NCBI GenBank assembly: GCA_017621525.1
Contig: JAGASX010000014.1
Span: 13,232 to 77,231 of the forward strand
Source of the DNA: Clostridia bacterium
Lineage (GTDB): Bacteria > Bacillota > Clostridia > Christensenellales > UBA1242
DNA length: 64,000 bases
Direction of reading: 5' to 3'
Shown here: positions 1-64,000 of the stretch, piece by piece
How the letters are laid out: the number at the start of each line of letters is the position of its first letter
Numbering within the stretch: the first letter of the stretch is position 1
Position numbers and translations under genes: made by a program
Notes under the pieces: generated by a model
What the model was told of the DNA's origin: nothing
Database searches by the model: none
Seen by the model: the letters and a program-made list of their open reading frames with translations, nothing else

Positions 1-855
1 AGAGAGCACATCCTTCTTGCTCGTCAAGTTGGCGTTCCATACATTGTTGTATTTATGAACAAAATGGACCAAGTTGATGATGCCGAACTTGCTGACCTTG
101 TTGAAATGGAAATCCGCGACCTCCTTACAGAGTATGGTTTCCCAGGAGATGACACTCCAATTATCAGAGGTTCTGCATTCAAAGCTCTTGAAGCTGCTCA
201 AGCTGGCAACACTTCAGACCCTGCTTGTGCTTGCATTAGAGAACTTATGGCTGCTCTTGACTCTTACATCCCAGAGCCAGAAAGAGAAACTGACAAACCT
301 TTCCTTATGCCTGTTGAAGACGTATTCACAATCACTGGTCGTGGTACAGTTGCAACTGGTAGAGTAGAACGTGGTTCAGTTAAAGTTGGTGATACTGTTG
401 AAATTGTTGGTCTTGGCGAATCAAAATCAACTGTTGTAACAGGCGTTGAAATGTTCCACAAATCACTTGACGCTGCAATTGCAGGCGACAATGCTGGACT
501 TCTTCTTCGTGGTATCCAAAGAACTGATATCGAAAGAGGCCAAGTTCTTTGCAAACCAGGTTCAATTCACCCACACACTAAATTCACAGCCGAAGTTTAC
601 GTTCTTAAGAAAGAAGAAGGTGGCCGTCATACTCCATTCTTCAATGGTTACAGACCACAATTCTATTTCAGAACTACTGACATCACTGGCGTTATTGAAC
701 TTGAAAAGGGCGTAGAAATGGTTATGCCTGGCGACCACGTTAAGATGACAATCTCTCTTATCAACCCAGTCGCTATTGAACAAGGACTTCGTTTCGCTAT
801 CCGTGAAGGTGGCAGAACAGTTGGTTCTGGTGTTGTTTCTACAATCATCGAATAA
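1..855 (+). CDS. tuf: Elongation factor Tu, 3' portion (5' end lies upstream of the window)
   Basis: Frame 1 is open from nt 1 ([23 protein letters not shown]...). EF-Tu domain II/III motifs [13 protein letters not shown] and [21 protein letters not shown] are present. Codon usage is strongly biased (GCT/GGT/ACT/CGT) and a hairpin plus T-run follows. Confidence 0.97.
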
Positions 856-870
856 TCAATATAAACTGCA

Positions 871-898
871 AAAAGCACTTCATTTGAAGTGCTTTTTT
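871..898 (+). terminator. Intrinsic terminator after tuf (A-run/T-run on both sides, so usable bidirectionally)
   Basis: Stem GCACTTC (875-881) pairs with GAAGTGC (886-892), with a 4-nt loop and T6 at 893-898. Confidence 0.8.
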
Positions 899-948
899 AT
901 TTGGGGGACAACCAAAATTTCACGCGGGCACGATTTTTCAAATCTAAC
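897..948 (+). repeat. 52-bp direct repeat, copy 1 (5' part of module H)
   Basis: TTATTTGGGGGACAACCAAAATTTCACGCGGGCACGATTTTTCAAATCTAAC is identical 52/52 to 1101-1152. It is homologous to 41636-41700. Confidence 0.95.
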
Positions 949-1100
949 CGCTAAATTTCGGTTTTCCCTCCAATACCCCCTTTCCCACGCTTGAAAATTT
1001 CCGCTGGACAATTTTCTAAGCAATAAGGGCACCACCAAATATTTAAACCGGGCAAAGCCCTTCCTGTTTAAAATTTGGTTTGGTGGGATTTTTATTTTAT

Positions 1101-1152
1101 TTATTTGGGGGACAACCAAAATTTCACGCGGGCACGATTTTTCAAATCTAAC
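1101..1152 (+). repeat. 52-bp direct repeat, copy 2
   Basis: Identical 52/52 to 897-948. The copies are separated by 152 bp that contain further hairpins (GAAAATT/AATTTTC at about 993-1016, GGGC-AAA-GCCC at about 1050-1060). Confidence 0.95.
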
Positions 1153-1260
1153 TGTCGATTGCCAAAATTCGAGCAAATTATATATTATTTTAAAATATTC
1201 TATTTTGTTTAAAAATGCGTATATTTTATAATTAAAATATAAAATAAAAAGGCATAAAAA

Positions 1261-1488
1261 ATGAAAAATAAAATATTTAAAAATGGTGATGATTTATCTT
1301 TAAAAAATAAAAATCATCTTAAAATAAATTGCAAAAAAATTAAACAGAAAAATTATTTATATAAAATGATTGATGCTGAAAAATATTCAATGCTTAATGG
1401 CAATGAAAAAGAAAGATATATATTTGAAATAATAAATTCTGCCCTTTTGGCAGGGGATAAAATTGAATATGAAGTTTTGGACGCTTAA
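1261..1488 (+). CDS. Hypothetical small protein (75 aa, Lys/Asn-rich)
   Basis: ORF in a very AT-rich stretch with a weak RBS (AAGG). A clean hairpin plus T-run at 1501-1525 supports a real transcription unit. No recognisable motif. Confidence 0.4.
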   Translation: MKNKIFKNGDDLSLKNKNHLKINCKKIKQKNYLYKMIDAEKYSMLNGNEKERYIFEIINSALLAGDKIEYEVLDA

Positions 1489-1500
1489 AAATGCACTTAA

Positions 1501-1525
1501 AATAGGTTTCGCACCTATTTTTTTG
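1501..1525 (+). terminator. Intrinsic terminator
   Basis: AATAGGT-ttcgc-ACCTATT followed by a T-run. Confidence 0.6.
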
Positions 1526-1580
1526 TATATGTTTGCAATTTGCAATTCTTTGTGTTATCATATTGCAAAAGGGGAAACTT

Positions 1581-1943
1581 ATGGGATTTATGGGCGGACT
1601 TTTCAAGGCTTTGGGTTTTGAAAGTGAAACAAAGGTGAAAAATAAAAATAAAAAGGCAAAGGCATCATACAGCCTTAAAAGCACAAAAAAATCTCGCATA
1701 GACCAAATTGACGGCGTGCCTGTTTATTATCCAGAAAATATTAAGCAAATTCAAGACTTTGCACATTTTGTTAAAGAGGATAAGGCAATCATTATTTCTT
1801 GCGAAAATCTTTCTAAAGATGAAAGCGAAAAAATAATCACATATTTGCAAGGTTTTTCTTTTGGTGCAAATGCCAAAATGGTTGACCTAAACGATGAAAA
1901 ATTGTATCTTATTTTGCCAGAGGGAATGGAAATTGAAGAATAA
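1581..1943 (+). CDS. sepF: Cell division protein SepF
   Basis: MGFMGGLFKALGF..., a Lys-rich linker, then the C-terminal SepF/DUF552 pattern (VPVYYPENIKQIQDFAHFVKEDKAIIISCENLSKDESEKIITYLQGFSFGANAKMVDLNDEKLYLILPEG). RBS GGGGAA lies before ATG 1581. The ORF-track start at 1533 is probably too far upstream. Confidence 0.8.
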   Translation: MGFMGGLFKALGFESETKVKNKNKKAKASYSLKSTKKSRIDQIDGVPVYYPENIKQIQDFAHFVKEDKAIIISCENLSKDESEKIITYLQGFSFGANAKMVDLNDEKLYLILPEGMEIEE

Positions 1944-2463
1944 AAAATATTTATCACCTTTTTTAGCAGTGTCAATTTTTGTTTGCGTGCTTTTGCTTGA
2001 TTTGCTTACAAAAGAATTTATCATAAAAAACCATATTCCAAACGTGGGCGATTCTATAAAGATTATGCCCGGTTTTATCAATTTTGTTTATGTTAAAAAC
2101 ACAGGTGCTGCATGGGGTATGCTTGCTGGCAGACCTATTTTTTTGATTGTTATTTCACTTGTTGTTATGGGGCTTTTGCTTACCTATTATATTTTGCGAC
2201 AAAAAAAATTGGGCTCAAAATGTTCTGTTCTGTTTGGAATAAGCGTGGGGTTGATTGCCGGCGGTTGCATAGGCAATATGATTGACCGCATTTTCCTTGG
2301 CTATGTTCGCGATTTTATAAATTTTGAATTTATCAAGTTTCCTGTCTTTAACTTTGCCGACATTGCCCTTACAATTGGCACAATAATTATGCTTGTTTAC
2401 TTCGTTTTCTTTTTCAATAAGGAAGAAAAGTTGTTAAAAGGCGGTGGACAAGATGAAAGGTGA
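1894..2463 (+). CDS. lspA: Lipoprotein signal peptidase II
   Basis: Motifs FVYVKNTGAAWGML, GNMIDR and FPVFNFADIALTIG. The true start may be TTG 1933, since ATG 1894 overlaps sepF by 50 nt. Confidence 0.88.
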   Translation: MKNCILFCQREWKLKNKKYLSPFLAVSIFVCVLLLDLLTKEFIIKNHIPNVGDSIKIMPGFINFVYVKNTGAAWGMLAGRPIFLIVISLVVMGLLLTYYILRQKKLGSKCSVLFGISVGLIAGGCIGNMIDRIFLGYVRDFINFEFIKFPVFNFADIALTIGTIIMLVYFVFFFNKEEKLLKGGGQDER

Positions 2464-3343
2464 GTTCATTGTTGAAGCCTCCAACCAACGTTTGGATAAC
2501 ATCGTGCTGACGGCACTGCCAGACCTTACACGTTCTCATATAAAACAACTTATTGATGACGGCAACATTTTGCTTAACGGTAAAAAGGTAAAGGCGGGTG
2601 AAAAGGTGAAAGCGGGGCAGGTTGTTGCTTATCAAATTTCTCAATCACAGCCACTTGACGCCCAAGCGCAAGATATTGATTTTGAAATTGTATATCAAGA
2701 TGATGACCTGCTTGTTATCAACAAACCCCAAGGGCTTGTTGTTCACCCATGCACTTCAACCAAAGACGGCACGCTTGTAAATGGACTTTTGTTTAAAATA
2801 AAAGATTTAAGTGGAATAAATGGAACTCTTCGCCCGGGCATTGTGCATAGGCTTGATAAAAACACCTCTGGTCTTATGCTTGTTGCAAAAAATGATATGG
2901 CACACGCTTCACTTGCCCAGCAAATTAAAGAAAAAACTTGCAAAAGAAAGTATCTTGCACTTGTTGAGGGGCATTTTAAAGAAAAAGAGGGCAGAATTGA
3001 AACATTTATCGACCGCGACAAAAAAGATAGAAAAAAAATGGCAGTATCCCAACATGGAAAACTTGCCATAAGCGATTATAAGGTGGTGCAAAGTTTTGAG
3101 GGCTATGACCTTGTTGAATTTTCACTTCAAACGGGACGTACTCATCAAATTCGCGTGCATTGTAAAATGAAAAATCACCCTGTTGTGGGAGACGATGTTT
3201 ATGGGCACGCGGTAAAGGGCTTGCGAGGGCAACTGCTTCATTCATATTACATTCAGTTTACACAACCTCGTACAAATGAAATTATCGATTTTCAAATAGA
3301 TTTACCTAAACATTTTAAAGATTTTATAAATAAATTAAAATGA
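2444..3343 (+). CDS. rluD: 23S rRNA pseudouridine synthase, RluD/RluA family with N-terminal S4 domain
   Basis: S4-like N-terminus, catalytic HRLDKNTSGLMLVAKN and GRTHQIRVH motifs. lspA-rluD adjacency is typical of Firmicutes. Alternative start ATG 2453. Confidence 0.9.
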   Translation: MDKMKGEFIVEASNQRLDNIVLTALPDLTRSHIKQLIDDGNILLNGKKVKAGEKVKAGQVVAYQISQSQPLDAQAQDIDFEIVYQDDDLLVINKPQGLVVHPCTSTKDGTLVNGLLFKIKDLSGINGTLRPGIVHRLDKNTSGLMLVAKNDMAHASLAQQIKEKTCKRKYLALVEGHFKEKEGRIETFIDRDKKDRKKMAVSQHGKLAISDYKVVQSFEGYDLVEFSLQTGRTHQIRVHCKMKNHPVVGDDVYGHAVKGLRGQLLHSYYIQFTQPRTNEIIDFQIDLPKHFKDFINKLK

Positions 3344-3377
3344 ATTAAAAAATACAAAAAAATTAAAAAATCAAACA

Positions 3378-3413
3378 AAAAACTCGACTTTTGCTGTCGA
3401 GTTTTGTTTTTTT
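3378..3413. terminator. Bidirectional intrinsic terminator between rluD and the convergent gene
   Basis: ACTCGAC-ttttgct-GTCGAGT flanked by an A-run and a T-run. Confidence 0.75.
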
Positions 3414-3450
3414 AGGGACGCAAGAACAACACGAACCAAGTGAGTGTTCC

Positions 3451-3831
3451 TTATTCTGGCATTTGAAATTCTGTGATACCAATATGCTTTTTCTTTCTTT
3501 CAATTTCAATCAAACTTGAAATTAAATCTCTTACCTTATATGGGTTTGCAATGTGGCGCAGGTGGAATTTAGGCGCTGATGCATCATTAGTTGAAATTTC
3601 AATTGTTCCTGTTTTAAAAATTTTATCAAACAAAGAAATTGTAAGTGATACGTCATAGCATCTGTATATGTTAATTTCATCAATAATTGCAGAAAGAAAA
3701 CCCTTGTGGCGGAAAAATTTTACCCATTCGCCCTCTTTTTTCACTATGTAATAGCGATAAAAAGAAATTGGCATGCCAAGGTGTCTTTTTCTATCTTTCC
3801 ATAATACTTCACAATCTTTATCAAATTTCAT
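3451..3831 (-). CDS. PH-domain (bacterial bPH/YdbT-like) protein
   Basis: The 126-aa pattern ...ISFYRYYIVKKEGEWVKFFRHKGFLSAIIDEINIYRCYDVSLTISLFDKIFKTGTIEI... resembles bacterial PH domains. GGAGGA sits 5 nt before ATG 3831, so the track's TTG at 3843 is inside the RBS. Confidence 0.6.
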   Translation of the reverse strand: MKFDKDCEVLWKDRKRHLGMPISFYRYYIVKKEGEWVKFFRHKGFLSAIIDEINIYRCYDVSLTISLFDKIFKTGTIEISTNDASAPKFHLRHIANPYKVRDLISSLIEIERKKKHIGITEFQMPE

Positions 3832-3934
3832 TGTGTCCTCCAAAAATATCTTACTGCTATTTTAAAACAAAAATACGCAAAAGTAAAGAGTTTTTTATAA
3901 AATTATTTAACAATTATAAAATATCAACAAAAAG

Positions 3935-4246
3935 TGTCGCACCTGCGTTGACAACCAGCCCCCTCGTCGAGGGGGCTGGCAACCTGTATGGGTTGACAGG
4001 GGGACAATTAAGTGAAAAGTGAAGAGTGAAAAGTGAAAAGGTAAGACGCCCCGCTTCGCGCCAAAAGCGACCTGCGCCCGCTTTTGACGCTCCGCTTATA
4101 AGGTTGGATATTATAAAAAACCTATCGAGGAGGCAGACACTCAATTTAGAGTGGGGGTGTTCAAATAAGTGTAAAGTGAAAAGTGAAAAGGTAAGCCTGC
4201 CCCGCTTCGCACGCTCGGCGACAACTCCGCCATCGCTTGGAGACGA
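3935..4246 (+). repeat. Mosaic of GC-rich modules (D fragment, E1, B1, C1, B1', C-like)
   Basis: D fragment GTGTCGCACCTGCGTTGAC 3935-3953; E1 3957-4005; purine heptads B1 4006-4045 and B1' 4167-4195; C1 with stem CAAAAGCG (4062-4069) / CGCTTTTG (4079-4086). Each has homologues at 28.2, 39.4, 42.3 and 55.5 kb. Confidence 0.9.
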
Positions 4247-4382
4247 CGTGTTCTATAATTCAAATAATGATTCTGAAATAAATATTTCAAAAATCTACGT
4301 CCCAACTGCAAGTGTTAGTGCGTATAAAAGTGCCGACGGTTGGACTGATTATTCAACTTATATCACCGGCTATTCATTTTAA
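4247..4382 (+). pseudogene. Orphan 3' fragment of a BspA-type leucine-rich-repeat surface protein gene
   Basis: VFYNSNNDSEINISKIYVPTASVSAYKSADGWTDYSTYITGYSF* aligns with the C-terminus of the intact LRR protein (MFYNCSSSLVIYVPTASVSAYKAATYWKNYSRKIQGKSF*, ending at 41579). Upstream sequence is repeat mosaic with no start or signal peptide. Confidence 0.7.
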
Positions 4383-4390
4383 ACAATAAA

Positions 4391-4441
4391 AAGTCCATGC
4401 AGGGGCGAGGGCGTGCCCTCTGTCCGCATGGGCTTTTTTTA
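4391..4441. terminator. Long GC-rich hairpin plus T-run (bidirectional terminator)
   Basis: Outer stem CCATGC/GCATGG, inner stem GAGGG-cgtg-CCCTC, then T7. It lies between the LRR fragment and the convergent small gene. Confidence 0.7.
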
Positions 4442-4518
4442 GAAAAGAATTTAGGCTTTTTTATGAGAAAATTTTAATTTTTGAAGGTTTTTGACAATAT
4501 TTTTAAAGTTTTGGCTTT

Positions 4519-4713
4519 TTATTTGCAGGTGTTACCGCATGAGCCACAAAGAAGTAAAAGCACGATTAGTGTGCAACAATCAATTCCGCATCCGCCGTTG
4601 CCATTGCCACAAAGACATTGTAAAAGCAGGTACCAGATGATAAGGTTTCCACAATCGCACCCGCCGTTGCAACTGCCAAAGCCGTTGCCACAGGTGTTGT
4701 TGAAAAAGTTCAT
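4519..4713 (-). CDS. Cys/Gly-rich 64-aa peptide with two short hydrophobic segments (YjcZ-like tiny sporulation/membrane protein or RiPP-like precursor)
   Basis: Perfect AGGAGG lies 5 nt upstream of the ATG. Sequence is MNFFNNTCGNGFGSCNGGCDCGNLIIWYLLLQCLCGNGNGGCGIDCCTLIVLLLLCGSCGNTCK, with 13 Cys by my count. Confidence 0.65.
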   Translation of the reverse strand: MNFFNNTCGNGFGSCNGGCDCGNLIIWYLLLQCLCGNGNGGCGIDCCTLIVLLLLCGSCGNTCK

Positions 4714-4944
4714 TTGTTCCTCCTAAAATATGTAATTATGAAAGTTTTGCTTTCACATTAACATACTATTTTAAATTGCTTAAAAATGTGCAAGATAAAT
4801 ATATTTTTTATTTAAAAGCCTTGAAATTAAAAGAATGTAAAATAATTGTAAAGAAAAAGCCATTCGACAAAACAAGTGCTTTTTCGTCAGCATAAAAGAA
4901 TGTGCCAAACACAAAATATTTTTGTTTTTATATAGCGATTTTTG

Positions 4945-4973
4945 TTGACTTAAAAGAGAAAATAGTTTACAAT
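4945..4973 (+). promoter_or_regulatory. SigA-type promoter for the large surface protein gene
   Basis: TTGACT (4945-4950), 17-nt spacer, TACAAT (4968-4973). Confidence 0.6.
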
Positions 4974-5015
4974 AAGTTGTTGATAAATACATGATGTAAT
5001 TTATAGGAGATTTTT

Positions 5016-8000
5016 ATGGCAAACACTAAAACAAAATTCAAAGGCGCACTTAAAGCAACAGCCATTGGCTTTGCACTTGTACTTTCCAGTGCATTTTTCC
5101 CTGCAAATGCAATTGCAAACGCAATTGATTATAAGGAACCAGAATCTGCAAGAATCAACACCAGCAGAATTGCAGTTGACGGAAACAACCAATCTTTCGC
5201 AGTAAAGAGAGGCGCAACTGTTTCAATTCCAGAAGGTGAATACCTTTATAAAAAGGCAGACGCTTCACAAGGCACTCATATCATTGGCGGAGCGAAAGCG
5301 GACAACATCACAGAAAGTGAAGTTATTGTAACTTACAAAGCAACCGGCGCAAGAGTTGCTGTTTCTGCTGAGGGCACATTTGTTGCAAGCAAAGTGGGCA
5401 CTTATGTTATCACATACCGCGTTGTTGATAACAAAATTGAATACACATATGAACAACTTGTAAAAGTTGAAGCAAGCGAGGCATCATTCGAGTTTGAAGC
5501 AAACGACAAAAATGTGATTCCAAGCGTTTATGATGTTACCCTTGCAAACGGCAAAGACGTTGTTCTTCCACTTCCAACAGTTGTTGATGAAAATGGAGAA
5601 ACAATTCTTTCAGCAGAAGACGGGGAATACTATGTTCTTGGTAAAGACACTTCTGGCATTACAGGCGACAAAGATGTTTATGTAAACATCAGCCTTGTAA
5701 ATGGTGGCGAAAGTGTTGCCCTTCAATATCGCACAAACTACGCTGGCGAAAAAGAATATTATATTTCTGGCGAGGACCTTTCAGAACTTGACGATGAGGA
5801 CAAGGCCGTTCTTGAAGGACAAGATATTAAAATTTACTATTCTTTCTATCAAAAAAGCACAGATGTGTTTATTGCTTCAACAAGCAAAACATTTACTGTT
5901 AAGAAAAATTACTACTATAGCGACGCTGATAAAGATACAACAGGTTACAGCCTTGTTACTTCTTTGGTTGGAACAAGACCAGACAGCGCAATTGTTGGCG
6001 TAGAAAAAACTCTTCCAACAGTTTCTGCTACAACAGGTGAGAAAAACACTCCTGCAAGCGAAAATGTTGAAGTTTACTATGACCTTGTAGTATACAAAGC
6101 AAACGACAACGGCAACTATAACGATAACAACGACGTAACAGAAGATGTTATCACCAAAGATGGTGCATTTAAGGCAATTGAAGAGGGCTCTTACAAATTT
6201 GTTTACAAAGTAAAAGACTTCTATGGCAACGCTGGAAGTGAATCTTCAACAACATTTACAATCAAAAATGTTAAAGATACCATTTCTGCAACTGCATACA
6301 TTTATGATGCAAGCCAAAAAGCATATTTTGACGGCGAAAACAACCCAACTTCTTATGATGAAGAAAACAACAAGTATGACAGTGCACAAAATCTTTTGAA
6401 AACTCAAACAGTAAACCGCAATATTGTTATGTATGCAATTGGCGGAACTGACAACATGGTTGCAAAAGAGGATATTGCACTTAAACGCGTTATTAAAGAT
6501 AACAGCGGTATTGAAAGATTTGTAATCGACCAAGAAGAATACCACGCATACAACCTTATTTTCGCACCAGGACTTCCAACCGGCGCGGGCAGTGGCTCTG
6601 TTCTTCAACAAATTGTTTCAGACAACTACCAAATCTTCAAAGCAATGACTATGAAAGGTCTTGATATTGAGAACGATGAGGTTATCGCGCAATATCTTAA
6701 AGAAAACGGGTACCTTATTGTAACAACCCAGTTCAATAAGGCCCTTGACGGAAGCGAAATTGTTACAGGTCTTACCGAAGATGACGAAACCGCACTTATT
6801 CAAATGAGAGATGCAGGTTACGCATATATCGCACCAAAAACAGTAGGATATGAATTTAAGGAACAAACTTACACATTCTACTATCACGCAAACGACAATC
6901 AAAACAGCAATAAAGAGGCAACTCTTTACCAAACTGTAAAACTTACAGACGGTTTCACAGATGCAACCATTCCAACACTTACTTTTGCAACAGACTTGCA
7001 ATCTGCATATCTTCCAACCGAAAGTTTTGAATTTAAAGTTGCAACTGCAACCGACACAATCGATTCAAGACTTGAAACTGTAACTGCTTACAGATACCTT
7101 GGCTCTGATAGAAAAGGACTTCCAGCAAGCGAAAAGGCTGGCACAACTTCAAAACTTTCATACGTTCTTCAAAATGCAAACAAAAACCTTATGGAAGACA
7201 CAAGTAAGTGGTATGCCAAAGAGGGCAAAATTGAAAGCGAAGGATGGTTTATCGACAACGAGGCAACAACATACACCGTAGACCTTGCAAATAAACCAGA
7301 TGGTGCAAACTATGTTGAAATTTTGGCTTATGCAATTGACGACTACGGCAATGTTGGTTTCTTCAACAAGGTAATCAGAATTGCTGACGCAACAGACGCA
7401 GGCGCACCTGTTCTTTACAAAGTTATCAATGCTCCAGATGCAACAGAATATACCGCTCCAAGCGAAATTGCACTTCCAACACTTTACTTCAATGATGACA
7501 ATGTAAACTATATGCACGCAAAAGTAAATGTGTACAAACTTATCAAAAATGCTGACGGCGTTGTAACAGGAAAAACTCTTGTTCAAAACTCTAACATGAA
7601 AACAAGTTACGACACCTATGAAGACTATTTCAAAGTTGATGCAGGCGTATTTAAGGCATCTGTTGAGGGCGATTATCAAGTGGCAGTAACAGTTGTTGAC
7701 AGTGGCAACCACAGCGTAACATCTTACTTTGCTTATAAAGTTGTTGAGGGCGAAAGCACAGAAGAACCAAAAATCAACAACATCACTTCTGACCCAATTG
7801 AACTTCTTCCAGGTGAGGCTCACTACCTTGTTGCGCCAACATTCACAATGGCTAAAAACAGCAAATACGGATATATTGGCGTTGAAGAACAAGATGACGC
7901 GTTTACTTCAACTTACTACAACGTATCAGCAGTTTCTGCAACAAGCAGTGATTATGAACTTGATGAATCATACTTCATTGGAAACAGCGAAGGAACATAT

Positions 8001-9152
8001 CAAATTCAATATACTGCATTCCTTATCCAATATGATAAAAACGCAGTTGCAAGCACACCTACAAACGGCAAACTTCACTTTGAAGATGATAAACTTTACT
8101 ACCGCGATAACAGCGGAAAAGACTTCTTCATCAAAATTGACCGCGAAGATGATAACAAACTTAAAGGTATTGCAACCAATGGTGATGAACTTGATATGAA
8201 CTCAGTTGACGGCATTGTAAAAGCAATTGTTTCACCAAGCGCTGTTCAAATAATCAAAGTCAGCGAAGTATTCATTGACGTAACAATTGATGATGACGCT
8301 TACGCACAAGATAAGTATGCAGAACTCAACCAAGAAGTTAAAATCGCAGTTCCAGATGTTGACTTCAAGGGCGATAACGCAGAAATGAATAAAGAAGATT
8401 CTACCGTTACAATCACAAGAACTTCTGGTGGCACAACAACTACAATTGCAACAATCTCATTTGAAAAATGGGCTGATGCAGTTAAAACAAACACAAACAA
8501 CTTCCGCGTTGATAATTCAACCGGCGACATCTACCTTATCATGAAAGACCACGGCGAATACAAAATTAAGTATTCAATTCAAGCAATGGCTGGCGGACAA
8601 AATGTTGGCGACCCATCTGTTCATGAATACAAAATTGCAAGTGGTGATACAATTAAGCCAGAAATCAAAGTAGACAATAAAGTTATCGTTAAAGAAAAGT
8701 ACAACATCGGCGACAAAGTTGTTATCAATATGGCTGGCCTTACAGTAACTGATAACATGACAACCGACAACGATACTCTTCTTGGCAAACTTACCGTTAC
8801 ACTTAAAAATACAACCCTTAATGAAACAGCAGTTGAACTTGAAAACAAGGCAACCGAAGAGGGAAGTTATATCTATGAAAGTGATAAACTTGAAACTGCA
8901 GGCGATTATGTTCTTACTTTCACAGTAAAAGATGAAGCGGGCAACATTTCAGAACAAGTTTCTGTAAACTTTGAAGTTTCAACCGCAACCAGCGACCCAA
9001 TTGACGCAAAAGAGGTTATGGGCGGAGTGCTTATCGGCGTTTCAGTTGCTCTTCTTGTTGGCGTAGTTGGCTACTTTGTAGTAAGCAAAGTTAAACTCGA
9101 CAAAAAAGAAAAAGCATACAAAAATGCAGGAAAAGATAAGAAAAAAGACTAA
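5016..9152 (+). CDS. Very large (1378 aa) cell-surface protein with Ig-like repeat domains and a C-terminal membrane anchor
   Basis: N-terminal signal peptide (KATAIGFALVLSSAFFPANA). Recurrent strand pattern G.Y.(V/I).Y.V.D..GN (YKFVYKVKDFYGNAG, YVEILAYAIDDYGNVG, YQVAVTVVDSGNHS, YVLTFTVKDEAGNIS). C-terminal TM helix LIGVSVALLVGVVGYFVV plus a Lys-rich tail. No LPXTG. Confidence 0.88.
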   Translation: MANTKTKFKGALKATAIGFALVLSSAFFPANAIANAIDYKEPESARINTSRIAVDGNNQSFAVKRGATVSIPEGEYLYKKADASQGTHIIGGAKADNITESEVIVTYKATGARVAVSAEGTFVASKVGTYVITYRVVDNKIEYTYEQLVKVEASEASFEFEANDKNVIPSVYDVTLANGKDVVLPLPTVVDENGETILSAEDGEYYVLGKDTSGITGDKDVYVNISLVNGGESVALQYRTNYAGEKEYYISGEDLSELDDEDKAVLEGQDIKIYYSFYQKSTDVFIASTSKTFTVKKNYYYSDADKDTTGYSLVTSLVGTRPDSAIVGVEKTLPTVSATTGEKNTPASENVEVYYDLVVYKANDNGNYNDNNDVTEDVITKDGAFKAIEEGSYKFVYKVKDFYGNAGSESSTTFTIKNVKDTISATAYIYDASQKAYFDGENNPTSYDEENNKYDSAQNLLKTQTVNRNIVMYAIGGTDNMVAKEDIALKRVIKDNSGIERFVIDQEEYHAYNLIFAPGLPTGAGSGSVLQQIVSDNYQIFKAMTMKGLDIENDEVIAQYLKENGYLIVTTQFNKALDGSEIVTGLTEDDETALIQMRDAGYAYIAPKTVGYEFKEQTYTFYYHANDNQNSNKEATLYQTVKLTDGFTDATIPTLTFATDLQSAYLPTESFEFKVATATDTIDSRLETVTAYRYLGSDRKGLPASEKAGTTSKLSYVLQNANKNLMEDTSKWYAKEGKIESEGWFIDNEATTYTVDLANKPDGANYVEILAYAIDDYGNVGFFNKVIRIADATDAGAPVLYKVINAPDATEYTAPSEIALPTLYFNDDNVNYMHAKVNVYKLIKNADGVVTGKTLVQNSNMKTSYDTYEDYFKVDAGVFKASVEGDYQVAVTVVDSGNHSVTSYFAYKVVEGESTEEPKINNITSDPIELLPGEAHYLVAPTFTMAKNSKYGYIGVEEQDDAFTSTYYNVSAVSATSSDYELDESYFIGNSEGTYQIQYTAFLIQYDKNAVASTPTNGKLHFEDDKLYYRDNSGKDFFIKIDREDDNKLKGIATNGDELDMNSVDGIVKAIVSPSAVQIIKVSEVFIDVTIDDDAYAQDKYAELNQEVKIAVPDVDFKGDNAEMNKEDSTVTITRTSGGTTTTIATISFEKWADAVKTNTNNFRVDNSTGDIYLIMKDHGEYKIKYSIQAMAGGQNVGDPSVHEYKIASGDTIKPEIKVDNKVIVKEKYNIGDKVVINMAGLTVTDNMTTDNDTLLGKLTVTLKNTTLNETAVELENKATEEGSYIYESDKLETAGDYVLTFTVKDEAGNISEQVSVNFEVSTATSDPIDAKEVMGGVLIGVSVALLVGVVGYFVVSKVKLDKKEKAYKNAGKDKKKD

Positions 9153-9170
9153 AATCTTTTAAAAATCATA

Positions 9171-9199
9171 AAAAACCATAGGAAACCCTATGGTTTTTT
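9171..9199 (+). terminator. Intrinsic terminator
   Basis: CCATAGG-aaac-CCTATGG followed by a T-run. Confidence 0.8.
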
Positions 9200-9261
9200 G
9201 CTTTTTACATCTTGATTTTTTAAATATCTTTTAATATAATAATGCCAATGAGGGATTGGCC

Positions 9262-9789
9262 ATGCAAATTGGAAGATTAAAAATTCATTATACATATAAT
9301 GATAAAAAATATGAACAATTAAATGATATGTTATGCGATATGACGTATGAAGATTTAAAAGATTTTAATCGAAAAACCACACAAGAAATTGAAAAGTGTG
9401 AAGAAAAACGCAAAATTCAACTTAATGAAAAACTGTTTGCAAAAGGATTGATGATTGGCGGTATTGCGCTTTCAATTGCATCTCCGCTTGCAGGGGGAAT
9501 TTTAAAATCTTTAAGCATGCTTGCAATTGGTTTGACAACCTCAATTACCGGACACCTTGTGTATAAACGCAAAAACGTAAAACAACTTGTTTATAAACTT
9601 AAACTTATTCACTTAAAGTATATGCAAAGGGAATCGTCAAACGAAATTGTTGGAAGGCTTAACGGCACCTCAAAACAAAGTAAAATTCTTATGCAAAATA
9701 GGAAAGAAGTTTCAGAAGAAAAGGACAAAATTTTATCAAATCCACAACTTGCCAATGAAGAACTTGAAACAAACTCAGATCTTACATAA
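9262..9789 (+). CDS. Hypothetical membrane protein
   Basis: RBS GAGGGA lies 6 nt before ATG 9262. Two central hydrophobic helices (GLMIGGIALSIASPLAGGIL, LSMLAIGLTTSITGHLV). No known motif. Confidence 0.6.
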   Translation: MQIGRLKIHYTYNDKKYEQLNDMLCDMTYEDLKDFNRKTTQEIEKCEEKRKIQLNEKLFAKGLMIGGIALSIASPLAGGILKSLSMLAIGLTTSITGHLVYKRKNVKQLVYKLKLIHLKYMQRESSNEIVGRLNGTSKQSKILMQNRKEVSEEKDKILSNPQLANEELETNSDLT

Positions 9790-9814
9790 TAACGAAAATT
9801 ATACAAACAGTCTC

Positions 9815-9852
9815 ACGTTGCCATTTATCAAAATTAAAGGCAACGTTTTTTA
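9815..9852 (+). terminator. Intrinsic terminator
   Basis: ACGTTGCC ... GGCAACGT followed by T5. Confidence 0.7.
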
Positions 9853-9876
9853 TTTTCAAAACTGACTTAATTTTCC

Positions 9877-9905
9877 TTGACTTTGGGGTGGTTGTGTGAT
9901 ATAAT
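9877..9905 (+). promoter_or_regulatory. SigA promoter of the rplU operon (extended -10)
   Basis: TTGACT (9877-9882), 17 nt, TGaTATAAT (9897-9905). Confidence 0.65.
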
Positions 9906-9997
9906 CATCAACGTATCCGCATGAATAGGGTTTTTATTTAAGTCAACATTTGTTGCACCCGACATATCAGCGAGTTTGGTTAGAGGAGGTAAAAATT
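9906..9997 (+). promoter_or_regulatory. Possible L21 ribosomal-protein leader
   Basis: About 90-nt untranslated leader between the promoter and rplU, the position where Firmicutes carry the L21 leader. The structure was not verified by eye. Confidence 0.3.
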
Positions 9998-10306
9998 ATG
10001 TTCGCAGTAGTTCAATCTGGTGGAAAGCAATACACAGTAAGTGAAAACGATGTTATCAGCGTTGAAAAACTTTCAAACGCTGTTGGCGATAAAGTTACAC
10101 TTGATGTTATGCTTATCAGTGATAATGGAACTGTTGTTGCTGGCAATCCTTTGGTTGCAGGTGCAGTATGTGAGGCAGAAGTTGTTGCTCACGGAAAGGG
10201 CGATAAAATCGTTGTTTTCAAATACAAACCTAAGAAAAACGAAAGAAAGAAGCAAGGACACAGACAACCATTCACTCAATTAAAAATTTTATCAATCAAA
10301 AAGTAA
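9998..10306 (+). CDS. rplU: 50S ribosomal protein L21
   Basis: [25 protein letters not shown]... Strong RBS GAGGAGG. The track's start at 9950 is upstream of the RBS. Confidence 0.95.
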
Positions 10307-10315
10307 GGCGTTTTT

Positions 10316-10633
10316 ATGACAAAAATTACTTTTTACAAAACTGATGATTTGATAGTGGGTTTTGAGGTGTGCGGGCACACGGGAAAAGATGATTTTGGCA
10401 AAGACTTGTTGTGTTGTCAAATTTCCACAGTTGCGCAAGTTGCAGTTGTTGGCGTTCAAGAGGTATTAAAACTTAATGCTTTTTGTGAAATATCCGACGG
10501 CTATTTAAAAGTTAAGGTGCAAAAAAATGATGCCCCAAAGGTGCAAATTTTGTTTGAAACCTGCCTGCAATCCTTTAAATCAATTATCATAGATGAAAAA
10601 AAATATGCAAAATTGGAGGTAAAAAATGTTTAA
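10316..10633 (+). CDS. prp: Ribosomal-processing cysteine protease Prp (YsxB family)
   Basis: GFEVCGHTG catalytic motif. Located between rplU and rpmA as in Bacillus and Staphylococcus. Confidence 0.85.
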
Positions 10634-10901
10634 GTTTAATGCTCAACTTTTTGCTCATAAAAAGGGTGGTGGTTCTTCAAAGAACGGTCGTGAATCTCAA
10701 AGTAAACGTTTGGGAGTTAAGGCTTACAGCGGAGAAAATGTAACTGCTGGCTCAATTATTGTAAGACAAAGAGGCACAAAAGTTTACCCAGGCGTAAACG
10801 TTGGCCTTGGCAAAGACTATACACTTTTCGCACTTTGTGATGGAAAGGTTAAGTTTGGCGTGTCAAACGGCAAAAAGATTGTATCAATCGTAACTGAATA
10901 A
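10626..10901 (+). CDS. rpmA: 50S ribosomal protein L27 with cleavable N-terminal extension
   Basis: [32 protein letters not shown]. The FA|H junction matches the known Prp cleavage context. Confidence 0.95.
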
Positions 10902-10903
10902 TA

Positions 10904-10931
10904 AAAAGATAGCAATTTATGCTATCTTTTT
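10904..10931. terminator. Bidirectional intrinsic terminator
   Basis: AAGATAGCA-attta-TGCTATCTT flanked by A and T runs. Confidence 0.75.
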
Positions 10932-11455
10932 TATTTTTCTTCATTTTCAATATTTATTTCTAAGTTATTTTCTTCATCACTTTTTTCAACTTCTTGCTTT
11001 TCTTCCAATTTCTGTCCCTCAATTTGTTTATTTACAACCTTTATGCCAATATATCCCAAAACAAGTGTGGCACAAGAAATTGCATTTGTAAGCAAAATTG
11101 TAAAGTTTTCCGCCTGTACAGGGTAAATCATTGCATATCGTGCAACGCATAAAGCAATTATGTTGAAAAGCAAAACACACGATAGAGAAAGGATATTTAA
11201 AACTTCTTTTACTTTTTCATTCTTAATGTGTTTATAAAACATCATTGCAATCAAGGTTATAATCGCCAACAGACTGAAAATTGTGCACGCAACGAAATTT
11301 CCACGAGAGCCCTTGTAAGCAGGGTATATGTTTGCATCAGAAGGTATTTCAACGCCTCCTAAAAAAATAATGTGCATAATCACACTTGTTATAAGTGAAA
11401 CCACAGATAGTGCAAAAATAATTACAAAAATTTGTCTTATATCTTCTTTTTTCAT
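10931..11455 (-). CDS. Hypothetical polytopic membrane protein with acidic C-terminal tail
   Basis: Four to five hydrophobic helices. RBS GGAGAT precedes the ATG. No recognised family. Confidence 0.6.
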   Translation of the reverse strand: MKKEDIRQIFVIIFALSVVSLITSVIMHIIFLGGVEIPSDANIYPAYKGSRGNFVACTIFSLLAIITLIAMMFYKHIKNEKVKEVLNILSLSCVLLFNIIALCVARYAMIYPVQAENFTILLTNAISCATLVLGYIGIKVVNKQIEGQKLEEKQEVEKSDEENNLEINIENEEK

Positions 11456-11554
11456 AATATCTCCTTTTTTTCATTATAAATAAAAAGAATGTAATTTACA
11501 ACTAAAATAATAAAAAATCTTTTCTTTTTAATGAAAATATAGTAAAATATTTAT

Positions 11555-12379
11555 ATGAAATATAAAGTCATAAATGATACTATAGAAGTTTATTCAAAAG
11601 AGGAATTTAACCCGCAACATATTTTGGAATGTGGTCAGGTTTTTTGTTTTCATAAAGAGGGCGAAAAATATCTGTTATATCCACAAAACCAATACGCAGA
11701 AATTTGGGAAGAGAGTGAAAAATATGTTATTTCCACCAAAAATCCACAATATTTTGTAAAATATTTGGCACTTAACCAAAATTATCAGCAAATTAAAGAA
11801 GAGTTGTCCAAATTTGAAATTATGCAAAATCCATTAAAATTCGGCTATGGCATAAGAATTTTAAAACAAAACCTTTTTGAAACGCTTATTTCTTTTATCA
11901 TTTCTGCAAACAACAACATAAAAAGAATTACCCTTATCTTAAACAATCTTCGCAGAGAATTGGGCGAAAGAAATGAAGAAATTTATTCATTCCCATCACA
12001 TGATGCACTAAAAAATTGCGACAAAGAATTTTTTAAACGCATGGGTGCAGGTTATCGGGCGGACTATTTGGTAAAGGTGTGCAAACAAATTACGCCTGAA
12101 ATTTTGCAAGAGTATGACCAACTGCCAACCCCTCAATTGCGGAACAAACTTATTGAACTTGCAGGTGTTGGCCCCAAAGTTGCTGACTGCGTTTTGCTGT
12201 TTGGTTATAATCGAGGGGACGTCTTTCCTGTGGACACATGGATTGAAAAAATGTACAATCAATATTTCCCGATAGAGTGCAATCGAGAGAAAATAAGAAA
12301 CAATCTCGTTGCCATGTTTGGCAATCTTTCAGGTCAGGCTCAACAATATCTGTTTTACTATCAACGCTCGGGGAAATAG
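11555..12379 (+). CDS. ogg: 8-oxoguanine DNA glycosylase / HhH-GPD family (OGG1 type)
   Basis: HhH-GPD signature LIELAGVGPKVADCVLLFGYNRGDVFPVDTWI. N-terminal OGG-like domain (ECGQVFCF). Confidence 0.85.
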   Translation: MKYKVINDTIEVYSKEEFNPQHILECGQVFCFHKEGEKYLLYPQNQYAEIWEESEKYVISTKNPQYFVKYLALNQNYQQIKEELSKFEIMQNPLKFGYGIRILKQNLFETLISFIISANNNIKRITLILNNLRRELGERNEEIYSFPSHDALKNCDKEFFKRMGAGYRADYLVKVCKQITPEILQEYDQLPTPQLRNKLIELAGVGPKVADCVLLFGYNRGDVFPVDTWIEKMYNQYFPIECNREKIRNNLVAMFGNLSGQAQQYLFYYQRSGK

Positions 12380-12493
12380 CAAAAAAGATGAAAATTTTGT
12401 TGTTTTTTGCTGATTTTATATACTTTTTCTAAATTTTGCCTATTTACATCGCCAATTCAATGTGGTATACTAAATGGGTAAAAGAGGTGAAAA

Positions 12494-13513
12494 ATGAATT
12501 TATCAACACTTTTGGCTTTCGGCACAACAGAAATTGTTCTTGTATCTGTGTTCGGGGCAATTCTTATTGGACTTATCGTTTATTTATGCTTTGTACCTAT
12601 GAAAAATTGGTTTACTGCACTTTTTTCTGGTGCATATATCCCAACCTTTAAACTTGTGGGAATTAAAAATAGAAAACTTGATGTAAACGCAATTGTTGAA
12701 GCCTACGTTATGGCTAAAAAGGGCAAACATGGTATTAAACTTGCTCAAATTGAAAGCCTTGTTCTTTCTGGCGGCGATGCCAAAGCGGTTATTGGTGCAT
12801 TAAACTTTGCAAAACATAGCAACCTTAATCTTTCATTTGACCTTGCATCTGCAATAGAACTTTCTTCACACAATGTTATGCAGGTTGTTTCTGACGCAAT
12901 CAACACAAGAGTTGTTACAATTGAAAATGTAAGCGGTTACGCGATTGACAAGGTGGAAGTTATTGCAAACATCAACATTTCTGTAAAACTTAAAATGGAA
13001 AAATATGTTGACGGCTTGGGCTTGGAAGAACTTAAAACAACAATCGCATCATGCATTATGGAAAATATTGTAAAAGCAGAAAGTCATCAAACTTTATTGA
13101 AAGAGCCAAACAAATATCTTCTTTCAAACATTGATTTTCGTGCAGTAACAGCAAAGTCTATGTACACCATTCTTGACATCAATGTTGGCGGAGTGCAAAC
13201 AGGACGCGATATAAATGCTGAAATAGAACTTCGTGCCATTGAAAAGGAAAAACTTTACGCGCAAATAGAGGCCGAGCGCAACAAACACGCAGAAGAGATG
13301 AAAGAACTTCGTCAAAGAACAAAAACAGAGGAAATCAAAGGCCAACTTATTGAGGCTGAAAAGGGTATTCCACTTGCAATCACACAGGCAATCAAAGAGG
13401 GGCGTTTTTCTATTATGGATTACTATAAACTGATGAATTTGCAGGCAGACACAGCAATGAGAAAGGCTTTTGTATCCGACAAAAAAGCAGATGATGACGA
13501 GGAAGAATTTTAA
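12494..13513 (+). CDS. floA: Flotillin-like protein FloA (YqfA/UPF0365)
   Basis: Collinear by eye with B. subtilis FloA (N-terminal TM, GIKLAQIESLVLSGGDAKAVIGAL, IPLAITQAIKEGRFSIMDYYKLMNLQADTAMR). Confidence 0.88.
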   Translation: MNLSTLLAFGTTEIVLVSVFGAILIGLIVYLCFVPMKNWFTALFSGAYIPTFKLVGIKNRKLDVNAIVEAYVMAKKGKHGIKLAQIESLVLSGGDAKAVIGALNFAKHSNLNLSFDLASAIELSSHNVMQVVSDAINTRVVTIENVSGYAIDKVEVIANINISVKLKMEKYVDGLGLEELKTTIASCIMENIVKAESHQTLLKEPNKYLLSNIDFRAVTAKSMYTILDINVGGVQTGRDINAEIELRAIEKEKLYAQIEAERNKHAEEMKELRQRTKTEEIKGQLIEAEKGIPLAITQAIKEGRFSIMDYYKLMNLQADTAMRKAFVSDKKADDDEEEF

Positions 13514-14046
13514 TGAAAGCATGGCAAATTATTTTAATTGTTTGTAGCGGGCTGTTGCTTTTGTTTATACTTTTTATCATTGGAATAAGAAGGGCAAACA
13601 AAAAAAGATACTATCGTCTGCGAGATAATCTAAAAAAAGTGCAACAAGAAAAGGAAGAACTTGCACGCGAGGGTGATGCCTCTTTTCACACGGGTAATGT
13701 TAAGGTAGAACTTTCGCCAGATGTGGATAAGATGAACAACCACTCCTATGAAGATGTTGACCTTGCCGAGCTTGATATTGAAGATGTTTCGCAAACTCCA
13801 CAACAAAATACAACAGACGAAATAAAGGAAGACCAAGCAGAATTTGACACAACACCTTTGCTTGATAAAACAGAAAGGGAAAGAGAAAAAGATTATCGCC
13901 GAGATAAAGAATTTGAAAAATTTTTAGATGAACATTCTTTTTCCAGAAAGGTTCTTGACAAAAAAATGCTTAACAAACTTAAACAATTACAACCTGAAAT
14001 GCAAAAAGTTTTGCTTGATAACATTTTTACCAAATTTGATGATTAA
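13513..14046 (+). CDS. Hypothetical membrane-anchored acidic protein (in the yqfB position)
   Basis: TAATG overlap with floA. One N-terminal TM helix, then a charged low-complexity region. Confidence 0.55.
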   Translation: MKAWQIILIVCSGLLLLFILFIIGIRRANKKRYYRLRDNLKKVQQEKEELAREGDASFHTGNVKVELSPDVDKMNNHSYEDVDLAELDIEDVSQTPQQNTTDEIKEDQAEFDTTPLLDKTEREREKDYRRDKEFEKFLDEHSFSRKVLDKKMLNKLKQLQPEMQKVLLDNIFTKFDD

Positions 14047-14102
14047 AAAATAAATATAAATAAAATTGAACACGCATATTCTATCTTACACGGAGGAATA
14101 AA

Positions 14103-14366
14103 GTGTTCAATTTTTTTGATGAAATAAAAGGCAAATCGCAAAAGTGTAAGGATAAAATTTTTGACTTTAACCTTGTGAATATGTCTGGCGGAATTTTATA
14201 TGTAGAGGGGCATATGGGACTTACAATTTTAAGCCCGTCAACGATTGCATTCAAGGTTAAAAGTGGTCGAGTTGTGGTGGAGGGGCAATGTATGTCGCTT
14301 ACAGAACTGACCAGCAACACAATGCTTATTGAGGGTAAAATTCAAAAAACGGAGATTTTTTCATGA
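14103..14366 (+). CDS. yqfC: YabP/YqfC-family sporulation protein
   Basis: 87 aa with the pattern GGILYVEGHMGLTILSPSTIAFKVKSGRVVVEGQCMSLTELTSNTMLIEGKI. GGAGGA RBS plus GTG start. Synteny floA-yqfC-yqfD. Confidence 0.72.
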   Translation: MFNFFDEIKGKSQKCKDKIFDFNLVNMSGGILYVEGHMGLTILSPSTIAFKVKSGRVVVEGQCMSLTELTSNTMLIEGKIQKTEIFS

Positions 14367-15487
14367 AAAAAGGTGGAAAAACAAGATTTGTTGTAAAGGG
14401 TTTAAATCAAGAGCGGATTATAAACAAACTTTCACAAAAGGTGAATATTTACAACTTAAAACGAAGTGAGTATAACATTTGCCAATTTGAAACCGACTTT
14501 TATAAAAGCAAAACTGCAAAAAAATTTCTTCAAGAAAACGGCATGGAAATTTTGTCATTTCATCATTTTGGATTATGGGCAAAAATCAAACGCCTTGCAA
14601 CTTCCTATGGGCTTATTTGTGCACTTGCTTGTTCAAGCATTTTTTATGGCCTGCAATACCAATTCATTTGCAAAATAGAAGTGTATGGCGAAGTACAAGT
14701 TGAAGAGAGGGAAATAAAAAATTTTTTAAATTCAACTCTTCATAGTCGAGCAAAAAGCATGATAAACACAAAACAACTTGAAATGCAGGTGAAAGAAAAT
14801 TTCAGCGAAATAAGTTCAATAAGCATAGCAATTGTTGGACAAACCCTTGTGGTGAATGTAAATGAGGCTGTTACGCCGGAAGAAATGGTTGGCGACTATA
14901 AACCAATAATCAGCAATTTTGACGGAATAATCACAAAAATTCAACTAATTCAAGGCACTATGGCGATAAATGAGGGCGATATTGTCAAAAAAGGCGACAT
15001 TCTTGTTTATCCTTACATTATTGATAGCCAAGGTGGGCAAATTGACGTTGCGCCAAAGGCTGAAATATATGCCGACATTTGGCTTCAAGAAAGGGTTGTT
15101 CATTATGAATATCAAATAATCACAAAACGCACAGGAGAGGTTTTGCAAAAAGATGTTGTTTTGCTGAACAACTTGCCAATATATCAACGTGGCGAAGAAA
15201 ATGCATTTGAAGAATATGAGGTTGAAGAGAGTATTTTTGATTTGTCCAAAAATTTGATTTTGCCACTTAAACTTAAACGCACAATATATCATCAAACCTG
15301 TACACAGGAAATTATTGCACCATTTGAAGAGAAAAAAGATGAAATAATTGCCTTTGCACGAGAAAAAACCTTGATTTTTGTGCAAGAAAATGAGATAATA
15401 AAGGAGGAAAACTATACTATTCGCCAAATGGGCGGTTGCTATGAAGTTTGCTATATTGCAACCGTCAGCAGAAACATAGGAGGATAA
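14363..15487 (+). CDS. yqfD: Sporulation protein YqfD (stage IV-like)
   Basis: ATGA overlap with yqfC. Size, central TM segment (ICALACSSIFYGL) and position match YqfD. Confidence 0.7.
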   Translation: MKKGGKTRFVVKGLNQERIINKLSQKVNIYNLKRSEYNICQFETDFYKSKTAKKFLQENGMEILSFHHFGLWAKIKRLATSYGLICALACSSIFYGLQYQFICKIEVYGEVQVEEREIKNFLNSTLHSRAKSMINTKQLEMQVKENFSEISSISIAIVGQTLVVNVNEAVTPEEMVGDYKPIISNFDGIITKIQLIQGTMAINEGDIVKKGDILVYPYIIDSQGGQIDVAPKAEIYADIWLQERVVHYEYQIITKRTGEVLQKDVVLLNNLPIYQRGEENAFEEYEVEESIFDLSKNLILPLKLKRTIYHQTCTQEIIAPFEEKKDEIIAFAREKTLIFVQENEIIKEENYTIRQMGGCYEVCYIATVSRNIGG

Positions 15488-15973
15488 ATGACAATAACTT
15501 TTGAAAATGTGGGAAGAAAATACCGCAAACTTATCACAAAAATTTATGACGAGGCACTTAAAGAAACGCAAAATGACCATAATCTTGTGTGGGCAACAAT
15601 AACATTTGTTGATAAAGTAAGAATTGCCCAACTTAACAAATCTTTCCGCAATGTAGATCGGGCAACAGACGTGCTTTCTTTTCCTATGCTTAATATAAAA
15701 TACCCTCAAAAACTTGCTGACTTTAAAAGAGAGAATGAGCCTGACGGAAGCCTTTACCTTGGTGATGTTGTAATTTGCAAAAAGGTCGCAAAGGAGCAGG
15801 CAAAACAATTTGGGCACAGCAAAAAACGCGAAGTGGGATTTTTGGCACTTCATGGACTTTTGCATCTTTTGGGATATGACCATATTGAAGAAGATGATGA
15901 AAAAATTATGATTGCCACAAGCAAAAAAATACTTGAAAATCTTTCAATCACAAGGGGAAAGCAAAATGTTTAG
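15488..15973 (+). CDS. ybeY: rRNA maturation endoribonuclease YbeY
   Basis: Zinc motif HGLLHLLGYDH. Lies upstream of era. Confidence 0.92.
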   Translation: MTITFENVGRKYRKLITKIYDEALKETQNDHNLVWATITFVDKVRIAQLNKSFRNVDRATDVLSFPMLNIKYPQKLADFKRENEPDGSLYLGDVVICKKVAKEQAKQFGHSKKREVGFLALHGLLHLLGYDHIEEDDEKIMIATSKKILENLSITRGKQNV

Positions 15974-16802
15974 GGCGGGATACGTTGCCCTTGTAGGCAA
16001 GCCAAATGCCGGCAAAAGCAGTTTGGTAAATGCCCTTGTTGGCGAAAAGGTTGCCATTATTTCAGCAAAGCCTCAAACAACAAGAGAAAATATTTTGGGC
16101 GTGCTTACGCGAGATGACGGACAAATCGTTTTTGTGGATACTCCGGGTATTCACCATACCAAAAACGCACTTTCAAAAGCGATGATGAAAAATGTTCGCT
16201 CTGCGGTTTCTGGTGTTGACCTTGTTTTGTATCTTATTGACGGCACAACCTTGCCAGACAGTGAAGAAGAGGAATATATTGCTCACTTAGGGGAGAACAA
16301 ACTTGTTGTAAGAAGCAAAATTGACCTGCCAAAGCAGAAACCTTTCAACAGTGATATTCAAATTTCATCGCAAACGGGTGAAAATTTGCAGGTTTTGCTT
16401 GAAAAAATATTAGAAAAACTTCCACAGTACAGCCAACCAACATATATTTTTGAACCTGATTATTACACCGACAAAAGCGTAAAATTTTTAATTGCCGAGG
16501 AAATTCGCGAAAAGGCATTAAACCTTTTACATCAAGAGGTGCCACACGGCATTGCGGTTGAAATTATTAAATTTGATGAGCAAGAAAATGTTGTGTTTAT
16601 TGATGCAGATATTGTCTGTGAACAGGAAAGACACAAAGGCATGATAATTGGCAAGGGTGGCGAAATGCTTAAAAAGATAGGAAGCCAAACCAGAACTTTT
16701 GCCGAGCAACTTTTGGATAAAAAAATTATGCTTAAACTTTTTGTAAAGGTGGAACGCGATTGGCGCAACAAACCAGAAAAGGTAAAACATTTAGGATATT
16801 AA
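15966..16802 (+). CDS. era: GTPase Era
   Basis: MFRAGYVALVGKPNAGKSSL (G1), DTPG (G3), C-terminal KH domain (IIGKGGEMLKKIG). The track start at 15912 overlaps ybeY, so ATG 15966 is preferred. Confidence 0.94.
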   Translation: MFRAGYVALVGKPNAGKSSLVNALVGEKVAIISAKPQTTRENILGVLTRDDGQIVFVDTPGIHHTKNALSKAMMKNVRSAVSGVDLVLYLIDGTTLPDSEEEEYIAHLGENKLVVRSKIDLPKQKPFNSDIQISSQTGENLQVLLEKILEKLPQYSQPTYIFEPDYYTDKSVKFLIAEEIREKALNLLHQEVPHGIAVEIIKFDEQENVVFIDADIVCEQERHKGMIIGKGGEMLKKIGSQTRTFAEQLLDKKIMLKLFVKVERDWRNKPEKVKHLGY

Positions 16803-16830
16803 AAAACAGAGGTTAACCCTCTGTTTTTGT
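16803..16830. terminator. Bidirectional intrinsic terminator
   Basis: CAGAGG-ttaac-CCTCTG flanked by an A-run and a T-run. Confidence 0.8.
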
Positions 16831-16833
16831 TTT

Positions 16834-17517
16834 TTATTCTTCAATTTTTTCTTTTTTGTCAGCCTGCAAAATTGTGTGTGCAAGAATACATTCGGCAGGG
16901 TAGTAAGTTATAAGGCAAAGCAAACCAAGTGCTATGCCCGGTATGTCTGTGAAAACATTAAACACAAGCATAAGGTCAGAGAAGAAGAAAAGCCCACTTC
17001 CTACAAGCATCAAAATGTTGAGAAGATTTCTTTCACGAATAACGTTTGAAATTGCCTTGCCTAACATAAGAGAAATGATAAGCGCGTAGAAAATGCAGAG
17101 AAGTAGCATCATTGTATCAAAGTTAAACAGTGGCACCAAGGTAAGCACAAGCACTGCAACCGTAAAGATAATTCCGCCGGCGATAAGGTCTGTCCATTTA
17201 AAGCGTGCAATAAAGCAATATGAAATGAAGAAGAATATATGGCCAATTGCAAAGAGAATTGCACCAATCATAAAGTTGATTTCAAGCAATATGTCGCCCA
17301 GCATTGCAAACACAAGCCCAATAAACATAATAATTGCATATTTTAAATTGATTTTCTTTGAAATAATTGCATAAACAAGGTTGATAAGCCCAATAAGCAC
17401 AAATCCTGCACTTGTTATACTTTTCAGCCATAAATGCCCATACGATATATAAAACGCATCGCCAACAAGCACCAAAAGTGCAAGAATAATGTTGAATATA
17501 AAAAATTGTTTTTTCAT
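16834..17517 (-). CDS. YhhN-family (lysoplasmalogenase-like) membrane protein
   Basis: Seven to eight TM helices with LGDILLEI, GHIFFFISY and FFFSDLML patterns typical of YhhN/TMEM86. Confidence 0.55.
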   Translation of the reverse strand: MKKQFFIFNIILALLVLVGDAFYISYGHLWLKSITSAGFVLIGLINLVYAIISKKINLKYAIIMFIGLVFAMLGDILLEINFMIGAILFAIGHIFFFISYCFIARFKWTDLIAGGIIFTVAVLVLTLVPLFNFDTMMLLLCIFYALIISLMLGKAISNVIRERNLLNILMLVGSGLFFFSDLMLVFNVFTDIPGIALGLLCLITYYPAECILAHTILQADKKEKIEE

Positions 17518-17527
17518 TTGTTTCTCC

Positions 17528-18727
17528 TTAATCTTTAATTTGTTTGTAAATTTCTGTTATTTCTTTTTCCGACCATATCACAGGCACGGGATAGAGTGGG
17601 TTTGCCTCATGCAGGGCAGTTTTTGCAAGAAGTGGAATGTCCTCTTCCTTTATGCAGGAAATTTTGTTGCCAATTTCCATTTGTCTATTCATGTCATCAA
17701 TTTTGGCTATAAAAATTTTTGCCCCAGCCTCTTTTGAGGTGCTTTTATCAAAAAGTCCCGCATAAATGCCCATTTTCCACAATTTTTTGTAAATTTTCTT
17801 GCCATAAGCCCTTAAAACATAGGGCAGTATAATCGCATTTGCAAGCCCATGGGGTAAGTCATATTTACCGCCAAGCGAATGGGCAATTGCGTGCACATAA
17901 CCAACATAGGATTTTGTGAAAGCAAGCCCTGCGTGAAAAGATGCCAAAAGCATATTTTGTCTTGCCATAACGTCTGCACCATTTTCATAAACCTTTGGCA
18001 GATTTTCAAAAATGGTTTTCACGGCATAAAGCGCAGATTTGCGCGTGCCGGGTGTGGTGCTTTTGCCAATGTATGCCTCAATTGCGTGCGTAAGTGCATC
18101 CATGCCGGTAGTAGAGGTTATATGCTTTGGCAAACCCAAAGTAAGTTTTGCATCAAGCATGGCGTATTTTGGTATAAGTGGGAAGTCGTTTATTGCATAT
18201 TTGTGCCGTGTTTGACTGTCTGTGATAACAGATGCAAGCGTGGTTTCGCTTCCCGTGCCGGCAGTGGTAGGAATTGCAATAAGCAGAGGAATTTTCTTCC
18301 TAACTTTCATAACCCCTTTCATTTGCGAAAGGCTTTTCTTTGGTTTTGCAATTCTTGCACCAGCCCCTTTTGCGCAGTCCATAACTGAGCCACCGCCAAA
18401 GGCGATAATTGCCCCACAACCCCCATTTTTGTAAACTTGCACACAATCTTCAACATTTTGCGAGGTAGGGTTTGGTACAACGCCCTCAAAAGCGTGCACA
18501 TCTATGCCATTTTCAGCAAGGCAACTTTCAACCGCATTTGTAAGCCCAAGCCCACGAATACCCCTGTCTGTTACCAGCAAAACACTTGTAATGTCAGCCC
18601 TTTTTAAAACTTCGACAAGCCCTTTTTCATCTTTTAAAATTTTTGGTTTTCTGTAAGGCAGAAAGGGCAGTGCCAATTTAAAAACAAGTTGATACCCACG
18701 ATAATATATTTTCTTAAAAATATTCAT
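17528..18727 (-). CDS. Iron-containing (group III) alcohol dehydrogenase
   Basis: GGGSVMDCAKG, IPTTAGTGSE and DALTHAIEAY motifs. Confidence 0.87.
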   Translation of the reverse strand: MNIFKKIYYRGYQLVFKLALPFLPYRKPKILKDEKGLVEVLKRADITSVLLVTDRGIRGLGLTNAVESCLAENGIDVHAFEGVVPNPTSQNVEDCVQVYKNGGCGAIIAFGGGSVMDCAKGAGARIAKPKKSLSQMKGVMKVRKKIPLLIAIPTTAGTGSETTLASVITDSQTRHKYAINDFPLIPKYAMLDAKLTLGLPKHITSTTGMDALTHAIEAYIGKSTTPGTRKSALYAVKTIFENLPKVYENGADVMARQNMLLASFHAGLAFTKSYVGYVHAIAHSLGGKYDLPHGLANAIILPYVLRAYGKKIYKKLWKMGIYAGLFDKSTSKEAGAKIFIAKIDDMNRQMEIGNKISCIKEEDIPLLAKTALHEANPLYPVPVIWSEKEITEIYKQIKD

Positions 18728-18854
18728 TTCAATTTCCTATTGTTATGATAGGCAAAAATCACTTCTTTTGTCAACAAAATTTTGTCGAAAAAGCAAATTG
18801 CCTCTTGTTTTGTTGTTTTAAATATGTTAAGATAAAGTAACGAGGGAGATTTTT

Positions 18855-21509
18855 ATGTCAAATCATGCAGATAAAGACCTTAAAGTCATCAAAATCCGTG
18901 AAAGGGTGTTTCGTGCAATAACCGAACAACCAAAGGATTTGGTTTCTTTAAGGTCTTATTCAGTTAAAAGAAAGGTGGTAGATTCTGGCAATAAATTTGA
19001 TACAGCCATAGCCACACTTAAAGACCAAGGCAGAATTTTGGTAAAGGCCGGCAAGGTGTCAATCAATCCAGAATATCTTAAAAGCGCAACTTTTGTTGCA
19101 AAAGGTAGGGGAGGATATCTGCTTATTGACGGAGACAGCAGACAATGGCAAATTGACGGCAACTTGTGCGAGGGCTACCGCACAAACGACCGCGTAAACA
19201 TTGCATTCACGCAATTTGAAGGCAGACAGTTTCCTTTTATAGTTTCCAAACAAAATAATCCTGCCGACCGTTATGCAGGCCTTATTCAAAAGCCAAAAAC
19301 CTTGTTGGGCAGATGTGTAAAAACCAGCCATGATAATTTGGTTTTTATCCCAAATGACAGAAAATACGCACAAAATATGCTTATTTTAAATCAAAAAAGC
19401 ACACTTTCTCGCTTTCAAGATAAAATTTGCGTGATGACCATTATTGATGATGAGGCAGAGGGACGCAGAGGAAGTGGAATTATCACAGAGGTTAAAGGCG
19501 ATGCCGGCAACCCAATTCATGAATATGATGCAATCGCAGAAAGCCATGGTGCAAATATGTCATGGTCGGGTGATGCTATTGAAAAAGAAATTTCGGCAAT
19601 ACCAGAAGAGGTTGACCTTTCAATTTTAAAAGAAAGGGGCATCACAGATTTACGCCACCTTTCATTTACAACCGTTGACCCAGCAACTTGTAAAGATATG
19701 GATGATGCAATTTATTCAACCTATGATGAAAATGGCAGACTTGTAATTTACACAGCAGTTGCAAACGTAACAAAATATGTATCGTTAAACAGCGAAATAG
19801 GCAAAAAATATATAAGCGGAGCGTTTACAACTTACGCACCAAACAAGGCATACAACATTTTGCCACCACAACTTTCAACAGGCATTTGCTCACTTAACCC
19901 AAATGTTCCACGCCGTGCATTTGTGGTAAAAACTGTTATTGATGAGGCGACGGGCAAACCAATATCCAGCGAATTTCTTGATGCTGTTATTGAAAGCAAA
20001 GAAAAGTTTTCTTACCAGCGTGCACAAGAACTTGTAGACCAACTTGGCACAGACTTTGCCTCTTTAAGAAAGAAAATTCTTTTGGGCGGTCAACTTACAA
20101 CAGAAGAACAGGTAGTGTTTAACAGCAGGGTTGCCGACATACTTTGGAAGGGCTTTAACTCTCGTGGTATGATAAGATTTGAAACCAAAGATGAATATGA
20201 AATTCATTTTGATGAAACTTACAGCGATATATTGGATATAACCGCCGAGCCACATATTCCATATCATAAGGTTATCGAGGCGTTTATGCTTACCGCAAAT
20301 GAGGAAAGTGCAAAGTTTGCGCTTGAAAATGATATTGCAAACATATATCGCGTTCACGACCAGCCAAATGAAGATAAAATGGAACAGGCTTATGAATTTT
20401 TCTCATACCTTGGCGTGTCATTTGACGGCGACCTTTCACCAATGGGAATTAAAAGACTTATCGCAAGCGTAGCCGGCAGTTATAAAGAAAAGGCTGTAAA
20501 CAACTTTTTGGTAAGAATGCAAAGTAAAGCCAAATACAGCACTTCAACAAACCCACAAGATGTGCAAATGTTGGGCAGAGCGCGATACATCAAAGGCGAT
20601 AGGGCAAGAAAAAGAAACAGAATGTTGGAAGAGGCATTAAGCGACATGGGCGACATCAGCCACTTTGGCTTGCAAAGCAAACACTATTCCCACACTACAA
20701 GCCCAATTCGCAGAATAACAGACTATATAACCCATTACAACATTTTGGCAGAGATTGCCGGCAGAAAGGGCTTGGATAGTAAAACAGTGCTTGAAATAGC
20801 ACAATGGGCAAACCAAATGCAAGACCAAATTGACCTTGCCGAGCGTGAATTTGCAGATGTAAATTCTGCCATTTACTGCGAGGGACACATTGGCGAAGTT
20901 ATGCATGGCAGAGTAAGCGGGTTTAAGCGAATGGCAGAAAGTAAAACCGCAACCATAGAGGACTTTGTTGTGTTTGTTGAAAATGAGGATAAGGGCATAA
21001 AGGTGCAAATTCCAGCAAGCGAAATCATTGAAAAGGGCATCAAAAACGTTGCAATTTCCCCATACGGAAGTGCAATAGTTTCTAAATCTGGCAACAAACC
21101 GCTTATTCGACTTTGCGATGGGGTAACGTTTAGAATAACCGAGGCAAGCAGATTTACCCGCGAGGTTAAGGCAACAACAGACCTGCAACTTGTTCATGAA
21201 AAAATTGAAGATGTCCGCGAATTTGTAAAGGGAAGCGACAGCCCGGCATTGTGCGCAAAAAGGCAAAGAATGTTGCATAATGACCAACGCGACAGGTCGC
21301 GACAAGTTGAGGCACAACAGCAGTATGCGCTAAACGAAAAACAGGGCAGAAAATATCAAGAAAGCATAGAAAGTCGCACCGGATTTTCTGTTGAAAGCAT
21401 CGAGGCTTATCACGCCAATAAAAATGACGGTATCAATCATAAGAAAAGAAAACATACTCATTCACCGACGGACATTTATGAAATTGATGATGAAAATGAA
21501 AACCAATAA
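18855..21509 (+). CDS. RNase II/R-family exoribonuclease paralogue (RNB + S1 domains, unusual termini)
   Basis: RNB motifs TTVDPATCKDMDDAIYS and HFGLQSKHYSHTTSPIRRITDY. S1-like segment GEVMHGRVSGFKR. About 130-aa charged C-terminal tail. The canonical rnr is at 62321. Confidence 0.82.
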   Translation: MSNHADKDLKVIKIRERVFRAITEQPKDLVSLRSYSVKRKVVDSGNKFDTAIATLKDQGRILVKAGKVSINPEYLKSATFVAKGRGGYLLIDGDSRQWQIDGNLCEGYRTNDRVNIAFTQFEGRQFPFIVSKQNNPADRYAGLIQKPKTLLGRCVKTSHDNLVFIPNDRKYAQNMLILNQKSTLSRFQDKICVMTIIDDEAEGRRGSGIITEVKGDAGNPIHEYDAIAESHGANMSWSGDAIEKEISAIPEEVDLSILKERGITDLRHLSFTTVDPATCKDMDDAIYSTYDENGRLVIYTAVANVTKYVSLNSEIGKKYISGAFTTYAPNKAYNILPPQLSTGICSLNPNVPRRAFVVKTVIDEATGKPISSEFLDAVIESKEKFSYQRAQELVDQLGTDFASLRKKILLGGQLTTEEQVVFNSRVADILWKGFNSRGMIRFETKDEYEIHFDETYSDILDITAEPHIPYHKVIEAFMLTANEESAKFALENDIANIYRVHDQPNEDKMEQAYEFFSYLGVSFDGDLSPMGIKRLIASVAGSYKEKAVNNFLVRMQSKAKYSTSTNPQDVQMLGRARYIKGDRARKRNRMLEEALSDMGDISHFGLQSKHYSHTTSPIRRITDYITHYNILAEIAGRKGLDSKTVLEIAQWANQMQDQIDLAEREFADVNSAIYCEGHIGEVMHGRVSGFKRMAESKTATIEDFVVFVENEDKGIKVQIPASEIIEKGIKNVAISPYGSAIVSKSGNKPLIRLCDGVTFRITEASRFTREVKATTDLQLVHEKIEDVREFVKGSDSPALCAKRQRMLHNDQRDRSRQVEAQQQYALNEKQGRKYQESIESRTGFSVESIEAYHANKNDGINHKKRKHTHSPTDIYEIDDENENQ

Positions 21510-21650
21510 AGATGACATTTTGTCATCTTTTTTTATTTAATAATTGCTTTTGTTTGACAATTTTTTTGGCTAATATTAAAATAAAATCATAAATATAAGC
21601 CTTGCGAATAAAAATATTTATTTTGCAGTAAAATACAAGAGGAGAGTGCT

Positions 21651-24002
21651 ATGGCAAAAACAATTTTTGATACACCAGCATATTTAGAAAAACTTGATAA
21701 ATATTTCAGGGCAACGAACTATCTTTCAGTTGCCCAACTATATCTTTTGGATAATCCGCTTTTGCGTGAGCCCCTTAAAGAAAAACATATTAAGAAAAAA
21801 ATTGTTGGGCATTGGGGCACCGTTCCCGGACAGAACTTTGTTTACACACACCTTAACAGGGTTATAAACAAATATGATTTAAACATGATGCTTATTTCCG
21901 GCCCAGGCCATGGCGGAAACTTCTTTATTTCCAATTCTTACCTTGAAGGGGTTTACAGCGAGGTATACCCAAAAGTTGGCAGAGATAAAGCGGGCATGAC
22001 ACGCCTTTGCAAACAATTTTCATTCCCATGCGGGGTATCAAGCCATGTTGCACCAGAAACGCCGGGCTCAATTCATGAGGGTGGAGAACTTGGTTACAGC
22101 CTTCTTCACGCTTTTGGTGCGGCATTTGATAATAAAGACCTTATAGTTGCAACCATTGTTGGCGATGGCGAGGCAGAAACAGGCCCTCTTGCAACCTCTT
22201 GGAATTCTAATAAATTTTTAAATCCACAAACCGATGGCGCCGTTTTGCCAATACTTCACCTTAACGGATATAAAATCAGCAACCCAACCGTGCTTGCAAG
22301 AATAAGCAAAAAAGAACTTTCTTCTTACCTTGTTGGCTGTGGGTGGGAGCCTATTTTTGTAGAGGGCGACGACCCAAAACAAATGCACCGCAAAATGGCA
22401 AAGGCTATGGACGCGTGCATAGAACAGATAAAACATATTCAAGCCGAGGCAAGAAGTGGGGCGTTACATTCTCGTCCAATTTGGCCTATGATTGTTCTTC
22501 GCACACCAAAAGGGTGGACGGGGCCAAAATTTGTTGGCGGGAAGATGGTGGAAAATTCATTCCGCGCCCACCAAGTGCCAATCCAAATGAATAAGCCAGA
22601 ACATTTACCAATGCTTGAAAGTTGGCTTAAAAGTTATCACCCAGAAGAACTTTTTACAGAAACATACCAACTTAAAAGTGAAATTGCCGACATTTTACCA
22701 AAGGGTGATAAACGCATTTCTGCCTGCCCACAAACAAATCCGGGTGCAAGCAAACTTATTTTACCAAACCTTACAGATTACGCCCTTGAAATAGAGGGAC
22801 ACGGCAAAACCAAAGCACAAGATATGCTTGAACTTGGCAGATACATCAAAGACGTTTTCAAACTTAATAAAGACAATAAAAACTTCCGCCTGTTCTGCCC
22901 AGATGAGGCTATGTCAAACAGACTTTATCATGTTTTTTATGAAGAAAGCAGAGATTTTAATGCAAATATATACCCAACAGATGAATTTTTGGCACCAAAC
23001 GGAAGAATTATGGACAGTTACCTCAGTGAACACGCTTGCGAGGGCTGGCTTGAAGGCTATTTGCTTACAGGAAGACATGGCGTTTTTGCAAGTTATGAGG
23101 CGTTTGTTCGCGTGGTTGACAGCATGGTTTCACAACACGCAAAGTGGCTTAAAGTGATAAATGAACTTCCTTGGCGTAAACCTATTTCATCACTCAACTT
23201 ACTTCTCACTTCCAACGTTTGGCAACAAGACCACAACGGATATACACATCAAGAACCCGGCTTTCTTGACCATGTTGCAAACAAGAAGGCAGATATAACA
23301 AGAATATATCTTCCACCAGATGCAAACACGCTTATTTCTTGCTATGACCACTGCCAAGCAAGCAAAAACTATGTAAATGTGATTATTGCCTCAAAACACC
23401 CAAGCTGGCAATGGCTGAACATGGAAGAGGCAATTGAACATTGCACATTGGGTGCAGGGGAATGGAAGTGGGCAAGCACCTGTCCAAAGGGCAAACAACC
23501 AGACGTTGTGATTGCCTGTGCAGGTGATACACCAACCCTTGAAGCGCTTGCAACAATCAGTTTAATAAAGGAATATTTGCCAGAGGTTAAAGCCCGCTTT
23601 GTTAATGTGGTTGATATGATGAGGCTGGAACCTCACACTCGCCACCCACATGGCATGACAGACGAGGAATTTGATGCACTTTTCACAACAGATAAACCTG
23701 TGATATTCAACTTCCATGGCTATCCAAAATTTATTTACGACCAAGTTGTATCTCGTACAAATAAAAAGATTTATGTGCATGGATATATGGAAGAGGGTAC
23801 AATCACAACGGCATTTGATATGCGTGTTCAAAATCAAATTGACCGCTATCACCTGCTTTTAGATGTCATCGACAAACTTGGACTTACCAAAAAGGAAAAA
23901 TTGATTGAAGAAATAAAGGCAAAACTTGATAAACACAAAAAGTACATTGCAAGATATGGCGTTGATATGCCAGAAATCACCCAATGGCAATGGGAAGAAT
24001 AA
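21651..24002 (+). CDS. xfp: Xylulose-5-P/fructose-6-P phosphoketolase
   Basis: FRATNYLSVAQLYLLDNPLL, GHWGTVPGQNF, GPGHGG, 783 aa. Confidence 0.93.
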   Translation: MAKTIFDTPAYLEKLDKYFRATNYLSVAQLYLLDNPLLREPLKEKHIKKKIVGHWGTVPGQNFVYTHLNRVINKYDLNMMLISGPGHGGNFFISNSYLEGVYSEVYPKVGRDKAGMTRLCKQFSFPCGVSSHVAPETPGSIHEGGELGYSLLHAFGAAFDNKDLIVATIVGDGEAETGPLATSWNSNKFLNPQTDGAVLPILHLNGYKISNPTVLARISKKELSSYLVGCGWEPIFVEGDDPKQMHRKMAKAMDACIEQIKHIQAEARSGALHSRPIWPMIVLRTPKGWTGPKFVGGKMVENSFRAHQVPIQMNKPEHLPMLESWLKSYHPEELFTETYQLKSEIADILPKGDKRISACPQTNPGASKLILPNLTDYALEIEGHGKTKAQDMLELGRYIKDVFKLNKDNKNFRLFCPDEAMSNRLYHVFYEESRDFNANIYPTDEFLAPNGRIMDSYLSEHACEGWLEGYLLTGRHGVFASYEAFVRVVDSMVSQHAKWLKVINELPWRKPISSLNLLLTSNVWQQDHNGYTHQEPGFLDHVANKKADITRIYLPPDANTLISCYDHCQASKNYVNVIIASKHPSWQWLNMEEAIEHCTLGAGEWKWASTCPKGKQPDVVIACAGDTPTLEALATISLIKEYLPEVKARFVNVVDMMRLEPHTRHPHGMTDEEFDALFTTDKPVIFNFHGYPKFIYDQVVSRTNKKIYVHGYMEEGTITTAFDMRVQNQIDRYHLLLDVIDKLGLTKKEKLIEEIKAKLDKHKKYIARYGVDMPEITQWQWEE

Positions 24003-24031
24003 AAAAAGTTGGACTTGTTCCAACTTTTTTG
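24003..24031. terminator. Bidirectional intrinsic terminator
   Basis: GTTGGA-cttgt-TCCAAC with flanking A7/T6. Confidence 0.8.
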
Positions 24032-25195
24032 TTACAAATTTTTACCTACAATAACCCCACTTGTCCAAGCCCATTGAAGATTGTATCCACCGCAAAGGCC
24101 GTCAACATCGCAAACTTCACCGCAGAAATATAAATTTTTATATTTTTTATGCTGTAAATTTTCATCTAAATCACATAAATCAATTCCGCCAGAATAAACT
24201 TGATTGTTTTCATAAAATCCACAAACTTCAAATTGCAAATTTTTAATAGTTTTTGCAAGCATTTCAATTTCTTTATCACTCATTTCAGTTGAAATGCGAT
24301 TTTCATTTATTTTGCATTTTTCAAAAAGATAATAGGCAAAACCATTTGCAAACATACCCTCAAAAAATTTGCTTACTTTCACATTCAAACTTCTTCGAGC
24401 CTGCAACTTTGCAATCAAATCTTTAATTTCAGTATTTGGCAATGCGTCAAGCAAAATTGTTCCGCTGTAACTTTTATTTCTTGCAAATATACAAGATGCA
24501 TTAAAAATTGCAATTCCACTTAAACCATGCTCTTTAAAAAGCACTTCGCCCACTTCGCAATATTTTGCATCGCAACACTTTGCCAAAACTTTAACAGGTG
24601 AAAGCCTTATTCCATTTAAAAGTTTTGTGTTTTCTTTGGTTTGCAGTGCACATAAACTTGCAAAATTTTTCACAACTTTTAAATTAAGATCTTGCAATAA
24701 ATTAAAGGTGTTGCCACCGGTTGCAACCACAAGTTTTGTTGCAACAAAAACTTCATCTTGGCAGAAAATTTTAAACTTTTCACCATATTTTTCAATTTTT
24801 TCTATGATTTTTTCATTAAAAACGCATATATTTTCACATTTTTCAAGTTTATTGCATAAAACATCAATTACAGACTTTGCAGAACCCGAAAGGGGATAAA
24901 TTCGCCCCTCATCATCTTTATAACAACACAGCCCCAAATTTTCAAAAAACTTTATTGCATCATCAGGAGAAAATTTTTGCAAAAACTTATCAATGTTGTG
25001 ATTATAAAAATTTACCGACGGAGTGCAAATGACGTTGCTTAAATTACATCTGCCATTGCCCGTTGCCATAAGTTTTTTTGCGGGCGATTTGTTTTTGTCA
25101 ATAATGGCAATACTTTTCCCACTTGCCGATGCCTCAATTGCCGAGATAACCCCGCTTGCACCACTACCTAAAATTACAATATCAAAATTTTTCAT
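24032..25195 (-). CDS. HI0933/BaiN-like FAD-dependent oxidoreductase
   Basis: N-terminal dinucleotide fold DIVILGSGASGVISA. C-terminal YFCGEVCDVDGLCGGYNLQWAWTSG signature. Confidence 0.78.
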   Translation of the reverse strand: MKNFDIVILGSGASGVISAIEASASGKSIAIIDKNKSPAKKLMATGNGRCNLSNVICTPSVNFYNHNIDKFLQKFSPDDAIKFFENLGLCCYKDDEGRIYPLSGSAKSVIDVLCNKLEKCENICVFNEKIIEKIEKYGEKFKIFCQDEVFVATKLVVATGGNTFNLLQDLNLKVVKNFASLCALQTKENTKLLNGIRLSPVKVLAKCCDAKYCEVGEVLFKEHGLSGIAIFNASCIFARNKSYSGTILLDALPNTEIKDLIAKLQARRSLNVKVSKFFEGMFANGFAYYLFEKCKINENRISTEMSDKEIEMLAKTIKNLQFEVCGFYENNQVYSGGIDLCDLDENLQHKKYKNLYFCGEVCDVDGLCGGYNLQWAWTSGVIVGKNL

Positions 25196-25323
25196 AAACA
25201 CCCTTTTTTAATCAACTTTTTTAAATTATATCATAAAATGTCATGTAAATAAAAGGATTTTTTTAAAAAAGGCATTGATTTTTGCCTTTTGTGATGATAT
25301 AATCCTATTAAGGAATTAAAGTT

Positions 25324-26094
25324 ATGCATTATTTTGATAGTTTAAAGAAAAAAGATTTGTTAGATGTCGTTGCCGAGGGCATGAAACTTGCAAAAGATAA
25401 AGATGGATTTTGTAAGTTTGCAGAAGAAAATTGGGATATTGCCGATGGCGATTATGTACGTGCAGTTATTGCAACAACAAAAATACTTAAAGGTTGCAGT
25501 TTTGGCAAAACTCATGATGTTCATGTTTTCCAATTTATTTTTGGCGGGGTTGGTTTAGAAAGTGCAGTTGAAAAATATTTTGATACTGACGGCAGTTTAA
25601 TGCAAGAATATCATCAATGCATAGAAAATTATGCCGAAATGGACGCACTTTACACCCAACTTCAAAAAGTTACAAGATATGAATATAGCCCACTTATAAA
25701 AAATATAGATTTTTATAGAATTATGGACTATCAAAATAAAAAGGTTATTATGTCAACAATTTATGGCGACAAAATCACCGATAAAAAGGAATGTAAACTT
25801 CGTATGTATGGTGCATCTGCAAAACATGCAAAGGTGCGCGTAGACGGCAAAATTCTTCCACTTGTTGGCATTAAAAATGGGGTAATTGATATTCGCGACC
25901 CAGAAACACTTGAAATGATATATCAAAACCACTATCTTGCAAATGATAAATTTTCATCAGTTCAAAGGGCGGGCTTTGTGTTTGGCAGTGAAGAGGCTGT
26001 AAATGAATACGCCAATAAGGTGCGCGAAATTTCAACCCGCACACAACGCAGACCACAGGCAAATTCAGACGGCGACCGTGAAATTTTAATGTAA
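25324..26094 (+). CDS. Hypothetical protein (256 aa)
   Basis: Clean ORF with its own AT-rich promoter region and a terminator (26098-26130). No recognisable motif. Confidence 0.6.
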   Translation: MHYFDSLKKKDLLDVVAEGMKLAKDKDGFCKFAEENWDIADGDYVRAVIATTKILKGCSFGKTHDVHVFQFIFGGVGLESAVEKYFDTDGSLMQEYHQCIENYAEMDALYTQLQKVTRYEYSPLIKNIDFYRIMDYQNKKVIMSTIYGDKITDKKECKLRMYGASAKHAKVRVDGKILPLVGIKNGVIDIRDPETLEMIYQNHYLANDKFSSVQRAGFVFGSEEAVNEYANKVREISTRTQRRPQANSDGDREILM

Positions 26095-26151
26095 ACAAAA
26101 AATCAACCATTTTGGGTTGATTTTTTTTTGCATATTTGGTAAACTTTTTAT

Positions 26152-27432
26152 GTGAAAATTGCTGTGCTTACATTGGGGTGCAAGGTAAATAAATATGAAA
26201 GCGACGCCCTTGAATATCAACTTAATTTAAATGGATTTGAAACGACAGACGTGTTATGCCCTGCCGATATTTATGTTATCAACACCTGCGCGGTAACGGC
26301 AGAGGCGGAAAAGAAGTCCCGCCAAATGATTGCAAGGTGCAAAAAATTCAATCCAAATGCTGGGATTTTTGTTTGCGGTTGTGCAAGCCAAAACAACAGT
26401 GTGCAGTTTTTAAACAAAGATGTTGTATGCGTAAGCGGAGTTGCCGGAAAGTTTAAAATTGCACAATACATTGCAGAATTTGCAAAAAATCATCAAAAAA
26501 CACAAAAAAAACAGCAATTTATTGATGATTTACCAACAGAATATGAAGATGATATGCACGCAAAACAAAATCGCACCCGCGCGTATGTTAAAATTCAAGA
26601 CGGTTGCAACAACTTTTGCTCTTATTGTATAATTCCATATTTAAGGGGCAGAAGTCGCTCTCGCCCAATCTTTTCAATCATCAATGAGGTTGCCTCACTT
26701 GATGAAAACATCAAAGAGGTGGTGCTTACTGGAATAAATGTAACCGACTATAAAATAGACGGTGAAAAGGGGCTTGGTATACTTCTTGAAGAACTTGACA
26801 CCATGGGCAAACGCCTTCGCCTTGGTTCGGTTGAAGACACCTTAGTTGATGAAGAATTTATAAAAAAACTTACCACATTTGATAATTTTTGCCCACATTT
26901 TCACCTTTCACTTCAAAGTGGCTCAGCAAGCGTGCTTAAAAAAATGAACAGGCACTATACGCCAGAGCAGTTTGAAAATTCGGTGGGGCTTATAAGAAAG
27001 TATTTTCCTCTTGCCGGCATCACCACAGACGTTATTGTAGGTTTTGGTGATGAAAGCGAAGAGGAATTTGAAGAAACCTTAAACTTTGTAAAAAGGGTAG
27101 GTTTCAGTCAACTACATATTTTCACATATTCAAAACGCGACGGCACAGTTGCATCAAAACTATATAAAGACCTGCCCGCACAAATAAAACAATCAAGAAG
27201 CGACAGACTTGAAGAAGTTGCACAAACCTTAAAAAACAATTTTATAAAGAAAAACAAAAAAGGAAAAGTGCTTTTTGAAGAAAGGGTTGACGGTTTCTAC
27301 GTTGGCTATACCGAAAACTATATAAGATGCTACGTTAAAAGCAAAAAAGATATAACCGGTCAAATTCTTCCTGTAAAAATTGGCAGACCTTTCAAGGACG
27401 GTGCAAAGGCAAAAATTATCAAAAAAATATAG
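26152..27432 (+). CDS. mtaB: tRNA t6A37 methylthiotransferase MtaB (radical SAM, MiaB-like)
   Basis: UPF0004 N-domain (LGCKVNKYES), radical-SAM CNNFCSYCIIP, C-terminal TRAM-like end. mtaB-rpsU neighbourhood as in B. subtilis yqeV. GTG start. Confidence 0.85.
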   Translation: MKIAVLTLGCKVNKYESDALEYQLNLNGFETTDVLCPADIYVINTCAVTAEAEKKSRQMIARCKKFNPNAGIFVCGCASQNNSVQFLNKDVVCVSGVAGKFKIAQYIAEFAKNHQKTQKKQQFIDDLPTEYEDDMHAKQNRTRAYVKIQDGCNNFCSYCIIPYLRGRSRSRPIFSIINEVASLDENIKEVVLTGINVTDYKIDGEKGLGILLEELDTMGKRLRLGSVEDTLVDEEFIKKLTTFDNFCPHFHLSLQSGSASVLKKMNRHYTPEQFENSVGLIRKYFPLAGITTDVIVGFGDESEEEFEETLNFVKRVGFSQLHIFTYSKRDGTVASKLYKDLPAQIKQSRSDRLEEVAQTLKNNFIKKNKKGKVLFEERVDGFYVGYTENYIRCYVKSKKDITGQILPVKIGRPFKDGAKAKIIKKI

Positions 27433-27442
27433 CCCTTTTCCT

Positions 27443-27471
27443 TGACAAAGGGGGATAAAATCAATATAATA
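27443..27471 (+). promoter_or_regulatory. Consensus SigA promoter for rpsU
   Basis: TTGACA (27443-27448), 17 nt, TATAAT (27466-27471). Confidence 0.7.
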
Positions 27472-27507
27472 ATATAGAATTTTGAAAATTAGAAGGTGGT
27501 GAGAAGA

Positions 27508-27690
27508 TTGACAACTGTTAAAGTAGGCGAAAACGAAACTCTTGAAAGTGCTCTTAAAAGATTTAAAAGAAAATGCCAAAAAGACGGTATCATTGGCGAC
27601 ATAAGAAGAAAAGAAGCTTATGATAAGCCAAGCGTTGCAAAGAAAAAGAAAAGAGAAGCCGCTCGTAAAAGAGCAAGAAAAAGAGGCTAA
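27508..27690 (+). CDS. rpsU: 30S ribosomal protein S21
   Basis: (L)[41 protein letters not shown]... TTG 27508 lies after GGTGGTGA. The track's GTG at 27496 lies in the RBS. Confidence 0.9.
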
Positions 27691-27745
27691 ACCTCAACAC
27701 CTTGTGCAAATGGCACAAACATAAAATTTTAAAAGGAGAAGAATA

Positions 27746-28096
27746 ATGGCAAACATAATCGACCAAATCGAGAAAGAAAACATGAAAGAAAATCTCCCAG
27801 AATTTAATATCGGCGACACTGTTAAAGTTGGCGTTCAAATTAAAGAAGGAGATAAAACCAGAATCCAAAATTATGAAGGCGTTGTCATCGCTCGCAAAAA
27901 TGGCGGAATTCGTGAAACTTTCACTGTAAGAAAAATTTCAAATGGCGTTGGCGTTGAAAGAACTTTCCCTTGCCACTCTCCACTTGTTGCAAGTGTAGAA
28001 GTTGTAAGAAAAGGTAAACCAAGACGTGCTAAACTTTACTATGTAAGAGAACTTACAGGTAAAGCAGCAAAAATTAAATCTGCTGACAACAACTAA
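27746..28096 (+). CDS. rplS: 50S ribosomal protein L19
   Basis: [54 protein letters not shown]... Confidence 0.95.
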
Positions 28097-28140
28097 AAAA
28101 CATAAAACGCTGCAAAATCTGCGGTGTTTTTTTGTTTCCC

Positions 28141-28560
28141 AAGCACCCCCGCGGACTTGCAACCCGCGGGGACGCTTTTTTACGTCGCACCCGCGTTGAC
28201 CTTCGACCAACGCAGACGCTTCCGCCCCGCTCCGCTAAATCAGTTTGAATTAAACAAGCCCCCTCGTTGAGGGGGCTGTCGGCAAAGCCGACTGGGGGAG
28301 TTGAATTAAGTGAAAAGTTAATAGTGAAAAGTGAAAAGGTGTGCCCCGCTCCGCACGCTTGGCGAGTGGTGCCCGCCTTGCACGCTTCGCTAAATAAGAT
28401 TTATTAAACGCCCGTTGTTAGTCATTCGCATACCGCACCGCACTAAAAGCGACAATAATCCTCCTCGCCGAAGGGCTGTCAACCCGCATGGTTTGACTGT
28501 GGGAGTTTACACTTTTGTCGCCTTTCAGACAACTCCCTCCGCCCGGCGTTCAACATAGAT
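28141..28560 (+). repeat. Mosaic of GC-rich modules downstream of rplS (F1, D2, E2, B2, C-like and further GC-rich hairpins)
   Basis: F1 stem CCCCGCGG (28147-28154), loop ACTTGCAAC, stem CCGCGGGG (28164-28171) plus T-run. D2 stem 28191-28198 / 28208-28215. E2 28256-28300. B2 28301-28343. Confidence 0.9.
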
Positions 28561-28689
28561 TTAAGTAAGTTGTAAGGGAGAGTTGCATTAAAAATGCCTT
28601 TCAAAACCTTACAAAATATTTAAAAATAATAATTTTCAATAAAAATGTACACGGAGGGGTAAAAATCTTTCGACACTTTTTGCAAACGC

Positions 28690-28718
28690 TTGACAAAGGT
28701 GTTTTTGGGCTATATAAT
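28690..28718 (+). promoter_or_regulatory. Perfect consensus SigA promoter
   Basis: TTGACA (28690-28695), 17 nt, TATAAT (28713-28718). This shows the ORF-track start at 28690 is the -35 box, not a start codon. Confidence 0.7.
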
Positions 28719-28737
28719 GGGGGTAGGAGATGAGAAA

Positions 28738-29424
28738 ATGACAGTTAAACAACGTGTAGCAAAATTTGTTGAAGAAAATTATGACAAACAAAAAGCACTT
28801 TTTGATGCAAGTACAATTTCAAGCGATTATAAACTTATGGGTGTAAAAACGCCAAACCTTATTTCTTTTGCAAAAAAACTTGTTAAAGATGGCGTTCAAT
28901 ATAACGAACTTCCAAAACGCAATCATGAAGAAATTTTAATTTCCGGCCTTTTTATTGCTTTTTGCAAGGCACCAGCCGAAGAGAAAGTTGAATATATAAA
29001 GGAATATCTTACTTATGTAGACAACTGGGCAACTTGCGACCTTGTTTCTGCAAAATTGGTAAATTTAGAAGACCAACAAGCATTTTTTGAGCAACTTCTT
29101 ACCAGCACAAAACCATATGATGTACGCTTTGCAGTGGTTTGGTTTAAAAGATTTGTTTTAAAAAATGATGTTCGTGGCACAGTAAATTTAATTAATAAAA
29201 GCGTAAAATGCACCGATTATTATGTTGAAATGGCACTTGCTTGGATTTACTGCGAGGCGCTTTTGCTTGATTATGACTATATGCTTAAATGGGTGCAAAA
29301 ACTCGCCCGTTATGTAATTCGCAACCGCACACTTTCAAAGGCTTGCGACTCTTACAGAACAACGCCAGAGCAGAAAAAAGAAATTCGTGCACTTCGTAGC
29401 AAACTTTTGGGCATTGAAATTTAA
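28738..29424 (+). CDS. DNA alkylation repair protein (HEAT-like repeat, AlkC/AlkD-type family)
   Basis: AGGAGA RBS then ATG 28738. All-helical about 228 aa with the pattern ...KLMGVKTPNLISFAKKL...NHEEILISGLFIA...WATCDLV... Family call by eye only. Confidence 0.65.
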   Translation: MTVKQRVAKFVEENYDKQKALFDASTISSDYKLMGVKTPNLISFAKKLVKDGVQYNELPKRNHEEILISGLFIAFCKAPAEEKVEYIKEYLTYVDNWATCDLVSAKLVNLEDQQAFFEQLLTSTKPYDVRFAVVWFKRFVLKNDVRGTVNLINKSVKCTDYYVEMALAWIYCEALLLDYDYMLKWVQKLARYVIRNRTLSKACDSYRTTPEQKKEIRALRSKLLGIEI

Positions 29425-29525
29425 TGAATTAAAAAGGGGATTTAATATCCCTTTTTTCTTTTTTATCGCCGATTGCTTGGAAAAAATAGTTGTTTTGTAT
29501 TATAATCGAATTTATAGGAGCAAAT

Positions 29526-31058
29526 ATGTATTCAAAAGTACAAAGTTTTGGGCTTAAAGGCATCGAGGGCTTTCCCATTGATGTTGAAATTGATGTAAGC
29601 AACGGACTTCCTCGCTTTGATGTTGTTGGTCTTGCCGATACAGCCATAAAAGAGGCAAAAGAAAGGGTGAAAAACGCAATCAAAAATTCAGCGCTTGAAT
29701 ATCCGGTAAAAACCATAGCAATCAACCTTGCCCCAGCAGACGTAAAAAAAGAGGGGGCAATTTATGACCTTGCAATGGCAATTGGTATACTTTCTTGTGA
29801 TGATGAAAACCAATTTCATGACCATGATAAATTTTGTTATATTGGAGAACTTTCATTTGACGGAAGTGTAAAAAAGGCGAAAGGCGTTTTGCCACTTTTA
29901 ATATCTGCACGCAAAATGGGGTACAAAAAATTTATAATACCCAAAGAGAACTGCGTTGAGGCAAGTTTTATAGACGGCATAGAAGTTTATGGCGTTGAAA
30001 GTCTTTTGCAAACTATAAAATTCTTAAAAGGGGAGGAAGTGCTTTCGCCTGTTCTTCCATGCAGTTTCAATGATATTCAAAACAGTCAACAAAAGGGGCT
30101 GGATTTTTGCAATGTTAAGGGACAGGCAATTGCCAAACGTGCACTTGAAATTGCAGCCGCTGGCGGACACAATTTGCTTATGTTAGGGCCTCCGGGAAGC
30201 GGAAAAAGTATGCTTGCAAAATGCTTTCCAACCATTCTGCCAGACCTTACCTTTGAAGAGGCGTTGGAAGTTACAAAAGTGCACTCGGTTGCCGGTGAAC
30301 TTGACCTTGAAAAGGGCATTGTTGCCAGCCGTCCATTCCGTAGCCCTCACCATACAGCATCAACGGTGTCGCTTACAGGTGGCGGTTCCAACAGCAAACC
30401 GGGTGAAATATCCCTTGCCGACCATGGCGTGCTTTTCTTAGATGAATTTCCAGAATACACAAGGCACAGCATAGAAACCTTACGTCAACCACTTGAAGAT
30501 GGGGTGATCACCGTTGCCCGTTCAAACGCAACAATCACATACCCAGCAAACTTCACCCTTATTGCCAGCATGAACCCATGCCCATGCGGAAACTATGGCT
30601 CCAAAGATAAGGAATGTAGGTGCTCGCCTGCACAAATAAACAAATACCTTTCAAAACTTTCAGGGCCAATTATGGATAGAATTGATATTCATATTGAAGT
30701 TGAAAGCGTAACCTATGAGCAACTTAAAAGCGAAGAACTTGAAGAGTGCTCTGCCGATATTAAAAAGCGTGTGGACCGTGCCCGTGCGGTGCAAATTAAA
30801 CGCTTTGCCGGAAGTAAAAACTTTTGCAATGCAAAAATGAATGTTGCCCAAACCAAAAAATATTGCAAACTTGACAGCGCTGGCGAGGGACTTCTTCGCT
30901 CTGCCTTTGAAAGACTTAAATTAAGCGCAAGGGCACATGATAGAATATTAAAAGTTGCCCGCACCATTGCCGACCTTGAAGGCAGTGAAAACATTTTGGC
31001 GGTGCATATTGCAGAGGCAATTTCATACCGCTCACTTGATAGAAAATATTGGAATTAA
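29526..31058 (+). CDS. comM: YifB/ComM-family Mg-chelatase-like AAA+ ATPase
   Basis: MYSKVQSFGLKGIEGFPIDVEIDV, Walker A GPPGSGKS, GVLFLDEFPE, zinc-ribbon-like NPCPCGNYGS...CRC. Confidence 0.9.
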   Translation: MYSKVQSFGLKGIEGFPIDVEIDVSNGLPRFDVVGLADTAIKEAKERVKNAIKNSALEYPVKTIAINLAPADVKKEGAIYDLAMAIGILSCDDENQFHDHDKFCYIGELSFDGSVKKAKGVLPLLISARKMGYKKFIIPKENCVEASFIDGIEVYGVESLLQTIKFLKGEEVLSPVLPCSFNDIQNSQQKGLDFCNVKGQAIAKRALEIAAAGGHNLLMLGPPGSGKSMLAKCFPTILPDLTFEEALEVTKVHSVAGELDLEKGIVASRPFRSPHHTASTVSLTGGGSNSKPGEISLADHGVLFLDEFPEYTRHSIETLRQPLEDGVITVARSNATITYPANFTLIASMNPCPCGNYGSKDKECRCSPAQINKYLSKLSGPIMDRIDIHIEVESVTYEQLKSEELEECSADIKKRVDRARAVQIKRFAGSKNFCNAKMNVAQTKKYCKLDSAGEGLLRSAFERLKLSARAHDRILKVARTIADLEGSENILAVHIAEAISYRSLDRKYWN

Positions 31059-31104
31059 AAATATTTTCAAAATATTTATTTGTAAGAAAATATAAGGGAA
31101 ATAA

Positions 31105-32208
31105 ATGTACGAAAAAAGAAATTTAATAATATTTTTATCGCAATTTGACCTCACATCTGTAAGAATACAAAAAGTGGTGGAATTTTTGCAAGAAAACCCA
31201 ACAATAAAAGAGTTTAAAAAGACAAAATTTCCAAAAGATATTTTGCCAGAAGAACAGGCGACTGAAATAAAATCTCACGCCGATGAATTGGCAGTTGAAA
31301 ACTATGTAAAATCACTTCTTGATAGAGGAATAAAAATAACAACAATTGCCGACCAAGATTTTCCTTCAAAATTGAAGATGCTTGATGATTGCCCAGCCAT
31401 TTTGTACTATATGGGCGACCTTTCGCTGACAGAAGAAAGTTCAATTGCCATTGTCGGCACAAGAAAACCAACAAGTTATGGCAGAATGACAACAGAAAAG
31501 TTTGCACGTTCTCTTGCGCAAGCGGGAATTGTTATTGTAAGCGGGCTTGCCTATGGCGTAGATTCAATCGCGCACCGTGCCTGTCTTGAAGCGGGTGGTA
31601 AAACTATTGCTGTTTTGGGTGGCGGATTTGACTATATCTATCCTGCCCAACACCTTTCACTTGCCAAAGAAATTGCACAAAAGGGTTTGCTTATCAGTGA
31701 GTTTCGCCCAAAACGCCAAGCAACAACGTACACATTCCCTTTACGCAACAGAATAATTGCAGGTTTAAGCGACGGAGTGCTTATATCCGAGGCGGGTTTT
31801 AAAAGTGGAACCATTCACACAAAGGAATATGCTTTGGAATATGGCAAAAATTTATACGCCATACCCGGCAATATAGACAGCGAAAATTCTCAACTTACAA
31901 ACGACATAATAAAATCAGGTCAAGGTCAATGTGTAATCACCCCAGACGACATAATTTGTGATTATAAAGGGCAAATTTCCTTTAATTTTGATGAAAAAAG
32001 TGAAAAAAACATATCAAAATCAGCATTTGAAGGGCTTTCTAATGATGAAAAAACAATTGTGGAAGTTTTGCAAAATGGCATGACCAGCCTTGATGAACTT
32101 TCACAAAAAGTCAAAATAAGTGCAAAAAATATCAACACTTGTTTGACAACTTTGGAAATTCGTGGAATAATAAAAAGACTGCCAGCAGGCATGATTTGCC
32201 TTGCATAG
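31105..32208 (+). CDS. dprA: DNA processing protein DprA (Smf)
   Basis: IAIVGTRKPTSYG, SGLAYGVDSIAHRA, FPLRNRIIAGLS motifs. dprA-topA synteny. Confidence 0.9.
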   Translation: MYEKRNLIIFLSQFDLTSVRIQKVVEFLQENPTIKEFKKTKFPKDILPEEQATEIKSHADELAVENYVKSLLDRGIKITTIADQDFPSKLKMLDDCPAILYYMGDLSLTEESSIAIVGTRKPTSYGRMTTEKFARSLAQAGIVIVSGLAYGVDSIAHRACLEAGGKTIAVLGGGFDYIYPAQHLSLAKEIAQKGLLISEFRPKRQATTYTFPLRNRIIAGLSDGVLISEAGFKSGTIHTKEYALEYGKNLYAIPGNIDSENSQLTNDIIKSGQGQCVITPDDIICDYKGQISFNFDEKSEKNISKSAFEGLSNDEKTIVEVLQNGMTSLDELSQKVKISAKNINTCLTTLEIRGIIKRLPAGMICLA

Positions 32209-32226
32209 GGCAGTGGAGGAAGAATA

Positions 32227-34293
32227 TTGAAGTTAGTAGTAATTGAATCACCTTTCAAAAGAGAGGCGCTTAAAAAATATTTGGGCGATGGGTATGAGGT
32301 TTTTGCAACCAAAGGCCATATCCGCGACCTGCCGGCAAAATCTTTTGCCATAGATATAAAAAATAACTTTGAACCTAAATATGAAATAATGCCAGACAAA
32401 AAAGCACTTATTGATGACCTTAAAAAACGTGCACAAAAGGCTGACGAAGTTTTAATCGCAACCGACCCCGACCGCGAAGGGGAGGCAATTTCTTGGCACA
32501 TTTCACACATTTTGGGCTATGACCAAGATAAAGAATGTAGAATTGAATTTAACGAAATTTCAAAAAAGGCAGTTACAAAAGCACTTGAAAAGCCACGCAA
32601 AATAGACCTTAAACTTGTTGACGCTCAACAAGCACGCCGTGTGCTTGACAGACTTGTGGGATATAAAGTTTCACCAATCATCTGCAAAAAAATTGCACCA
32701 AAGTTAAGCGCAGGCAGAGTTCAATCTGTTGCCCTTAAACTTGTGGTTGATAGGGAAATTGAAATTGAAAAGTTTGTTCCAGAAGAATTTTGGACGGTTG
32801 GTGCCATTCTAAAAAAGGGTGCAAGCCAAATTAAAACATCACTTGCAACATACAAAAACAAAAAGTTTGTACCTAAAAACAAGGAAGAGGTGGATAAACT
32901 TTTAGCAGATGTAAAGGACAAAGACTTTTTGGTGAAAGAGGTTAAAAAAGCCAAAACCAAATCTCACGCACCTGCACCTTTCACAACAAGTACAATGCAA
33001 CAAGATGCACTCAACAAACTTGGTATGCCTCTTGCCAAAACAACATCTTCTGCCCAACAACTTTATGAGGGCGTTGAAATAAAGGGCGAGGGCAAAATTG
33101 CACTTATCACATACATTCGTACCGACTCTGTCCGCGTTTCAACCGATGCCCAAAACGCCTGCCGAGAATTTATTAAAAACAAATATGGCAGTGAATTTGT
33201 GCCAGATAAGCCAAACAACTATCAATCAAAAGGCTCGGCACAAGACGCCCACGAGGCAATCCGCCCAATTACAATGGATATAACACCAGAAATGGCAAAA
33301 GAAACATTGTCGCCAGACAACTATAAACTTTATAAACTTATTTATGAGCGTTTTCTTGCCAGCCAGATGACCGAGGCAGAATATGCCAGCGTGTCAGTCA
33401 ACTGCACCTGTGGTGATTACGGCTTTAAAGTCAGCGGAAAAACAATGGAATTTCCGGGCTATACCGCCGTATATAAAGAATTTGTTGAAGATGACGGCAA
33501 AAGCGACGCCATGGCGGGCAAACTTCCAAAACTTGACGAGGGCGAAACCCTGCCATGCGAAAAACTTTTGCCAGAGCAGAAATTTACAAAACCTCCAACA
33601 AGATACACAGAGGCAAGCCTTGTTAAGGCAATGGAAGAAAAGGGGATTGGCAGACCAGCCACATACTCGGCAACAATCACCATTTTGCAGACAAGAAAAT
33701 ATACAGAAAAACAGGCAAAATATCTTGTGCCAACAGAACTTGGCAGAAAAATCACCGCCTACCTTGACCAATTTTTCAGCGGTGTCATCAATGTTAAGTT
33801 TACCGCTTATATGGAAAACCGCCTTGACGACATTGCATCAAAAGGGGAGGATTGGAAAAGCGTTGTTTCAAGTTTTTGGAATGGGTTTGAGCATCTTCTT
33901 GCCAAAGCAGATGCCAGCAGTTTAACAATGAAAGAGCCTCCAAAAGAAACCGACATAGTCTGCGAAAAATGCGGAAGCAAAATGCTTATAAGAAGTGGCA
34001 GATTTGGCGAATTTTTGGCTTGCTCCAACTTCCCAAAATGCAAAAACACTCGTCCTGTAAATGAAGAGAAAAAGGTGGTTGGCGTTTGCCCAGAATGTAA
34101 GGGTGCCCTTGTGGAACGCAAAAGCAAACGTGGAAAAACTTTCTACTCTTGCGACAGATACCCAGATTGCCAATTTATGAGTTGGGATATAACAACCGGC
34201 GAGCGTTGCCCAAAATGCAACAGCCCACTTATTGTTAAGGGAAAAACAATAAAATGCAACAATAATGATTGCGACTATAAAAAGGAGAACTAA
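32227..34293 (+). CDS. topA: DNA topoisomerase I
   Basis: [15 protein letters not shown]...[14 protein letters not shown], active-site region YIRTDS, three C-terminal Cys4 zinc ribbons. TTG start. Confidence 0.96.
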
Positions 34294-34294
34294 A

Positions 34295-34834
34295 ATGGAA
34301 AGTATGTTTAGAGGCACCACAATTTGCGGTGTGAAAAGAGATGGCAAAATTGCCATAGCAGGGGACGGTCAGGTTACCCTTTCAGAAAGCGTTATTTTTA
34401 AGTCAAACGCACATAAGGTAAGAAGAATTTATGACGGCAAGGTTGTAATTGGCTTTGCAGGCTCTGTTGCCGACGCTTTTTCACTTAGTGAACGCTTTGA
34501 AAATATGCTTAACAAATTTTCTGGCAACCTTATGAGAAGTGCGGTAGAACTTGCCAGCACTTGGCGTGAAGATAAGGCATCAAGACAACTTAACGCAATG
34601 ATGATTGTTGCAGATGATAAACAACTTCTTATCGTAAGCGGTACAGGCGAAGTGATAGAGCCGGACGACGACGTTTGCGCAATTGGCTCTGGCGGAAATT
34701 ATGCCCTTTCTGCAGCAAAGGCGCTTAAACAAAACACAAACCTTTCTGCAAGGGAAATTGCACAAAAATCACTTGAAATTGCAGGACAAATTTGTGTATT
34801 CACAAATGACCATATAACAGTTGAGGAGGTTTAA
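34295..34834 (+). CDS. hslV: ATP-dependent protease subunit HslV (ClpQ)
   Basis: [28 protein letters not shown]. Followed by hslU. Confidence 0.94.
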
Positions 34835-34835
34835 A

Positions 34836-36131
34836 ATGAATTTAACACCAAAACAAATTGTTGAAGAACTTGATAAATACATCATCGGTCAATCAAAGGC
34901 AAAAAAAGCGGTGTCAATTGCACTTCGCAACCGCTATCGCAGAAGCAGATTGCCAAAGGAAGTTCGTGAGGAAATCACACCTAAAAATATCATTATGAAA
35001 GGCCCAACTGGAGTTGGTAAAACAGAAATTGCAAGACGCCTTGCAAAACTTGTTAGGGCACCCTTTATAAAAATTGAGGCTACAAAATACACCGAAGTTG
35101 GCTATGTTGGCAGAGATGTTGAAAGCATGGTTCGCGACCTTGTTGAAACGGCAGTTCGCATGGTTAAAGATGAGAAAAAACATGAAATGGAGGCAAAGGT
35201 AAAACCTGTTGTTGACACCAAACTTGTTGATGCCATTTGTGATGCAAGACGTGCACAAAATATACCTGTTGACCGCACACTTGTTGCCGAAGAACTTGGC
35301 TCTGGCAAGGTTGAAGAGGAAGTTGTTGAAGTCAGCGTGCTGGATAACCCAACGCCAATGCTTTCAGTAGGCGGGCCAGAGATAAACCTTGGCAGTATGT
35401 TTGACGGAATGATGCCTCAAAGAAGAAAAAGAAGAAAAATGACAGTTGCTCGCGCAAGAGAGGTGCTTACAGCCGATGAGTGTGAACGCATAATTGATAA
35501 AGACAACGTTTACGCCGAGGCAATTCGCCGTACCGAAGAAGAGGGCATCATCTTTATTGATGAAATTGACAAAATCATTGGTAAGGCTGGTGGGTCTAAC
35601 AATCATGATGTTTCCAGAGAGGGCGTACAACGCGATATTCTTCCAATTGTGGAGGGAAGTACAGTTGCAACCAAATATGGCAATGTAAAAACCGACTTTA
35701 TTTTGTTTATCGCATCGGGCGCATTTCATGTGTCAAACATAAATGACATGATACCAGAACTTCAAGGCAGATTTCCAATTCGCGTAGAACTTGACAATCT
35801 TTCAAAAGAAGATTTCAAGAAAATTCTTACAGAAACCAAAAATTCATTGCCATTCCAGTATGCAAGCATTTTAAAGGTGGATAACATAAACCTTATTTTC
35901 ACAGATGATGCACTTGATGAAATTGCAGACATGGCGGCAACAGAAAATGAAACAAGCGAAAATATAGGTGCAAGACGCCTTCAAACAATTATGGAACTTT
36001 TGCTTGAGGACATTTCTTTCAATGCATCTGGCGAGCATCCTATGCTTGACGTAACAATTGACAAAGCATATGTACAAAATGCATTTAAGGAAACAAAGAA
36101 GAAATTTGACCTTAAAAAGTATATTTTGTAA
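34836..36131 (+). CDS. hslU: ATP-dependent protease ATPase subunit HslU (ClpY)
   Basis: LTPKQIVEELDKYIIGQSKAKKAV, Walker A GPTGVGKTEIARRLA, IIFIDEIDKI. Confidence 0.96.
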   Translation: MNLTPKQIVEELDKYIIGQSKAKKAVSIALRNRYRRSRLPKEVREEITPKNIIMKGPTGVGKTEIARRLAKLVRAPFIKIEATKYTEVGYVGRDVESMVRDLVETAVRMVKDEKKHEMEAKVKPVVDTKLVDAICDARRAQNIPVDRTLVAEELGSGKVEEEVVEVSVLDNPTPMLSVGGPEINLGSMFDGMMPQRRKRRKMTVARAREVLTADECERIIDKDNVYAEAIRRTEEEGIIFIDEIDKIIGKAGGSNNHDVSREGVQRDILPIVEGSTVATKYGNVKTDFILFIASGAFHVSNINDMIPELQGRFPIRVELDNLSKEDFKKILTETKNSLPFQYASILKVDNINLIFTDDALDEIADMAATENETSENIGARRLQTIMELLLEDISFNASGEHPMLDVTIDKAYVQNAFKETKKKFDLKKYIL

Positions 36132-36181
36132 GCAAAAACACAAAAAAAACATAAAAAAACGCAAAAAAAAAGGAAGAATTT

Positions 36182-36859
36182 ATGGATTTTTCTCGCACAG
36201 AGGCACTTATTGGCAAGGATAACCTTACAAAACTGCAAAACCTGCACGCGGTGATTGTTGGTGTGGGAGGTGTTGGGGGCGTAACTGCAACTATGCTTGC
36301 AAGGGCGGGCGTAGGAAAACTTACCATTGTAGATTTTGACACAATTGCCTCGTCAAACCTTAACCGCCAAATTATTGCCTATGAAAGCACAATTGGCAGA
36401 AAAAAGGTGGACGTTTTAAAAGAAATGATTTTGGATATAAATAAAAATATTCAAATCACGGCGATTGACCAAAGACTTACTAAGGAAAACTTATCAATAG
36501 TTGACAGTGCAGACATTGTAATTGATGCCATTGACAGCGTGGAAGATAAGGTTGCACTTATTGCCTATTGCAAACAAAAGGATATAAAAATCATATCCGC
36601 CATGGGCGCAGGCAACCGCTATCAATTGCAAAACTTTCAGGTGTGCGACATTTACAAAACCCATGATGACGGCCTTGCAAAAGTTGTAAGAAAAAAACTT
36701 AAAGAAATGGGCATTGCAAAACATAAAGTTGTTTGCGCAAACAGCCCACAAGATTGCTCGCCACAGGGGGTTGTGGGCAGTATCAGTTACACACCAACCA
36801 TGTGCGGTTGCACGCTTGCCGGCGAGGTTGTAAACATGGTTATAAAGGGGGAATTATGA
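36182..36859 (+). CDS. tcdA: tRNA threonylcarbamoyladenosine dehydratase (ThiF/HesA family, TcdA-like)
   Basis: VIVGVGGVGGVTATMLARAGVGKLTIVDFDTIASSNLNRQ. Confidence 0.8.
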   Translation: MDFSRTEALIGKDNLTKLQNLHAVIVGVGGVGGVTATMLARAGVGKLTIVDFDTIASSNLNRQIIAYESTIGRKKVDVLKEMILDINKNIQITAIDQRLTKENLSIVDSADIVIDAIDSVEDKVALIAYCKQKDIKIISAMGAGNRYQLQNFQVCDIYKTHDDGLAKVVRKKLKEMGIAKHKVVCANSPQDCSPQGVVGSISYTPTMCGCTLAGEVVNMVIKGEL

Positions 36860-37164
36860 AAACCATAAACCAAAAAGAATTTGATGAAGTTACCAAAACC
36901 GGCATTTGCCTTGTTGATTTTTATGCAACATGGTGTATGCCATGCCGTATGTTTGGCGCAATTTTGGAAGATATTGAAGAAGAAATTGGCGAAAGCGTAA
37001 AAATTTTTAAGGTTGACGTTGATGAAAACGAGGCACTTTCCCGCAAATTTGGTGTGCTTTCAATTCCAACAATTTTAATTTTAAAAGATGGGGTTTTGCA
37101 GGAAAAACACGTTGGCGTTTGGTCAAAGGAAGATTGCATAGAAGCCATCAAAAAATATCAATAA
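36856..37164 (+). CDS. trxA: Thioredoxin (active site WCMPC)
   Basis: VDFYATWCMPCRMF...LSIPTILILKDG. ATGA overlap with tcdA. The track's longer ORF (36733) is a frame run-in. Confidence 0.88.
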   Translation: MKTINQKEFDEVTKTGICLVDFYATWCMPCRMFGAILEDIEEEIGESVKIFKVDVDENEALSRKFGVLSIPTILILKDGVLQEKHVGVWSKEDCIEAIKKYQ

Positions 37165-37251
37165 AAGCAAAAAAGTGGGCAAAAAACCCATTTTTTTTGT
37201 TTTTTATCACAAATTTTGCAAATTTTTGCCAATTTAGGGATAATAAGCCTA

Positions 37252-37280
37252 TTGACTTTGTAGCGTGCAGGTGATACAAT
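37252..37280 (+). promoter_or_regulatory. SigA promoter (extended -10) for nifS-iscU
   Basis: TTGACT (37252-37257), 17 nt, TGaTACAAT (37272-37280). Confidence 0.65.
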
Positions 37281-37318
37281 ACATACATATTAAAAGTTGA
37301 TATTTTAAGGGGTAAAAA

Positions 37319-38494
37319 ATGGAGAAAAAAGTATATTTAGACAATGCATCAACCACCTATGTTTCAAGCGAGGTTATGGCAGAAATGTTGCCATGCTTCA
37401 ACGCCATTTATGGCAACGCAAACTCGGTGCATAGTTATGGCAGAGATGCTTCTGCAATTGTGGATAGGGCACGCGACCGCATTGCTCACGCAATCAACGC
37501 ATCAAAATCGCAGGAAATATATTTCACATCTGGCGGTACAGAGGCAGACAATTGGGCAATCCGTGGTATTGCACACGCTTACTCAAACAAAGGCAGACAC
37601 ATCATCACCAGCCAAATAGAACATCACGCCGTACTTGACGCCTGCAAAAGATTGGAAGAAGAGGGCTTTGAAGTTACATATCTTCCTGTTGACTCTCATG
37701 GCCTTGTAAAAATTGTAGACCTTTTGCACTCAATAAGAAAGGATACAACTCTTATCTCAATCATGTCGGTAAACAACGAAGTTGGCACTATTCAAAACAT
37801 AAAGGCAATTGCCAAAATCGCACATGACTATGATGTGATTTTCCACACAGACGCCGTTCAAGCACTTGGCGCAATCAAACTTGACGTTCAAGATATGGAA
37901 ATTGACGCCATGACACTTTCCGCACACAAAATTCATGGGCCAAAGGGTGTTGGTTGCCTTTATCTTAAAAATGGTATCCGCATTGAAAACCTTTTAGAGG
38001 GCGGAAGTCAAGAGCGTGGCAAACGCGGTGGTACAGTAAACGTTCCTGCCGTTGCTGGCTTTGGCAAGGCAACAGAAATTGCCGTGCGTGATATGTCAAT
38101 AAATCAACAAAAACTTCGCAACGTAAGGGAATACTTCCTTAAACAAGTTGGCGATAATATAGAACTTGTTTCTTTAAACGGACACCCACTTCAAAAGGTA
38201 AACGGCATTGTAAACCTCTCATTTGACATGGTGGATAAAGAATCTCTGCTTATGCTTCTTGATATGGAGGGTATCGCTGTTTCAGCAGGCTCGGCTTGCA
38301 CTGCAAACTCTATTGAACAATCTCACGTGCTTAAAGCAATGGGGTTGGACGACGAAAAAGCAAATGGTGCAATAAGATTTTCATTTGGCAAAAACAATTC
38401 TAAACATGATATTGACCACTGCGTTGAGGCTTTAAAGAAATCGGTTGAACAATTAAGGTCAATTTCAGCACTTACAAAAGCGGGGAGGAAATAG
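37319..38494 (+). CDS. nifS: Cysteine desulfurase (NifS/IscS class)
   Basis: YLDNASTT, PLP-Lys SAHKIHGPKG, catalytic loop SAGSACT. Confidence 0.92.
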   Translation: MEKKVYLDNASTTYVSSEVMAEMLPCFNAIYGNANSVHSYGRDASAIVDRARDRIAHAINASKSQEIYFTSGGTEADNWAIRGIAHAYSNKGRHIITSQIEHHAVLDACKRLEEEGFEVTYLPVDSHGLVKIVDLLHSIRKDTTLISIMSVNNEVGTIQNIKAIAKIAHDYDVIFHTDAVQALGAIKLDVQDMEIDAMTLSAHKIHGPKGVGCLYLKNGIRIENLLEGGSQERGKRGGTVNVPAVAGFGKATEIAVRDMSINQQKLRNVREYFLKQVGDNIELVSLNGHPLQKVNGIVNLSFDMVDKESLLMLLDMEGIAVSAGSACTANSIEQSHVLKAMGLDDEKANGAIRFSFGKNNSKHDIDHCVEALKKSVEQLRSISALTKAGRK

Positions 38495-38496
38495 TC

Positions 38497-38889
38497 ATGT
38501 ATTCAAACAGAATTTTAAACAGATTTAAATCACCTGAATATGCCGGCGGACTTCGCGGTGCAAACGGCACAGGCAGGGCAGGAAATGAAACAAGCGACCT
38601 TATCAAAATTTACATACTTGTAAGTGATGAGGGGGTTATTGAAAGGGTAAACTTCAAGGCTTACGGCGGTGTTTGCACAATTGTTGCCGGCGACTGCGCG
38701 TGTGAACTTATTGACGGAGCGTCATTGGAAGAGGCTCTTCGCGTAAACAACTATTCAATACTTCAAGAAATGGGAGAAATTCCAGAAGAACGCGAATATG
38801 TTGGCAACTTGGCAGAAGAGGCAATCAAAAACGCCATTGAAGACTACTATAAAAAACGCGAGAAAGAACTTAAAAAACAAGGTAAATAA
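38497..38889 (+). CDS. IscU/NifU-N-like protein, apparently lacking the canonical cluster-ligating cysteines
   Basis: Collinear with IscU (RFKSPEYAG...GNETSDLIKIY...FKAYGGVCTIVAG...EALRVNN...NLAEEAIKNAIEDY). However, it has ETSD where PxCGD is expected, GGV where GCG is expected, and EYVG where HCS is expected. Confidence 0.75.
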   Translation: MYSNRILNRFKSPEYAGGLRGANGTGRAGNETSDLIKIYILVSDEGVIERVNFKAYGGVCTIVAGDCACELIDGASLEEALRVNNYSILQEMGEIPEEREYVGNLAEEAIKNAIEDYYKKREKELKKQGK

Positions 38890-38928
38890 AACGACCTCCC
38901 TTATAGAGGGAGAATACCACTTTATTTC

Positions 38929-38979
38929 GCCTTCCCCTTTGGCCGTAGGAAGGTGGCTCGAAGAGCCGGAAGAGGCTCA
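38929..38979 (+). repeat. Type-A two-hairpin module, copy A1
   Basis: GCCTTCCCCTTTGGCCGTAGGAAGGTG-GCTCGAAGAGC-CGGAAGAGGCTCA. Confidence 0.95.
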
Positions 38980-39062
38980 TTGTGGAACAAACAAAATTGA
39001 AGATTTAAAAAATCTTAACGATAGTCGTCCAGCGTAAGGCTGGCGGAAGAAGGATTTTTTAT
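38980..39062 (+). promoter_or_regulatory. Module G copy 1: portable 5' UTR ending in an SD and ATG
   Basis: TTGTGGAACAAACAAAA...CTTAACGATAGTCGTCCAGCGTAAGGCTGGCGGAAGAAGGA is homologous to 42569-42649. The ATG positions coincide (39063 here, 42650 there). Confidence 0.75.
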
Positions 39063-39116
39063 ATGCATATTTTCACCCTTTTTGCAGATAATATTGGCAA
39101 GGAGGGGAAAACATGA
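39063..39116 (+). CDS. Possible 17-codon upstream ORF (MHIFTLFADNIGKEGKT) coupled by ATGA to the next gene
   Basis: SD AAGGA lies 8-9 nt upstream. The stop TGA (39114-39116) overlaps ATG 39113. Confidence 0.3.
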   Translation: MHIFTLFADNIGKEGKT

Positions 39117-39271
39117 AAGAATTTACAATGATTTTGGGCTTCGGCATGGGGCTTGTTGCTGGCGCACTTTTATATAAACACTCCAAAGATGCCAAAACTG
39201 TTGTCGACAAGGGCGAAAAAGCAGTTAAAGAAGAAGTCAAAAAAATGGAAAATAAAACCAAGAAAAATTAA
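39113..39271 (+). CDS. Small (52 aa) YtxH-like membrane protein
   Basis: Not in the ORF track (under 60 aa). GGAGGGG lies 5 nt before the ATG. MKEFTMILGFGMGLVAGALLYKHSKDAKTVVDKGEKAVKEEVKKMENKTKKN is one TM helix plus a Lys/Glu amphipathic tail. A terminator follows. Confidence 0.55.
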   Translation: MKEFTMILGFGMGLVAGALLYKHSKDAKTVVDKGEKAVKEEVKKMENKTKKN

Positions 39272-39282
39272 ATGTACATATT

Positions 39283-39347
39283 AAGCCTTCCCTTGGGGGA
39301 AGGTGGCTCGAAGAGCCGGAAGAGGGATAATACGCCCTCTTTTTTTG
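39283..39347 (+). repeat. Type-A module copy A5 whose trailer doubles as an intrinsic terminator stem
   Basis: AAGCCTTCCCTTGGGGGAAGGTG-GCTCGAAGAGC-CGGAAGAGGG, then AGAGGG-ataatacg-CCCTCT plus T7 (39320-39347). Confidence 0.9.
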
Positions 39348-39600
39348 TCGCACCTGCGTTGACCTTGCGACCAACGCAGACGCTCCCGCCCCGCCAGCCC
39401 GCTCCGCTTATAAGGTTGAAATAAAAAAATACAAGTGTTTGTCGACAAATTTGATTATGTAGTTGAATTAAGTAAAAAGTGATAAGTGAAAAAGGTAACT
39501 CCGCCCCGCTTCGCACCAAAAGCGACCTACGCCCGCTTTTGACGCTCCGCTAAATAGGCGTCGCACGCTTGGCGACCAACGTCCGCCTCGCCCGCCCCAA
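39348..39600 (+). repeat. Mosaic D3 - B3 - C3 - GC-rich tail
   Basis: D3 has stem CTGCGTTG (39354-39361) / CAACGCAG (39372-39379), with GTCGCA/TGCGAC interleaved. B3 39463-39499. C3 stem 39517-39524 / 39534-39541. Confidence 0.9.
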
Positions 39601-39679
39601 AAAAAACTTAAAATTTTTCAAAAAACATTCGATAAAAATTTGCATAATTCGACATAATATGATAAAATACTTAAAAAAT

Positions 39680-39752
39680 AAGCCTTCCCCGCACGCGGGG
39701 AAGGTGGCTCGAAGAGCCAGAAGGGGGAAACCTCCATCTTTGAGGGAGGTGG
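39680..39752 (+). repeat. Type-A module copy A6 plus CCTCC/GGGAGG hairpin inside the 5' leader of the LRR gene
   Basis: AAGCCTTCCCCGCACGCGGGGAAGGTG-GCTCGAAGAGC-CAGAAGGGGG (39680-39727), then CCTCC-atctttga-GGGAGG. The gene's SD GGAAGGAG lies at about 39770-39777. Confidence 0.9.
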
Positions 39753-39785
39753 CAAGGCGTATGCTTTGACGGAAGGAGTTAATAT

Positions 39786-41579
39786 ATGAAACTTAAAACC
39801 AAATTATGTTCAACAATTGTTATGTTCTGCCTCACCATTGTTACACTTATGGTGGGTGTTTGGGCTGTAAAAAGTGCAAACGTAAACATTGGCGGTACAC
39901 TTTCCTTTGTCGCACAAGGTATAGAGGCAACAATTTCCAAAGGCACCATGTCAAACGGCACTTGGCAAACCGCCTCCCACGCAACAACCAAACTTAAACA
40001 AATTGAAATCACAAAAGCAGACACAACCTCAACCCTTTCAAGTAAATTCTCTTCTTGGTCTGGCATAAACCTCAACTTCAATGAAAATGGGGACGATATA
40101 ACAATTTCTTTCTCAATCACAAACAACTCTGATACAAACTCCATTGCGGTGGACGTTTCAACCAGTTACGCATCAGCAACCAACTGCACAATCGCAATAG
40201 ACACCTCTTCCGCAAGCATAGAGCCTAATAAAACCCAAAACTTCACCCTCACTATGAAAATAACCGATAAAGACATCAACGCATCTATGACCAACTTCAC
40301 CGTAATTTTCAATATGCAACTTGTTCAACCTGCACCACCTGTTGATGCCGAAGATGTTTCCTACCTTACTTTCTCTTATGACGACACAACAATGACTGCA
40401 AGTGTAACTGACTGTGATACATCTATTGCGGAAGCGATAATTCCGGAAAGAGTATTATATAGTGATGCAGTTTATGAAACAGTAAGCATAGGAATCCAAG
40501 CCTTCTATAAATGCACAGGCCTTACCTCAATCACAATCCCGGATAGTGTTACAAGTATAGGAAATAATGCCTTCCTAGATTGCACAGGCCTTACAAGTAT
40601 AAGCGTAGACAGTGAAAATAGTGTATATGACAGCAGAAACAATTGCAATGCAATTATTGAAACGGCAACTAATACTCTTATTCAAGGCTGTAAAAATTCA
40701 ACAATTCCCGACAGTGTAACAAGTATAGGTGAGAGTGCCTTTAATGATTGCACAGGTCTTACCTCAATCACAATACCAAATAGTGTAACAAGTATAGGAG
40801 ATTATGCCTTCACTAGATGCACAGGTCTTACCTCAATTACTATCCCCGATAGCGTAACAAGTATAGGAAATAATGCCTTCTTGTTTTGCGCCGGACTTGC
40901 AAGTGTAACAATTGGCAATGGCGTAACAAGTATGGGTAATGCTGCTTTCCAAGAGTGCTCACAGCTTACTTCAATCACAATACCAAACAGTGTAATAAGT
41001 ATAGGAATTAATGCCTTCTCTGGTTGCACGGGGCTTACAAGCATAAGTGTAGATAGTGGGAATAGTGTATATGACAGCAGAAATAATTGCAATGCAATTA
41101 TAGAAACGTCAACTAATACTCTTATCAAAGGTTCTAACAATTCAACAATTCCTAATACTGTAACAAGTATAGGAGATTCTGCCTTCGATGGTTGCACAGG
41201 GCTTACCTCAATCACAATTCCAGATAGCGTAACAAGTATAGGCGAGTCTGCCTTCCGTGATTGCACAGGACTTACCTCAATTACAATCCCAGATAGCGTA
41301 ACAAGTATAGGAGGTTATGCCTTCTCTGGTTGCACAGGACTTACAAATGTAACAATAGGCAGTGGTGTAACAAGTATAGGAGGTTATGCCTTCTCTGGTT
41401 GCACAAACCTTGCCGAAGTGAATGTAAAAGCAACATCTGTGCCAAATGGGGGGAATAATATGTTCTATAATTGCTCTTCATCGCTTGTGATATATGTACC
41501 AACAGCAAGTGTAAGTGCCTACAAAGCGGCAACATATTGGAAAAATTATTCAAGAAAAATTCAAGGTAAAAGTTTTTAA
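39786..41579 (+). CDS. BspA-type leucine-rich-repeat surface protein with an N-terminal SipW-style signal peptide and TasA-like module
   Basis: N-terminus MKLKTKLCSTIVMFCLTIVTLMVGVWAVKSANVNIGGTLSFVAQ parallels the two small proteins at 56898 and 57622. About 14 repeats of TSITIPDSVTSIG..AF..CTGL. C-terminus IYVPTASVSAYKAA.YWKNY. Confidence 0.88.
   Translation: MKLKTKLCSTIVMFCLTIVTLMVGVWAVKSANVNIGGTLSFVAQGIEATISKGTMSNGTWQTASHATTKLKQIEITKADTTSTLSSKFSSWSGINLNFNENGDDITISFSITNNSDTNSIAVDVSTSYASATNCTIAIDTSSASIEPNKTQNFTLTMKITDKDINASMTNFTVIFNMQLVQPAPPVDAEDVSYLTFSYDDTTMTASVTDCDTSIAEAIIPERVLYSDAVYETVSIGIQAFYKCTGLTSITIPDSVTSIGNNAFLDCTGLTSISVDSENSVYDSRNNCNAIIETATNTLIQGCKNSTIPDSVTSIGESAFNDCTGLTSITIPNSVTSIGDYAFTRCTGLTSITIPDSVTSIGNNAFLFCAGLASVTIGNGVTSMGNAAFQECSQLTSITIPNSVISIGINAFSGCTGLTSISVDSGNSVYDSRNNCNAIIETSTNTLIKGSNNSTIPNTVTSIGDSAFDGCTGLTSITIPDSVTSIGESAFRDCTGLTSITIPDSVTSIGGYAFSGCTGLTNVTIGSGVTSIGGYAFSGCTNLAEVNVKATSVPNGGNNMFYNCSSSLVIYVPTASVSAYKAATYWKNYSRKIQGKSF
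40470..41420 (+). repeat. Intragenic tandem LRR-coding repeats (about 69-bp / 23-codon units, plus one roughly 140-bp duplication)
   Basis: Recurrent ACAAGTATAGG...GCCTTC...TGCACAGG(C/T)CTTACCTCAATCACAAT(A/C)CC units. SISVDSENSVYDSRNNCNAIIETATNTLIQG (about 40.60 kb) is duplicated as SISVDSGNSVYDSRNNCNAIIETSTNTLIKG (about 41.04 kb). Confidence 0.9.
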
Positions 41580-41583
41580 ATAA

Positions 41584-41611
41584 AAGCGGGTTTTTAATAA
41601 CCTGCTTTTTT
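41584..41611 (+). terminator. Intrinsic terminator of the LRR gene
   Basis: AGCGGGT-ttttaataa-ACCTGCT (one mismatch) plus T6. Confidence 0.7.
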
Positions 41612-41616
41612 GATTG

Positions 41617-41787
41617 TGAGCCTCTTCCGCCAACCTGGGGAGGCACCAAACAAGTTTAGCGCGGGCACGGCAGAGATAAACTCGTGCCTAACCGCTACTT
41701 GTTCGGTTCCCCGTCCCAATCTCCCTCCCTCATAAGGACGCACTTACGTGCGATTGACTTGCACCTTCCCCGGTTTCGGGGAAGGCA
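41617..41787 (-). repeat. Type-A module copy A13 (inverted) with a roughly 125-nt insertion (module H2) at the hairpin-2 position
   Basis: On the minus strand it reads AAGCCTTCCCCGAAACCGGGGAAGGTG-[insert]-GCGGAAGAGGCTCA. Insert 41636-41730 is homologous to 900-1000 (CGCGGGCACG...CTAACCGCTA...TCGGTT.CCC..CCCAAT..CCCT). Confidence 0.85.
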
Positions 41788-41814
41788 AGAACCTAAGGAA
41801 GATTTTTTATAATA

Positions 41815-41845
41815 CACAAAAAAAGCAGAGGACTTCCTCTGCTGA
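41815..41845 (-). terminator. Intrinsic terminator of the SRP RNA gene
   Basis: AGCAGAGG-actt-CCTCTGCT (41824-41843) followed on the minus strand by a T-run. Confidence 0.8.
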
Positions 41846-42124
41846 ATGTTCAAGGTCGGGCATCTCGGGTTGATAGAGTTTTACCAACTGCCTCGTGTGT
41901 ATTACGCTCCACCAAAGCCACCTTATGGCACACCAAAAGGTCCTTTTAATGATGCTCCCGTCAGGGCCTGACATGGTTCAAGGGTTTTGATTGCATAAGA
42001 CCTTGATTTCATCACGCAAAGCACACGCACATTTTTGACAAAACTAAACCGCGCCGAGCATTCAACCCCACATATAGCGGATTGTGGGTACAGAGCACCG
42101 CTAACTCTCCGTTTAGCCCGATAT
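41846..42124 (-). ncRNA. ffs: Signal recognition particle RNA, long Bacillus-type (scRNA) with Alu domain
   Basis: The minus strand reads ...GGAGAGTTAGCGGTGCTCTGTACCCACAATCCGCT... (Alu domain, compare B. subtilis GGGGAGGTAGCGGTGCCCTGTACCTGCAATCCGCT). It also reads GAACCATGTCAGGCCCTGACGGGAGCATCATTAA (domain IV, compare GAACCATGTCAGGTCCGGAAGGAAGCAGCATTAA). 5' TCGGGC pairs with 3' GCCCGA. Promoter is TTGCAA-17-TATCAT just upstream. Confidence 0.88.
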
Positions 42125-42205
42125 ATGAATGATAGCATACTGCGAAAAATTTTGCAAGAAAAAAAACATTTTTGATGATAAAAAAATAAAATTAAATATA
42201 ATCAG

Positions 42206-42235
42206 TTGTAATTTTTTGACAGATTATGTTACAAT
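42206..42235 (+). promoter_or_regulatory. Probable SigA promoter (extended -10) driving the long repeat-built leader
   Basis: TTGTAA (42206-42211), 18 nt, TGtTACAAT (42227-42235). Confidence 0.5.
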
Positions 42236-42295
42236 GTCCTTATAAAAGCCTCGTGTAAGACCGCGGGAAGTGCCTTATAGGGGCGGTGGGTGTCA

Positions 42296-42568
42296 AAGCC
42301 TTCCCTTGGGGGAAGGTGTCGCCTTGGCGACGGAAGAGGGACAACTTTAAGTGAAGAGTGAAAAGTGAAGAGTGAAAAGGTGAGCACGCTCCGCTAAACA
42401 AGTTAAGCCTTCCCCTTTGGCCGTAGGAAGGTGCCCGCAGGGCGGAAGAGGCTCATACAAAAGCCTTCCCTTGGGGGAAGGTGTCGCCTTGGCGACGGAA
42501 GAGGGACAACTTCAAGTGAAGAGTGAAAAGTGAAAAGGTAAGTCCGTTGGACTTGCGGAAGAGGCTCA
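42296..42568 (+). repeat. Array A2-B4-(C-like)-A3-A4-B5 of GC-rich modules
   Basis: A2 42296-42340 and A4 42461-42505 are identical (hairpin 2 TCGCC-tt-GGCGA). A3 42405-42455 is identical to A7 at 55579. B4 42341-42384. B5 42506-42542. The 9-nt CGGAAGAGG is duplicated at 42496-42504 and 42556-42564. Confidence 0.95.
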
Positions 42569-42649
42569 TGGTGGAACAAATAAAAATAGAAAATTTAGAA
42601 AAGACTAACGATAGTCGCCCAGCGTAAGGCTGGTAAGAAGGAAATATTT
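42569..42649 (+). promoter_or_regulatory. Module G copy 2: 5' UTR/SD immediately upstream of the HEPN-CBS gene
   Basis: TGGTGGAACAAATAAAA...GACTAACGATAGTCGCCCAGCGTAAGGCTGGTAAGAAGGAAATATTT then ATG. Homologous to 38980-39062. Confidence 0.75.
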
Positions 42650-43381
42650 ATGGCAGACAAAACACAAAAAACAAATTCAAAAAGATTTTTGGACGCATAC
42701 AACAGCATTGACTATGCACTTAAAACAAGGTATGGCTTAAACAGAGCTATGGGCTTTTCTGACCTTATCCGCAAAAGCGTTGTCAACAATTACGTAGTGC
42801 GTAAATATGAAGATGACCTTATCGATTTTGGCAGACTTCGCAATGCCATTGTGCATAACAGCAATGAAAATTTTGTAATTGCCGAGCCTCATGATGAGGT
42901 TGTTGCCCAAATAGAGCACATTGAAAAACTGCTTACCACTCCACCAAAGGTGTTGGATACTGTTGGACAACGCGATGTTCTCACTTCACAGGCAGGCAAA
43001 AGCATGAGGGAAATTATCACCCTTATGTCATCATCAAATTACAGCAACATTCCAATTTACCGTGGGCAAGACCTTTTGGGCATTGCCAATGGTCAAAAAA
43101 TTATCAACTCTTTTGGTCAATATCTGCTTGCAGGGGGCAAAGCCGATGTTTTTCTTGACCATGTGCAAATTGAAGATATGCTTTCTTCCCTTGCCAACAG
43201 CATATATTATGTTGTAAAGCGTGCCGACTGCACAATTGAAGAGGCGCTTAATGAATTTAACAACAACCACAAACTTCTTGCCATACTTTTCACCAAAAAC
43301 GGCACTTCAAATGAATTGCCTGTGGGGATTATGACAGGTGCAAACTTTGTTGACGCACAAAATGTGCTTGAAAACTATTAA
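42650..43381 (+). CDS. HEPN-like (RNxxxH) domain fused to a CBS pair
   Basis: The N-terminal about 95 aa are helical with FGRLRNAIVHN (the R-N-x3-H HEPN signature). The C-terminus has two CBS motifs (MREIITLMSSSNYSNIPIYRGQDLLGIANGQKII; IEEALNEFNNNHKLLAILFTKNGTSNELPVGIMTGANFV). Confidence 0.7.
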   Translation: MADKTQKTNSKRFLDAYNSIDYALKTRYGLNRAMGFSDLIRKSVVNNYVVRKYEDDLIDFGRLRNAIVHNSNENFVIAEPHDEVVAQIEHIEKLLTTPPKVLDTVGQRDVLTSQAGKSMREIITLMSSSNYSNIPIYRGQDLLGIANGQKIINSFGQYLLAGGKADVFLDHVQIEDMLSSLANSIYYVVKRADCTIEEALNEFNNNHKLLAILFTKNGTSNELPVGIMTGANFVDAQNVLENY

Positions 43382-43386
43382 AATGC

Positions 43387-43415
43387 TTGACAATGTTTGT
43401 TTAAAGTTTTAAAAT
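43387..43415 (+). promoter_or_regulatory. SigA promoter for the ileS T-box leader
   Basis: TTGACA (43387-43392), 17 nt, TAAAAT (43410-43415). Confidence 0.7.
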
Positions 43416-43424
43416 ACAATTGTA

Positions 43425-43669
43425 ACTTAAAAAAGCGTTGATGAAAGACAACACCTTTTCTGTTTATCCGCACAGAGAATTGCCGGTTGGTGTAAGGCAA
43501 TGGGAGGGCGAAAAAGGTTATCACTTTCGGAGTTGCATTTGCGAAGTTAAGTAGCAATTGCCGGGACTTCCCGTAACAGAAGGGGTGGGTGATTGCCCGC
43601 TGAAAAAAGACTGCAAGTGGTATATAAAGCCGTAATTTAGGGTTCTTGTATCTTAAATTGCGGTTTTTT
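43425..43669 (+). promoter_or_regulatory. T-box riboswitch leader, Ile specifier (AUC)
   Basis: GA/K-turn start GTTGATGAAAG, AGAGA box (CACAGAGAA), distal-loop GGTGTAA, candidate specifier ATC-A at about 43518-43521, UGGU acceptor-pairing element in AAGTGGTAT. Terminator CCGTAATTTAGG...CTTAAATTGCGG plus T6 (43629-43669). Upstream of ileS. Confidence 0.72.
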
Positions 43670-43720
43670 GTTTATAAAAACGCTTAAAACAACAAAATTC
43701 ACTTTGATTAGGAGGAAATT

Positions 43721-46700
43721 ATGTATAAAAAAGTGGAGGCAAAACTTGACTTTGTTGCCAATGAACAAAGGGTTTTAAAATTTTGGGAAGAGAACAATAT
43801 CATCAAAAAGGGGCTGGAACTTAACAAAAACAGCGACAAAACTTTTGTTTTGCATGACGGCCCACCAACCGCCAACGGCAAACCACATATTGGGCACGTT
43901 CTTACCCGCGCAATGAAAGACGTTATCCCTCGTTTTAAGGCAATGAAGGGGCATTATATCTTCCGCAAAGCCGGCTGGGATACTCACGGACTGCCTGTTG
44001 AGGTTGAAGTTGAAAAGAAACTTGGTTTCAATGGCAAAAAAGACATAGAAAACTATGGCGTGGATAAGTTTATTGAACTTTGCAAGGGCTCGGTTTGGGA
44101 ATACAAATCCATGTGGGAAGATTTGACCAAAAAAATTGGCTATTGGGTGGATATGGACAACCCTTATATTACCTATGACAACAACTATATAGAGTCTGTT
44201 TTCTGGGCGCTTAAAGAAATGGATAAAAAGGGGCTTATCTATCAAGGCCATAAGGTTGTGCCATATTGCCCACGCTGTGGCACCTCACTTTCAAAGGCAG
44301 AACTTGAAAATGGGGATAACTATAAAAACCTTAAAGAAAATTCGGTTTTTGTTAAATTTGCATCAGCAGAAGAAGCAAACACATACTTCCTTGTTTGGAC
44401 AACCACACCTTGGACACTTCCTTCAAACGTAGCCCTTTGTATGAATCCAAATGAAGTGTACGCAAAAGTAGAAGCGGACGGCACAAAATATATCATGCTT
44501 GAAAAACTTCTTCCAACACTTTTTGAAGAGGGCAGTTTTAAGGTTTTGGAACGCAAAACAGGCAAAGAATATGAATATCACAAATATCTTCCTCTTTTTG
44601 ATTACGCAAAAGATATTGTAAAAACAGGCTATTTTGTAACAGTTGACGACTATGTAACCACCGAGGACGGAACAGGCATTGTTCACATTGCCCCTGCATT
44701 TGGTGAAGATGACGCCCTTGTCGGCAAAAAATATGGCATAGATTTTGTTCAATTTGTTGATAAATATGGCAAAATGACAGAAGAAACAGAGTTTGCTGGC
44801 CTTTTTGCCAAAGATGCAGACAAACTTGTTATTGAAAAACTTGAAAAAGATGGCAAAATGTTTAAGGTGCTTCCGTTTGAGCACTCTTACCCACACTGCT
44901 GGCGTTGCAAAAGCCCACTTCTTTACTATGCACAAGATGCTTGGTTTGTAAAAACCACCGCAATTCGCGACCAACTTGTTGCAAACAATCAAGAAATTTA
45001 TTGGCTTCCAGACCATATCAAAAATGGCAGAATGGGCAACTTCCTTGCCAACAACATTGATTGGAATATCAGCCGAAACCGTTTCTGGGGCACACCTCTT
45101 CCTTTCTGGAAGTGTGAATGTGGGCATATTCACGTGATTGGCAGTGTTGCAGAACTTAAAGAACTTTCTGGCGTAACCGGCGACCTTGACCTTCACAAAC
45201 CAACACTTGATAAAATAACATTCCCATGCCCACGCTGTGGCAAACAGATGACACGCACACCAGAAGTTATGGATTGCTGGTTTGACAGCGGTTCTATGCC
45301 ATTTGCACAATACCACTACCCATTTGAAAATAAGGAAACTTTTGAAAAGGCGTTCTGTGCCGACTATATCAGTGAGGGCATAGACCAAACTCGTGGCTGG
45401 TTTAACACACTTCTTTCGGTAAACACCGCAGTTTTTGGCAAGGCACCATTCAAAGCCTGCAACGTGCTTGGACTTGTGCTTGACAAAAACGGATTAAAAA
45501 TGAGCAAAAGTCTTAAAAATGGTGTTGACCCTTGGGAAGTGCTTGAAAAATATGGTGCAGACGGCGTAAGATGGTATTTTATGTCTTGCTGTAACCCAGC
45601 ACAAGGCCTGCCTTTCATTGAAGAAAACCTTGTTGACCTGCAAAGAAAATTTATGGGAACACTTTGGAATGTTTACTATTTCTATGTGCTTTACGCAGAA
45701 ATTGACCAAATAGACCCAACAAAATATTCACTATCAGACTGCAAACTTTCATTCCTTGATAAGTGGCTGTTGTCAGACTTTAACGCACTTATAAAAGAGG
45801 TTGACGCAGGGCTTGAAAAATATGATATGCAGTCGCCAGCACGCGCAATCAGCGAATTTGTGGATAAACTTTCAAATTGGTATATCCGCCGTTCTCGTGA
45901 ACGCTTCTGGGGCAGTGAAGAAACCGATGATAAACGCTCTGCATACAAAACCCTTTACGAGGTGCTTGTTGGGCTTGCAAAACTTGTTGCACCATTTGTT
46001 CCATTTATTGCAGAAGAAATTTATCAAAACCTTGTAAGAAGTCTTGATAAAACAGCACCAGAAAGCGTGCACTTTTCATCTTACCCTGTTGCAGATGAAA
46101 AGATGATTGATTTTTCACTTAACGAAGGCATGAACAAGGTGCTTGACATTGTGCTTTTGGGCAGAACATCACGCAGTGCAAGCGGGGTTAAAAATCGTCA
46201 ACCACTTTCAAAGGTTATGATTTGCTCGGCTGAAAAAATTGAACTTAATGAAGAACTTGCATCTCTTGTTAAAGATGAACTTAATGTTCTTGATATAGAA
46301 TTTTTGCATGACGCCGACGAGTATGTGTCTTATGAACTTAAACCTCAACTTAAAACTTTAGGGCCTAAATACGGCAAAAATCTTGGTGCAATCCGTGAAT
46401 TTTTGGCAAAAACCAACGCAAATGAGGCTGTTCGCAAGGTTAAATCGGGCGAGGTGCTTTCATTTGAGGCAAACGGACAGACAATTGAAATTGGCGAGGC
46501 TGACCTTTTAATTGCCCTTAAAAACAAAGAAGGTTACGCAAGCGACAGCAATGGAAACATCACTGTTGTGCTTGACACCACTCTTGACCAAAATCTTATC
46601 AATTTGGGCACTGTCAGCGAATTTGTAAGCAAGGTGCAAAACTTGCGTAAAGACAGCGGACTTGAAGTTACAAATCATATTGCCCTTGAAGTGAGCGGTG

Positions 46701-46852
46701 ATGAAAGTCTTGTTGAAGTTGTTATGAATTCAAAAGAAGAAATTGCCAAAACTGTGCTTGCAGATACCTTTATAAAAGGAAATAATGGCGATTATTCAAC
46801 AGAACTTGTCATTGGCGAGAAAAAACTTGTTGCATACATTTGCAAAATTTAA
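43721..46852 (+). CDS. ileS: Isoleucyl-tRNA synthetase (type 2, 1043 aa)
   Basis: HIGH motif PPTANGKPHIGH, KMSKS as LKMSKSLKN, CP1 editing region, zinc-binding CPRCG/CWRC motifs. Confidence 0.97.
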   Translation: MYKKVEAKLDFVANEQRVLKFWEENNIIKKGLELNKNSDKTFVLHDGPPTANGKPHIGHVLTRAMKDVIPRFKAMKGHYIFRKAGWDTHGLPVEVEVEKKLGFNGKKDIENYGVDKFIELCKGSVWEYKSMWEDLTKKIGYWVDMDNPYITYDNNYIESVFWALKEMDKKGLIYQGHKVVPYCPRCGTSLSKAELENGDNYKNLKENSVFVKFASAEEANTYFLVWTTTPWTLPSNVALCMNPNEVYAKVEADGTKYIMLEKLLPTLFEEGSFKVLERKTGKEYEYHKYLPLFDYAKDIVKTGYFVTVDDYVTTEDGTGIVHIAPAFGEDDALVGKKYGIDFVQFVDKYGKMTEETEFAGLFAKDADKLVIEKLEKDGKMFKVLPFEHSYPHCWRCKSPLLYYAQDAWFVKTTAIRDQLVANNQEIYWLPDHIKNGRMGNFLANNIDWNISRNRFWGTPLPFWKCECGHIHVIGSVAELKELSGVTGDLDLHKPTLDKITFPCPRCGKQMTRTPEVMDCWFDSGSMPFAQYHYPFENKETFEKAFCADYISEGIDQTRGWFNTLLSVNTAVFGKAPFKACNVLGLVLDKNGLKMSKSLKNGVDPWEVLEKYGADGVRWYFMSCCNPAQGLPFIEENLVDLQRKFMGTLWNVYYFYVLYAEIDQIDPTKYSLSDCKLSFLDKWLLSDFNALIKEVDAGLEKYDMQSPARAISEFVDKLSNWYIRRSRERFWGSEETDDKRSAYKTLYEVLVGLAKLVAPFVPFIAEEIYQNLVRSLDKTAPESVHFSSYPVADEKMIDFSLNEGMNKVLDIVLLGRTSRSASGVKNRQPLSKVMICSAEKIELNEELASLVKDELNVLDIEFLHDADEYVSYELKPQLKTLGPKYGKNLGAIREFLAKTNANEAVRKVKSGEVLSFEANGQTIEIGEADLLIALKNKEGYASDSNGNITVVLDTTLDQNLINLGTVSEFVSKVQNLRKDSGLEVTNHIALEVSGDESLVEVVMNSKEEIAKTVLADTFIKGNNGDYSTELVIGEKKLVAYICKI

Positions 46853-46865
46853 TATTTAATAAAAC

Positions 46866-46905
46866 AAAATAGCAGGTTTAGTGCTTGCTATTTTGCTTTT
46901 TTTTT
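46866..46905 (+). terminator. Intrinsic terminator after ileS
   Basis: AATAGCAG...CT(T)GCTATT hairpin followed by a long T-run. Confidence 0.6.
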
Positions 46906-46941
46906 GTTACAATCAACATATAAAATTTTTTGAGGTGTACA

Positions 46942-47793
46942 TTGAAAATTGCAAATGATTGGCAGGAATACAAAGTTCTTGCAACCGGCGACGGTGAAAA
47001 ACTTGAAAAATGGGGGAAATATACGCTTTTAAGACCAGACCCACAGGTTATTTGGCATCCACAAACCCAATTAAGCGGTTACAAGGGGCTTGACGCACAC
47101 TATATTCGCTCATCTTCTGGCGGTGGCGGGTGGAAATTCTTTTCACGCGTGCCAGAGCAGTGGCAGGTTTCTTGGAGGGATATTAAATTCATCATCAAAC
47201 CAATGGGTTTTAAACACACCGGTCTTTTCCCAGAACAGGCTGTTAATTGGAATGACCTTACAAACGCCATAAAAGGTGCGGGTAGAGAAATAAAGGTGCT
47301 AAACCTGTTTGCCTACACCGGCGGTGCAAGCGTGGTTTGTGCAAAAGCGGGCGCAAAAGTTACCCACGTTGACGCAAGCAAAGGCATGGTAGAGCGTGCA
47401 AAAGAAAATGCACAACTAAATGGAATAAACACCATTCGATATATTATAGACGACTGCAAAAAGTTTATTGAAAGGGAAATTCGACGTGGCAACCGCTATG
47501 ACGGAATAATTATGGATCCACCAAGTTATGGCAGAGGTACAAATGGTGAAATGTGGAAGTTGGAGGATAACCTTTTTGATTTTGTAGAACTTACAAAGCA
47601 AGTTTTAAGCGACAATCCACTTTTTGTGCTTATTTCATCATATACAACAGGCTTGCAGGCAAGCGTGCTGTCAAATATTCTAACACTAATTTTTGGTGAG
47701 GGCAACATTGATGCCGATGAAATAGGGCTTCCAACTGATGAAAAAATAATACTCCCATGTGGGGCAAGAGGGCTGAAATTATGGAAAAATTGA
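46942..47793 (+). CDS. Class I SAM-dependent (RlmI/RlmK-like) methyltransferase
   Basis: VLNLFAYTGGASV (motif I), HVDASKGMV, IIMDPPSYGRG (motif IV). GAGGTG RBS before TTG 46942. The track start at 46930 overlaps the RBS. Confidence 0.75.
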   Translation: MKIANDWQEYKVLATGDGEKLEKWGKYTLLRPDPQVIWHPQTQLSGYKGLDAHYIRSSSGGGGWKFFSRVPEQWQVSWRDIKFIIKPMGFKHTGLFPEQAVNWNDLTNAIKGAGREIKVLNLFAYTGGASVVCAKAGAKVTHVDASKGMVERAKENAQLNGINTIRYIIDDCKKFIEREIRRGNRYDGIIMDPPSYGRGTNGEMWKLEDNLFDFVELTKQVLSDNPLFVLISSYTTGLQASVLSNILTLIFGEGNIDADEIGLPTDEKIILPCGARGLKLWKN

Positions 47794-48479
47794 TTGTTTT
47801 ATATGAAGATAACCACCTTATTGTAACAGTAAAACCACACAACACGCCATCACAGGCAGATGAAAGTGGCGATAAAGATATGCTTACAATGGTTAAAGAA
47901 TATGTTAAAGAAAAGTACAATAAAGAGGGTGAGGCTTTTATAGGCCTTGTCCATCGTCTTGACCGCCCAACAGGTGGCATTATGGTTTTTGCAAGAAACT
48001 CAAAGTCAGCAAGCAGACTTTCAAAACAACTTGCCGACAAAGAGATGACAAAAACATACTATGCGGTAACAAGCGCACTTCCAAAACAAAAAAGCGGGGT
48101 GCTTACCAACAATCTTAAAAAAGATGAGAAAAACAACATTGTAAGAATTGTTCCAATCAGCGAAAAGGGGGCAAAAGAGGCACAACTTTCATATAAAGTG
48201 CTTGCAACTGAGGGTGAAAATGCATTGCTTGAAGTTAAACCCAAAACAGGCAGAGGGCATCAAATTCGCGTTCAACTTGCAGGGATAAACTGCCCACTTT
48301 ACGGCGATAATAAATATGGCAGGGATAAAACGCACTCGTCTTCAACCCTTGGACTTTGGGCGGGCAGACTTGAATTTACTCACCCAACAACCAAACAAAA
48401 AATGACATTTGCCTTTCCGCCGGACAGCGAAAGAGAGCCATGGAATAAATTTTATATGGGCAAATACTTTTTAAAATAA
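47781..48479 (+). CDS. RluA-family pseudouridine synthase (no S4 domain)
   Basis: VHRLDRPTGGIMVFARNSKSASRLS, GRGHQIRVQLA. Confidence 0.87.
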   Translation: MEKLIVLYEDNHLIVTVKPHNTPSQADESGDKDMLTMVKEYVKEKYNKEGEAFIGLVHRLDRPTGGIMVFARNSKSASRLSKQLADKEMTKTYYAVTSALPKQKSGVLTNNLKKDEKNNIVRIVPISEKGAKEAQLSYKVLATEGENALLEVKPKTGRGHQIRVQLAGINCPLYGDNKYGRDKTHSSSTLGLWAGRLEFTHPTTKQKMTFAFPPDSEREPWNKFYMGKYFLK

Positions 48480-48528
48480 AAGATAAAATGCGATATTTTT
48501 TCGCATTTTTTAAAATATAAGGAGCGTT

Positions 48529-50301
48529 ATGAAAACAAGAAAGCAAATTCCAGAAAAATACAAGTGGGATTTAACTCCACTATGCAAAAATGATGAAGTA
48601 TTTGGTAAAACACTTGAAAAGGCAAAGGCGTATCTGCCAAAACTTAAAAAGTTTGAGGGTAAACTTAAAGATAAGCAAACAATTTTGCAATATTTAAAAT
48701 TGGATAAGGAGTTTTCAAACCTTATAAATCCAATCGCCCAATATCTGCACCTTAAACAAGATGAAGAACTTTCAAACCCTAAATATCAACTTATGGGCGA
48801 AAAACTTTCATATTTTTTAAATGAGGTAAGCATAGAAACATCTTTTGCAAGCACAGAACTTTATGAACTTTCCAATGAGGCACTTGATGAAATCATCGCA
48901 GACCCCGATTTTGCCAACTATGACAGAATGTTTAAGGATATTAAAAAAGATAAAAAACACAAACTTTCCAAGGCGGAAGAAAAATTGCTTGCCGGCATGG
49001 ACTTTTTAGGCGGATTTGCCCAAAATATGAGAAATTTAAGCGATGTGGACTTCAATTTCGGCGAAATTGAAGATGAAAAAGGCAGAAAACTTCCTTTTTC
49101 ACACTCTCTTTATGGAAAATATATGAGAAGTAAAGACCGCACACTTCGTAAAAATGCATTTGCCTGTATGAATGGCAAGTTTGGGCAGAGCATAAATATG
49201 CTTGCAAACAACTATATAAATGACGTTAAAGCAAACTGCTATTTTGCCAAAGTTCGTAAATATAAATCGGTGCTTGAAAGTGAACTTGAAGGGGAAGAGG
49301 TTACCCCAAAAGTTTACAAAACACTTATTGAAATGGTGCACCAAAATCTGCCACTTCTTTTTGACTATTTTAAAATTAAACAAAAAGAACTTGGCTTAAA
49401 GGAAATGTATATTTACGATACAATGACCGCCACCGATAAAAACACCGACAAAACCTACACTTATGATGAGGCGATTGAAATAATAAAGCAAGCACTTGCA
49501 CCACTCGGTGAGGAGTATGTCGGGTTAATTCAAAGGGCGAAAGAAGAACGCTGGATTGACGTTATGCCAAACAAGGACAAACGCTCTGGCGCCTATGAAA
49601 GCGGTATTTATGGCTATAATCCATATGTTCTTACAAATTTTGAGGGCGACATAGACAGCATTTTCACACTTGCGCATGAACTTGGGCACGCTATGCACTC
49701 ATATTTTTCAAACAAAAATCAACCGGAAGAAAAGGTGTATTACACAATATTCCTTGCAGAAATTGCAAGCACAACCAATGAAATTTTGCTTATAAACTAC
49801 TTCCTGCAAAGGGCAAAAACAAGTGAAGAAAAATGCGCCCTTTACAACAAACTTTTTGATGAGGTAAAAGGTTCAATTTTTCGCCAAACTATGTTTGCGG
49901 AATTTGAAGAGAAAATGCACGCAAAGGTTGAAGCGGGCGAGGGGCTTAACAAAGATATTTTGTGCAATGAATATTATGCACTTAATAAACAATATTTCGG
50001 CTTTGTAAAACTTACAGAAGAAACCAAATATGAATGGGCAAGAATACCCCACTTTTTCACCTGCTTTTATGTGTATAAATACGCAACCGGAATGATATGC
50101 GCAATCAACTTTGCAAACAGAATATTAAATAAAGAAAAGGGTGCTCTTGCCGACTATTTTAAATTTTTGTCGGCAGGAAACAGCGCCTCGCCAATTGCAA
50201 TTTTAAGAAAATCTCATTGTGACCTTGAAAAGCAGGAAACATTTGATAAGGCGTTTGACTATCTTAAACAAATTCTTGGCGATTGGAAAAAACTTAATTA
50301 A
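48529..50301 (+). CDS. pepF: Oligoendopeptidase F (M3B)
   Basis: N-terminal IPEKYKWDLTPL. Zinc motif TLAHELGHAMHSYF with downstream E in FLAEIAST. Confidence 0.9.
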   Translation: MKTRKQIPEKYKWDLTPLCKNDEVFGKTLEKAKAYLPKLKKFEGKLKDKQTILQYLKLDKEFSNLINPIAQYLHLKQDEELSNPKYQLMGEKLSYFLNEVSIETSFASTELYELSNEALDEIIADPDFANYDRMFKDIKKDKKHKLSKAEEKLLAGMDFLGGFAQNMRNLSDVDFNFGEIEDEKGRKLPFSHSLYGKYMRSKDRTLRKNAFACMNGKFGQSINMLANNYINDVKANCYFAKVRKYKSVLESELEGEEVTPKVYKTLIEMVHQNLPLLFDYFKIKQKELGLKEMYIYDTMTATDKNTDKTYTYDEAIEIIKQALAPLGEEYVGLIQRAKEERWIDVMPNKDKRSGAYESGIYGYNPYVLTNFEGDIDSIFTLAHELGHAMHSYFSNKNQPEEKVYYTIFLAEIASTTNEILLINYFLQRAKTSEEKCALYNKLFDEVKGSIFRQTMFAEFEEKMHAKVEAGEGLNKDILCNEYYALNKQYFGFVKLTEETKYEWARIPHFFTCFYVYKYATGMICAINFANRILNKEKGALADYFKFLSAGNSASPIAILRKSHCDLEKQETFDKAFDYLKQILGDWKKLN

Positions 50302-50399
50302 ACAAAGAGGGACTTTCCCTCTTTTTTCTTTACAATGCAAAATTTTTATGTTATACTTGCCTTGAATAGAAGAATATACTACACAAATGAGGGGGAATT

Positions 50400-52727
50400 A
50401 TGACGAAAATCAAAAATAACCTTATCTACATAATTTTGGCACTGCTTATTGTGGCAACATTAGGCGTGTTTTATGGTTGCAACAAGGGCGAAGAACAAGA
50501 CCCTTACACGGTAACCGGACATGGCAGTGTAACAGAAAGCCTTGATGAAAATGGCGATATAATTTCACTTACCGCCACCGCCGATAAATGGAACACCTTT
50601 TCTGGCTGGTATGATGGCCTTATAAAATACAGCAATCAAAAAACAATCACAATCACAAAAAACACTCCAAAAGGGCTTGTTGCAAAGTTTGAAACAAATG
50701 GCATGACAGGCGTAGACAGACTTTTGTTTGGCACTTATCAACGATATGCAGATGTCCTTGAAGGCGAGGGCGAATACCTCAACTTTTCTTGCGACGCAGA
50801 CATATCGGTTGTATCTGGGCTTTTAAGTAAAACCCTTTCATTCACAAGCGGGGGCTACGCCTCAAAAGATGGCAATGGTTTCAACGCATATTCACGCGCC
50901 CTTGAAAACGACAAACAAGTTTTTGCAACATATTACACAGATGACACAGAAAACGCTGGATTGTATATCGACTTTGGCACACATAAGGTGGCGGTTGGCG
51001 ATTTCAACACACTTGGCAAAATGCCATTCAGCCTTGCAACCTTTGACGGTGCTTGGAACCTTGTAAGTCTTTTAGATGAAGATATTTACAAAACCCTTGA
51101 CGACTATTTAGGCACTCGAAACGCGGTTGGCTTTGTTGAAGAGGTGGAAAACTCGCCAACACAAACCCGCCTTGTGCTTAACCTTGACAAACTACTTAAT
51201 GAACTTAAAGACAGAATTTACGCCCTTACCGACCCAAAATGGCAGGGGATAAAAGATGTTGTAGAAACGCTTACAAACCAATATTCAGGCATTGCATATA
51301 AACTTCCAAAAATTCAACTTTCAATTTATGCAAACTATGAAAAAGTAGGCGAAGAAGAAAGACTTTCTTCATTAGAGATGACAGCACTTTTTGAAGAGGA
51401 CTATTTGCTTGAAATTGAAAACACCCTTGTTACAATTCCACAGGGCATGATGACTGTCAACCTTAAAAACGCACAAATTGCAATCAGCGACACGCCAAAC
51501 GCAATTCCGCAGGAAATCATCTCAACATTCCCACAGGCGGTGCACGCAGTCAACTTCCACGCAGAGGGCACTCTTTCATTCCTTAAAGAAAATGTTGCAA
51601 CACTTAATAAAAGGGTGATTGACCAATATCTTGTAGAACTTGACGCTGACATAAATTTAAGATGCCTTGAAAACGCAGTTGAAGAAGATGAAATCAATGT
51701 TGAAAAAATTGATTGGAATAAGTTTGGATTTTTAAGTTTTAAAATCACACTTATTGAAAACTTAGACGATGCAAATCAATCAAACCGCCACAACGGCTCT
51801 ACCGAATACTTAAATATTTTAATTGACACCCAAAAGTTTGGTGCAAAAGCCCTTATTCATGCCGACCTATACAATCCTAAAACACTTCAAGGCGCAGGCA
51901 CTTCAACATATATTTTAAATGGCAGTTATGACCTTGCAGAACTTGCCCGCATATTGCCAAAAGTTGCCGGCGACTTGGAAGAAGAGTATGAAAACCCAAC
52001 ACCAGCAAACCTTGTTATGACAACAGCAACAGCGTCATTTGGCATTATTCAATCTTCACCAGATGAAATTTTGCATAACATTTTAATCAACATTCTAAAA
52101 AACATAGACCCAGACAATCAAATTGTTTCAGAGGGGCTTGAAATCACAGAGTTTGGCACAACCCTTGCCGTAGAAAAGGTTAAAGACCTTATCGAAGAAA
52201 AATTTGCATCAGCAAACGATACACTTGCCAGCCTTGGACTTCACAACAACCTTTTTGGCAATGAAACATCTCACATAGCCTATAAGACAGGGGCGTTCAC
52301 GTATGGCATTACAACCCAAAATGCAGACGGCGAATATGTTGACGCACAGGGTAATAAATTTGCAGATGAATTTAATCAAAAACATATCACACTTATTGGC
52401 GTAGCAGACGGCACAGATATGTTTACAGAAACATTCACACTTGCCAATATAGCAGATGAGGTAAACGCGCTTGTCGGCAAATACGTTACCATAACAAAGG
52501 GTACTTTCAGCGACGGAAGCCAAAGCACCACCTTTGCAAATTGTGCCGGCAATCAAGCAGAAATTGCAATGAGGGTTTACAGCGCAAGATATGAAATGAC
52601 AGGCACAGACACCGTAAAAATCACCACATACCTCACATTCTCTGCTGGCACACTTCAATCACTTATGACAGGCACATTCAACGTTCCATACGGCCTTGTA
52701 GAATACACCTTCGAGGTGCAGTTATAA
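50400..52727 (+). CDS. Large (775 aa) putative lipoprotein of unknown function
   Basis: Signal peptide LALLIVATLGVFYG|C with the Cys at position 27. The rest is Thr/Asn/Asp-rich and predicted extracytoplasmic. No recognised domain. Confidence 0.7.
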   Translation: MTKIKNNLIYIILALLIVATLGVFYGCNKGEEQDPYTVTGHGSVTESLDENGDIISLTATADKWNTFSGWYDGLIKYSNQKTITITKNTPKGLVAKFETNGMTGVDRLLFGTYQRYADVLEGEGEYLNFSCDADISVVSGLLSKTLSFTSGGYASKDGNGFNAYSRALENDKQVFATYYTDDTENAGLYIDFGTHKVAVGDFNTLGKMPFSLATFDGAWNLVSLLDEDIYKTLDDYLGTRNAVGFVEEVENSPTQTRLVLNLDKLLNELKDRIYALTDPKWQGIKDVVETLTNQYSGIAYKLPKIQLSIYANYEKVGEEERLSSLEMTALFEEDYLLEIENTLVTIPQGMMTVNLKNAQIAISDTPNAIPQEIISTFPQAVHAVNFHAEGTLSFLKENVATLNKRVIDQYLVELDADINLRCLENAVEEDEINVEKIDWNKFGFLSFKITLIENLDDANQSNRHNGSTEYLNILIDTQKFGAKALIHADLYNPKTLQGAGTSTYILNGSYDLAELARILPKVAGDLEEEYENPTPANLVMTTATASFGIIQSSPDEILHNILINILKNIDPDNQIVSEGLEITEFGTTLAVEKVKDLIEEKFASANDTLASLGLHNNLFGNETSHIAYKTGAFTYGITTQNADGEYVDAQGNKFADEFNQKHITLIGVADGTDMFTETFTLANIADEVNALVGKYVTITKGTFSDGSQSTTFANCAGNQAEIAMRVYSARYEMTGTDTVKITTYLTFSAGTLQSLMTGTFNVPYGLVEYTFEVQL

Positions 52728-52728
52728 C

Positions 52729-52757
52729 AAAAAAACTCCCACTCGGGAGTTTTTTTA
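52729..52757. terminator. Bidirectional intrinsic terminator
   Basis: CTCCC-actc-GGGAG flanked by A7/T7. Confidence 0.8.
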
Positions 52758-53465
52758 TTCCACAATCACCACATCGCCGTCGCGAGAATAACTTTCACCA
52801 AGATAGTCAAGTTCTTGCATCGCGTAAGAAGAAAGGTGTATTTTTACTAAATTACAATCGGGGTACTCTTTCGCAAGTCCCACAACCTCACCAACACAAA
52901 GGTGCTTTTGCGTTACTTCTACGCCCGCGGTGTCAATAAAACAAACCTTTGCTTTCTTTAAAATTTTATGCAAGTTGTTGCACATGGCGGTGTCGCCGGT
53001 AAAGCCAACCTTATTTCCGCCCTCATCAATCAAAAAGCCGTAACTGTCAAGGCTTCCATGCAACATTTTAAAACATTTAAAAGAATATTTGCCCAATTTC
53101 AATTTTTTGCCATTTTCACATTCAATAAAGGTTACAAATTCTTCAAGATGAGGCAAAAGATGTGAAAGTTCAAACAACCTAAACATGGCTTGAACTCGCT
53201 GTGCACAACCCTTTGGCGCAAGTATTGTTAATTTGCGTTTAGGAAAGTGCCTGAAAATATAGTCCAAAACAATATGCAAATCGGCAAAGTGGTCGCTGTG
53301 GAAGTGGGATATAACAATTGTGCTTATTTTGTCAAAACCATAATCTAAATACAAGGTTTTAAAAGAGCCCTGCGGTACGTCAAACAAAATTTCATCATTT
53401 ATAATATAACTTGTAGAAAGTTCCCGCGTCCAAGTGCAACCAGAGCCTACAATTTGAATTTTCAT
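52755..53465 (-). CDS. MBL-fold metallo-hydrolase (RNase Z/BN-like)
   Basis: ISHFHSDHFADL (HxHxDH), later TGDT and KIHLS motifs. Confidence 0.8.
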   Translation of the reverse strand: MKIQIVGSGCTWTRELSTSYIINDEILFDVPQGSFKTLYLDYGFDKISTIVISHFHSDHFADLHIVLDYIFRHFPKRKLTILAPKGCAQRVQAMFRLFELSHLLPHLEEFVTFIECENGKKLKLGKYSFKCFKMLHGSLDSYGFLIDEGGNKVGFTGDTAMCNNLHKILKKAKVCFIDTAGVEVTQKHLCVGEVVGLAKEYPDCNLVKIHLSSYAMQELDYLGESYSRDGDVVIVE

Positions 53466-53574
53466 AATAACTCCTACCTAAGTATAACATTTTGTAAAAA
53501 ATTTACAAATAAATTTTTGATTTATACTTGAAAAATAAAAAATTTATGTTACAATCAAAACATAGGGGGAAGAT

Positions 53575-55041
53575 ATGGGAAGAGAACACCATCGCACAAC
53601 AATGCCTAAAAAGAAAAAACGACCATATCACCAACCTATGGCAGAAGAAAGAATAAATCTTCATCATATAGAAAGTTACTTGCACGGCCACCGCAAACAA
53701 GCACTTGAAGAAATCACAGAGGCTACCGGCAACGATAATTTAAACGAACTTAAACCGCTTATAAAAAAGGGGATATACTCATACGTATCTCGTCAGTATC
53801 CAGACTTTGAGGGCTGTGTCAATATAAAATCATGCATATACAACTTGTTGAAAGATTTTAAGATGACAGACTTCACCCAAAGAAGTTGGCAATATCATCC
53901 ATACTATATAAATGTTCACGCATATAAAAAACTTCAACAAAGCCAGAAGTACCCAATTTATATAAGCAACTATGATTATGACAGCCCACTTTACACACTT
54001 TCCAACAACTTTATGTTCAACAATCGCAAAAAGGCAGGGCTGAACAGATACAGCGAAGAGAAAATTAAAAACGACGTGCAATTTTACCTTGCACCAGAAC
54101 AAAAAATTCTTTGCGCAAAGGTGATAACATTAAGATATAAACCAATCAATTTGCAACTTATCAAAAAAAGATATAGGGCAATTGAAAGCGTGGCAGGTGT
54201 TGCCATTTTGGACGGCGAAGTTGCCAAAAAACAACAACTGCTTACAGAACATGACGCACTGTATTCTCGCTCTCTTTCACTTTCAATGTATGTTATGCTT
54301 GACGGCAACCCAGAAAAGGCAATGCCTTTTATAAGATTTGATGATGAAGAGGGTGAACATACAAATGTTTATATCGGCGATGATAAACGCAGAAAAATCT
54401 TTGGCGATAGGGCAGAGGGACCACACTTTCACTTTCAAAATGAAACCGACAGCCTGCTTTGCTTAAGAAAGTTCTCTGGCGAAGAAACCAGAAGATACCG
54501 CACCGGCAGATGCAACGCAATTGACTGCCCACACCTTAAATCATATCTGCAATTTCTTGACGGCCTTGATGAGGCAGAAACAGAACGCCAATTAGAGAAA
54601 AATTTGCACTATGGTATGCCTTTTCTTGAAATGAAAATTCGCGAAAGAGCACCAAAAACCAAAATCACCGCTCGCATGTATGAATTTATAGAAAACCTGT
54701 CTGATGAAGAAAGAACAAAAATTCACTATGTGCAAGAATGGATAAACAACGCAAAACAAAACCCACAATATAAAAATGAAGATGGCAGAAAGTTTGGCAA
54801 AATTATTATGACACTTGACTTTTTCACTTTTATAAATGAAAAACGTAAAGAAATTGTCGATTTGGAAGAACGTTCTATGCTTACTCAAATTGAACTTGTA
54901 ACCGCCAACGCACTTATCTCCACCTTTGCAAATTGTGAAGAAAAAGAACTCTCTTCCGCCGATGACCGCTATAAATACACAATCAATGGCAACCATTTAG
55001 AAGAAACAAAAATTGAAAGGGAGGAAGAAAATGAAGTTTGA
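53575..55041 (+). CDS. Hypothetical 488-aa protein (orphan)
   Basis: RBS AGGGGGA. Basic N-terminus (MPKKKKRPYHQP). Central segment NVYIGDDKRRKIFGDRAEGPHFHFQNE loosely recalls the PPHFH motif of DUF4160-type proteins. Acidic C-terminus. No confident family. Confidence 0.65.
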   Translation: MGREHHRTTMPKKKKRPYHQPMAEERINLHHIESYLHGHRKQALEEITEATGNDNLNELKPLIKKGIYSYVSRQYPDFEGCVNIKSCIYNLLKDFKMTDFTQRSWQYHPYYINVHAYKKLQQSQKYPIYISNYDYDSPLYTLSNNFMFNNRKKAGLNRYSEEKIKNDVQFYLAPEQKILCAKVITLRYKPINLQLIKKRYRAIESVAGVAILDGEVAKKQQLLTEHDALYSRSLSLSMYVMLDGNPEKAMPFIRFDDEEGEHTNVYIGDDKRRKIFGDRAEGPHFHFQNETDSLLCLRKFSGEETRRYRTGRCNAIDCPHLKSYLQFLDGLDEAETERQLEKNLHYGMPFLEMKIRERAPKTKITARMYEFIENLSDEERTKIHYVQEWINNAKQNPQYKNEDGRKFGKIIMTLDFFTFINEKRKEIVDLEERSMLTQIELVTANALISTFANCEEKELSSADDRYKYTINGNHLEETKIEREEENEV

Positions 55042-55402
55042 TGCCATATTAAACAACTTTAAGGATATCGCTGGCGACAACCTTAAAAAAATTTCACCTC
55101 ATAAATACCTTGTTACCTTTCCTATTATGCTTGTAGAAAACTTTGACAGCCTGCCTGTGTACCTTGTCAACCTTGATGAAGAGGCATATTTGGCAGACTA
55201 CGGCAAAACGCTGGAAAGCATGGAAGTTGCCTTTGATGACCTTAAACCACAACTGAAAGAATATATATCAAATAAACTTAAATTTCTTGGCGTTGAATTT
55301 GATGGACAATCAATGATGATGCCAATAAAAGAAAACAATGAAAGACTTTGCCTATCACTTTTTGTTATGGCAATCTCATTCTTGCAAACTGTTTGCTTAT
55401 AA
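55031..55402 (+). CDS. Hypothetical 123-aa protein, translationally coupled to the 488-aa gene (DUF1828-like pattern suspected)
   Basis: GGGAGGAAG RBS inside the upstream gene, with an 11-nt overlap. YLVTFPIMLVENFDSLPVYLVNLDEEAYLADYGKTLESM resembles the DUF1828 layout. Confidence 0.6.
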   Translation: MKFDAILNNFKDIAGDNLKKISPHKYLVTFPIMLVENFDSLPVYLVNLDEEAYLADYGKTLESMEVAFDDLKPQLKEYISNKLKFLGVEFDGQSMMMPIKENNERLCLSLFVMAISFLQTVCL

Positions 55403-55407
55403 ATAAA

Positions 55408-55560
55408 AGCACCCCTGTCGACCGCTGACCGACAGGGACGCTTTTTTTTGTGGAAGTGGGACGAAACACCGCCGACGACTTGCAACCGTCGGCGACGTTT
55501 TTTTTGTGTCGCCCGCTCGGCGACCGCTGACCGCCTCGCCCGCTCCGCTTATAAGGTTGG
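55408..55560 (+). repeat. Cluster of three GC hairpins with conserved 9-nt loops (F0, F2, h9) plus a C-module tail
   Basis: F0: CCCTGTCG (55413-55420) - ACCGCTGAC - CGACAGGG (55430-55437) plus T8. F2: CGCCGACG (55470-55477) - ACTTGCAAC - CGTCGGCG (55487-55494) plus T8. h9: GGCG (55519-55522) - ACCGCTGAC - CGCC (55532-55535). Tail CGCTCCGCTTATAAGGTTGGA as at 4088 and 39409. Confidence 0.9.
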
Positions 55561-55578
55561 AAATAAAAAAAACACTAA

Positions 55579-55777
55579 AAGCCTTCCCCTTTGGCCGTAG
55601 GAAGGTGCCCGCAGGGCGGAAGAGGCTCAATTTTTGAAAACAAAAACAAATCAAGCCTTCCCCTTTAGCCGTAGGAAGGTGTCGCGTAGCGACGGAAGAG
55701 GCTCAATTATTTAAAACAAAAACAAATCAAGCCTTCCCCGAAACCGGGGAAGGTGCCCGAAGGGCGGAAGAGGCTCA
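55579..55777 (+). repeat. Tandem triplet of type-A modules (A7, A8, A9) with conserved 23-nt A-rich linkers
   Basis: A7 55579-55629 (hairpin 2 GCCC-gca-GGGC). A8 55653-55705 (TCGC-gta-GCGA). A9 55729-55777 (GCCC-gaa-GGGC). Linkers are ATTTTTGAAAACAAAAACAAATC and ATTATTTAAAACAAAAACAAATC. Confidence 0.97.
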
Positions 55778-55784
55778 AAAAAAC

Positions 55785-55813
55785 TTGCAATTTAATTTAG
55801 AATTATATAAAAT
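55785..55813 (+). promoter_or_regulatory. Promoter of the DUF559 gene. Geometry implies a leaderless or near-leaderless mRNA.
   Basis: TTGCAA (55785-55790), 17 nt, TAAAAT (55808-55813). The ATG at 55820 is only 6 nt downstream and has no SD. Confidence 0.5.
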
Positions 55814-55819
55814 AAAGTT

Positions 55820-56173
55820 ATGAAAACGCCGAATAAAAAACTTACGCCAAATGCTCAAATATTGCGGAAAAATATGACAAAAGAAGAAAGACATTTATGG
55901 TATGATTTTTTGTCAACTTATCCTATACAATTTAAAAGACAAAAGGTTGTAGGCAGGTATATTGCAGATTTCTTTTGCCCGAAAGCCAAAATTATAATTG
56001 AAATTGACGGCTCTCAACATTTTAGTGAAGATGGATTGCAGTATGATAAAGAGAGAACGGACTTTCTTAATAAATTTGGAATTATGGTTATAAGATTAAC
56101 AAATATTGATATAAATCAAAGGTTTAGGTCATCATGTGAATTTATTGATTTAAAAGTTAAAGAGAGGTTATGA
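55820..56173 (+). CDS. DUF559 (Vsr-like/PD-(D/E)xK fold) endonuclease-domain protein
   Basis: LTPNAQILRKNMTKEERHLWYDFL...FKRQKVVGRYIADFFCPKAKIIIEIDGSQH...DKERTDFLNKFGIMVIRLTN is the typical DUF559 layout. It is visibly more AT-rich, with TTA/ATA/AGA codons that are uncommon in neighbouring genes. Confidence 0.85.
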   Translation: MKTPNKKLTPNAQILRKNMTKEERHLWYDFLSTYPIQFKRQKVVGRYIADFFCPKAKIIIEIDGSQHFSEDGLQYDKERTDFLNKFGIMVIRLTNIDINQRFRSSCEFIDLKVKERL

Positions 56174-56230
56174 GCCTCTTTCGTCATTCGCTAACGCTCA
56201 TGCCACCTTCCCCGGTTTCGGGGAAGGCTT
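56171..56230 (-). repeat. Type-A module copy A10, inverted. It begins at the DUF559 stop codon.
   Basis: TGAGCCTCTTTCGTCATTCGCTAACGCTCATGCCACCTTCCCCGGTTTCGGGGAAGGCTT is the reverse complement of AAGCCTTCCCCGAAACCGGGGAAGGTG-[21 nt]-GAAAGAGGCTCA. Hairpin 1 is identical to A9. Confidence 0.93.
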
Positions 56231-56325
56231 TTTATTGAAATCCTAAACCTTATCATGCTTCCTGCGAGCCCGCGGGGAGTGTCGCCAAAGGCGACGAGAG
56301 GTGTCATCAAAATTCCTTACATATT

Positions 56326-64000: not shown

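Follow-up and report, generated by a model that had tools for sequence, protein, structure and literature searches.

Between the -10 box of its promoter and its ATG, the gene for a CBS-domain protein in an uncultured gut or rumen Clostridia genome carries 414 bases in which one repeat module follows another. A first-pass annotation had proposed that this leader could sequester or expose the ribosome-binding site, and the question raised by the locus is whether the array is a regulatory device of the gene behind it or sequence of another origin that the gene tolerates. We addressed this question within a 64-kb stretch of DNA (the window), a housekeeping stretch of 38% GC whose genes include those for EF-Tu, L21/L27/L19, topA, dprA, hslVU, nifS/nifU, ileS and yqfD. 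The CBS domain of the encoded protein is a weak match just under the Pfam cut-off (23.4 bits as compared with 24), and a PDB search with the protein returned CBS proteins at E = 0.0025; the other half of the label HEPN-CBS given to this gene has as its sole basis an R-x4-H motif, RNAIVH, in its sequence. Distant relatives recovered by scanning with the protein include Candidatus Caccovivens and 'Christensenella sp. UBA1242', and the nearest public ones are MAGs.

Anatomy of the array

A repeat finder and separate scans recovered each of the named modules at its place, in the order A-B-C-A-A-B-halfA-G (Table 1). The identity of A2 with A4 was confirmed and is part of a 165-nt direct duplication, in which positions 42295-42372 and 42460-42537 are 97% identical, and A3 was likewise found to be identical to a copy (A7) located 13 kb away. 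The description of the leader as built entirely from repeats held for the modules; for the first 60 nt, nhmmer found no second copy in the sequences compared, and their predicted fold (-18.6 kcal/mol) has a z of -0.9. The C-like piece was aligned to the B-C copies at 4001-4109, 28304-28396 and 39466-39558.

Table 1. Features of the CBS leader, its neighbours and the DUF559 element, in window positions
Feature	Positions	Strand	Remarks
SRP RNA gene, large bacterial type	41856-42121	-	Rfam RF01854, 167.9 bits; divergent to the CBS gene
Sigma-70-type promoter: TTGTAA, 18 nt, extended -10 TGTTACAAT	42206-42235	+	conserved in relatives
Leader segment 1, hairpin-forming	42236-42295	+	this locus only (nhmmer)
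Module A2: hairpin 1 CCTTCCC/GGGAAGG, TG, hairpin 2 GTCGCC/GGCGAC, tail GGAAGAGG	42296-42341	+	
Linker CAACTTTAA and purine heptad tract B4 (GTGAAGA/GTGAAAA units)	42342-42383	+	
C-like piece, 3' end of a B-C composite (CACGCTCCGCTAAACAAG)	42384-42404	+	aligned to B-C copies
Module A3	42405-42455	+	42405-42452 identical to the copy at 55579-55626
Module A4	42461-42506	+	identical to A2; opens the second copy of the 165-nt duplication
Linker and purine heptad tract B5	42507-42539	+	
Half module: hairpin AAGTCC-GTT-GGACTT, tail GGAAGAGGCTCAT	42540-42569	+	without hairpin 1
G unit: TGGAACA, ~35 nt, AACGATAGTCGCCCAGCGTAAGGCTGG	42572-42633	+	second copy at 38975-39053
Degenerate module tail TAAGAAGGA, putative SD of the CBS gene	42634-42642	+	common to G1 (CGGAAGAAGGA)
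Ancestral ATATTT spacer and start codon	42643-42652	+	window (A)TATTTATGGCAG, L230 GTATTTATGGCAG
CBS-domain protein gene, 243 aa	42650-43381	+	followed by ileS at 43721-46852
DUF559 element	55729-56230	+	forward A, 44-nt spacer with promoter-like site, ORF 55820-56173, inverted A-like module

Module A consists of (A)AG, a first hairpin CCTTCCC(C)-loop-(G)GGGAAGG, the dinucleotide TG, a second hairpin with a 4-7-bp stem of free sequence and usually a GNA triloop, and the purine tail GGAAGAGG, after which CTCA is common. Its core, CCTTCC-N4-16-GGAAGGTG, occurred 13 times in the 64-kb window (0.00 expected), always outside the 53 called ORFs, and the purine heptad pattern GTGAARAGTGAARAG matched 11 times (0.02 expected). 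Full copies of A numbered eleven, all on the + strand and distributed over five intergenic regions, and two partial copies were inverted (41761-41788 and 56201-56230). B tracts are (GTGAAAA/GTGAAGA)n repeats that pass into GGTAAG and a C part rich in GC. The window contained six such B-C composites, of which the two within the leader were truncated. All B, C and G copies were on the + strand, as are most genes there, and this one-strand bias of the modules could reflect selection for a role at the RNA level or a replication-strand bias rather than neutrality.

Both G copies of the window stand after an A tail (GGAAGAGGCTCAT) and before a degenerate one (G1, CGGAAGAAGGA; G2, TAAGAAGGA). L230, a relative, carries two G units that are inverted relative to the CBS gene and lie inside an A module, with hairpin 1-TG on one side and the tail on the other, and further A-G composites occurred in Logan contigs from the same metagenomes. 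Because G is thus also found elsewhere and inverted within an A module, it is best regarded as an optional insert of the A element that is not tied to a start codon. Overall, modules were observed in the orders A-B-C-A-A-B-halfA-G, A-G and A-A-A, and A also occurred by itself. B and C were found in no lineage but that of the window, and G in that lineage and in L230; a scan of metagenomes with the G core AACGATAGTCGNCCAGCGTAAGGCTGG gave 0 matches.

Several other readings of these sequences were considered and rejected. The 19-codon ORF beginning at 42568 is not conserved in G1, and minus-strand leader ORFs of 52-58 aa fall wholly inside repeats. An assembly artefact was discarded, as two independent assemblies carry the identical array and three runs contain 97% of its words, and so was a phage origin, as only 8 stretches of the viral collection contained the A pattern. 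The modules do break assemblies, and contigs of the CBS locus stop within the array. No transposase families were found among the 53 window ORFs, and no target-site duplication was evident at the flanks of the 11 A copies, which are A-rich and too short to judge.

The leader in related species and strains

Scanning the CBS protein against 185,579 species genomes yielded 80 orthologous loci at 94-49% identity. The SRP RNA gene was upstream of the CBS gene in 57 of them and had the divergent orientation seen in the window in 53, and in these 57 loci the gap between the SRP 5' end and the CBS gene was usually 100-250 nt, as compared with 528 nt in the window. Module A did not occur in the CBS leader of any of the 78 further species with upstream sequence. 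Its profile matched once in 851 kb of orthologous loci, as compared with 13 times in the 64-kb window, and this single copy belonged to the closest species (L007), whose contig ends exactly at the CBS gene start. Among orthologues with the strongest promoter matches, the extended -10 box was positioned mostly 19-49 nt ahead of the coding match.

Closer relatives, obtained via exact-protein look-ups, all carried the promoter TTGTAA-N18-TG(N)TACAAT, and their leaders differed in a graded manner: 34 nt at 84% protein identity (L235), 30 nt at 88% (L231), 111 nt of unrelated content without A, B or G at 92% (L230), and 414 nt with the repeat array in the window itself (100%). The comparison of orthologous leaders that had been proposed as a check therefore returned an array absent from every other species examined. 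The array also differed between strains. One strain (L002) corresponds to the window minus exactly one 165-nt unit (42295-42459), which gives it a leader of 249 nt; a second, in run X4, has 65 other bases in place of the 112 nt at 42236-42347, with the junction directly 3' of the -10 box; and a third, in run X11, carries one additional heptad (AAGTGAA, +7 nt) after 42513. Every one of these differences fits recombination or slippage, and no transposition event was observed among them; we infer mobility from the copy number of the modules, their patchy distribution and the nuclease gene that they bracket.

These comparisons indicate that the promoter and a short leader of 30-34 nt are ancestral, and that the array is private to the species and changing between its strains. 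The graded leader lengths and the strain differences together imply that the array is very young and still in flux, which argues against a dedicated regulatory device. In our judgement the leader is probably a young accretion of selfish, hairpin-forming modules between the -10 box and the CBS start, carried as tolerated cargo, the A family among them being tied to DUF559 genes.

Transcription, translation and folding of the leader

The promoter previously proposed at the 5' end of the array was the best-scoring sigma-70-type site of the region and is orthologous in relatives, recurring as TTGTAA-N18-TG(C/T/A)TACAAT in L230, L231, L235, L013, L014 and L017. On the + strand of 42236-42660, a sigma-70-type consensus scan detected no further promoter-like site at a score of at least 9, and a terminator scan found no terminator-like site in the array, as the first-pass annotation had stated. 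With the array located between an old promoter and the ATG, and with neither an internal promoter nor a + strand terminator, co-transcription is the default reading, and the array is very probably transcribed as the 5' UTR of the CBS gene, the old promoter being the only candidate. In public metatranscriptomes the organism is rare: searches with the leader and its gene, and with the SRP RNA, yielded a single one that contains it, from rumen (X25), in which the SRP RNA was covered at a depth of 3.4 and no contig lay over the gene or the remaining leader. RNA and DNA runs both showed high depth over 42347-42423, which was traced to heptad-tract 31-mers common to other sequences and was not attributed to the locus.

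Module G had been credited with supplying both the SD and the ATG of the gene. The first part was borne out: the SD, AAGAAGGA, comes from the module tail and is common to G1, and the SDs of the relatives are GGAGG (L231) and GAGG (L230). The second was not, because the ATG and ~8 nt 5' of it (bases ATATTTATGGCAG) are common to the window and the repeat-free L230 leader, and are thus ancestral. Comparison gives good support to a long 5' UTR built of modules, the last of which provides the SD, and this SD is the sole functional piece that the repeats have contributed.

The folding predictions bear on the possibility that the leader is a dedicated riboregulator, in which CCUUCC arms would serve as anti-SD strands and purine tails as SDs, whether decoy or real, with CBS translation switched by alternative pairings. 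The tails do resemble SDs, and one serves the gene as its SD; CCTCCCTT-type DUF559 elements (see below) place a GGAGGGA tail 6 nt before an ATG; and the whole leader (-136.3 kcal/mol) folds better than its shuffles, with a z of -2.8. Modules of the A2/A4 type were predicted to form two local hairpins, and when A3, with its weaker hairpin 1, was folded by itself, the 5' arm paired with the tail instead. Nothing else in the predictions hints at an alternative structure, and this pairing does not involve the SD of the gene. Against such a device, neither the SD nor the AUG is paired in the MFE or the centroid fold, and each CCUUCC arm finds a nearer and stronger partner in its own adjacent GGAAGG. 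The leader gave nothing in Rfam at the gathering score (the window yields only SRP and tRNA), and an E-value scan of 42150-42700 gave chance-level matches only. The locus further differs from cis-regulatory leader RNAs in that the array is not conserved with its gene, being absent at 92, 88 and 84% identity and from the 78 further species, and in having neither a predicted SD-occluding structure nor a + strand terminator. With an array that no relative conserves and that varies between strains, we regard sequestration or exposure of the ribosome-binding site as quite improbable.

We would give equally little credence to an array that lies outside the mRNA, with an unrecognised promoter in or after module G and modules that merely separate two divergent promoters. 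The consensus scan was confined to sigma-70-type sites, but no -35/-10 pair scoring at least 9 was found in 42236-42660, the conserved promoter is intact with the spacing seen in relatives, and G, unlike a promoter cassette, occurs elsewhere in inverted orientation within an A module.

Read on the minus strand, A modules form a hairpin followed by a short T-run, and terminator-like sites were found on that strand at 42481-42464 and 39704-39683. An insulator selected to terminate minus-strand antisense RNA from CBS/ileS before the SRP RNA gene and its promoter would be consistent with these sites, with the A module at 59126-59171 (on the minus strand a hairpin, then CTCTTTTCTTTTTT), which lies just beyond the end of the minus-strand gene at 59178-60473, and with the hairpin plus TTTTT formed by the inverted copy 3' of the window DUF559 gene, but it is the least probable of the explanations considered, because relatives do without the array, the U-tracts are short (CTTTTG), and three A copies plus B and G exceed what the task needs. 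The + orientation would be transparent to transcription and the reverse would not, which may explain the orientation found inside transcription units.

On the reading that we favour, of tolerated selfish modules, the modules would have landed downstream of the conserved promoter's -10 box and ahead of the CBS start codon. RNA polymerase would start ~7 nt past 42235 and read through every module, as none has a U-tract in this orientation, whereas their reverse complements resemble terminators. Each A module would fold into two local hairpins and the purine heptad tracts would remain single-stranded, while the last tail, AAGAAGGA, would stay free and act as the SD, so that the CBS gene remains expressed. 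The array would then be cargo rather than a sensor, and any influence on the stability or translation of the mRNA would be a side effect; it would change via recombination between direct copies, such as the 165-nt unit, and via heptad slippage.

Module A, DUF559 genes and known repeat systems

A generic A pattern, in which hairpin 1, TG and the tail were fixed and hairpin 2 was left free, matched at least 120 contigs with GC contents of 36-69%, assembled from metagenomes of human gut, rumen, sludge and other sources. The 75 unique hairpin-2 sequences had a mean outside-in stem of 4.68 bp, as compared with 0.84 bp in shuffled sequences, and among them 18 different 5-nt arms were observed. In an alignment of 50 sequences, 94.3% of hairpin-2 cells pair (67.7% when shuffled) and the covariation score was 0.611 (0.146 shuffled and at most 0.115 slid). 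Covariation was scored on hairpin 2 only, the part that the search pattern leaves free, because MAFFT misaligned hairpin 1. Module A thus belongs to a widespread family composed of hairpin 1, TG, a free-sequence hairpin 2 and a purine tail. Hairpin 2 is conserved only as structure, and a constant hairpin 1 and tail around a free but always-paired hairpin 2 is the pattern expected from recognition by a protein. With respect to neighbouring genes, crude ORF calls at the 120 listed metagenome loci made 87 of 202 A copies 'overlap' an ORF, and the other copies showed only a weak same-strand excess, to which we attach no weight.

A candidate for such a partner occurs in the window itself, 13 kb from the leader. 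Three forward A modules precede an ORF of 117 aa (55820-56173), whose product matches Pfam DUF559 (PF04480) at 1.1e-26 (93.2 bits; cut-off 20.6) and PDB 3HRL at E = 8e-13, and falls below the cut-off of the NCBIfam DUF559 equivalog (65.5 as compared with 218). An inverted A-like module begins at the stop codon of this ORF, creating inverted arms of 27 nt at 100% identity (55729-55755/56204-56230) and of 23 nt at 83% (55758-55780/56168-56190). This element is likely the cognate of the leader A modules.

The association recurred when loci were chosen for module A alone: 7 of the 120 listed encode DUF559, in at least 6 of which the gene lies within ~200 nt of an A module, and no DUF559 gene was present in an 851-kb control. 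In one case (L092), a DUF559 unit with inverted arms of 30 nt and 26 nt lies between gyrB and gyrA. In the reverse test, DUF559 homologues were picked by protein alone. Eight of these loci (L207, L208, L222 and L225-L229) had a module extending up to the ATG and an inverted module at the stop, and one (L224) had the inverted module at the stop only, without a forward copy. The flanking modules of L207 were A-type; those of L208, L222 and L225-L229 differed in sequence and had the same architecture, CCTCCCTT-loop-AAGGGAGG, TG or GG, hairpin 2 and GGAGGGATTG. The forward copy stops 2-4 nt before the ATG, so that its tail would be the SD of the DUF559 gene, and in CCTCCCTT-type elements this tail is GGAGGGA, 6 nt 5' of the ATG. 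The inverted copy encodes the last eight DUF559 codons along with a terminator-like hairpin; ~45 of the best 120 homologue clusters terminate in QSLSQLR, the peptide that the inverted module encodes. DUF559 ORFs bracketed by inverted modules were found in the window and in L092, L116, L128, L207, L208 and L225-L229. At the P0099 loci, the gene lies inside strain-variable arrays of further hairpin modules and is tandemly duplicated in one sample.

Homologues of the window's DUF559 subfamily number 5,867 at E <= 1e-10, and many DUF559 genes are on contigs of 0.5-2 kb. For modules B, C and G no link to DUF559 was found. The association of module A with DUF559 is a correlation, consistent across independent lineages, and it fits more than one role: the nuclease may spread the modules, might instead home into them, or may merely use them as its own expression signals. 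Solo A copies would be non-autonomous derivatives of the DUF559 element or substrates for it, as REPs are for RAYT transposases. More tentatively, and with real doubt, we suggest that A and its lineage cousins (CCTCCCTT..AAGGGAGG-TG-hairpin-GGAGGGATTG) are the inverted ends and non-autonomous copies of undescribed, tiny selfish elements in gut and rumen Clostridia that encode DUF559 only, resemble REP/RAYT systems and carry portable SDs as tails. Portable SDs would explain how modules pile up between a promoter and a gene without silencing it. The papers surveyed that mention DUF559 or PF04480 report no flanking repeats, and we found no published description of a partnership between module A and DUF559.

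The closest parallel is provided by the REP/BIME and REPIN-RAYT systems of Proteobacteria (PMC3116915, PMC3337134, PMC3733652, PMC8266576), in which RAYT genes are flanked by REPs (PMC3116915, PMC3337134) and REPs carry a GTAG or CGTC tetranucleotide, which is conserved at one end of their palindrome (PMC3733652). As in those systems, the repeats described here are short, extragenic, hairpin-forming and of high copy number, form mosaics with linker motifs, fall into lineage-specific sequence classes and occupy transcribed intergenic space, and a single small nuclease-type gene lies between inverted copies. However, the A copies of the window begin with (A)AGCCTTCC and end with GGAAGAGG(CTCA), with no GTAG/CGTC tag in a 128-row alignment; module A comprises two hairpins and a purine tail, its second stem free to vary; its copies are mostly direct or tandem, the only inverted pair bracketing DUF559, and form no inverted doublets as REPINs do; and the flanked gene encodes a Vsr-like PD-(D/E)xK protein of the DUF559 family and not an HUH Y1 transposase, of which the window has none.

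Other intergenic repeats share part of this picture. BOX elements of Streptococcus pneumoniae are modular intergenic mosaics of ~45-60-nt units, often located between promoter and gene; they are transcribed into RNA with stable secondary structure, differ between strains in their number of units, follow the order boxA-(boxB)n-boxC and are not known to have an associated gene. Here too, a modular mosaic occupies an intergenic region of a low-GC Firmicute, but its modules follow no fixed order and A is linked to DUF559. The MITE-like Correia (CREE) and ERIC elements are single units of ~100-150 bp, with a TA duplication and with long inverted repeats at their ends, which insert near gene starts, are co-transcribed, fold into hairpins and can supply expression signals to the neighbouring gene; the units described here are shorter and stacked in arrays, and the duplication was not seen. 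Solo A copies resemble MITEs in that a related element, the DUF559 one, carries their sequence as terminal inverted repeats. The closest known proteins are Vsr endonuclease, the DUF559 fold of 3HRL and Vsr-like homing endonucleases, and the window protein, with its matches to PF04480 and 3HRL, is likewise encoded by a small, stand-alone and selfish-looking gene.

A highly structured leader of 400 nt can thus be evolutionary debris that arose within a few per cent of divergence, and such leaders should not be annotated as riboregulators without comparative support. DUF559 is a very common 'unknown' family with no assigned role, and a bracket of inverted repeats together with hundreds of solo copies gives it a testable function. 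The link to DUF559 may represent a second, independent origin of REP-like repeat populations.

Modules bracketing DUF559 genes

In the window, and at loci from other genomes and metagenome contigs (L092, L116, L128, L207, L208, L222 and L225-L229), a module consisting of two hairpins and a purine tail brackets small genes for DUF559 (Vsr-like nuclease) proteins, with its copies in inverted orientation. Across these loci the architecture of the flanking module is constant and its sequence differs by lineage, with the inverted module copy often encoding the last DUF559 codons (QSLSQLR*) together with a terminator-like hairpin. The surroundings of the gene are variable in length: at one chromosomal place in another lineage, the length of the flanking arrays differs among samples, by ~270 nt on the upstream side of DUF559 and by as much as ~750 nt on the downstream side, and in one sample the gene itself is tandemly duplicated with a period of 752 nt (L214/L215, same contig).

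Heptad tracts and other repeats

Heptad microsatellites also adjoin the DUF559 repeat arrays of other lineages, where the units are TCTAATA and GGAATTM; they resemble the window's own (GTGAAAA)n tracts (table below). In metagenomes from gut and rumen, 31-mers from the heptad tract in the CBS-gene leader, and from its further sites in the window, reached depths of 216-7364; in RNA-seq runs from bovine gut and wastewater the depths were 81-805. Because these values far exceed the organism's own depth of 4-16, the tract must be common to many other sequences, some of them transcribed.

Three further kinds of repeat occur in the window. In a second hairpin family, the flanks (GCACC ... GACGC, then a T-run) and the loop region (GAC-N6-ACC) are constant and the stems vary freely; its copies, located directly after genes, look like intrinsic terminators. 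Downstream of the DUF559 element, a 700-nt gene-free stretch contains two copies of the GC-rich hairpin GCGTTTGTGGGGTTCCGGGGGAATCGCAACCCCCGG; behind each of them comes a copy of a 62-nt AT-rich repeat (85% identical). A 56-nt direct repeat (98% identical, copies 204 nt apart) lies downstream of the EF-Tu gene.

Repeats, DUF559 element and reading frames (window positions unless a comparison locus is named)
Feature	Location	Remark
DUF559 element	55729-56230	
Heptad tract (GTGAAAA/GTGAAGA)n	42347-42423	in the CBS-gene leader
Same, further sites	4006-4042, 4163-4199, 28304-28340	
(TCTAATA)n	L212-L217	about 300-1000 nt after DUF559
(GGAATTM)n	L224, 1175-1200	borders DUF559 repeat array
Second hairpin family	28141-28225, 39347-39390, 55407-55504	
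GCGTTTGTGGGGTTCCGGGGGAATCGCAACCCCCGG hairpin	56328-56400, 56537-56610	
AT-rich repeat	56406-56467, 56615-56676	
56-nt direct repeat	893-948, 1097-1152	
G-unit tail and 17-codon ORF	39046-39116	ORF 39063-39116
52-aa ORF	39113-39271	
Putative ORF	about 4512-4713, minus strand	~66 codons
Promoter-like -10 box	39663-39668	
LRR gene leader	39728-39788	
LRR gene	39786-41579	

Modules upstream of open reading frames

After the G unit outside the CBS-gene leader comes the tail GGAAGAAGGA, which is followed after 8 nt by a 17-codon ORF. The TGA of this ORF overlaps the ATG of a 52-aa ORF (ATGA), as would be seen in translational coupling. Elsewhere, a putative Cys/Gly/Asn-rich ORF (CGNG-type repeats) is preceded by the Shine-Dalgarno (SD) sequence GGAGG.

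In the leader of a BspA-type leucine-rich-repeat (LRR) gene, the module CCTCC..GGGAGG-TG-hairpin-GGAAGGAG stands 7 nt ahead of the ATG. This module has the architecture of the DUF559 flanks, and its tail GGAAGGAG acts as the SD. An A module is located 12 nt downstream of a promoter-like -10 box. The LRR gene is absent at the syntenic position in two relatives, one with the gene order nifS-nifU-small ORF-SRP RNA-CBS-ileS (L235) and the other with a glycosyltransferase upstream (L231), and is a lineage-specific insertion with repeat modules on its flanks.

Follow-up and report, generated by a model that had tools for sequence, protein, structure and literature searches.

A strand-oriented, structured intergenic repeat restricted to a small group of uncultured rumen Clostridia, with three copies that are plausible intrinsic terminators

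The recurrent hairpins of the 64,000-nt stretch of DNA analysed here (the window, meaning that stretch at its full length) are copies of one previously undescribed repeat of 33–34 nt, which we call the H unit and which is restricted to a small group of uncultured rumen Clostridia. The reading that we consider, on balance, to be probable is that the H unit is a lineage-restricted, strand-oriented and structured intergenic repeat of the REP/BIME kind, a T-flanked subset of which act as terminators; judging by their flanks and predicted folds, three copies in the window probably double in this way as transcription terminators.

The window is a chromosome segment of 38% GC from an uncultured, spore-forming Clostridia of the ruminant gut, and the metagenome runs that contain its DNA come from bovine and sheep gut. 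It carries housekeeping genes (tuf, rplU, rplS, topA, hslUV, yqfD), a T-box before ileS, a tRNA-Gly and, on the minus strand, the large SRP RNA (41856-42121). Comparisons were made principally with two sister MAGs, GCA_054265615.1 and GCA_054276855.1, which differ from the window at 8% and 33% of 4-fold sites (raw divergence), and with a more distant MAG labelled Lachnospiraceae (L012), at 46% divergence; the L163 orthologues cited below come from a genome with 8% 4-fold divergence to the window.

The H unit has the form GC/AC/C-N6-G/AC/Y-NNN-R/AC/C-N6'-G/AC/GC, which in the alignment of 28 units relaxes to GC/AC/C-N6-G/A(C)/Y/NNN(N)/R/(A)C/C-N6'-G/AC/GC; the flanks are conserved as strongly as the loops, and every copy fits the frame GCAC-[8]-[9 or 10]-[8]-ACGC. 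At its centre is an 8-bp helix of arbitrary sequence and strict Watson-Crick pairing, bracketed at both ends by tandem A·C appositions, with two closing G-C pairs below it and, above it, one covarying pair and a free triloop. In the 28-unit alignment the arms are 94% Watson-Crick paired, the six arm pairs that vary do so in both partners, one-sided changes are absent, the end pairs C-G and G-C never vary, and on the plus strand no arm cell holds a G·U. Outermost, 26 units have a G-C pair; the unit at 55466-55498 and its orthologue have A-T instead, a compensated switch from which it follows that the outer pairs do form on the far side of the AC/AC internal loop. The bases at loop positions 3 and 7 are C-G in 18 units, T-A in 8 and T·G in 2, and must therefore be regarded as a covarying closing pair, so that the 9-nt loop described in the first-pass annotation resolves into a constant tandem A·C bracket, this closing pair and a free loop of 3–4 nt. 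The A·C apposition that abuts each end of the 8-bp helix is invariant (28/28), the second bracket position is sometimes replaced by a G-C or A-T pair, and loops beginning AG are found in L012. On the minus strand, where the 5′ flank reads GCGT(C) instead of the GCAC of the plus strand, the brackets become G·T/T·G wobbles and the whole forms a continuous 15-pair helix with a triloop, with standard pairs at 94.8% of positions on this strand versus 70.2% on the plus strand.

A covariance model built from the 28-unit alignment finds ten units in the 64 kb of the window (starting at 4058, 28143, 28187, 28353, 39350, 39513, 39563, 55409, 55466 and 55511), all on the plus strand. Three of them are of the T-type, in which a T-run follows. 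The unit at 55409-55441, GCAC-CCCTGTCG-AC-C-GCT-G-AC-CGACAGGG-ACGC (46.6 bits), lies 6 nt past a stop codon (55400-55402), with ATAAAA before it and T8 (55442-55449) after it, and its RNA is predicted to fold at -20.2 kcal/mol (z -5.5). The unit at 55466-55498, ACAC-CGCCGACG-AC-T-TGC-A-AC-CGTCGGCG-ACGT, is followed by a T-run to 55505 and has a predicted fold of -18.5 kcal/mol, and that at 28143-28175, GCAC-CCCCGCGG-AC-T-TGC-A-AC-CCGCGGGG-ACGC, is followed by T6 (28176-28181), has a predicted fold of -22.5 kcal/mol and sits downstream of the intact terminator that rplS has of its own (28104-28133). The D-type units start directly after a T-run (28182 and 39347 in the window, and likewise in L151, L163 and L002): at 28187-28219, GTC-GCAC-CCGCGTTG-AC-C-TTC-G-AC-CAACGCAG-ACGC has one C·A mismatch and no T-run of its own, and at 39350-39383, GCAC-CTGCGTTG-AC-C-TTGC-G-AC-CAACGCAG-ACGC carries a tetraloop. 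The E-type units are found at 39513-39545, as GCAC-CAAAAGCG-AC-C-TAC-G-CC-CGCTTTTG-ACGC between the flanks GCTTCGC and GCTCCGC, and at 4058-4090, as GCGC-CAAAAGCG-AC-C-TGC-G-CC-CGCTTTTG-ACGC, with G-C at the outer bracket position. The degenerate units are an E2-type at 28353-28385, GCAC-GCTTGGCG-AG-T-GGT-G-CC-CGCCTTGC-ACGC, preceded by a K module, and two of D2-type, GCAC-GCTTGGCG-AC-C-AAC-G-TC-CGCCTCGC-CCGC at 39563-39595 and, at 55511-55543, GCCC-GCTCGGCG-AC-C-GCT-G-AC-CGCCTCGC-CCGC followed by CGCTCCGCTTATAAGG (32.2 bits); the last keeps 6 of 8 arm pairs, and its predicted fold is no better than those of shuffled sequences (z +0.6). Further to these, the 5′ half of a D-type unit, CAC-CTGCGTTG-AC, is present on the plus strand at 3940-4010, where it is interrupted right after G-AC by a C5 module of about 55 nt (AACCAGCCCCCTC...GGGGGACAATT).

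All eight of the hairpins from which the first-pass annotation had started (28147-28171, 55470-55494, 55413-55437, 55519-55535, 4062-4086, 39517-39541, 39354-39379 and 28191-28215) are present, that at 28191-28215 with the mismatch already mentioned and that at 55519-55535, a GGCG/CGCC hairpin, as the 4-bp core of the degenerate unit at 55511. The central observation of one constant framework set on unrelated, perfectly complementary GC stems is borne out, as is the ACG(C)T-run that follows the hairpins at 28147 and 55470, to which that at 55413 can be added.

The framework is found far beyond what shuffled sequence would give. The pattern CRCC-N6-GAC-N6-CC-N6-GACG has six matches in the window, all on the plus strand, versus 0.00 in 100 shuffles, and perfect 8-bp GC hairpins with loops of 7–12 nt number 16 (counted by strand) in the window versus 1.4 in block shuffles; in 115 kb of DNA of the clade, 14 of 18 such hairpins belong to the H-unit family, and in 85 kb from other taxa none of three does. 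The covariance model, searched against 272 kb, finds 33 units, all on the plus strand, which is also the gene-sense strand; this count covers about 150 kb of clade DNA and includes orthologues, so that any number of copies per genome is an extrapolation from it, and the matches are confined to four genomes, those of the window, the two sister MAGs and L012, with none outside the clade. The units lie only in inter-operon spacers, co-oriented with the flanking genes, and their arrays run head to tail; gene direction and the G-rich strand coincide at every locus, so that orientation with respect to transcription and to replication is confounded. More distant relatives (43–48% protein identity, 31–32% GC) have plain terminators and no units in the corresponding spacers. 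No repeat cluster matched Rfam, either at the gathering threshold or at E<=1, and blastn against the plasmid and phage collections found nothing similar. A scan of the genome-contig collection for the T-type scaffold gave 15 matches, of which 14 are random and one, in L012, is real; scaffold scans gave 94 in viral contigs, of which all 80 that were checked have non-complementary arms and so serve as a negative control, and 26 in JGI metagenomes, all in high-GC coding DNA and with arms that are not complementary. The random scaffold matches of the three collections never show complementary arms. Two further observations belong here: ACC-N6-GAC, read as a bipartite site like those of Type I restriction, has 12 matches versus 2.8 expected, of which seven are the units themselves and the others coding; and Logan contigs end at the repeats.

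The comparison of orthologous copies separates what is constrained from what is not. The L002 and L003 orthologues of the unit at 28143 keep its stem and change its triloop from TGC to TAT and TAC, and the L022 orthologue of the unit at 55466 is identical save for the change of triloop from TGC to TAC; relative to the 33%-diverged MAG, these two units show triloop changes only, with 0 in the 60 other positions. The unit at 39513 is identical in L163; there the orthologue of the unit at 39350 is mismatched (C·A) at the second position of the arm. When the five orthologous pairs of intact units are counted together, there are 4 changes in 16 loop positions versus 1 in 150 elsewhere, and therefore the loop centre is the least constrained part, and the helix, brackets and flanks are the constrained ones. 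The rplS terminator region, which lies 40 nt upstream of the unit at 28143, is only 79–83% identical to its orthologues; conservation of about 94% is seen in some of the other intergenic DNA as well, so that conservation alone is not specific to the units. Divergence in the degenerate D2 and E2 units, which keep 6 of 8 arm pairs, equals or exceeds the neutral rate, and the unit at 39563 differs from its L163 orthologue at 6 of 33 positions. The stems of intact units are frozen between orthologues yet free between paralogues; at the site of the unit at 55409, L012 has the same flanks, brackets, closing pair and triloop, with three compensated stem-pair differences. Hairpin-templated correction was considered as the sole cause of the perfect stems and rejected, in that it predicts a near-neutral drift of stems that in orthologues are frozen.

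These data bear directly on the proposal from which the analysis began, namely that a protein or an RNA recognises the 9-nt loop by its sequence (ACTTGCAAC, ACCGCTGAC and their relatives) on RNA or single-stranded DNA, the loop being constant and the stems free. As a motif the pattern ACYNNCNNC is uninformative, the bare pattern having 203 matches in the window, and in the comparison with shuffles it is the scaffold that is enriched. Identical loops do occur on different stems within the window, but with the scaffold fixed they exceed expectation only marginally, with two such pairs versus 0.65 expected, an excess that is not significant (P about 0.09). Among the 24 independent units, identical cores of closing pair plus triloop are about twofold over-represented (11 pairs versus 4.9 expected, P about 0.01) and the triloop GCT recurs on four different stems, including one in L012; against this, the same 24 units hold 17 different cores, the loops of L012 include those beginning AG, positions 3 and 7 covary as a base pair, and the triloop alone changes between orthologues. 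We thus find a reader of loop identity very unlikely. The recurrence of a loop on different stems would follow from six positions fixed by the scaffold and a few recurrent triloops, with no loop-reading factor, and if anything is read at all, it is the invariant A·C brackets together with the strict helix. Still less credence, indeed almost none, is due to a chance resemblance or to one recent clonal duplication that included the stems, which could appeal to the small copy number and to nothing else seen at the outset; the units are not one clonal duplication because their stems differ and covary, and the absence of matches in shuffles, the presence of matches in four genomes and the lack of complementary arms in random matches elsewhere also speak against it.

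The H-type pseudoknot that had been suggested at 39347-39379 retains its complementary segments, GTCGCA (39347-39352) and TGCGAC (39366-39371), but its topology is unsupported. An H-type pseudoknot needs connecting loops long enough to span the grooves, and here the 3′ strand of helix 1 (39366-39371) abuts that of helix 2 (39372-39379), with 0 nt in between. The outer G-C pairs, which do covary, would compete with the pairing; the sister copy at 28185-28215 disrupts it (TTCGAC), and it shows no covariation of its own. A kissing interaction through the palindrome UUGCAA was rejected, in that orthologues have UUACAA and the T...A makes better sense as the pair that closes the triloop.

The units turn over between these genomes. 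They are embedded in mosaics of GC-rich modules (P, K, C5 and a CGCTCCGCT-TAWAAGG motif), and the unit at 55409 is missing at its site in L022. The place that follows the unit at 28143 is taken by a D-type unit in the window and by a D2-type unit in L002; an E2 unit retained in L163 was lost from the window by a 28-nt deletion between CCCCGC repeats. In five of seven cases the C5 module, of about 55 nt, has entered a unit at one precise point, right behind its 5′ G-AC; the junction seen at 3940-4010 recurs in L022 and twice in L151, and in L151, at 7905-7990, the 3′ arm CAACGCAG-ACGC resumes after the C5 insert. The units are thus present in some strains and missing in others, decay through deletions and accept nested insertions at the 5′ G-AC of the loop. 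As a separate observation, the E units are flanked by 7-nt direct repeats, GCTCCGC, which are candidate target-site duplications, and an apparent "empty site" at 42378-42395 matches uncleanly.

As regards function, the first-pass annotation had taken several of the hairpins for terminators that act through their T-runs. This stands for the anatomy of A-run, hairpin and T-run in three copies; the other seven units of the window have no T-run. Only the units at 28143, 55409 and 55466 have a T-run of T6–T8 together with an upstream A-run, with predicted folding energies between -18 and -22 kcal/mol (z between -4 and -5.5), and the T-type units of L012, L022 and L151 start 7–29 nt past stop codons; from these flanks, folds and positions, the three are therefore plausible intrinsic terminators. 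A 4-nt spacer, ACGC, separates the 8-bp stem from the U-run and is bridged by the covarying outer pairs, the 9-nt loop is unusual for an intrinsic terminator, and the unit at 28143 is redundant with the G·U-containing terminator of rplS. In one metatranscriptome, available as contigs only, the RNA contigs end before the units or are absent, and no coverage extends over the units. We infer that this A-run/T-run subset would act on the level of RNA, either as intrinsic terminators, possibly working in both directions, or as protectors of the 3′ ends of upstream genes, the outer G-C pairs serving to carry the helix across the spacer to the U-run, and that the D and E types, which have no T-run, would be non-terminating, internal modules of longer repeats.

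If the three units are terminators, their brackets might be supposed to tune them to pH: at the mildly acidic pH of the rumen, A·C would become an A+·C wobble, extending the helix to the U-run and raising termination. The brackets sit exactly where such pairing would join the helix to the outer G-C pairs and the U-run, the second bracket position is occasionally a true G-C or A-T pair, and the source is the ruminant gut; but the proposal is purely inferential, tandem A+·C pairs are weak, and the same brackets are found in D and E units without a U-run, so that we give it an extremely low probability. A more substantial alternative is that the functional form is a DNA hairpin read in a strand-specific manner by an enzyme, either a transposase of the HUH/RAYT kind or a nuclease guided by mismatches, for example the Vsr-like DUF559. 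The recognition code would then lie in the brackets (A·C on the plus strand, G·T on the minus strand) and in the strict helix of 8 bp, and termination would be incidental. In its favour are the lack of arm G·U on the plus strand, whereas the ordinary terminator of rplS uses G·U; the invariance of the brackets and the continuous 15-bp helix on the minus strand (95% versus 70% standard pairs); stems that are frozen between orthologues and free between paralogues; a strict single orientation (33/33); turnover by presence and absence and site-specific nested insertions after G-AC; the precedent of the REPs, with their required stem mismatches (PMC3333891); and the occurrence of DUF559 genes at three different loci within the mosaics; the DUF559 of the window lies at 55820-56173. 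However, there is no HUH or transposase gene in the window or in the sampled loci, it is P modules and not H units that flank the DUF559 genes, the unit at 55466 is kept in L022 without DUF559, and DUF559 occurs in another taxon without such repeats, its homologue P0145 being found in an unrelated organism of 47% GC that has no units there. Moreover, the identical copies to be expected of recent copy-and-paste are not seen, every T-type stem being different, and the T-run/A-run flanks point to transcription. For these reasons we regard a DNA hairpin read by an enzyme as possible though unlikely.

As to the molecule under constraint, the evidence leans both ways: stems that are frozen between orthologues and hold no wobble pairs, together with the invariance of the brackets, favour a folded DNA strand, and the T-runs favour RNA. 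Because the brackets are invariant and wobble pairs are absent, the recognised form may be a folded single strand, and this suggests that when REP-like H units spread or are maintained, a protein would recognise such a strand, most likely of DNA. The boldest version would be that the tandem brackets around an arbitrary Watson-Crick helix of 8 bp, A·C on the one strand and G·T on its complement, are the recognition code of a strand-specific DNA enzyme that spreads or processes hairpins in Clostridia, an undiscovered RAYT-like HUH enzyme or the multi-copy DUF559, Vsr-like in the sense of the T:G-mismatch endonuclease family; this we consider quite improbable. If true, it would be a REP-like system founded on mismatch recognition, in a phylum without a described example, and an enzyme that reads the brackets, if it exists, would represent a new mode of recognition of folded DNA.

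As a lineage-restricted, REP-like repeat, the H unit provides a compact and precisely defined case, in which an 8-bp helix and a triloop are free, two A·C brackets are invariant, and what is constrained (the helix geometry and the brackets) can be separated from what is not (the identity of the loop). It would also illustrate how genes of an uncultured lineage of the rumen can obtain their terminators from selfish or structural repeats. The covariance model is of use in annotation: it accounts for assembly breaks at intergenic spacers in these genomes, and keeps the hairpins from being misread as sRNAs or riboswitch-like motifs. To our knowledge, REP-type elements and their enzymes, although well studied in Proteobacteria, are barely known in Firmicutes.

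Among known systems, the H units resemble intrinsic terminators, including the bidirectional ones with A-tract and U-tract, in the GC-rich hairpin with T6–T8 after it and an A-run before it, and in a position a few nt past the stop codon and co-oriented with the gene; they differ in the loop, which has 9 nt or can be read as a triloop on top of an internal loop, in a 4-nt spacer that a helix of 2 bp spans, and in a scaffold common to many copies, 7 of 10 in the window being without a T-run. With the attC sites of integrons, the ends of IS200/IS605 and the nonanucleotide origins of CRESS viruses they share a conserved structure with a few unpaired bases and variable helices, and in those folded single-strand sites recognition is strand-specific; however, H units are far shorter than attC (57–141 nt) and have neither its RYYYAAC/GTTRRRY boxes nor the nonanucleotide consensus of the CRESS-virus origins, and no integrase or Rep gene is found near the units, nor any integrase in the window. 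With the CGTC-tagged REPs (PMC3733652) they share a minus strand that begins with GCGTC in 27 of 28 units, followed by an 8-bp stem. In those REPs, whose families are heterogeneous in stem, loop and tail and for which no dedicated transposase is known, the CGTC is unpaired and is followed by a stem of 8–9 bp that starts with A/T pairs, a loop of 4–5 nt and a CCA tail, and they form head-to-head dimers, mostly in alpha-Proteobacteria (PMC3733652); the H unit instead has its CGTC within the helix, in G·T pairs, its stems open with C-G, its tail is GGTGC, and dimers are absent.

The closest comparison is with the REP/BIME elements of Proteobacteria that are associated with RAYT/TnpA-REP (PMC3333891; PMC2817692; PMC3116915). 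The H units have no GTAG tag, their 5′ flank being GCAC; they have a single orientation (33/33), without REP/iREP pairs; nearly every intact unit has its own stem, whereas the REPs have few sequence types; their mismatches are two tandem A·C brackets at the ends of the helix, and not in mid-stem as in REPs; and their host is a lineage of Clostridia, with no RAYT in the window or the sampled loci. The H unit should therefore be regarded, from the absence of GTAG and the single orientation, as a REP-like variant and not as a member of a described REP family. RAYT-type REPs typically reach about 100 or more copies per genome, and the gene of their cognate RAYT, a Y1 HUH transposase, is flanked by REPs; the count for the H unit is 10 in the 64 kb of the window. 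What is held in common is nonetheless extensive: REPs too are GC-rich imperfect palindromes of 30–40 nt, intergenic and downstream of genes, and the H units, at 33–34 nt and all in inter-operon spacers, agree with them in size and position; both have a conserved flank and conserved unpaired or mismatched positions, with stem types that keep their complementarity; both form mosaic clusters with linker motifs, whose copy number and presence vary between strains; and both are targets of insertion, as is known of REPs (PMC1525189), with proposed roles in termination and mRNA stabilisation. In E. coli, TnpA-REP requires the conserved tetranucleotide of the flank and non-complementary bases of the stem, and the REP types differ by compensated stem changes (PMC3333891). 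By analogy, the invariant A·C appositions would be the non-complementary bases of the H unit, and a requirement for these brackets would parallel that of the REPs, whose stem mismatch is needed for the binding of RAYT.

Besides the H units (the hairpin repeats of 33-34 nt), the window carries a second repeat family, the P modules, found on the forward strand at 38924, 39280, 39677, 42293, 42402, 42458, 55576, 55650, 55726, 59034 and 59122, and on the reverse strand at 41610-41650, 41762-41786 and 56170-56228. Each is laid out as AAGCCTTCC..GGAAGG-TG, followed by a variable hairpin of 4-6 bp with a GNA or CTTG loop, and then by GGAAGAGG(CTCA/GAC); both of the hairpins of the module exist as several variants, which are reassorted from copy to copy, and this is a constant frame with swapped stems, as in the H units. 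In one DNA run, the depth of P-module words was 8-12 times the genome baseline.

The C5 modules (~55 nt) are formed by AACAAGCCCCCTC-NNN-GAGGGGGCT, a second hairpin and GGGGGAGTT, with imperfect terminal inverted repeats, and are located at 3953-4010, 28253-28305 and 28455-28510 of the window, as well as in sister-MAG sequence (L022, ~11893-11960; L151, 4305-4365 and 7919-7975). Of 7 cases, 5 have the module placed directly behind the G-AC of the 5′ arm of an H unit, which makes it a nested, site-specific insertion in the hairpin loop of that unit. The K modules (4006-4042, 4163-4199, 28304-28340, 39466-39502, 42345-42381 and 42503-42539) consist of (A)AGTGAAAAG repeated three to four times in tandem and ending in AAAGGT, and the usual order of C5 module, K module and E-type H unit (a subtype lacking the T-run) makes up a recurrent composite of ~110 nt.

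Sites without a complete H unit are found as well. At 42378-42395, GAGCAC|GCTCCGCTAAAC retains the H-unit scaffold (GCAC...GC-TCCGCT) with neither arms nor loop, and would represent either an unfilled site or a deletion that ran precisely from one AC repeat to the other. An E2 unit, a degenerate H unit, is kept in an 8%-diverged sister MAG (L163, 9624-9670) and missing from the window at 39384-39400, the loss being a 28-nt deletion with its junction between two CCCCGC repeats.

Three other pairs of local direct repeats are unrelated to the H units: 893-948 and 1097-1152 (56 nt, 98% identity, downstream of tuf); 56330-56370 and 56540-56580, which have in common GTGGGGTTCCGGGGGAATCGCAACCCCCGG hairpins with an 8-nt loop; and the AT-rich 56406-56467 and 56615-56676 (85% identical). 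A BspA-type leucine-rich-repeat gene (39786-41579) contains, at 40500-41473, periodic repeats of 69 nt and a 444-nt duplication, and what appears to be a C-terminal LRR fragment follows a repeat cluster, at 4250-4382. Upstream of ileS, a T-box leader (43429-43657) scores 69.6 bits (E = 5e-13), short of the Rfam gathering score of 93. A metallo-beta-lactamase-fold gene on the reverse strand (52755-53465), with precomputed Pfam matches to anti-Pycsar Apyc1 (PF23023), is kept in every relative examined.

The P modules also accompany the genes for DUF559, a Vsr-like endonuclease, which occupy three separate loci in three sister genomes (window 55820-56173; L151 10001-10369; L152 408-782) with 73-77% identity. 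Immediately upstream of each there is a P module in + orientation, and immediately downstream an inverted one, which makes a hairpin with a T-run. Farther upstream, two sister MAGs, L151 (9745-9870) and L152 (55-300, two copies), share a structured segment that is conserved and rich in GC, AATCCCGCGGGCG...CCCGCCCGCG...GCCCGTGCGGGCACCGACCCGCC, to which the CGCGGGCACG motif at 925-935, 1129-1139 and 41660-41670 of the window is related. At the window's DUF559 locus, the gene and its modules are missing from L022, and the contigs of run X1 include a joint that skips 55625-56175. Together with its P modules, the DUF559 gene has the appearance of a small mobile cassette.

Follow-up and report, generated by a model that had tools for sequence, protein, structure and literature searches.

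In the 64,000-nt stretch of clostridial DNA that was analysed (the window), three plus-strand copies of a short GC-rich repeat are followed by an open reading frame (ORF) for a DUF559 endonuclease, and then by one minus-strand copy overlapping its stop codon (Table 1). This bracketing of the gene, which is absent from the sequence-only reading of the same DNA, represents the sole convergent (inverted) repeat pair of the window. The ORF 55820-56173 belongs to PF04480 (E 1.1e-26; 93.2 bits, the gathering cut-off being 20.6). None of the 26 invariant positions of a nine-sequence alignment (A1) is changed in it, and the invariant residues D50, E61, D63, Q66, H67 and D76 are kept. The encoded protein matches PDB 3HRL, a structural-genomics DUF559 protein (E 6e-28), and 3R3P, the catalytic domain of I-Bth0305I (E 1e-3), both of the same Vsr/DUF559 clan as the window nuclease. 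No measured activity of any DUF559 protein was found in the literature searched. An exact look-up of the protein returned two contigs only, counted as one place and probably the window's own scaffold. L033, L009 (Selenomonas caprae), L111 and L062 share this layout of copies, DUF559 gene and inverted copy. Where the unit is compact, 4-8 nt separate the upstream tail from the ATG, and the inverted arm overlaps the stop codon. Read on the plus strand, the inverted copy of the window shows a hairpin followed by CTTTTTATTG and is terminator-like.

Table 1. Repeat units and the nuclease gene in the window (positions are those of the window)
Feature	Position	Strand	Details
E-family unit	3957..4005	+	GCCCCCT(C) / (G)AGGGGGC-TG / mini-hairpin / AGGGGGA
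E-family unit	28256..28300	+	GCCCCCTC / GAGGGGGC-TG / TCGGCAAAGCCGAC / TGGGGGAG
Copy 3' of NifU-like ORF	38927..38979	+	
Copy 3' of small ORF 39113-39271	39283..39327	+	
Copy with tail AGAAGGGG	39680..39728	+	tail position 6 obeys the mirror rule in this copy
Degenerate triplex-type unit of another stem family	39731..39778	+	CCTCCATC / GAGGGAGG-TG / mini-hairpin / GGAAGGAG; compared with L147/L148
Orphan tail GGAAGAGGCTCA	41617..41628	-	
Copy 3' of SRP RNA	41722..41788	-	long linker, divergent tail
Copy with mini-hairpin TCGCCTTGGCGAC	42296..42341	+	
Copy identical to 55579-55627	42405..42455	+	
Copy 97% identical to 42296	42461..42506	+	identity includes the GTGAAAAG module 3' of the copy
Partial unit	42540..42567	+	mini-hairpin and tail GGAAGAGGCTCA, without hairpin 1
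Triplet copy 1	55579..55629	+	74-nt period; hairpin 1 shortened by CCGTA loop insertion; mini-hairpin CCCGCAGGGC; tail GGAAGAGG(CTCA)
Triplet copy 2	55653..55705	+	hairpin-1 variant as in copy 1; mini-hairpin TCGCGTAGCGAC
Triplet copy 3	55729..55777	+	canonical: G-CCTTCCCC / GAAACC / GGGGAAGG-TG / CCCGAAGGGC / GGAAGAGG; upstream arm of the DUF559-flanking pair
Promoter-like site TTGCAA-17-TAAAAT	55785..55813	+	ends 6 nt before the DUF559 ATG; consensus match only
DUF559 (YcjD-like, Vsr-clan PD-(D/E)XK) endonuclease gene	55820..56173	+	117 aa, intact
Inverted copy, downstream arm of the DUF559 pair	56173..56230	-	tail overlaps the DUF559 stop codon
Copy with extra TG, mini-hairpin and GGAAGAGG module	59037..59106	+	copy proper 59037-59085
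Canonical copy between convergent genes	59125..59173	+	

The 13 copies of this type-A element listed in the sequence-only reading were all recovered. Specifically, the pattern GCCTTCC-N2-14-GGAAGGTG gave 13 matches in the window, 11 on the plus and 2 on the minus strand, and none in any of 100 dinucleotide shuffles of the window; a covariance model built solely from 21 copies in other genomes also found all 13 (E 2e-13 to 5e-5). Every hairpin-2 and loop-1 variant that had been listed occurs among the copies, and both copies of the sister element E are present. Some boundaries were redrawn: the minus-strand stretch 41617-41787, taken as a single copy, is better described as one copy plus an orphan tail, and only the first part of 59037-59106 is a copy, the remainder being a second module. 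The copies are nearly all intergenic, as had been claimed, the exception being c56171-56230, which overlaps the DUF559 stop codon by 3 nt. Triplet copy 1 (55579-55627) is 100% identical to 42405-42453, and the Shine-Dalgarno-like tail of the unit at 39731 lies 7 nt 5' of the ATG of a BspA-LRR ORF (39786-41579). All together, the window holds three stem families but one DUF559 gene.

On one strand, a unit reads 5' G, pyrimidine arm CCTTCCCC, short loop, purine arm GGGGAAGG, TG, mini-hairpin and purine tail GGAAGAGG. The T of the TG faces the 5' G, giving a G.T mispair at the foot of hairpin 1, and the mini-hairpin (hairpin 2) is very stable, with a GNA or GNRA loop and a free, hypervariable sequence. 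Covariation was scored on 141 distinct copies from about 100 sources, aligned by fitting to the model. Hairpin 1 is paired at 99.7%, with changes on both sides in 4 of 9 pairs, and the G.T foot (G.U in RNA) is conserved in 134/141 copies. Hairpin 2 is paired at 87.8%, with both-side changes in 6 of 7 pairs, in support of the earlier claim of a structured multi-copy element whose second hairpin keeps its pairing despite sequence change. The covariation score of this model-fitted alignment was 0.248, compared to 0.070 in shuffles (none of 500 reached the observed value) and at most 0.043 with slid partners. When folded as DNA, canonical copies form the two hairpins at -14.8 to -16.9 kcal/mol (z -3.2 to -5.0), and the E unit 28256-28300 has a z of -5.0. 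Triplet copies 1 and 2 carry a 5-nt insertion in hairpin 1, and DNA folding favours an alternative fold for them, with weak z values of -0.2 and -2.1. In the ...GGCTCA subfamily of the source genome, 5' AGCCT can pair with 3' AGGCT, and this is the minimum-energy fold of the two weakened copies. The tail stays unpaired in the Watson-Crick folds of the units, the folding tools used being limited to Watson-Crick pairs.

The tail had been regarded as a passive trailer. Our data indicate instead that it mirrors the hairpin-1 purine arm and that the two change together, always in one register, following the triplex code of the purine motif: G.GC, either A.AT or T.AT, and T facing C-G inversions. 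Specifically, among the 141 copies, purine-arm column 56 and tail column 164 show G/G in 136 and C/T in 5, while columns 54 and 166 show A/A in 120, G/G in 19 and A/T in 2. The fit to the triple code is 87.7% in register as compared to 23-56% in shifted registers, and the mutual information lies on the mirror diagonal. In the A family, third-strand triads fit at 7 of 8 positions, and at tail position 6 a conserved A faces a G-C pair in 134/141 copies, which makes a mismatched triplet; in the E unit 28256..28300 the mirror rule holds at 8 of 8 positions, with T opposite a C-G inversion. An unbiased scan of pyrimidine/purine hairpins found a downstream mirror match of at least 7/8 in 229/502 cases, compared to 70/502 upstream and 66/502 for direct repeats as controls, and the rule was obeyed by many distinct stem families. 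Of 359 distinct units from 41 stem families, 297 have a G before the pyrimidine arm, 284 have a linker that opens with TG, and 292 have a linker with a mini-hairpin.

Watson-Crick folding of RNA cannot account for this mirror covariation, whereas a purine-motif third strand can. According to a report cited in PMC4666352 (Semerad & Maher 1994), purine-motif triplexes do not form in RNA, which points to a feature of the DNA. Most likely, therefore, the type-A element is an intrastrand-triplex repeat (class II purine motif) at the level of DNA, which would adopt the triplex in the cell. A G-quadruplex was set aside: a C-rich arm on the same strand competes, and NMR excluded this structure for TMECO (Holder et al., PMC4666352). 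As a general rule, riboswitch-like pairing of the tail with the 5' arm also failed, since it needs different registers in the T and C subfamilies and breaks down in the E family; the mirror, in contrast, keeps one register throughout; it is possible as a local alternative in the ...GGCTCA subfamily. In agreement with the earlier statement that the element belongs to no named RNA family, Rfam gave no match at gathering thresholds over the whole window, and only chance-level matches at E up to 10 on two repeat-rich regions.

Catalogues of BoxC/PIT/TM repeats go back to the 1990s; to our knowledge, no origin, partner protein or function has been assigned to them. Nor do we know of a role assigned to DUF559, a nuclease-fold family that is very widespread. 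Our units share with BoxC/PIT/TMECO (Hoyne & Maher 2000, 2002; Holder et al. 2015, PMC4666352) the order of pyrimidine arm, loop, purine arm, loop and mirror purine/T third strand, the triad code with one mismatched triplet commonly tolerated, and an intergenic, multi-copy distribution with variable loops, conserved stems and inverted pairs of two arm types. The complete novelty claimed in the sequence-only reading, which by its own terms ended with a match to a described repeat, thus falls, the architecture being that of the class II intrastrand triplex motifs. In all canonical copies the blocks follow the pyrimidine / purine / reverse-Hoogsteen (G/A/T) order, blocks 1 and 2 are Watson-Crick complementary (hairpin 1), and the third block agrees, at the fits given above for the A family and the E copy 28256, with the antiparallel triads G.GC, A.AT and T.AT, for which at most one mismatch is allowed in stems of at least 7 (PMC4666352). 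Loops are limited to 1-6 nt in ITxF and to 0-10 nt in Hoyne (Hoyne 2000; Holder 2015, PMC4666352). Here, loop 1 usually has 3-6 nt (12 in four window copies) and loop 2 has 12-24 nt with a hairpin of its own, so that the operational definition does not cover the unit, which is treated here as a variant. Under the ITxF limit of 6 nt, units with a mini-hairpin would go unreported by existing triplex finders, and the abundance of such motifs in Firmicutes is therefore probably underestimated.

The element is not a member of the TMECO sequence family, as it does not show the consensus CCCTCNCCC-N3-6-GGGNGAGGG-N3-GGGNGAGGG. The stem is CCTTCCCC here and CCCTCNCCC in TMECO, loop 2 is TG plus a 10-22-nt hypervariable mini-hairpin instead of 3 nt, and the hosts are low-GC Clostridia and Negativicutes. 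For the described motifs, the isolated strand forms the triplex by CD and NMR, DMS footprinting in E. coli detected no triplex in vivo, PIT elements had no promoter, terminator or conjugation effect, and each inverted pair is made up of one type A and one type B (PMC4666352).

In the TMECO work no associated protein was reported and the motif was not found with mobile elements (PMC4666352); in contrast, a DUF559 gene is a consistent neighbour of the repeats described here. This association was assayed on 80 metagenomic loci picked by DUF559 protein similarity alone, blind to the repeat; several are near-duplicates, leaving fewer independent cases, and more than 10 stem families remain. Motif density was 4.58 per kb within 150 nt of the gene and 0.195 per kb beyond 300 nt, a 23-fold difference, and the motifs usually formed an inverted pair with matched stems. 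At least one unit in the expected orientation was present in 41 of 73 loci and both in 20 of 73, often as the sole two units in 4.3 kb, while by the strict finder about 40% of the loci had no adjacent unit. The two arms around a DUF559 gene share their stem, and DUF559 proteins with the same stem core are more alike than others (59.7% vs 51.8% identity, not reached in any of 2000 permutations). Conversely, loci selected by the element have 394 ORFs that lie at most 120 nt from a unit, and among these DUF559 alone recurs widely (7 loci, the next family 3), and for this reason a REP/RAYT or other transposase was rejected as the partner.

The element is widespread in related gut and rumen Clostridia and occurs also in Negativicutes. 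Units that are 72-89% identical sit in unrelated flanks. In the related genomes, neighbouring units form 50 convergent pairs, whose spacings peak at 45-62 nt, and between the same two arms there is in some cases a linker of about 50 nt and in others a DUF559 ORF. Repeats also flank DUF559 in Deinococcus, cyanobacteria and Proteobacteria, the cases being Deinococcus (where the pair orientation is reversed), Pseudanabaena, Sphingomonas, Azospirillum, Sinorhizobium, Photobacterium and Neisseria. Twenty-four plasmid records with a relative served as cross-phylum test cases and not as evidence of plasmid carriage, several being mislabelled chromosomes. E. coli K-12 ycjD is a partial case: a TMECO lies about 170 nt downstream and a degenerate inverted copy was read by eye at the stop codon, the automated motif finder having returned no unit anywhere in the locus. 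We found no paper linking a DUF559 nuclease with these repeats in the literature searched, which covered few subscription journals, so that absence is not proof. The nearest published result is a statistic on predicted inversion targets, that is, genes flanked by inverted repeats, among which DUF559 genes are 14-fold enriched (PMC9881135).

In conclusion, the block architecture, covariation of the hairpins and of the mirror tail, a tight cross-phylum association with DUF559, matching stems and the same unit in unrelated genomic contexts have all been observed. We propose, with a probability of about 60%, that the copies are non-autonomous members of a selfish triplex-repeat unit whose DUF559 nuclease recognises the folded repeat. 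Against this weigh the mismatched triplet at tail position 6, the negative DMS footprinting and the lack of effect of PIT elements in E. coli, the DUF559 loci with no adjacent unit, the reversed pair of Deinococcus, and the three stem families that share the window with one DUF559 gene. The complete selfish unit would be the inverted repeat pair around the Vsr-fold gene, here 55729-56230. Triplex formation in the cell, nuclease specificity and the mechanism of mobility are what we infer: when the strand becomes single-stranded in replication, repair or extrusion, the third strand may fold back onto hairpin 1, with the mini-hairpin as its turn; the nuclease would recognise this folded repeat, possibly at the conserved G.T foot beside the triplex, and nick it, and the nick could lead to copying by repair or recombination. 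A functional analogue might be the partnership of REP elements with RAYT, or a free-standing homing endonuclease targeting a dispersed repeat.

As in REP/REPIN-RAYT systems and BIMEs, a nuclease gene present in single copy lies between the inverted arms of a short structured repeat that is also dispersed through the genome, doublets combine two arm types (the dispersed inverted doublets being the convergent pairs of the related genomes), and a folded single DNA strand is the presumed recognition form; as in REP/REPIN-RAYT, repeat family and enzyme lineage co-vary. However, the flanked gene is DUF559 (PF04480) and not a RAYT (Y1/HUH, PF01797-type): the enzyme is a PD-(D/E)XK Vsr-fold nuclease, whereas RAYT is an IS200/IS605-like Y1 transposase. 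In addition, the unit has a third-strand block and a mini-hairpin where REP is a simple imperfect palindrome with a GTAG head, and mobility of the unit is putative. We know of no case in which a lone PD-(D/E)XK nuclease is a transposase. In the manner of MITEs, the arms around the DUF559 ORF or the short linker provide terminal inverted repeats in common with a protein-coding element. Neither target-site duplications nor empty and filled alleles were found, the sole orthologous comparison (L024 with window 48480-48528) being too diverged at 80-85% identity. Integron attC sites and IS200/IS605 ends resemble the unit in that structure is conserved above sequence, one strand folds and the central part varies; unlike them, it has no R/L boxes, integrase or TnpA, and has a third-strand mirror block. 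DUF559 and I-Bth0305I both belong to the Vsr/DUF559 clan (PMC3424549), but in contrast to that homing endonuclease the gene here is free-standing rather than intronic, and its product presumably targets a structured repeat in dispersed copies, not an allele that lacks the intron.

The strongest competing explanation, which we consider unlikely, is that the repeats came first, as structural DNA tolerated by or useful to the host (replication or recombination pause sites, insulators or terminators), and that DUF559 does not spread them but is a separate parasite or caretaker, either a homing-type endonuclease landing in repeat pairs or a host nuclease resolving structures. This is compatible with the kinship of DUF559 to a homing endonuclease and with convergent "empty" pairs (45-62-nt linkers) being the commonest arrangement in related genomes, and pairs spaced 354-464 nt carry the DUF559 gene, as homing into a pair predicts. 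Moreover, the inverted unit is terminator-like, tails serve as Shine-Dalgarno-like sequences, and TMECO loci are mostly stable among 56 E. coli strains (PMC4666352). However, this explanation accounts neither for the multiplication of the repeats nor for the conservation of the triplex-forming blocks in every copy, the neighbouring genes show no functional class (here and in PMC4666352), and the tight overlap of gene and arms, like the way stems vary along with protein lineage, is explained at least equally well by one unit whose parts evolve together.

It is less probable still that the units act as RNA, as a small structured RNA, a stabiliser in 5' or 3' untranslated regions, or a switch in which the tail is paired with the 5' arm or free. 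The compensatory changes in the two hairpins would suit such a role, and the G.T foot is a normal G.U wobble in RNA and as such does not exclude it. Likewise, 11 of the 13 window copies are co-oriented with mostly plus-strand genes, a Shine-Dalgarno-like tail stands just before the start codons in DUF559 units and ORF 39786, and AGCCT/AGGCT pairing is available in the ...GGCTCA subfamily. On the other hand, the tail co-varies as mirror and not as complement of the purine arm, the Watson-Crick alternative in the E family is limited to the G5/C5 run while its mirror fit is complete, and Rfam gave no match. In addition, copies occur in both orientations, in convergent pairs, in tandem arrays and between convergent genes, and triplexes of this motif reportedly do not form in RNA. 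Accordingly, of the earlier proposal of selection on structure, in RNA or in single-stranded or cruciform DNA, the conservation of structure stands, while the RNA level has become less likely.

Finally, a standard REP/REPIN or MITE family that relies on a conventional transposase encoded elsewhere (RAYT/IS200-type Y1 or DDE), with mirror tail and DUF559 neighbourhood incidental, would explain units that are short, GC-rich, palindromic, intergenic and multi-copy, with inverted doublets as in REPINs and BIMEs, but is very improbable, because no transposase-like family recurs beside the units in 0.96 Mb of element-selected loci, the GTAG-type head is missing, and the DUF559 enrichment under blind choice and the matched stems cannot be incidental.

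The preferred reading of a selfish triplex-repeat unit can be extended, more tentatively and at somewhat less than even odds, to a single pan-bacterial selfish system, in which DUF559 endonucleases and intrastrand-triplex repeats (BoxC/PIT/TM and the mini-hairpin variant) belong together, the nuclease would read and nick the G.T-foot triplex, and the dispersed repeats would be its non-autonomous progeny. The window offers a clean natural example, with a gene bracketed by its repeats and a dozen dispersed copies nearby, of an association that is general, can be tested blind and joins two open questions, on the repeat and on the nuclease, into one. If true, BoxC would gain its first mechanism and DUF559 its first function, in a REP/RAYT-like partnership with a different enzyme fold and a three-stranded DNA signal. 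A non-B DNA triplex would then act as a recognition signal in biology, for which examples are rare, and a class of mobile or selfish elements would join those that shape the intergenic DNA of gut Clostridia, enterobacteria, cyanobacteria and others.

The 13 copies of the type-A two-hairpin element that the sequence-only reading had placed in this bacterial DNA of about 38% GC were found where expected, the pattern GCCTTCC-N2-14-GGAAGGTG matching 13 times in the window (11 on the plus strand, 2 on the minus strand) and not once in 100 dinucleotide shuffles. Every loop-1 and hairpin-2 variant listed was present, as were both copies of the sister E family. Some boundaries required revision: c41617-41787 is best taken as a copy, at c41722-41788, plus a separate orphan tail; 59037-59106 begins with a copy, after which comes another module of mini-hairpin plus tail; and the copies are nearly all intergenic, the one at c56171-56230 sharing 3 nt with a stop codon. 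In DNA folding, canonical copies adopt the two-hairpin fold (z -3.2 to -5.0), while the first two copies of the tandem triplet (55579-55777) have a weakened hairpin 1 and fold unconvincingly when each is taken alone (z -0.2 and -2.1). Because one loop 1 occurs with several hairpins 2, and the reverse, among the 13 copies, and because 42405-42453 and 55579-55627, 13 kb apart, are 100% identical, the data suggest recombination or gene conversion between copies, not simple descent with decay.

A 24-base gapped pattern retrieved at least 119 stretches from species-representative genomes, the carriers among the matches listed being Oscillospiraceae, Faecousia, Vescimonas, many rumen 'Clostridiales' MAGs and Christensenellales, together with Selenomonas caprae and a Veillonellaceae isolate. 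A covariance model trained on 21 foreign copies from those matches recovered all window copies (E 2e-13 to 5e-5) and gave 255 matches across 100 sources. In 141 distinct aligned copies, hairpin 1 is paired in 99.7% and shows compensatory change in 4 of its 9 pairs; for hairpin 2 the figures are 87.8% and 6 of 7 pairs, most of its unpaired cells coming from one variant that we interpret as a hairpin containing tandem G.A pairs. The covariation score was 0.248 compared to 0.070 in shuffles (0/500 reaching 0.248), and sliding the partners gave no more than 0.043. The alignment behind these scores was fitted to the covariance model and thus biased toward structure. The variability of hairpin 2 holds outside that alignment, since 213 pattern-defined copies carry 141 different hairpin-2 sequences. 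No Rfam family matched the element, either at gathering thresholds on the whole window or in permissive E-value scans on two repeat-rich regions. The factual claims of the earlier reading, including conserved pairing with changed sequence, therefore hold.

That reading had overlooked the behaviour of the tail, which is the hairpin-1 purine arm in reverse order and co-varies with it. Specifically, hairpin-1 arms and tail change jointly between subfamilies at three places (see the table), and in the 141 copies the mirrored columns show perfect or near-perfect co-variation: G/G in 136 and C/T in 5 at one column pair; A/A in 120, G/G in 19 and A/T in 2 at another; A facing A in 124 and A facing T in 17 at a third. 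Mutual information is concentrated on the mirror diagonal, and the code G.GC, A.AT, T.AT, T.CG fits 87.7% in register versus 23-56% when shifted, the sole systematic exception to this triad code being tail position 6, where a G-C pair faces a conserved A. An unbiased scan of every pyrimidine/purine hairpin in the fetched loci found the mirror rule in many unrelated stem families (e.g. CCTCCCTT, CCTCTCCC, CCCCCTCC, GCTCCCCT), with downstream mirror matches in 229/502 compared to 70/502 for the upstream and 66/502 for the direct-repeat control. A mirror relation lies beyond template copying and differs from Watson-Crick pairing; judged from sequence, it is the mark of a purine-motif third strand that runs antiparallel to the hairpin-1 purine arm. 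The frame stays constant over 359 distinct units from 41 stem families: the pyrimidine arm follows a G in 297, the linker begins with TG in 284, which provides a conserved G.T foot, and a mini-hairpin lies inside the linker in 292, usually with C-GNA-G or GNRA loops.

This order of blocks is that of the class II intrastrand triplex motif, described in E. coli first as BoxC, then as PIT elements, then as TMECO (PMC4666352). The element, which the earlier reading had not recognised as any named repeat or RNA family, is a variant of these intrastrand-triplex repeats distinguished by its mini-hairpin; the observation stands and carries more interest than a generic repeat would. TMECO (consensus CCCTCNCCC-N3-6-GGGNGAGGG-N3-GGGNGAGGG) has 23 intergenic copies in K-12, with stems more conserved than loops, one mismatched triplet being common, and five inverted pairs, every one joining a type A and a type B copy (PMC4666352). 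CD and NMR show a stable triplex in the isolated strand; in vivo, DMS detected no triplex, and neither promoter nor terminator activity, nor a link to mobile elements, nor any function except an association with local instability was found, while RNA, on evidence cited there, does not form purine-motif triplexes (PMC4666352). Membership of the TMECO sequence family is ruled out for the window element, whose stem sequence differs and whose loop 2 is structured and 12-24 nt long, compared to N3 in TMECO. Since the published triplex finder takes loops of 1-6 nt only (PMC4666352), such units would escape it.

Features of the window and the sequence blocks of the units
Feature	Position	Strand	Sequence or match
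Unit subfamily 1			GCCTTCC..GGAAGGTG..GGAAGAGG
Unit subfamily 2			GCCCTCC..GGAGGGTG..GGGAGAGG
Unit subfamily 3			GGCTTCC..GGAAGCTG..TGAAGAGG
E family, same pattern	3957-4005, 28256-28300		GCCCCCTC..GAGGGGGC..TGGGGGAG
DUF559 ORF, 117 aa	55820-56173	+	PF04480, E 1e-26
Large SRP RNA	c41856-42121	-	
tRNA-Gly			
C-free module (G, A, T only), six copies	4006-4042, 4163-4199, 28304-28340, 39466-39502, 42345-42381, 42503-42539		AAGTGAAAAGTGAAGAGTGAAAAGTGAAAAGGT
GC-rich module	4047-4103, 28342-28398, 39502-39558, 55520-55577		CGCCCCGCTTCGC..GCGAC..CGCTCCGCT(T/A)A(T/A)A(A/G)G
Two more hairpin families	3937-3955, 28185-28225, 39347-39390; 28141-28181, 55407-55447, 55464-55504		
Leader, ~80 nt	38980-39060, 42570-42650		GGTGGAACAAA..AACGATAGTCGYCCAGCGTAAGGCTGG..GAAGAAGGA
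Small ORF after leader	39113-39271		
CBS-domain ORF after leader	42650-43381		
BspA-type leucine-rich-repeat protein gene	39786-41579		
Its internal DNA repeats, 69-nt period	40500-41473		
Structured GC-rich segment, ~90 nt	c41629-41721	-	GGCACG..CGTGCC, CCGAACAAGT..ACTTGTTTGG
Small ORF, Cys/Gly-rich peptide (read by eye)	~c4520-4712	-	MNFFNNTCGNGFGSCNGGCDCGN...
Non-coding, ~660 nt, 3' of DUF559 unit	56240-56900		
Hairpins therein, x2	56344-56365, 56553-56574		CCGGGGGAATCGCAACCCCCGG
AT-rich unit therein, x2	56425-56462, 56626-56662		
Decayed triplex-type unit	56267-56303		

Other modules lie near the units. The C-free module mostly follows a triplex-type unit by a few bases and has the composition expected of a third strand; no duplex matching it was found. 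The GC-rich module keeps a constant order relative to the others, and jointly the modules form larger BIME-style mosaic arrays in AT-rich intergenic DNA. One of the two further hairpin families is GTCGCACCYGCGTTGACC..CAACGCAGACGC, the other a terminator-like AAGCACCCC..GGGGACGCTTTTTT, in tandem after gene ends. Both leaders begin directly after a ...GGAAGAGGCTCA tail, contain a GNRA-capped hairpin and precede unrelated ORFs; the leader has no Rfam match and may be a cis-regulatory RNA. The structured segment, with nested hairpins, separates copy c41722-41788 from the orphan tail and is situated shortly downstream of the SRP RNA gene. The ribosome-binding site of the BspA-type gene appears to be the tail of a degenerate triplex-type unit, while that of the minus-strand small ORF is AGGAGG. 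Elsewhere, Oscillospiraceae-type composites (L005, L007, L012, L014, L027, L098, L099, L108, L109) have an AT-rich hairpin ahead of each arm, with compensatory changes of its own (e.g. GATAAATTGTTGTTTATC, CCAAATTGGAATTTGG, GACAAATTGCCATTTGTC), and the ~50-nt linker of their convergent arms often carries TTTCGGCGAAA(C/T)GG, which implies a larger composite element of ~240 nt.

The tandem triplet stops 42 nt short of the DUF559 ORF, and an inverted copy, c56173-56230, overlaps its stop codon and on the plus strand looks like a terminator of that gene. The same bracket of plus unit, DUF559 gene and minus unit is repeated in the element-selected loci L033, L009 (Selenomonas caprae), L111 and L062, and in L086 the gene is bracketed by another stem family. 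The element-selected loci contain 394 ORFs no more than 120 nt from a unit, and DUF559 was the sole widely recurring family among them (7 loci, the next family 3). In a blind reverse test on 80 metagenomic loci, picked solely by similarity to a DUF559 alignment, motif density was 4.58 per kb up to 150 nt from the gene versus 0.195 per kb more than 300 nt away; of 73 loci, 41 had one or more units oriented as expected and 20 had both, and at many loci the flanking two were the only units across 4.3 kb. In compact units, the upstream tail (e.g. GGAGGGAT) lies 4-8 nt ahead of the ATG and the stop codon falls inside the inverted arm. The arms flanking one gene share the same stem and differ in the first pair (C... 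tail GG... versus G... tail TG...), a difference that may correspond to the A/B pairing of E. coli. In addition, DUF559 proteins with the same stem core are closer to each other (59.7% versus 51.8% identity, reached in 0/2000 permutations), and one unit occurs in different genomic contexts, units 72-89% identical having unrelated flanks.

DUF559 belongs to the Vsr clan (PMC3424549), and the solved structures closest to the protein are 3HRL (E 6e-28) and the homing endonuclease I-Bth0305I (E 1e-3). The literature searched held no paper tying DUF559 or YcjD to these repeats; in one survey of predicted inversion targets, DUF559 genes were enriched 14-fold (PMC9881135), consistent with flanking inverted repeats. 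The association was also found in Pseudanabaena, Sphingomonas, Azospirillum, Sinorhizobium, Photobacterium and Neisseria gonorrhoeae, and the finder reported no unit at the Picosynechococcus and Thermoactinomyces DUF559 loci. On Deinococcus proteolyticus pDEIPR03 (L203, 490-960), the gene is bracketed by short-linker triplex motifs, embedded on both sides in a longer inverted repeat of ~60 nt, with tails facing away from it; because this bracket runs in the opposite polarity, pair polarity is lineage-specific. In E. coli K-12 a single DUF559 gene, ycjD, was examined; a TMECO copy, one of 23, follows it ~170 nt downstream (chance of a TMECO within 300 bp of one gene ~0.005, a rough estimate), and we read the ycjD stop codon as lying within a degenerate inverted copy, at a locus where the automated finder reported nothing.

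On the most probable reading, repeats and nuclease form a selfish unit. Once the G-rich strand is single-stranded, the hairpin would form and the tail would fold back as a third strand, with the mini-hairpin as the turn; the DUF559 nuclease would recognise this triplex fold, a Vsr-like enzyme meeting a G.T mispair being an attractive, putative detail. Nicking could then lead to copying of the repeat or the whole unit via repair or recombination, and dispersed solo, tandem and paired copies might be non-autonomous offshoots of the unit, much as REPINs derive from RAYT-flanked REPs. Against the selfish-unit reading count a lone PD-(D/E)XK enzyme, to our knowledge not a known transposase; the lack of a unit at about 40% of DUF559 loci with a strict finder; the differing pair orientation between lineages; and the lack of target duplications, looked for at one orthologous site in a strongly diverged relative, at 80-85% identity (across 7.6 kb; a MAG labelled 'uncultured Lachnospiraceae', the nearest among the fetched loci). 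The mismatched tail position 6 and the negative in vivo DMS result in E. coli (PMC4666352) point the same way.

It is plausible, if rather unlikely, that the repeats are primary and DUF559 is their homing parasite or caretaker, which fits the gap between ~50-nt 'empty' and ~400-nt 'filled' pairs. Still less probable is a role of the units as RNA: the G.U foot would suit it, as would SD-like tails and the shared orientation of units and genes, but mirror covariation and mixed orientations would be left unexplained. A conventional REP/RAYT or MITE family is not supported, as no transposase recurs beside units among the 394 ORFs of the element-selected loci.

In conclusion, the main value of the finding is as a lead, namely a general, blind-tested association of intrastrand-triplex repeats with DUF559 nucleases, which makes two long-standing unknowns open to experiment.

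Follow-up and report, generated by a model that had tools for sequence, protein, structure and literature searches.

Between positions 55820 and 56173 of the window, by which we mean the whole stretch of 64,000 nt that was analysed, the forward (+) strand carries a gene for a 117-aa nuclease of the DUF559 family (Vsr fold, PD-(D/E)XK), assigned by Pfam, PDB, and fold matches. It is preceded by three tandem forward copies of a repeat termed the type-A module, namely A7 (55579..55629, +, 34.8 bits with a covariance model), A8 (55653..55705, +, 39.2 bits), and A9 (55729..55777, +, 40.2 bits), and it is followed by the inverted copy A10 (56171..56230, -, 40.7 bits). A9 and A10 are the left and right terminal modules. 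The sequence-only reading had placed the gene exactly between inverted modules with an identical hairpin 1, and both statements hold: A9 ends at 55777, the outer tail of A10 (TGAGCCTC) overlaps the stop codon with TGA (56171-56173) as the first three bases of the module, and hairpin 1 reads CCTTCCCCGAAACCGGGGAAGG in A9 and A10 alike. A9 is composed of the pyrimidine block CCTTCCCC, a loop, the purine block GGGGAAGG, TG, hairpin 2, and the tail CGGAAGAGGCTCA; its 3' end reads ...GGAAGAGGCTCA. Hairpin 2 of A10 is unusual (GTCATTCGCTAACGCTCATGCC) and is conserved in the related locus L002. The interior between both modules spans 393 bp, is AT-rich and, as had likewise been stated, unlike its neighbours in composition, with a GC content of the gene of 29% (window: 38%) and a GC3 of 24% (neighbouring genes: 27-37%).

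A promoter-like site (TTGCAA-17-TAAAAT, 55785..55813, +), recognised by its match to the consensus alone, lies between A9 and the gene. Since its -10 box ends 6 nt upstream of the ATG and no Shine-Dalgarno sequence was found before this start codon (55820), the predicted mRNA is probably leaderless; the consensus scans are thus consistent with the private promoter and leaderless transcript proposed earlier. By eye, the same geometry of -35 box, 17 nt, -10 box, 6 nt, and ATG is repeated in loci L002 and L003. At the opposite end, hairpin 1 of A10, a 9-bp stem followed by CTTTTTATTG (56206..56237, +), scores as an intrinsic terminator in a consensus scan of the + strand. Besides being a terminal inverted repeat, as designated earlier, A10 is likely to serve as the terminator of the DUF559 gene and belongs to a right end that is conserved between the window's unit and its two closest relatives (blastn). 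Similarity to L002 begins within A9, at 55746, and the blastn alignments run past A10 to 56246 (L002) and 56254 (L003); this short alignable flank (56231..56254, +) may mark the outer edge of the unit in this sub-clade.

The 117-aa product matches the Pfam family DUF559 (PF04480) with E=1.1e-26 and 93.2 bits (cut-off 20.6). DUF559 is the only domain that Pfam finds in it, with no recognised transposase domain. Due to a score of 65.5 bits (E=4.5e-18) against NCBIfam PRK09767, below the equivalog cut-off of 218, the protein is not regarded as an orthologue of E. coli YcjD. PDB entry 3hrl is matched with E=8e-13, and an AlphaFold2 model (pLDDT 75), compared by Foldseek, resembles 3hrl, 3r3p (I-Bth0305I), and 1vsr (Vsr). 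The similarity to I-Bth0305I is at the level of the fold only (E=6.4e-4, TM 0.69/0.80, 20% identity) and that to Vsr is weak (E=0.2); RAP-like mitoribosomal proteins are also among the top fold matches. The catalytic pattern D...E-x-D-G-x-x-H...D is present, and D50, E61, D63, G64, H67, D76, and R79 are invariant in an alignment of 34 homologues. Judged from a dN/dS of 0.13-0.19 and from these residues, the gene is under purifying selection and its predicted catalytic site is intact. More than 5,800 sequence clusters match the query at E up to 1e-10.

Type A is the commonest intergenic repeat of the window, with 12 observed occurrences of its core motif versus 0.75 expected. The covariance model covers hairpin 1 alone, since MAFFT failed to align hairpin 2 in register; with this model, 12 full copies were found, of which 11 are on the + strand and only A10 is on the - strand, as well as one interrupted copy. 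Apart from A7 to A10, the full copies are solo modules on the + strand at 38927..38979, 39283..39327 (tail variant GGAAGAGGGA), 39680..39728 (divergent tail), 42296..42343 (tail GGAAGAGGGACA, a variant also present in L002 and L003), 42405..42455, 42461..42508 (tail GGGACA), 59037..59085 (followed by an extra hairpin 2 and tail repeat), and 59125..59173. The interrupted copy (41617..41790, -), situated immediately downstream of the SRP RNA gene, carries a 122-nt insert in place of hairpin 2. A 5'-truncated module (42538..42568, +) retains only hairpin 2 and the GGAAGAGGCTCA tail. A second variant, with the order GCCCCCTC, loop, GAGGGGGC, hairpin 2, and (A/T)GGGGGA, shares the type-A grammar and occurs at 3957..4010 (+) and 28256..28305 (+); it is referred to below as the CCCCC/GGGGG variant. 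According to our own reading of the gene tables and covariance matches, all 11 forward modules are oriented as their neighbouring genes. The 1.5-kb spacer around the DUF559 gene (55403-56897) is crowded with several repeat families.

Modules are approximately 50 nt long, start with AAGCC, and contain two hairpins, the second loop consisting of TG, a hairpin of 11-25 nt, and C. Compared to the first purine block, the second matches better as a mirror than as a direct repeat in 165 of 186 distinct combinations. A known structured RNA as identity of the module was ruled out by an Rfam search, which returned no family at the gathering score nor at E up to 10. On the module-sense strand, stem mismatches comprise 30 G-T and 10 A-C in an even-handed count (44 versus 2 by another method; a value of 42 versus 2 stems from a scoring scheme favouring G-T), which is modest evidence for a sense-strand bias. 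For 359 of 365 modules, the folding energy of the whole module is more favourable on the sense strand, a figure confounded by G-richness. Considering all loci, solo modules between co-directional genes occur 26 times in sense and 12 times in antisense, a bias so mild that it decides neither for an RNA-level nor for a DNA-level role.

The arrangement is not peculiar to the window. The closest homologues of the protein, P0002 (77% identity) and P0003 (73%), are encoded in unrelated gene neighbourhoods, and both genes show the order forward module, promoter, ORF, and inverted module, hairpin 2 of the latter having the same unusual form as in A10. That further DUF559 copies might be flanked by modules had been raised from the sequence, and the same inverted layout is indeed seen within the lineage and in about 160 distant relatives. 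Pooling 160 further loci, a forward module is located upstream in 114 of 157 and an inverted module over the 3' end of the ORF in 117 of 155, i.e., the layout is present in approximately 70% or more of the loci versus <1% expected. The two samples agree: among 82 genome loci, 56/80 have a forward module at most 120 nt upstream and 63/81 an inverted one at the 3' end (background 0.073 modules per kb), and among 80 independent metagenome loci the values are 58/77 and 54/74, respectively (background 0.021 per kb). These percentages are lower bounds, since nhmmer, which was used for counting, misses some copies. The loci are phylogenetically related and therefore do not represent independent events. 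The association spans relatives at 53-100% protein identity. A metagenome scan for closer relatives of the window's gene revealed nothing above 62% identity, and the promoter-bearing sub-clade is thus represented by three loci only.

In most relatives, a GGAGG of the left tail is located 5-8 nt before the ATG, and in lineage after lineage the stop codon overlaps the right module. Start signals and C-terminal codons of the ORF are built into the modules. The two ends of a unit also match each other: left and right tails are identical at 11.23 of 14 positions, compared to a maximum of 11.04 in 1000 permutations, and the minority variants GATGAGGTG and GAGGGATTCC are each paired with themselves across the unit ends. 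By eye, the same holds for GAGGCTCA in the window and for GGAAGAGGGAC in L002 and L003. Some left and right tails differ as GGGGTTG versus CAATCCC, a combination which in RNA would keep a G-U pair.

Copies resemble each other from approximately 55-60 nt upstream of the ATG to 24-28 nt past the stop codon, that is, up to the outer ends of the modules, and this delimits a unit of about 450 bp. Within a single metagenome-assembled genome, L056 and L065 share 86% identity over 456 bp only. Another pair, L052 and L079, shares 98% over 622 bp within 20-kb loci that are otherwise unalignable. A search of 32 cleanly bounded units gave no target-site duplication, as their flanks read AAA | unit | TTT with no direct repeat. 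In addition, 31 doublets of a forward followed by an inverted module without ORF were detected, with spacers of 11-78 nt; the L065 doublet retains approximately the first 15 nt and the last 3 nt of the ORF. Solo modules are nearly absent from many of the genomes that contain a full unit.

In one gut species, the same locus carries 1-2 tandem units and 1-3 modules, depending on the strain. An exact-sequence look-up of the widespread homologue P0099 returned ten places, all of which represent one locus of one species, and showed copy-number variation rather than transposition. In L010 and L035, the unit occupies a syntenic site in two species, which indicates vertical inheritance of some units. 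Locus L165 belongs to the assembly in which P0003 is encoded at another place. It is collinear with the window (85-93% nucleotide identity) but lacks the cassette: 156 bp occur in place of the 1.26 kb comprising A7-A9, the DUF559 gene, and A10, and this cassette-free site is occupied by a CCCCC/GGGGG module. A clean empty site with exact element ends was not found in this comparison, the difference between the window and L165 being a composite 1.26-kb indel that includes other repeats.

A recurrent, strongly non-random architecture, discrete unit ends, paralogues within one genome, copy-number variation between strains, absence of the cassette from a syntenic site, and purifying selection on an intact catalytic site are the observations to be explained. 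We favour the explanation, with a probability of roughly 60%, that the DUF559 gene together with A9 and A10 (approximately 55729-56250) represents a single copy of a miniature selfish element that is widespread and resembles an insertion sequence. The other type-A copies of the window are best read as ORF-less singlets of the same family. In this unit of about 450-520 bp, each terminal inverted repeat of about 50 bp comprises a pyrimidine block and a complementary purine block forming hairpin 1, a variable hairpin 2 of conserved pairing, and a second purine block mirroring the first. The space between the repeats is taken by the gene for a Vsr-fold nuclease of 117-124 aa, with the translation start abutting the left repeat and the last codons and stop lying in the right one; the window's sub-clade has added a private promoter instead, and the ORF-less doublets elsewhere would be internal-deletion derivatives of full units. 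It is tempting to speculate that the nuclease recognises either the folded module or the junction between two tails and nicks or cuts there, upon which the unit, or only its ORF, would be copied by host recombination and repair from one module-bearing site to another. Spread would then resemble homing-like gene conversion and unequal recombination rather than classical transposition. A point against the element is that inserting DNA at new sites is beyond the capacity of a 117-aa nuclease acting alone. Further points against it are that neither a target-site duplication nor a clean empty site was found, that solo modules are scarce in many genomes with a full unit, that some units were apparently inherited vertically, and that BoxC, which is discussed below, persists in E. 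coli without ycjD and accompanies enterobacterial copies clearly at one end only. The sequence-only reading had compared the nuclease to the enzyme of a REP/RAYT pair. This logic is supported in its architectural part, because DUF559 copies are flanked by inverted modules with co-varying ends, and the bracketed layout and the ORF-less doublets and singlets fit it as well; as for its enzymatic part, we infer that the nuclease acts on the modules, i.e., that it may bind, cut, spread, and maintain them.

Several of these features could also be accounted for if the modules were merely the gene's own expression signals and DUF559 an ordinary host nuclease, e.g., of repair or defence. The left module would then be a structured 5' leader with a Shine-Dalgarno sequence, as the GGAGG 5-8 nt before most start codons suggests, and the right one a terminator, in agreement with a hairpin followed by a T-run on the gene's strand. 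The complementary tails would pair and close the mRNA, which would limit translation of a toxic nuclease, and the solo copies would be left over from decay or owe their spread to something else. The GGGGTTG/CAATCCC pairs and the excess of G-T over A-C in module-sense stems (under either way of counting) point in the same direction. However, the promoter of the window's sub-clade is located downstream of the left module, ahead of the ATG, which places this module outside the mRNA, and yet the module was retained. Moreover, paralogues bounded as units, ORF-less doublets, dozens of solo copies at unrelated genes, and tandem arrays are left unexplained. Watson-Crick pairing gives no role to the mirror-repeat purine blocks, and RNA reportedly does not form purine-motif triplexes (PMC4666352). 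We thus consider regulation in cis an unlikely explanation. A role on the RNA level, with DUF559 as an RNA-binding protein or RNase acting on module transcripts and the solo modules as a post-transcriptional regulon, has a precedent in the RAP-domain proteins of organelles, which possess the same fold, and draws on the RAP-like fold matches, the G-T bias in stems, and the co-orientation of all 11 forward modules of the window with neighbouring genes. Across all loci, though, this orientation bias is mild, the right terminal module runs antisense to the mRNA of the gene itself, and the catalytic motif is that of the DNA nucleases Vsr and I-Bth0305I, which makes such a partnership very improbable.

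The gene might instead be a passenger that was captured once by an independent repeat family of the REP, MITE, or BoxC-like kind, whose movement would depend on an unlinked enzyme or on recombination; the composite would have been carried along ever since. In favour of this, solo modules outnumber DUF559 genes in the window by 12 or more to 1, BoxC persists in E. coli without ycjD, and Holder et al. found neither an associated gene nor a mobility function near BoxC repeats (PMC4666352). A single capture is difficult to reconcile with an association that is maintained over the full range of protein identities, for a number of module variants whose two ends match, and also in Enterobacteriaceae, where the module sequence differs. 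It is equally at odds with start signals and C-terminal codons built into the modules, and with purifying selection on the gene wherever it travels; as an impression from the gene tables, no other gene family recurs between modules at the 160-plus loci. We regard the passenger scenario as unlikely, too. Finally, a small gene could by coincidence have fallen into a repeat-rich intergenic region, for which the packed 1.5-kb spacer would offer the opportunity. The excess over the <1% expected and the repeated overlap of stop codon and module reduce the likelihood of this to almost nil, and chance juxtaposition was rejected on the recurrence in 82 genome and 80 metagenome loci. The selfish element remains our preferred reading.

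BoxC or PIT-type repeats, reportedly first noted by Bergler around 1992 and the subject of repeated study, show a comparable association. In the sampled genera Enterobacter, Klebsiella, Phytobacter, and Franconibacter, a YcjD-type ORF has its 3' end within a perfect inverted BoxC, and ycjD of E. coli ends in a degenerate one. In enterobacterial YcjD-type copies, a clear module is recognised only at the 3' end. Approximately 38% of the complete E. coli genomes are without ycjD, and in at least one of these genomes (H42) the BoxC stretch of the query still finds a match; BoxC repeats therefore need no ycjD to persist. The E. coli sapF-fabI locus was dismissed as a clean empty site, as it is a replacement hotspot (eefRABCD versus ycjD). 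It is conceivable, although we rate it somewhat below even odds, that small DUF559 nucleases of the YcjD type are the hitherto unrecognised protein partners of BoxC/PIT-type repeats in Firmicutes and Enterobacteriaceae and form with them a second symbiosis of the REP/RAYT kind, based on a Vsr-fold PD-(D/E)XK enzyme.

Our literature search found no paper linking DUF559 to any repeat family; the nearest point is that DUF559 genes are enriched, for unexplained reasons, in a set of predicted inversion targets (PMC9881135). The architecture ties this family physically to BoxC-type repeats in Clostridia and five enterobacterial genera, so that two questions, the function of DUF559 and the origin of BoxC, become one, i.e., whether the nuclease binds or cuts the flanking module. 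If the proposed relation is true, it would provide a function for a very large family that includes E. coli YcjD and an origin for BoxC/PIT repeats. The full units of approximately 450 bp would then be smaller than any autonomous bacterial mobile DNA known to us. A nuclease binding or cutting the module would constitute a new enzyme class among the proteins that maintain intragenomic repeat populations and would make very small, structured, nuclease-addressable DNA modules available. If it does not act on the module, a clean and previously undescribed case is left of a gene with start and stop signals in an inverted repeat pair.

Compared to known systems, the likeness to the very-short-patch repair endonuclease Vsr (1vsr) is a distant one of fold and catalytic motif; unlike Vsr, the DUF559 gene has no adjacent cytosine methyltransferase, and a role in mismatch repair is without support. 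With insertion sequences and MITEs, the unit shares terminal inverted repeats that bound a discrete unit, internal-deletion derivatives, and copies in different contexts, even within one genome, and with insertion sequences also a start signal for expression in the left end and a stop codon in the right end. Insertion sequences have transposase folds (DDE, HUH, serine/tyrosine recombinase), whereas the DUF559 unit has none, lacks target-site duplications (32 units), and commonly occurs in tandem arrays. IS200 measures about 0.7 kb, and at approximately 450 bp the DUF559 unit is smaller than familiar insertion sequences.

I-Bth0305I (EDxHD family, PDB 3r3p) has the catalytic fold in common with DUF559 (TM 0.69/0.80). 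As in free-standing homing endonuclease genes, a small selfish nuclease gene would spread by its nuclease and host repair, and it splits a palindromic junction, which is GGAGGGATTG | CAATCCCTC in most relatives and GAGGCTCA | TGAGCCTC in the window; ORF-less doublets would be possible recipient sites of a putative cleavage. Unlike homing endonuclease genes, the DUF559 gene is situated outside of an intron or intein, its product has no evident N-terminal DNA-binding extension, and its putative target is a dispersed repeat instead of a unique gene site. Doublet spacers of 11-78 nt fit poorly to a fixed cleavage site.

In REP/RAYT systems, too, inverted copies of a short, GC-rich repeat with the capacity to form hairpins enclose a nuclease gene, the repeat is also dispersed in the same genome as intergenic singlets and inverted doublets, stems are kept by compensatory change, and some copies are inherited vertically. 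The likeness rests on this layout, with the activity of the nuclease on type-A repeats being putative. The RAYT enzyme is an HUH Y1 transposase (IS200/IS605-like) and not a Vsr-fold PD-(D/E)XK nuclease of about 120 aa, and REPs are imperfect palindromes of 20-40 nt with a GTAG or CGTC head, whereas type-A modules, of approximately 50 nt, have neither head and consist of two hairpins and a mirror purine block. In contrast to REP/RAYT, the DUF559 ORF overlaps the repeats, and several full copies per genome are possible.

The closest parallel in grammar is found in BoxC/PIT/TM_ECO (Hoyne 2000; Holder 2015, PMC4666352), with its order of pyrimidine block, loop, purine block, loop, and mirror purine block. 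The two families are unrelated at the nucleotide level, the match in grammar is one of sequence, and a type-A triplex is putative. TM motifs are defined with loops of 1-6 nt (ITxF), with N3 between the purine blocks in the TM_ECO consensus, whereas the second loop of type A holds an extra hairpin of 11-25 nt (122 nt in 41617-41790). Despite these differences, both share the three-block grammar, an intergenic position, hypervariable loci, and an occurrence as singles or inverted doublets of two subtypes (A+B in BoxC, left-type and right-type here), and in both a DUF559 gene, of the YcjD type in enterobacteria, ends inside an inverted copy of the repeat.

The sole long ORF within 55403-56897 is located at 55820-56173 (+) and encodes a 117-aa protein with a Pfam DUF559 match (E=1.1e-26), similarity to the N. 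gonorrhoeae DUF559 structure 3hrl (E=8e-13) and a match to the YcjD-type NCBIfam model with a score under the equivalog cut-off. Upstream of the ORF, three type-A modules (intergenic repeats of two hairpins and a purine tail) are arranged in tandem: A7 (55579-55629, +), A8 (55653-55705, +) and A9 (55729-55777, +), the last with the 3' end GGAAGAGGCTCA. Downstream, the inverted module A10 (56171-56230, -) begins with TGAGCCTC on the TGA stop codon, and its hairpin 1 is identical to that of A9. This bracketing had been described in the sequence-only reading and is confirmed in the sequence. Its claim of an own promoter without Shine-Dalgarno sequence is consistent with a consensus scan, which identified the promoter-like TTGCAA-17-TAAAAT at 55785-55813, 6 nt before the ATG, and no Shine-Dalgarno sequence before this ATG, and hairpin 1 of A10 followed by CTTTTTATTG scores as a terminator on the strand of the gene. 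The GC content of the gene is 29%, compared to 38% for the window. In the window, the covariance model recovered 12 full modules, 11 of them on the plus strand and A10 alone on the minus strand, as well as an interrupted one (41617-41790, -) with hairpin 2 replaced by 122 nt; the core motif occurs 12 times versus 0.75 expected.

D50, E61, D63, G64, H67, D76, R79, R92, and N95 are invariant across 34 homologues, and dN/dS of the gene is 0.13-0.19. In structure comparison, the AlphaFold2 model of the window protein (pLDDT 75) matches 3hrl, PvuRts1I, Vsr, RAP-like mitoribosomal proteins, and the catalytic domain of the homing endonuclease I-Bth0305I (TM 0.69/0.80). The protein is an intact, selected, minimal predicted nuclease domain; no additional DNA-binding domain is obvious in it.

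An identical protein is recorded solely from the window's own scaffold, a 178-kb MAG contig. The closest homologues, P0002 (77% identity) and P0003 (73%), stem from two other Clostridia MAGs, the former flanked by genes for a DUF6273 protein and a PrmC-like methyltransferase, the latter adjacent to a Fic gene and phage-like genes. Both show the order forward module, conserved promoter (6-nt gap to the ATG), ORF and inverted module, the last including the unusual second hairpin of the window, GTCATTCGCTA(A/C)CGCTCATGCC. In distant relatives (80 loci of species-representative genomes with 53-64% identity, from Oscillospiraceae, Acutalibacteraceae, Ruminococcus, Christensenellaceae, Ructibacterium, and others), the left end reads AAGCCTCCCTTGTGTAAAGGGAGG-TG-[variable hairpin]-C-GGAGGGATTG, followed after 2-6 nt by the ATG. 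The right end reads CAATCCCTC-AGTCAGCTTCGCTGAC-AGCTCCCTTTACACAAGGGAGCC in the direction of the gene; it is an inverted copy of the left-end module and encodes the last codons (QSLSQLR) as well as the TGA stop. The window's type-A module is alignable to these modules column for column.

The sequence-only reading had proposed the nuclease as the partner of the type-A family, and other DUF559 copies are indeed flanked by modules. With a profile built from the module alignment, a forward module was found at most 120 nt upstream in 56/80 genome loci, an inverted one at the 3' end in 63/81 and both in 45, compared to a background of 76 modules in 1.03 Mb (0.073 per kb) more than 300 nt away. In a second, independent set of 80 metagenome loci the corresponding values are 58/77, 54/74 and 48, with a background of 0.021 per kb. 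Since the loci share ancestry, these counts do not represent independent events, but despite this kinship the enrichment at DUF559 genes is around hundred-fold or more, and the module-framed layout is more than a local accident. Clostridia-type units, i.e., the ORF with its left and right modules, are also present on contigs assigned to bins of other phyla, namely L011 and L062 (Anaerolineae-labelled MAGs, both canonical), L013 (Coriobacteriaceae) and L030 (Bacilli), due to either horizontal transfer or binning error.

In an all-against-all nucleotide comparison, similarity between copies begins 55-60 nt before the ATG and ends 24-28 nt after the stop, where the two modules have their outer edges. 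L056 and L065 of one MAG are 86% identical over 456 bp, L074 and L081 91% over 462 bp, and L052 and L079 98% over 622 bp, and in each case the rest of the loci is unalignable. L010 and L035 are syntenic along the whole locus, thus units can also pass down in place. Units are 441-471 bp long, preceded by AAA and followed by TTT, and no target-site duplication was found at these flanks. Between the two ends, the inner tails co-vary more than in any of 1000 permutations: the minority variants GATGAGGTG and GAGGGATTCC each pair with themselves across the ends, and by eye the tail is matched at both ends in the window (GAGGCTCA) and in the loci of P0002 and P0003 (GGAAGAGGGAC). In most units, hairpin 1 carries a compensated swap, left CCTCCC/GGGAGG versus right GCTCCC/GGGAGC. 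This establishes the DUF559 gene and its two modules as a discrete unit, whereas the mechanism discussed below is a proposal.

Doublets, forward-then-inverted module pairs without ORF, are common (31 counted, spacers of 11-78 nt). The doublet at 1975-2096 of L065 shares its unusual left module with the full unit 1 kb away, and its spacer retains approximately 15 nt from the start of the ORF and the final 3 nt; it is thus an internal-deletion derivative. Immediately upstream of the full unit of L010, two tandem 200-bp doublet units are situated that are absent from the syntenic L035. Within one gut species, ten metagenome samples carry 1-2 tandem gene units and 1-3 inverted modules at a single locus. 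L165 is syntenic to the window on both sides of the cassette site (85-93% nucleotide identity), with 156 bp and one module of another variant instead of the window's 1.26 kb comprising A7-A9, DUF559, A10, and further repeats. As P0003 is located on another contig of the same assembly, two closely related genomes hold DUF559 cassettes at different places. Synonymous divergence of the window gene from P0002 or P0003 is 1.3-1.5 against the similar syntenic flanks, which we take to mean that they represent separate lineages of the unit rather than one relocated orthologue. Dense doublet arrays with a period of approximately 165-300 bp occur in L033 (4100-5700 and 9170-9790) and in L030, with 23 module hits in 14.8 kb, the repeat-richest locus seen.

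Further repeats accompany the modules of the window. Pieces resembling another module variant (GGGAGGGAGATTG; GCCTCCCCAGG) occur in the 122-nt insert (41645-41766, -) of the interrupted module, a possible case of a module lodged within another's hairpin-2 loop; hairpin 2 of L071 contains a similar, smaller insertion. This module is located just downstream of a bacterial large SRP RNA gene (41856-42121, -; Rfam RF01854, 167.9 bits). Downstream of A10, a tandem duplication of approximately 209 bp (56336-56365 / 56545-56574; 56431-56456 / 56640-56665) has in each of its units a GC-rich terminator-like hairpin (GTGGGGTTCCGGGGGAATCGCAACCCCCGG) and an AT-rich palindrome (CCCATACCTTTTAAATAAAAGGTAAC), a family distinct from the modules. 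Another family ends in CGCTCCGCTTATAAGGTTG or CGCTCCGCTAAA after GC-rich segments (4088-4106, 39400-39418, 55541-55559, 28228-28239, 39543-39554, and 42387-42398). It tends to follow a module, as do short tandem repeats of GTGAAGAGTGAAAAG (4019-4040, 4176-4190, 28324-28338, 42351-42379, and 42516-42537), and therefore the intergenic repeats of the window make up BIME-like mosaics. A stretch of approximately 85 nt after the type-A tail (...GGTGGAACAAA...AACGATAGTCGNCCAGCGTAAGGCTGG...GAAGAAGGA) is conserved at 38968-39060 and 42557-42650, each time immediately ahead of a start codon; it may represent a common leader or regulatory element and has no Rfam match at gathering score. Tandem terminator-like hairpins (55407-55442 and 55464-55505) follow the gene ending at 55402; L165 has a single copy, to which the second hairpin aligns at 97.6%, and the first falls inside the main syntenic alignment to that same L165 segment. 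Also present are a tRNA-Gly (CCC) gene (61136-61209, +) and a metallo-beta-lactamase-fold gene (52755-53465, -) with Pfam matches to Anti-Pycsar_Apyc1 (PF23023), adjoining two conserved hypothetical genes of 488 aa, with only 46 homologues at E up to 1e-20, and 123-129 aa.

No Rfam family matches the modules. Hairpin 2 varies freely in sequence with pairing retained (678 Watson-Crick pairs in 112 distinct versions), and on the module-sense strand G-T pairs exceed A-C pairs (30 versus 10 in an even-handed count), an excess whose size is method-dependent. Across variants, the block after hairpin 2 mirrors, rather than directly repeats, the 3' arm of hairpin 1 in 165/186 distinct combinations, e.g., GGGAGG / GGAGGG, GAGGGGG / GGGGGAG, and GGGGAAGG / GGAAGAGG. 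Mirror repeats cannot form Watson-Crick pairs. The succession of pyrimidine, purine and mirror purine blocks is a potential intrastrand triplex grammar. This grammar describes the BoxC / PIT / TM_ECO repeats of E. coli, with the consensus CCCTCNCCC-N3-6-GGGNGAGGG-N3-GGGNGAGGG; K-12 has 23 copies at hypervariable loci, five of them inverted doublets that always combine two subtypes; in vitro, the single strand folds into a triplex, and mobility genes were never found nearby (PMC4666352).

The link between DUF559 and modules also reaches the Enterobacteriaceae. The DUF559 gene of E. coli K-12, ycjD, has its final codons and its stop within a degenerate inverted BoxC, and TM_ECO number 9 is situated 154 nt downstream. 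Between both, a fragment duplicating the ycjD 3' end (ggagacggtgctggagaatatt...; L084 5290-5370, about 1,351,290-1,351,370) appears to be what is left of a second DUF559 unit. All four YcjD homologues sampled (Enterobacter, Klebsiella, Phytobacter, and Franconibacter) terminate within a perfect inverted type-B BoxC, ...CCCTCACCCCGGCCCTCTCCC-TGA-AAGGGAGAGGG, encoding ...PSPRPSP. Except for Franconibacter with a degenerate one only, a forward type-A BoxC with full consensus follows within approximately 230 nt. Two are located upstream of a DUF2884 gene; otherwise the neighbours differ among the four loci. No clear module was found upstream of these four genes. YcjD homologues at L178, L188, and L189 share CTGGCAGAGT, purine-rich on either side, a few nt before the start codon, which may be a decayed left module. 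In E. coli, ycjD is present in 3378/5426 complete genomes, and among those lacking it, at least H42 still matches the query along its BoxC stretch. According to a recent paper, ycjD sits in place of the eefRABCD operon (PMC12817139).

We consider it somewhat probable (about 0.6) that the DUF559 gene and its modules form a selfish unit. A lone nuclease is unable to integrate DNA. For this reason, and because the nearest characterised fold relative is a homing endonuclease and the variation observed takes the form of tandem expansion, internal deletion, and gains or losses among sites that bear modules, we favour a mechanism in which the nuclease initiates copying and host repair carries it out. 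The protein would nick or cut a folded module or the palindromic tail junction, and recombination with another module-bearing site would then copy the ORF or the whole unit. Alternatively, the modules may serve the gene as its expression signals, the gene may travel as a passenger, or the protein may target RNA. In the sub-clade of the window, however, the promoter is located within the unit, 3' of the left module, and the module is still retained, which argues for modules acting at the DNA level rather than in mRNA.

A literature search, whose coverage is incomplete so that absence is not proof, revealed no published link between DUF559 and a repeat family; in the nearest report, DUF559 genes are enriched, without explanation, among predicted inversion targets (PMC9881135). 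The window modules share the pyrimidine / purine / mirror-purine grammar of BoxC, but their second loop holds a whole hairpin and they depart from one formal criterion of that class. With its start signal in the left repeat, stop codon in the right repeat, deletion derivatives and varied contexts, the unit resembles an insertion sequence, although it lacks a target-site duplication. As a nuclease gene framed by an inverted dispersed hairpin repeat that also occurs as doublets and singlets it resembles the REP/RAYT system, but its enzyme belongs to neither class.
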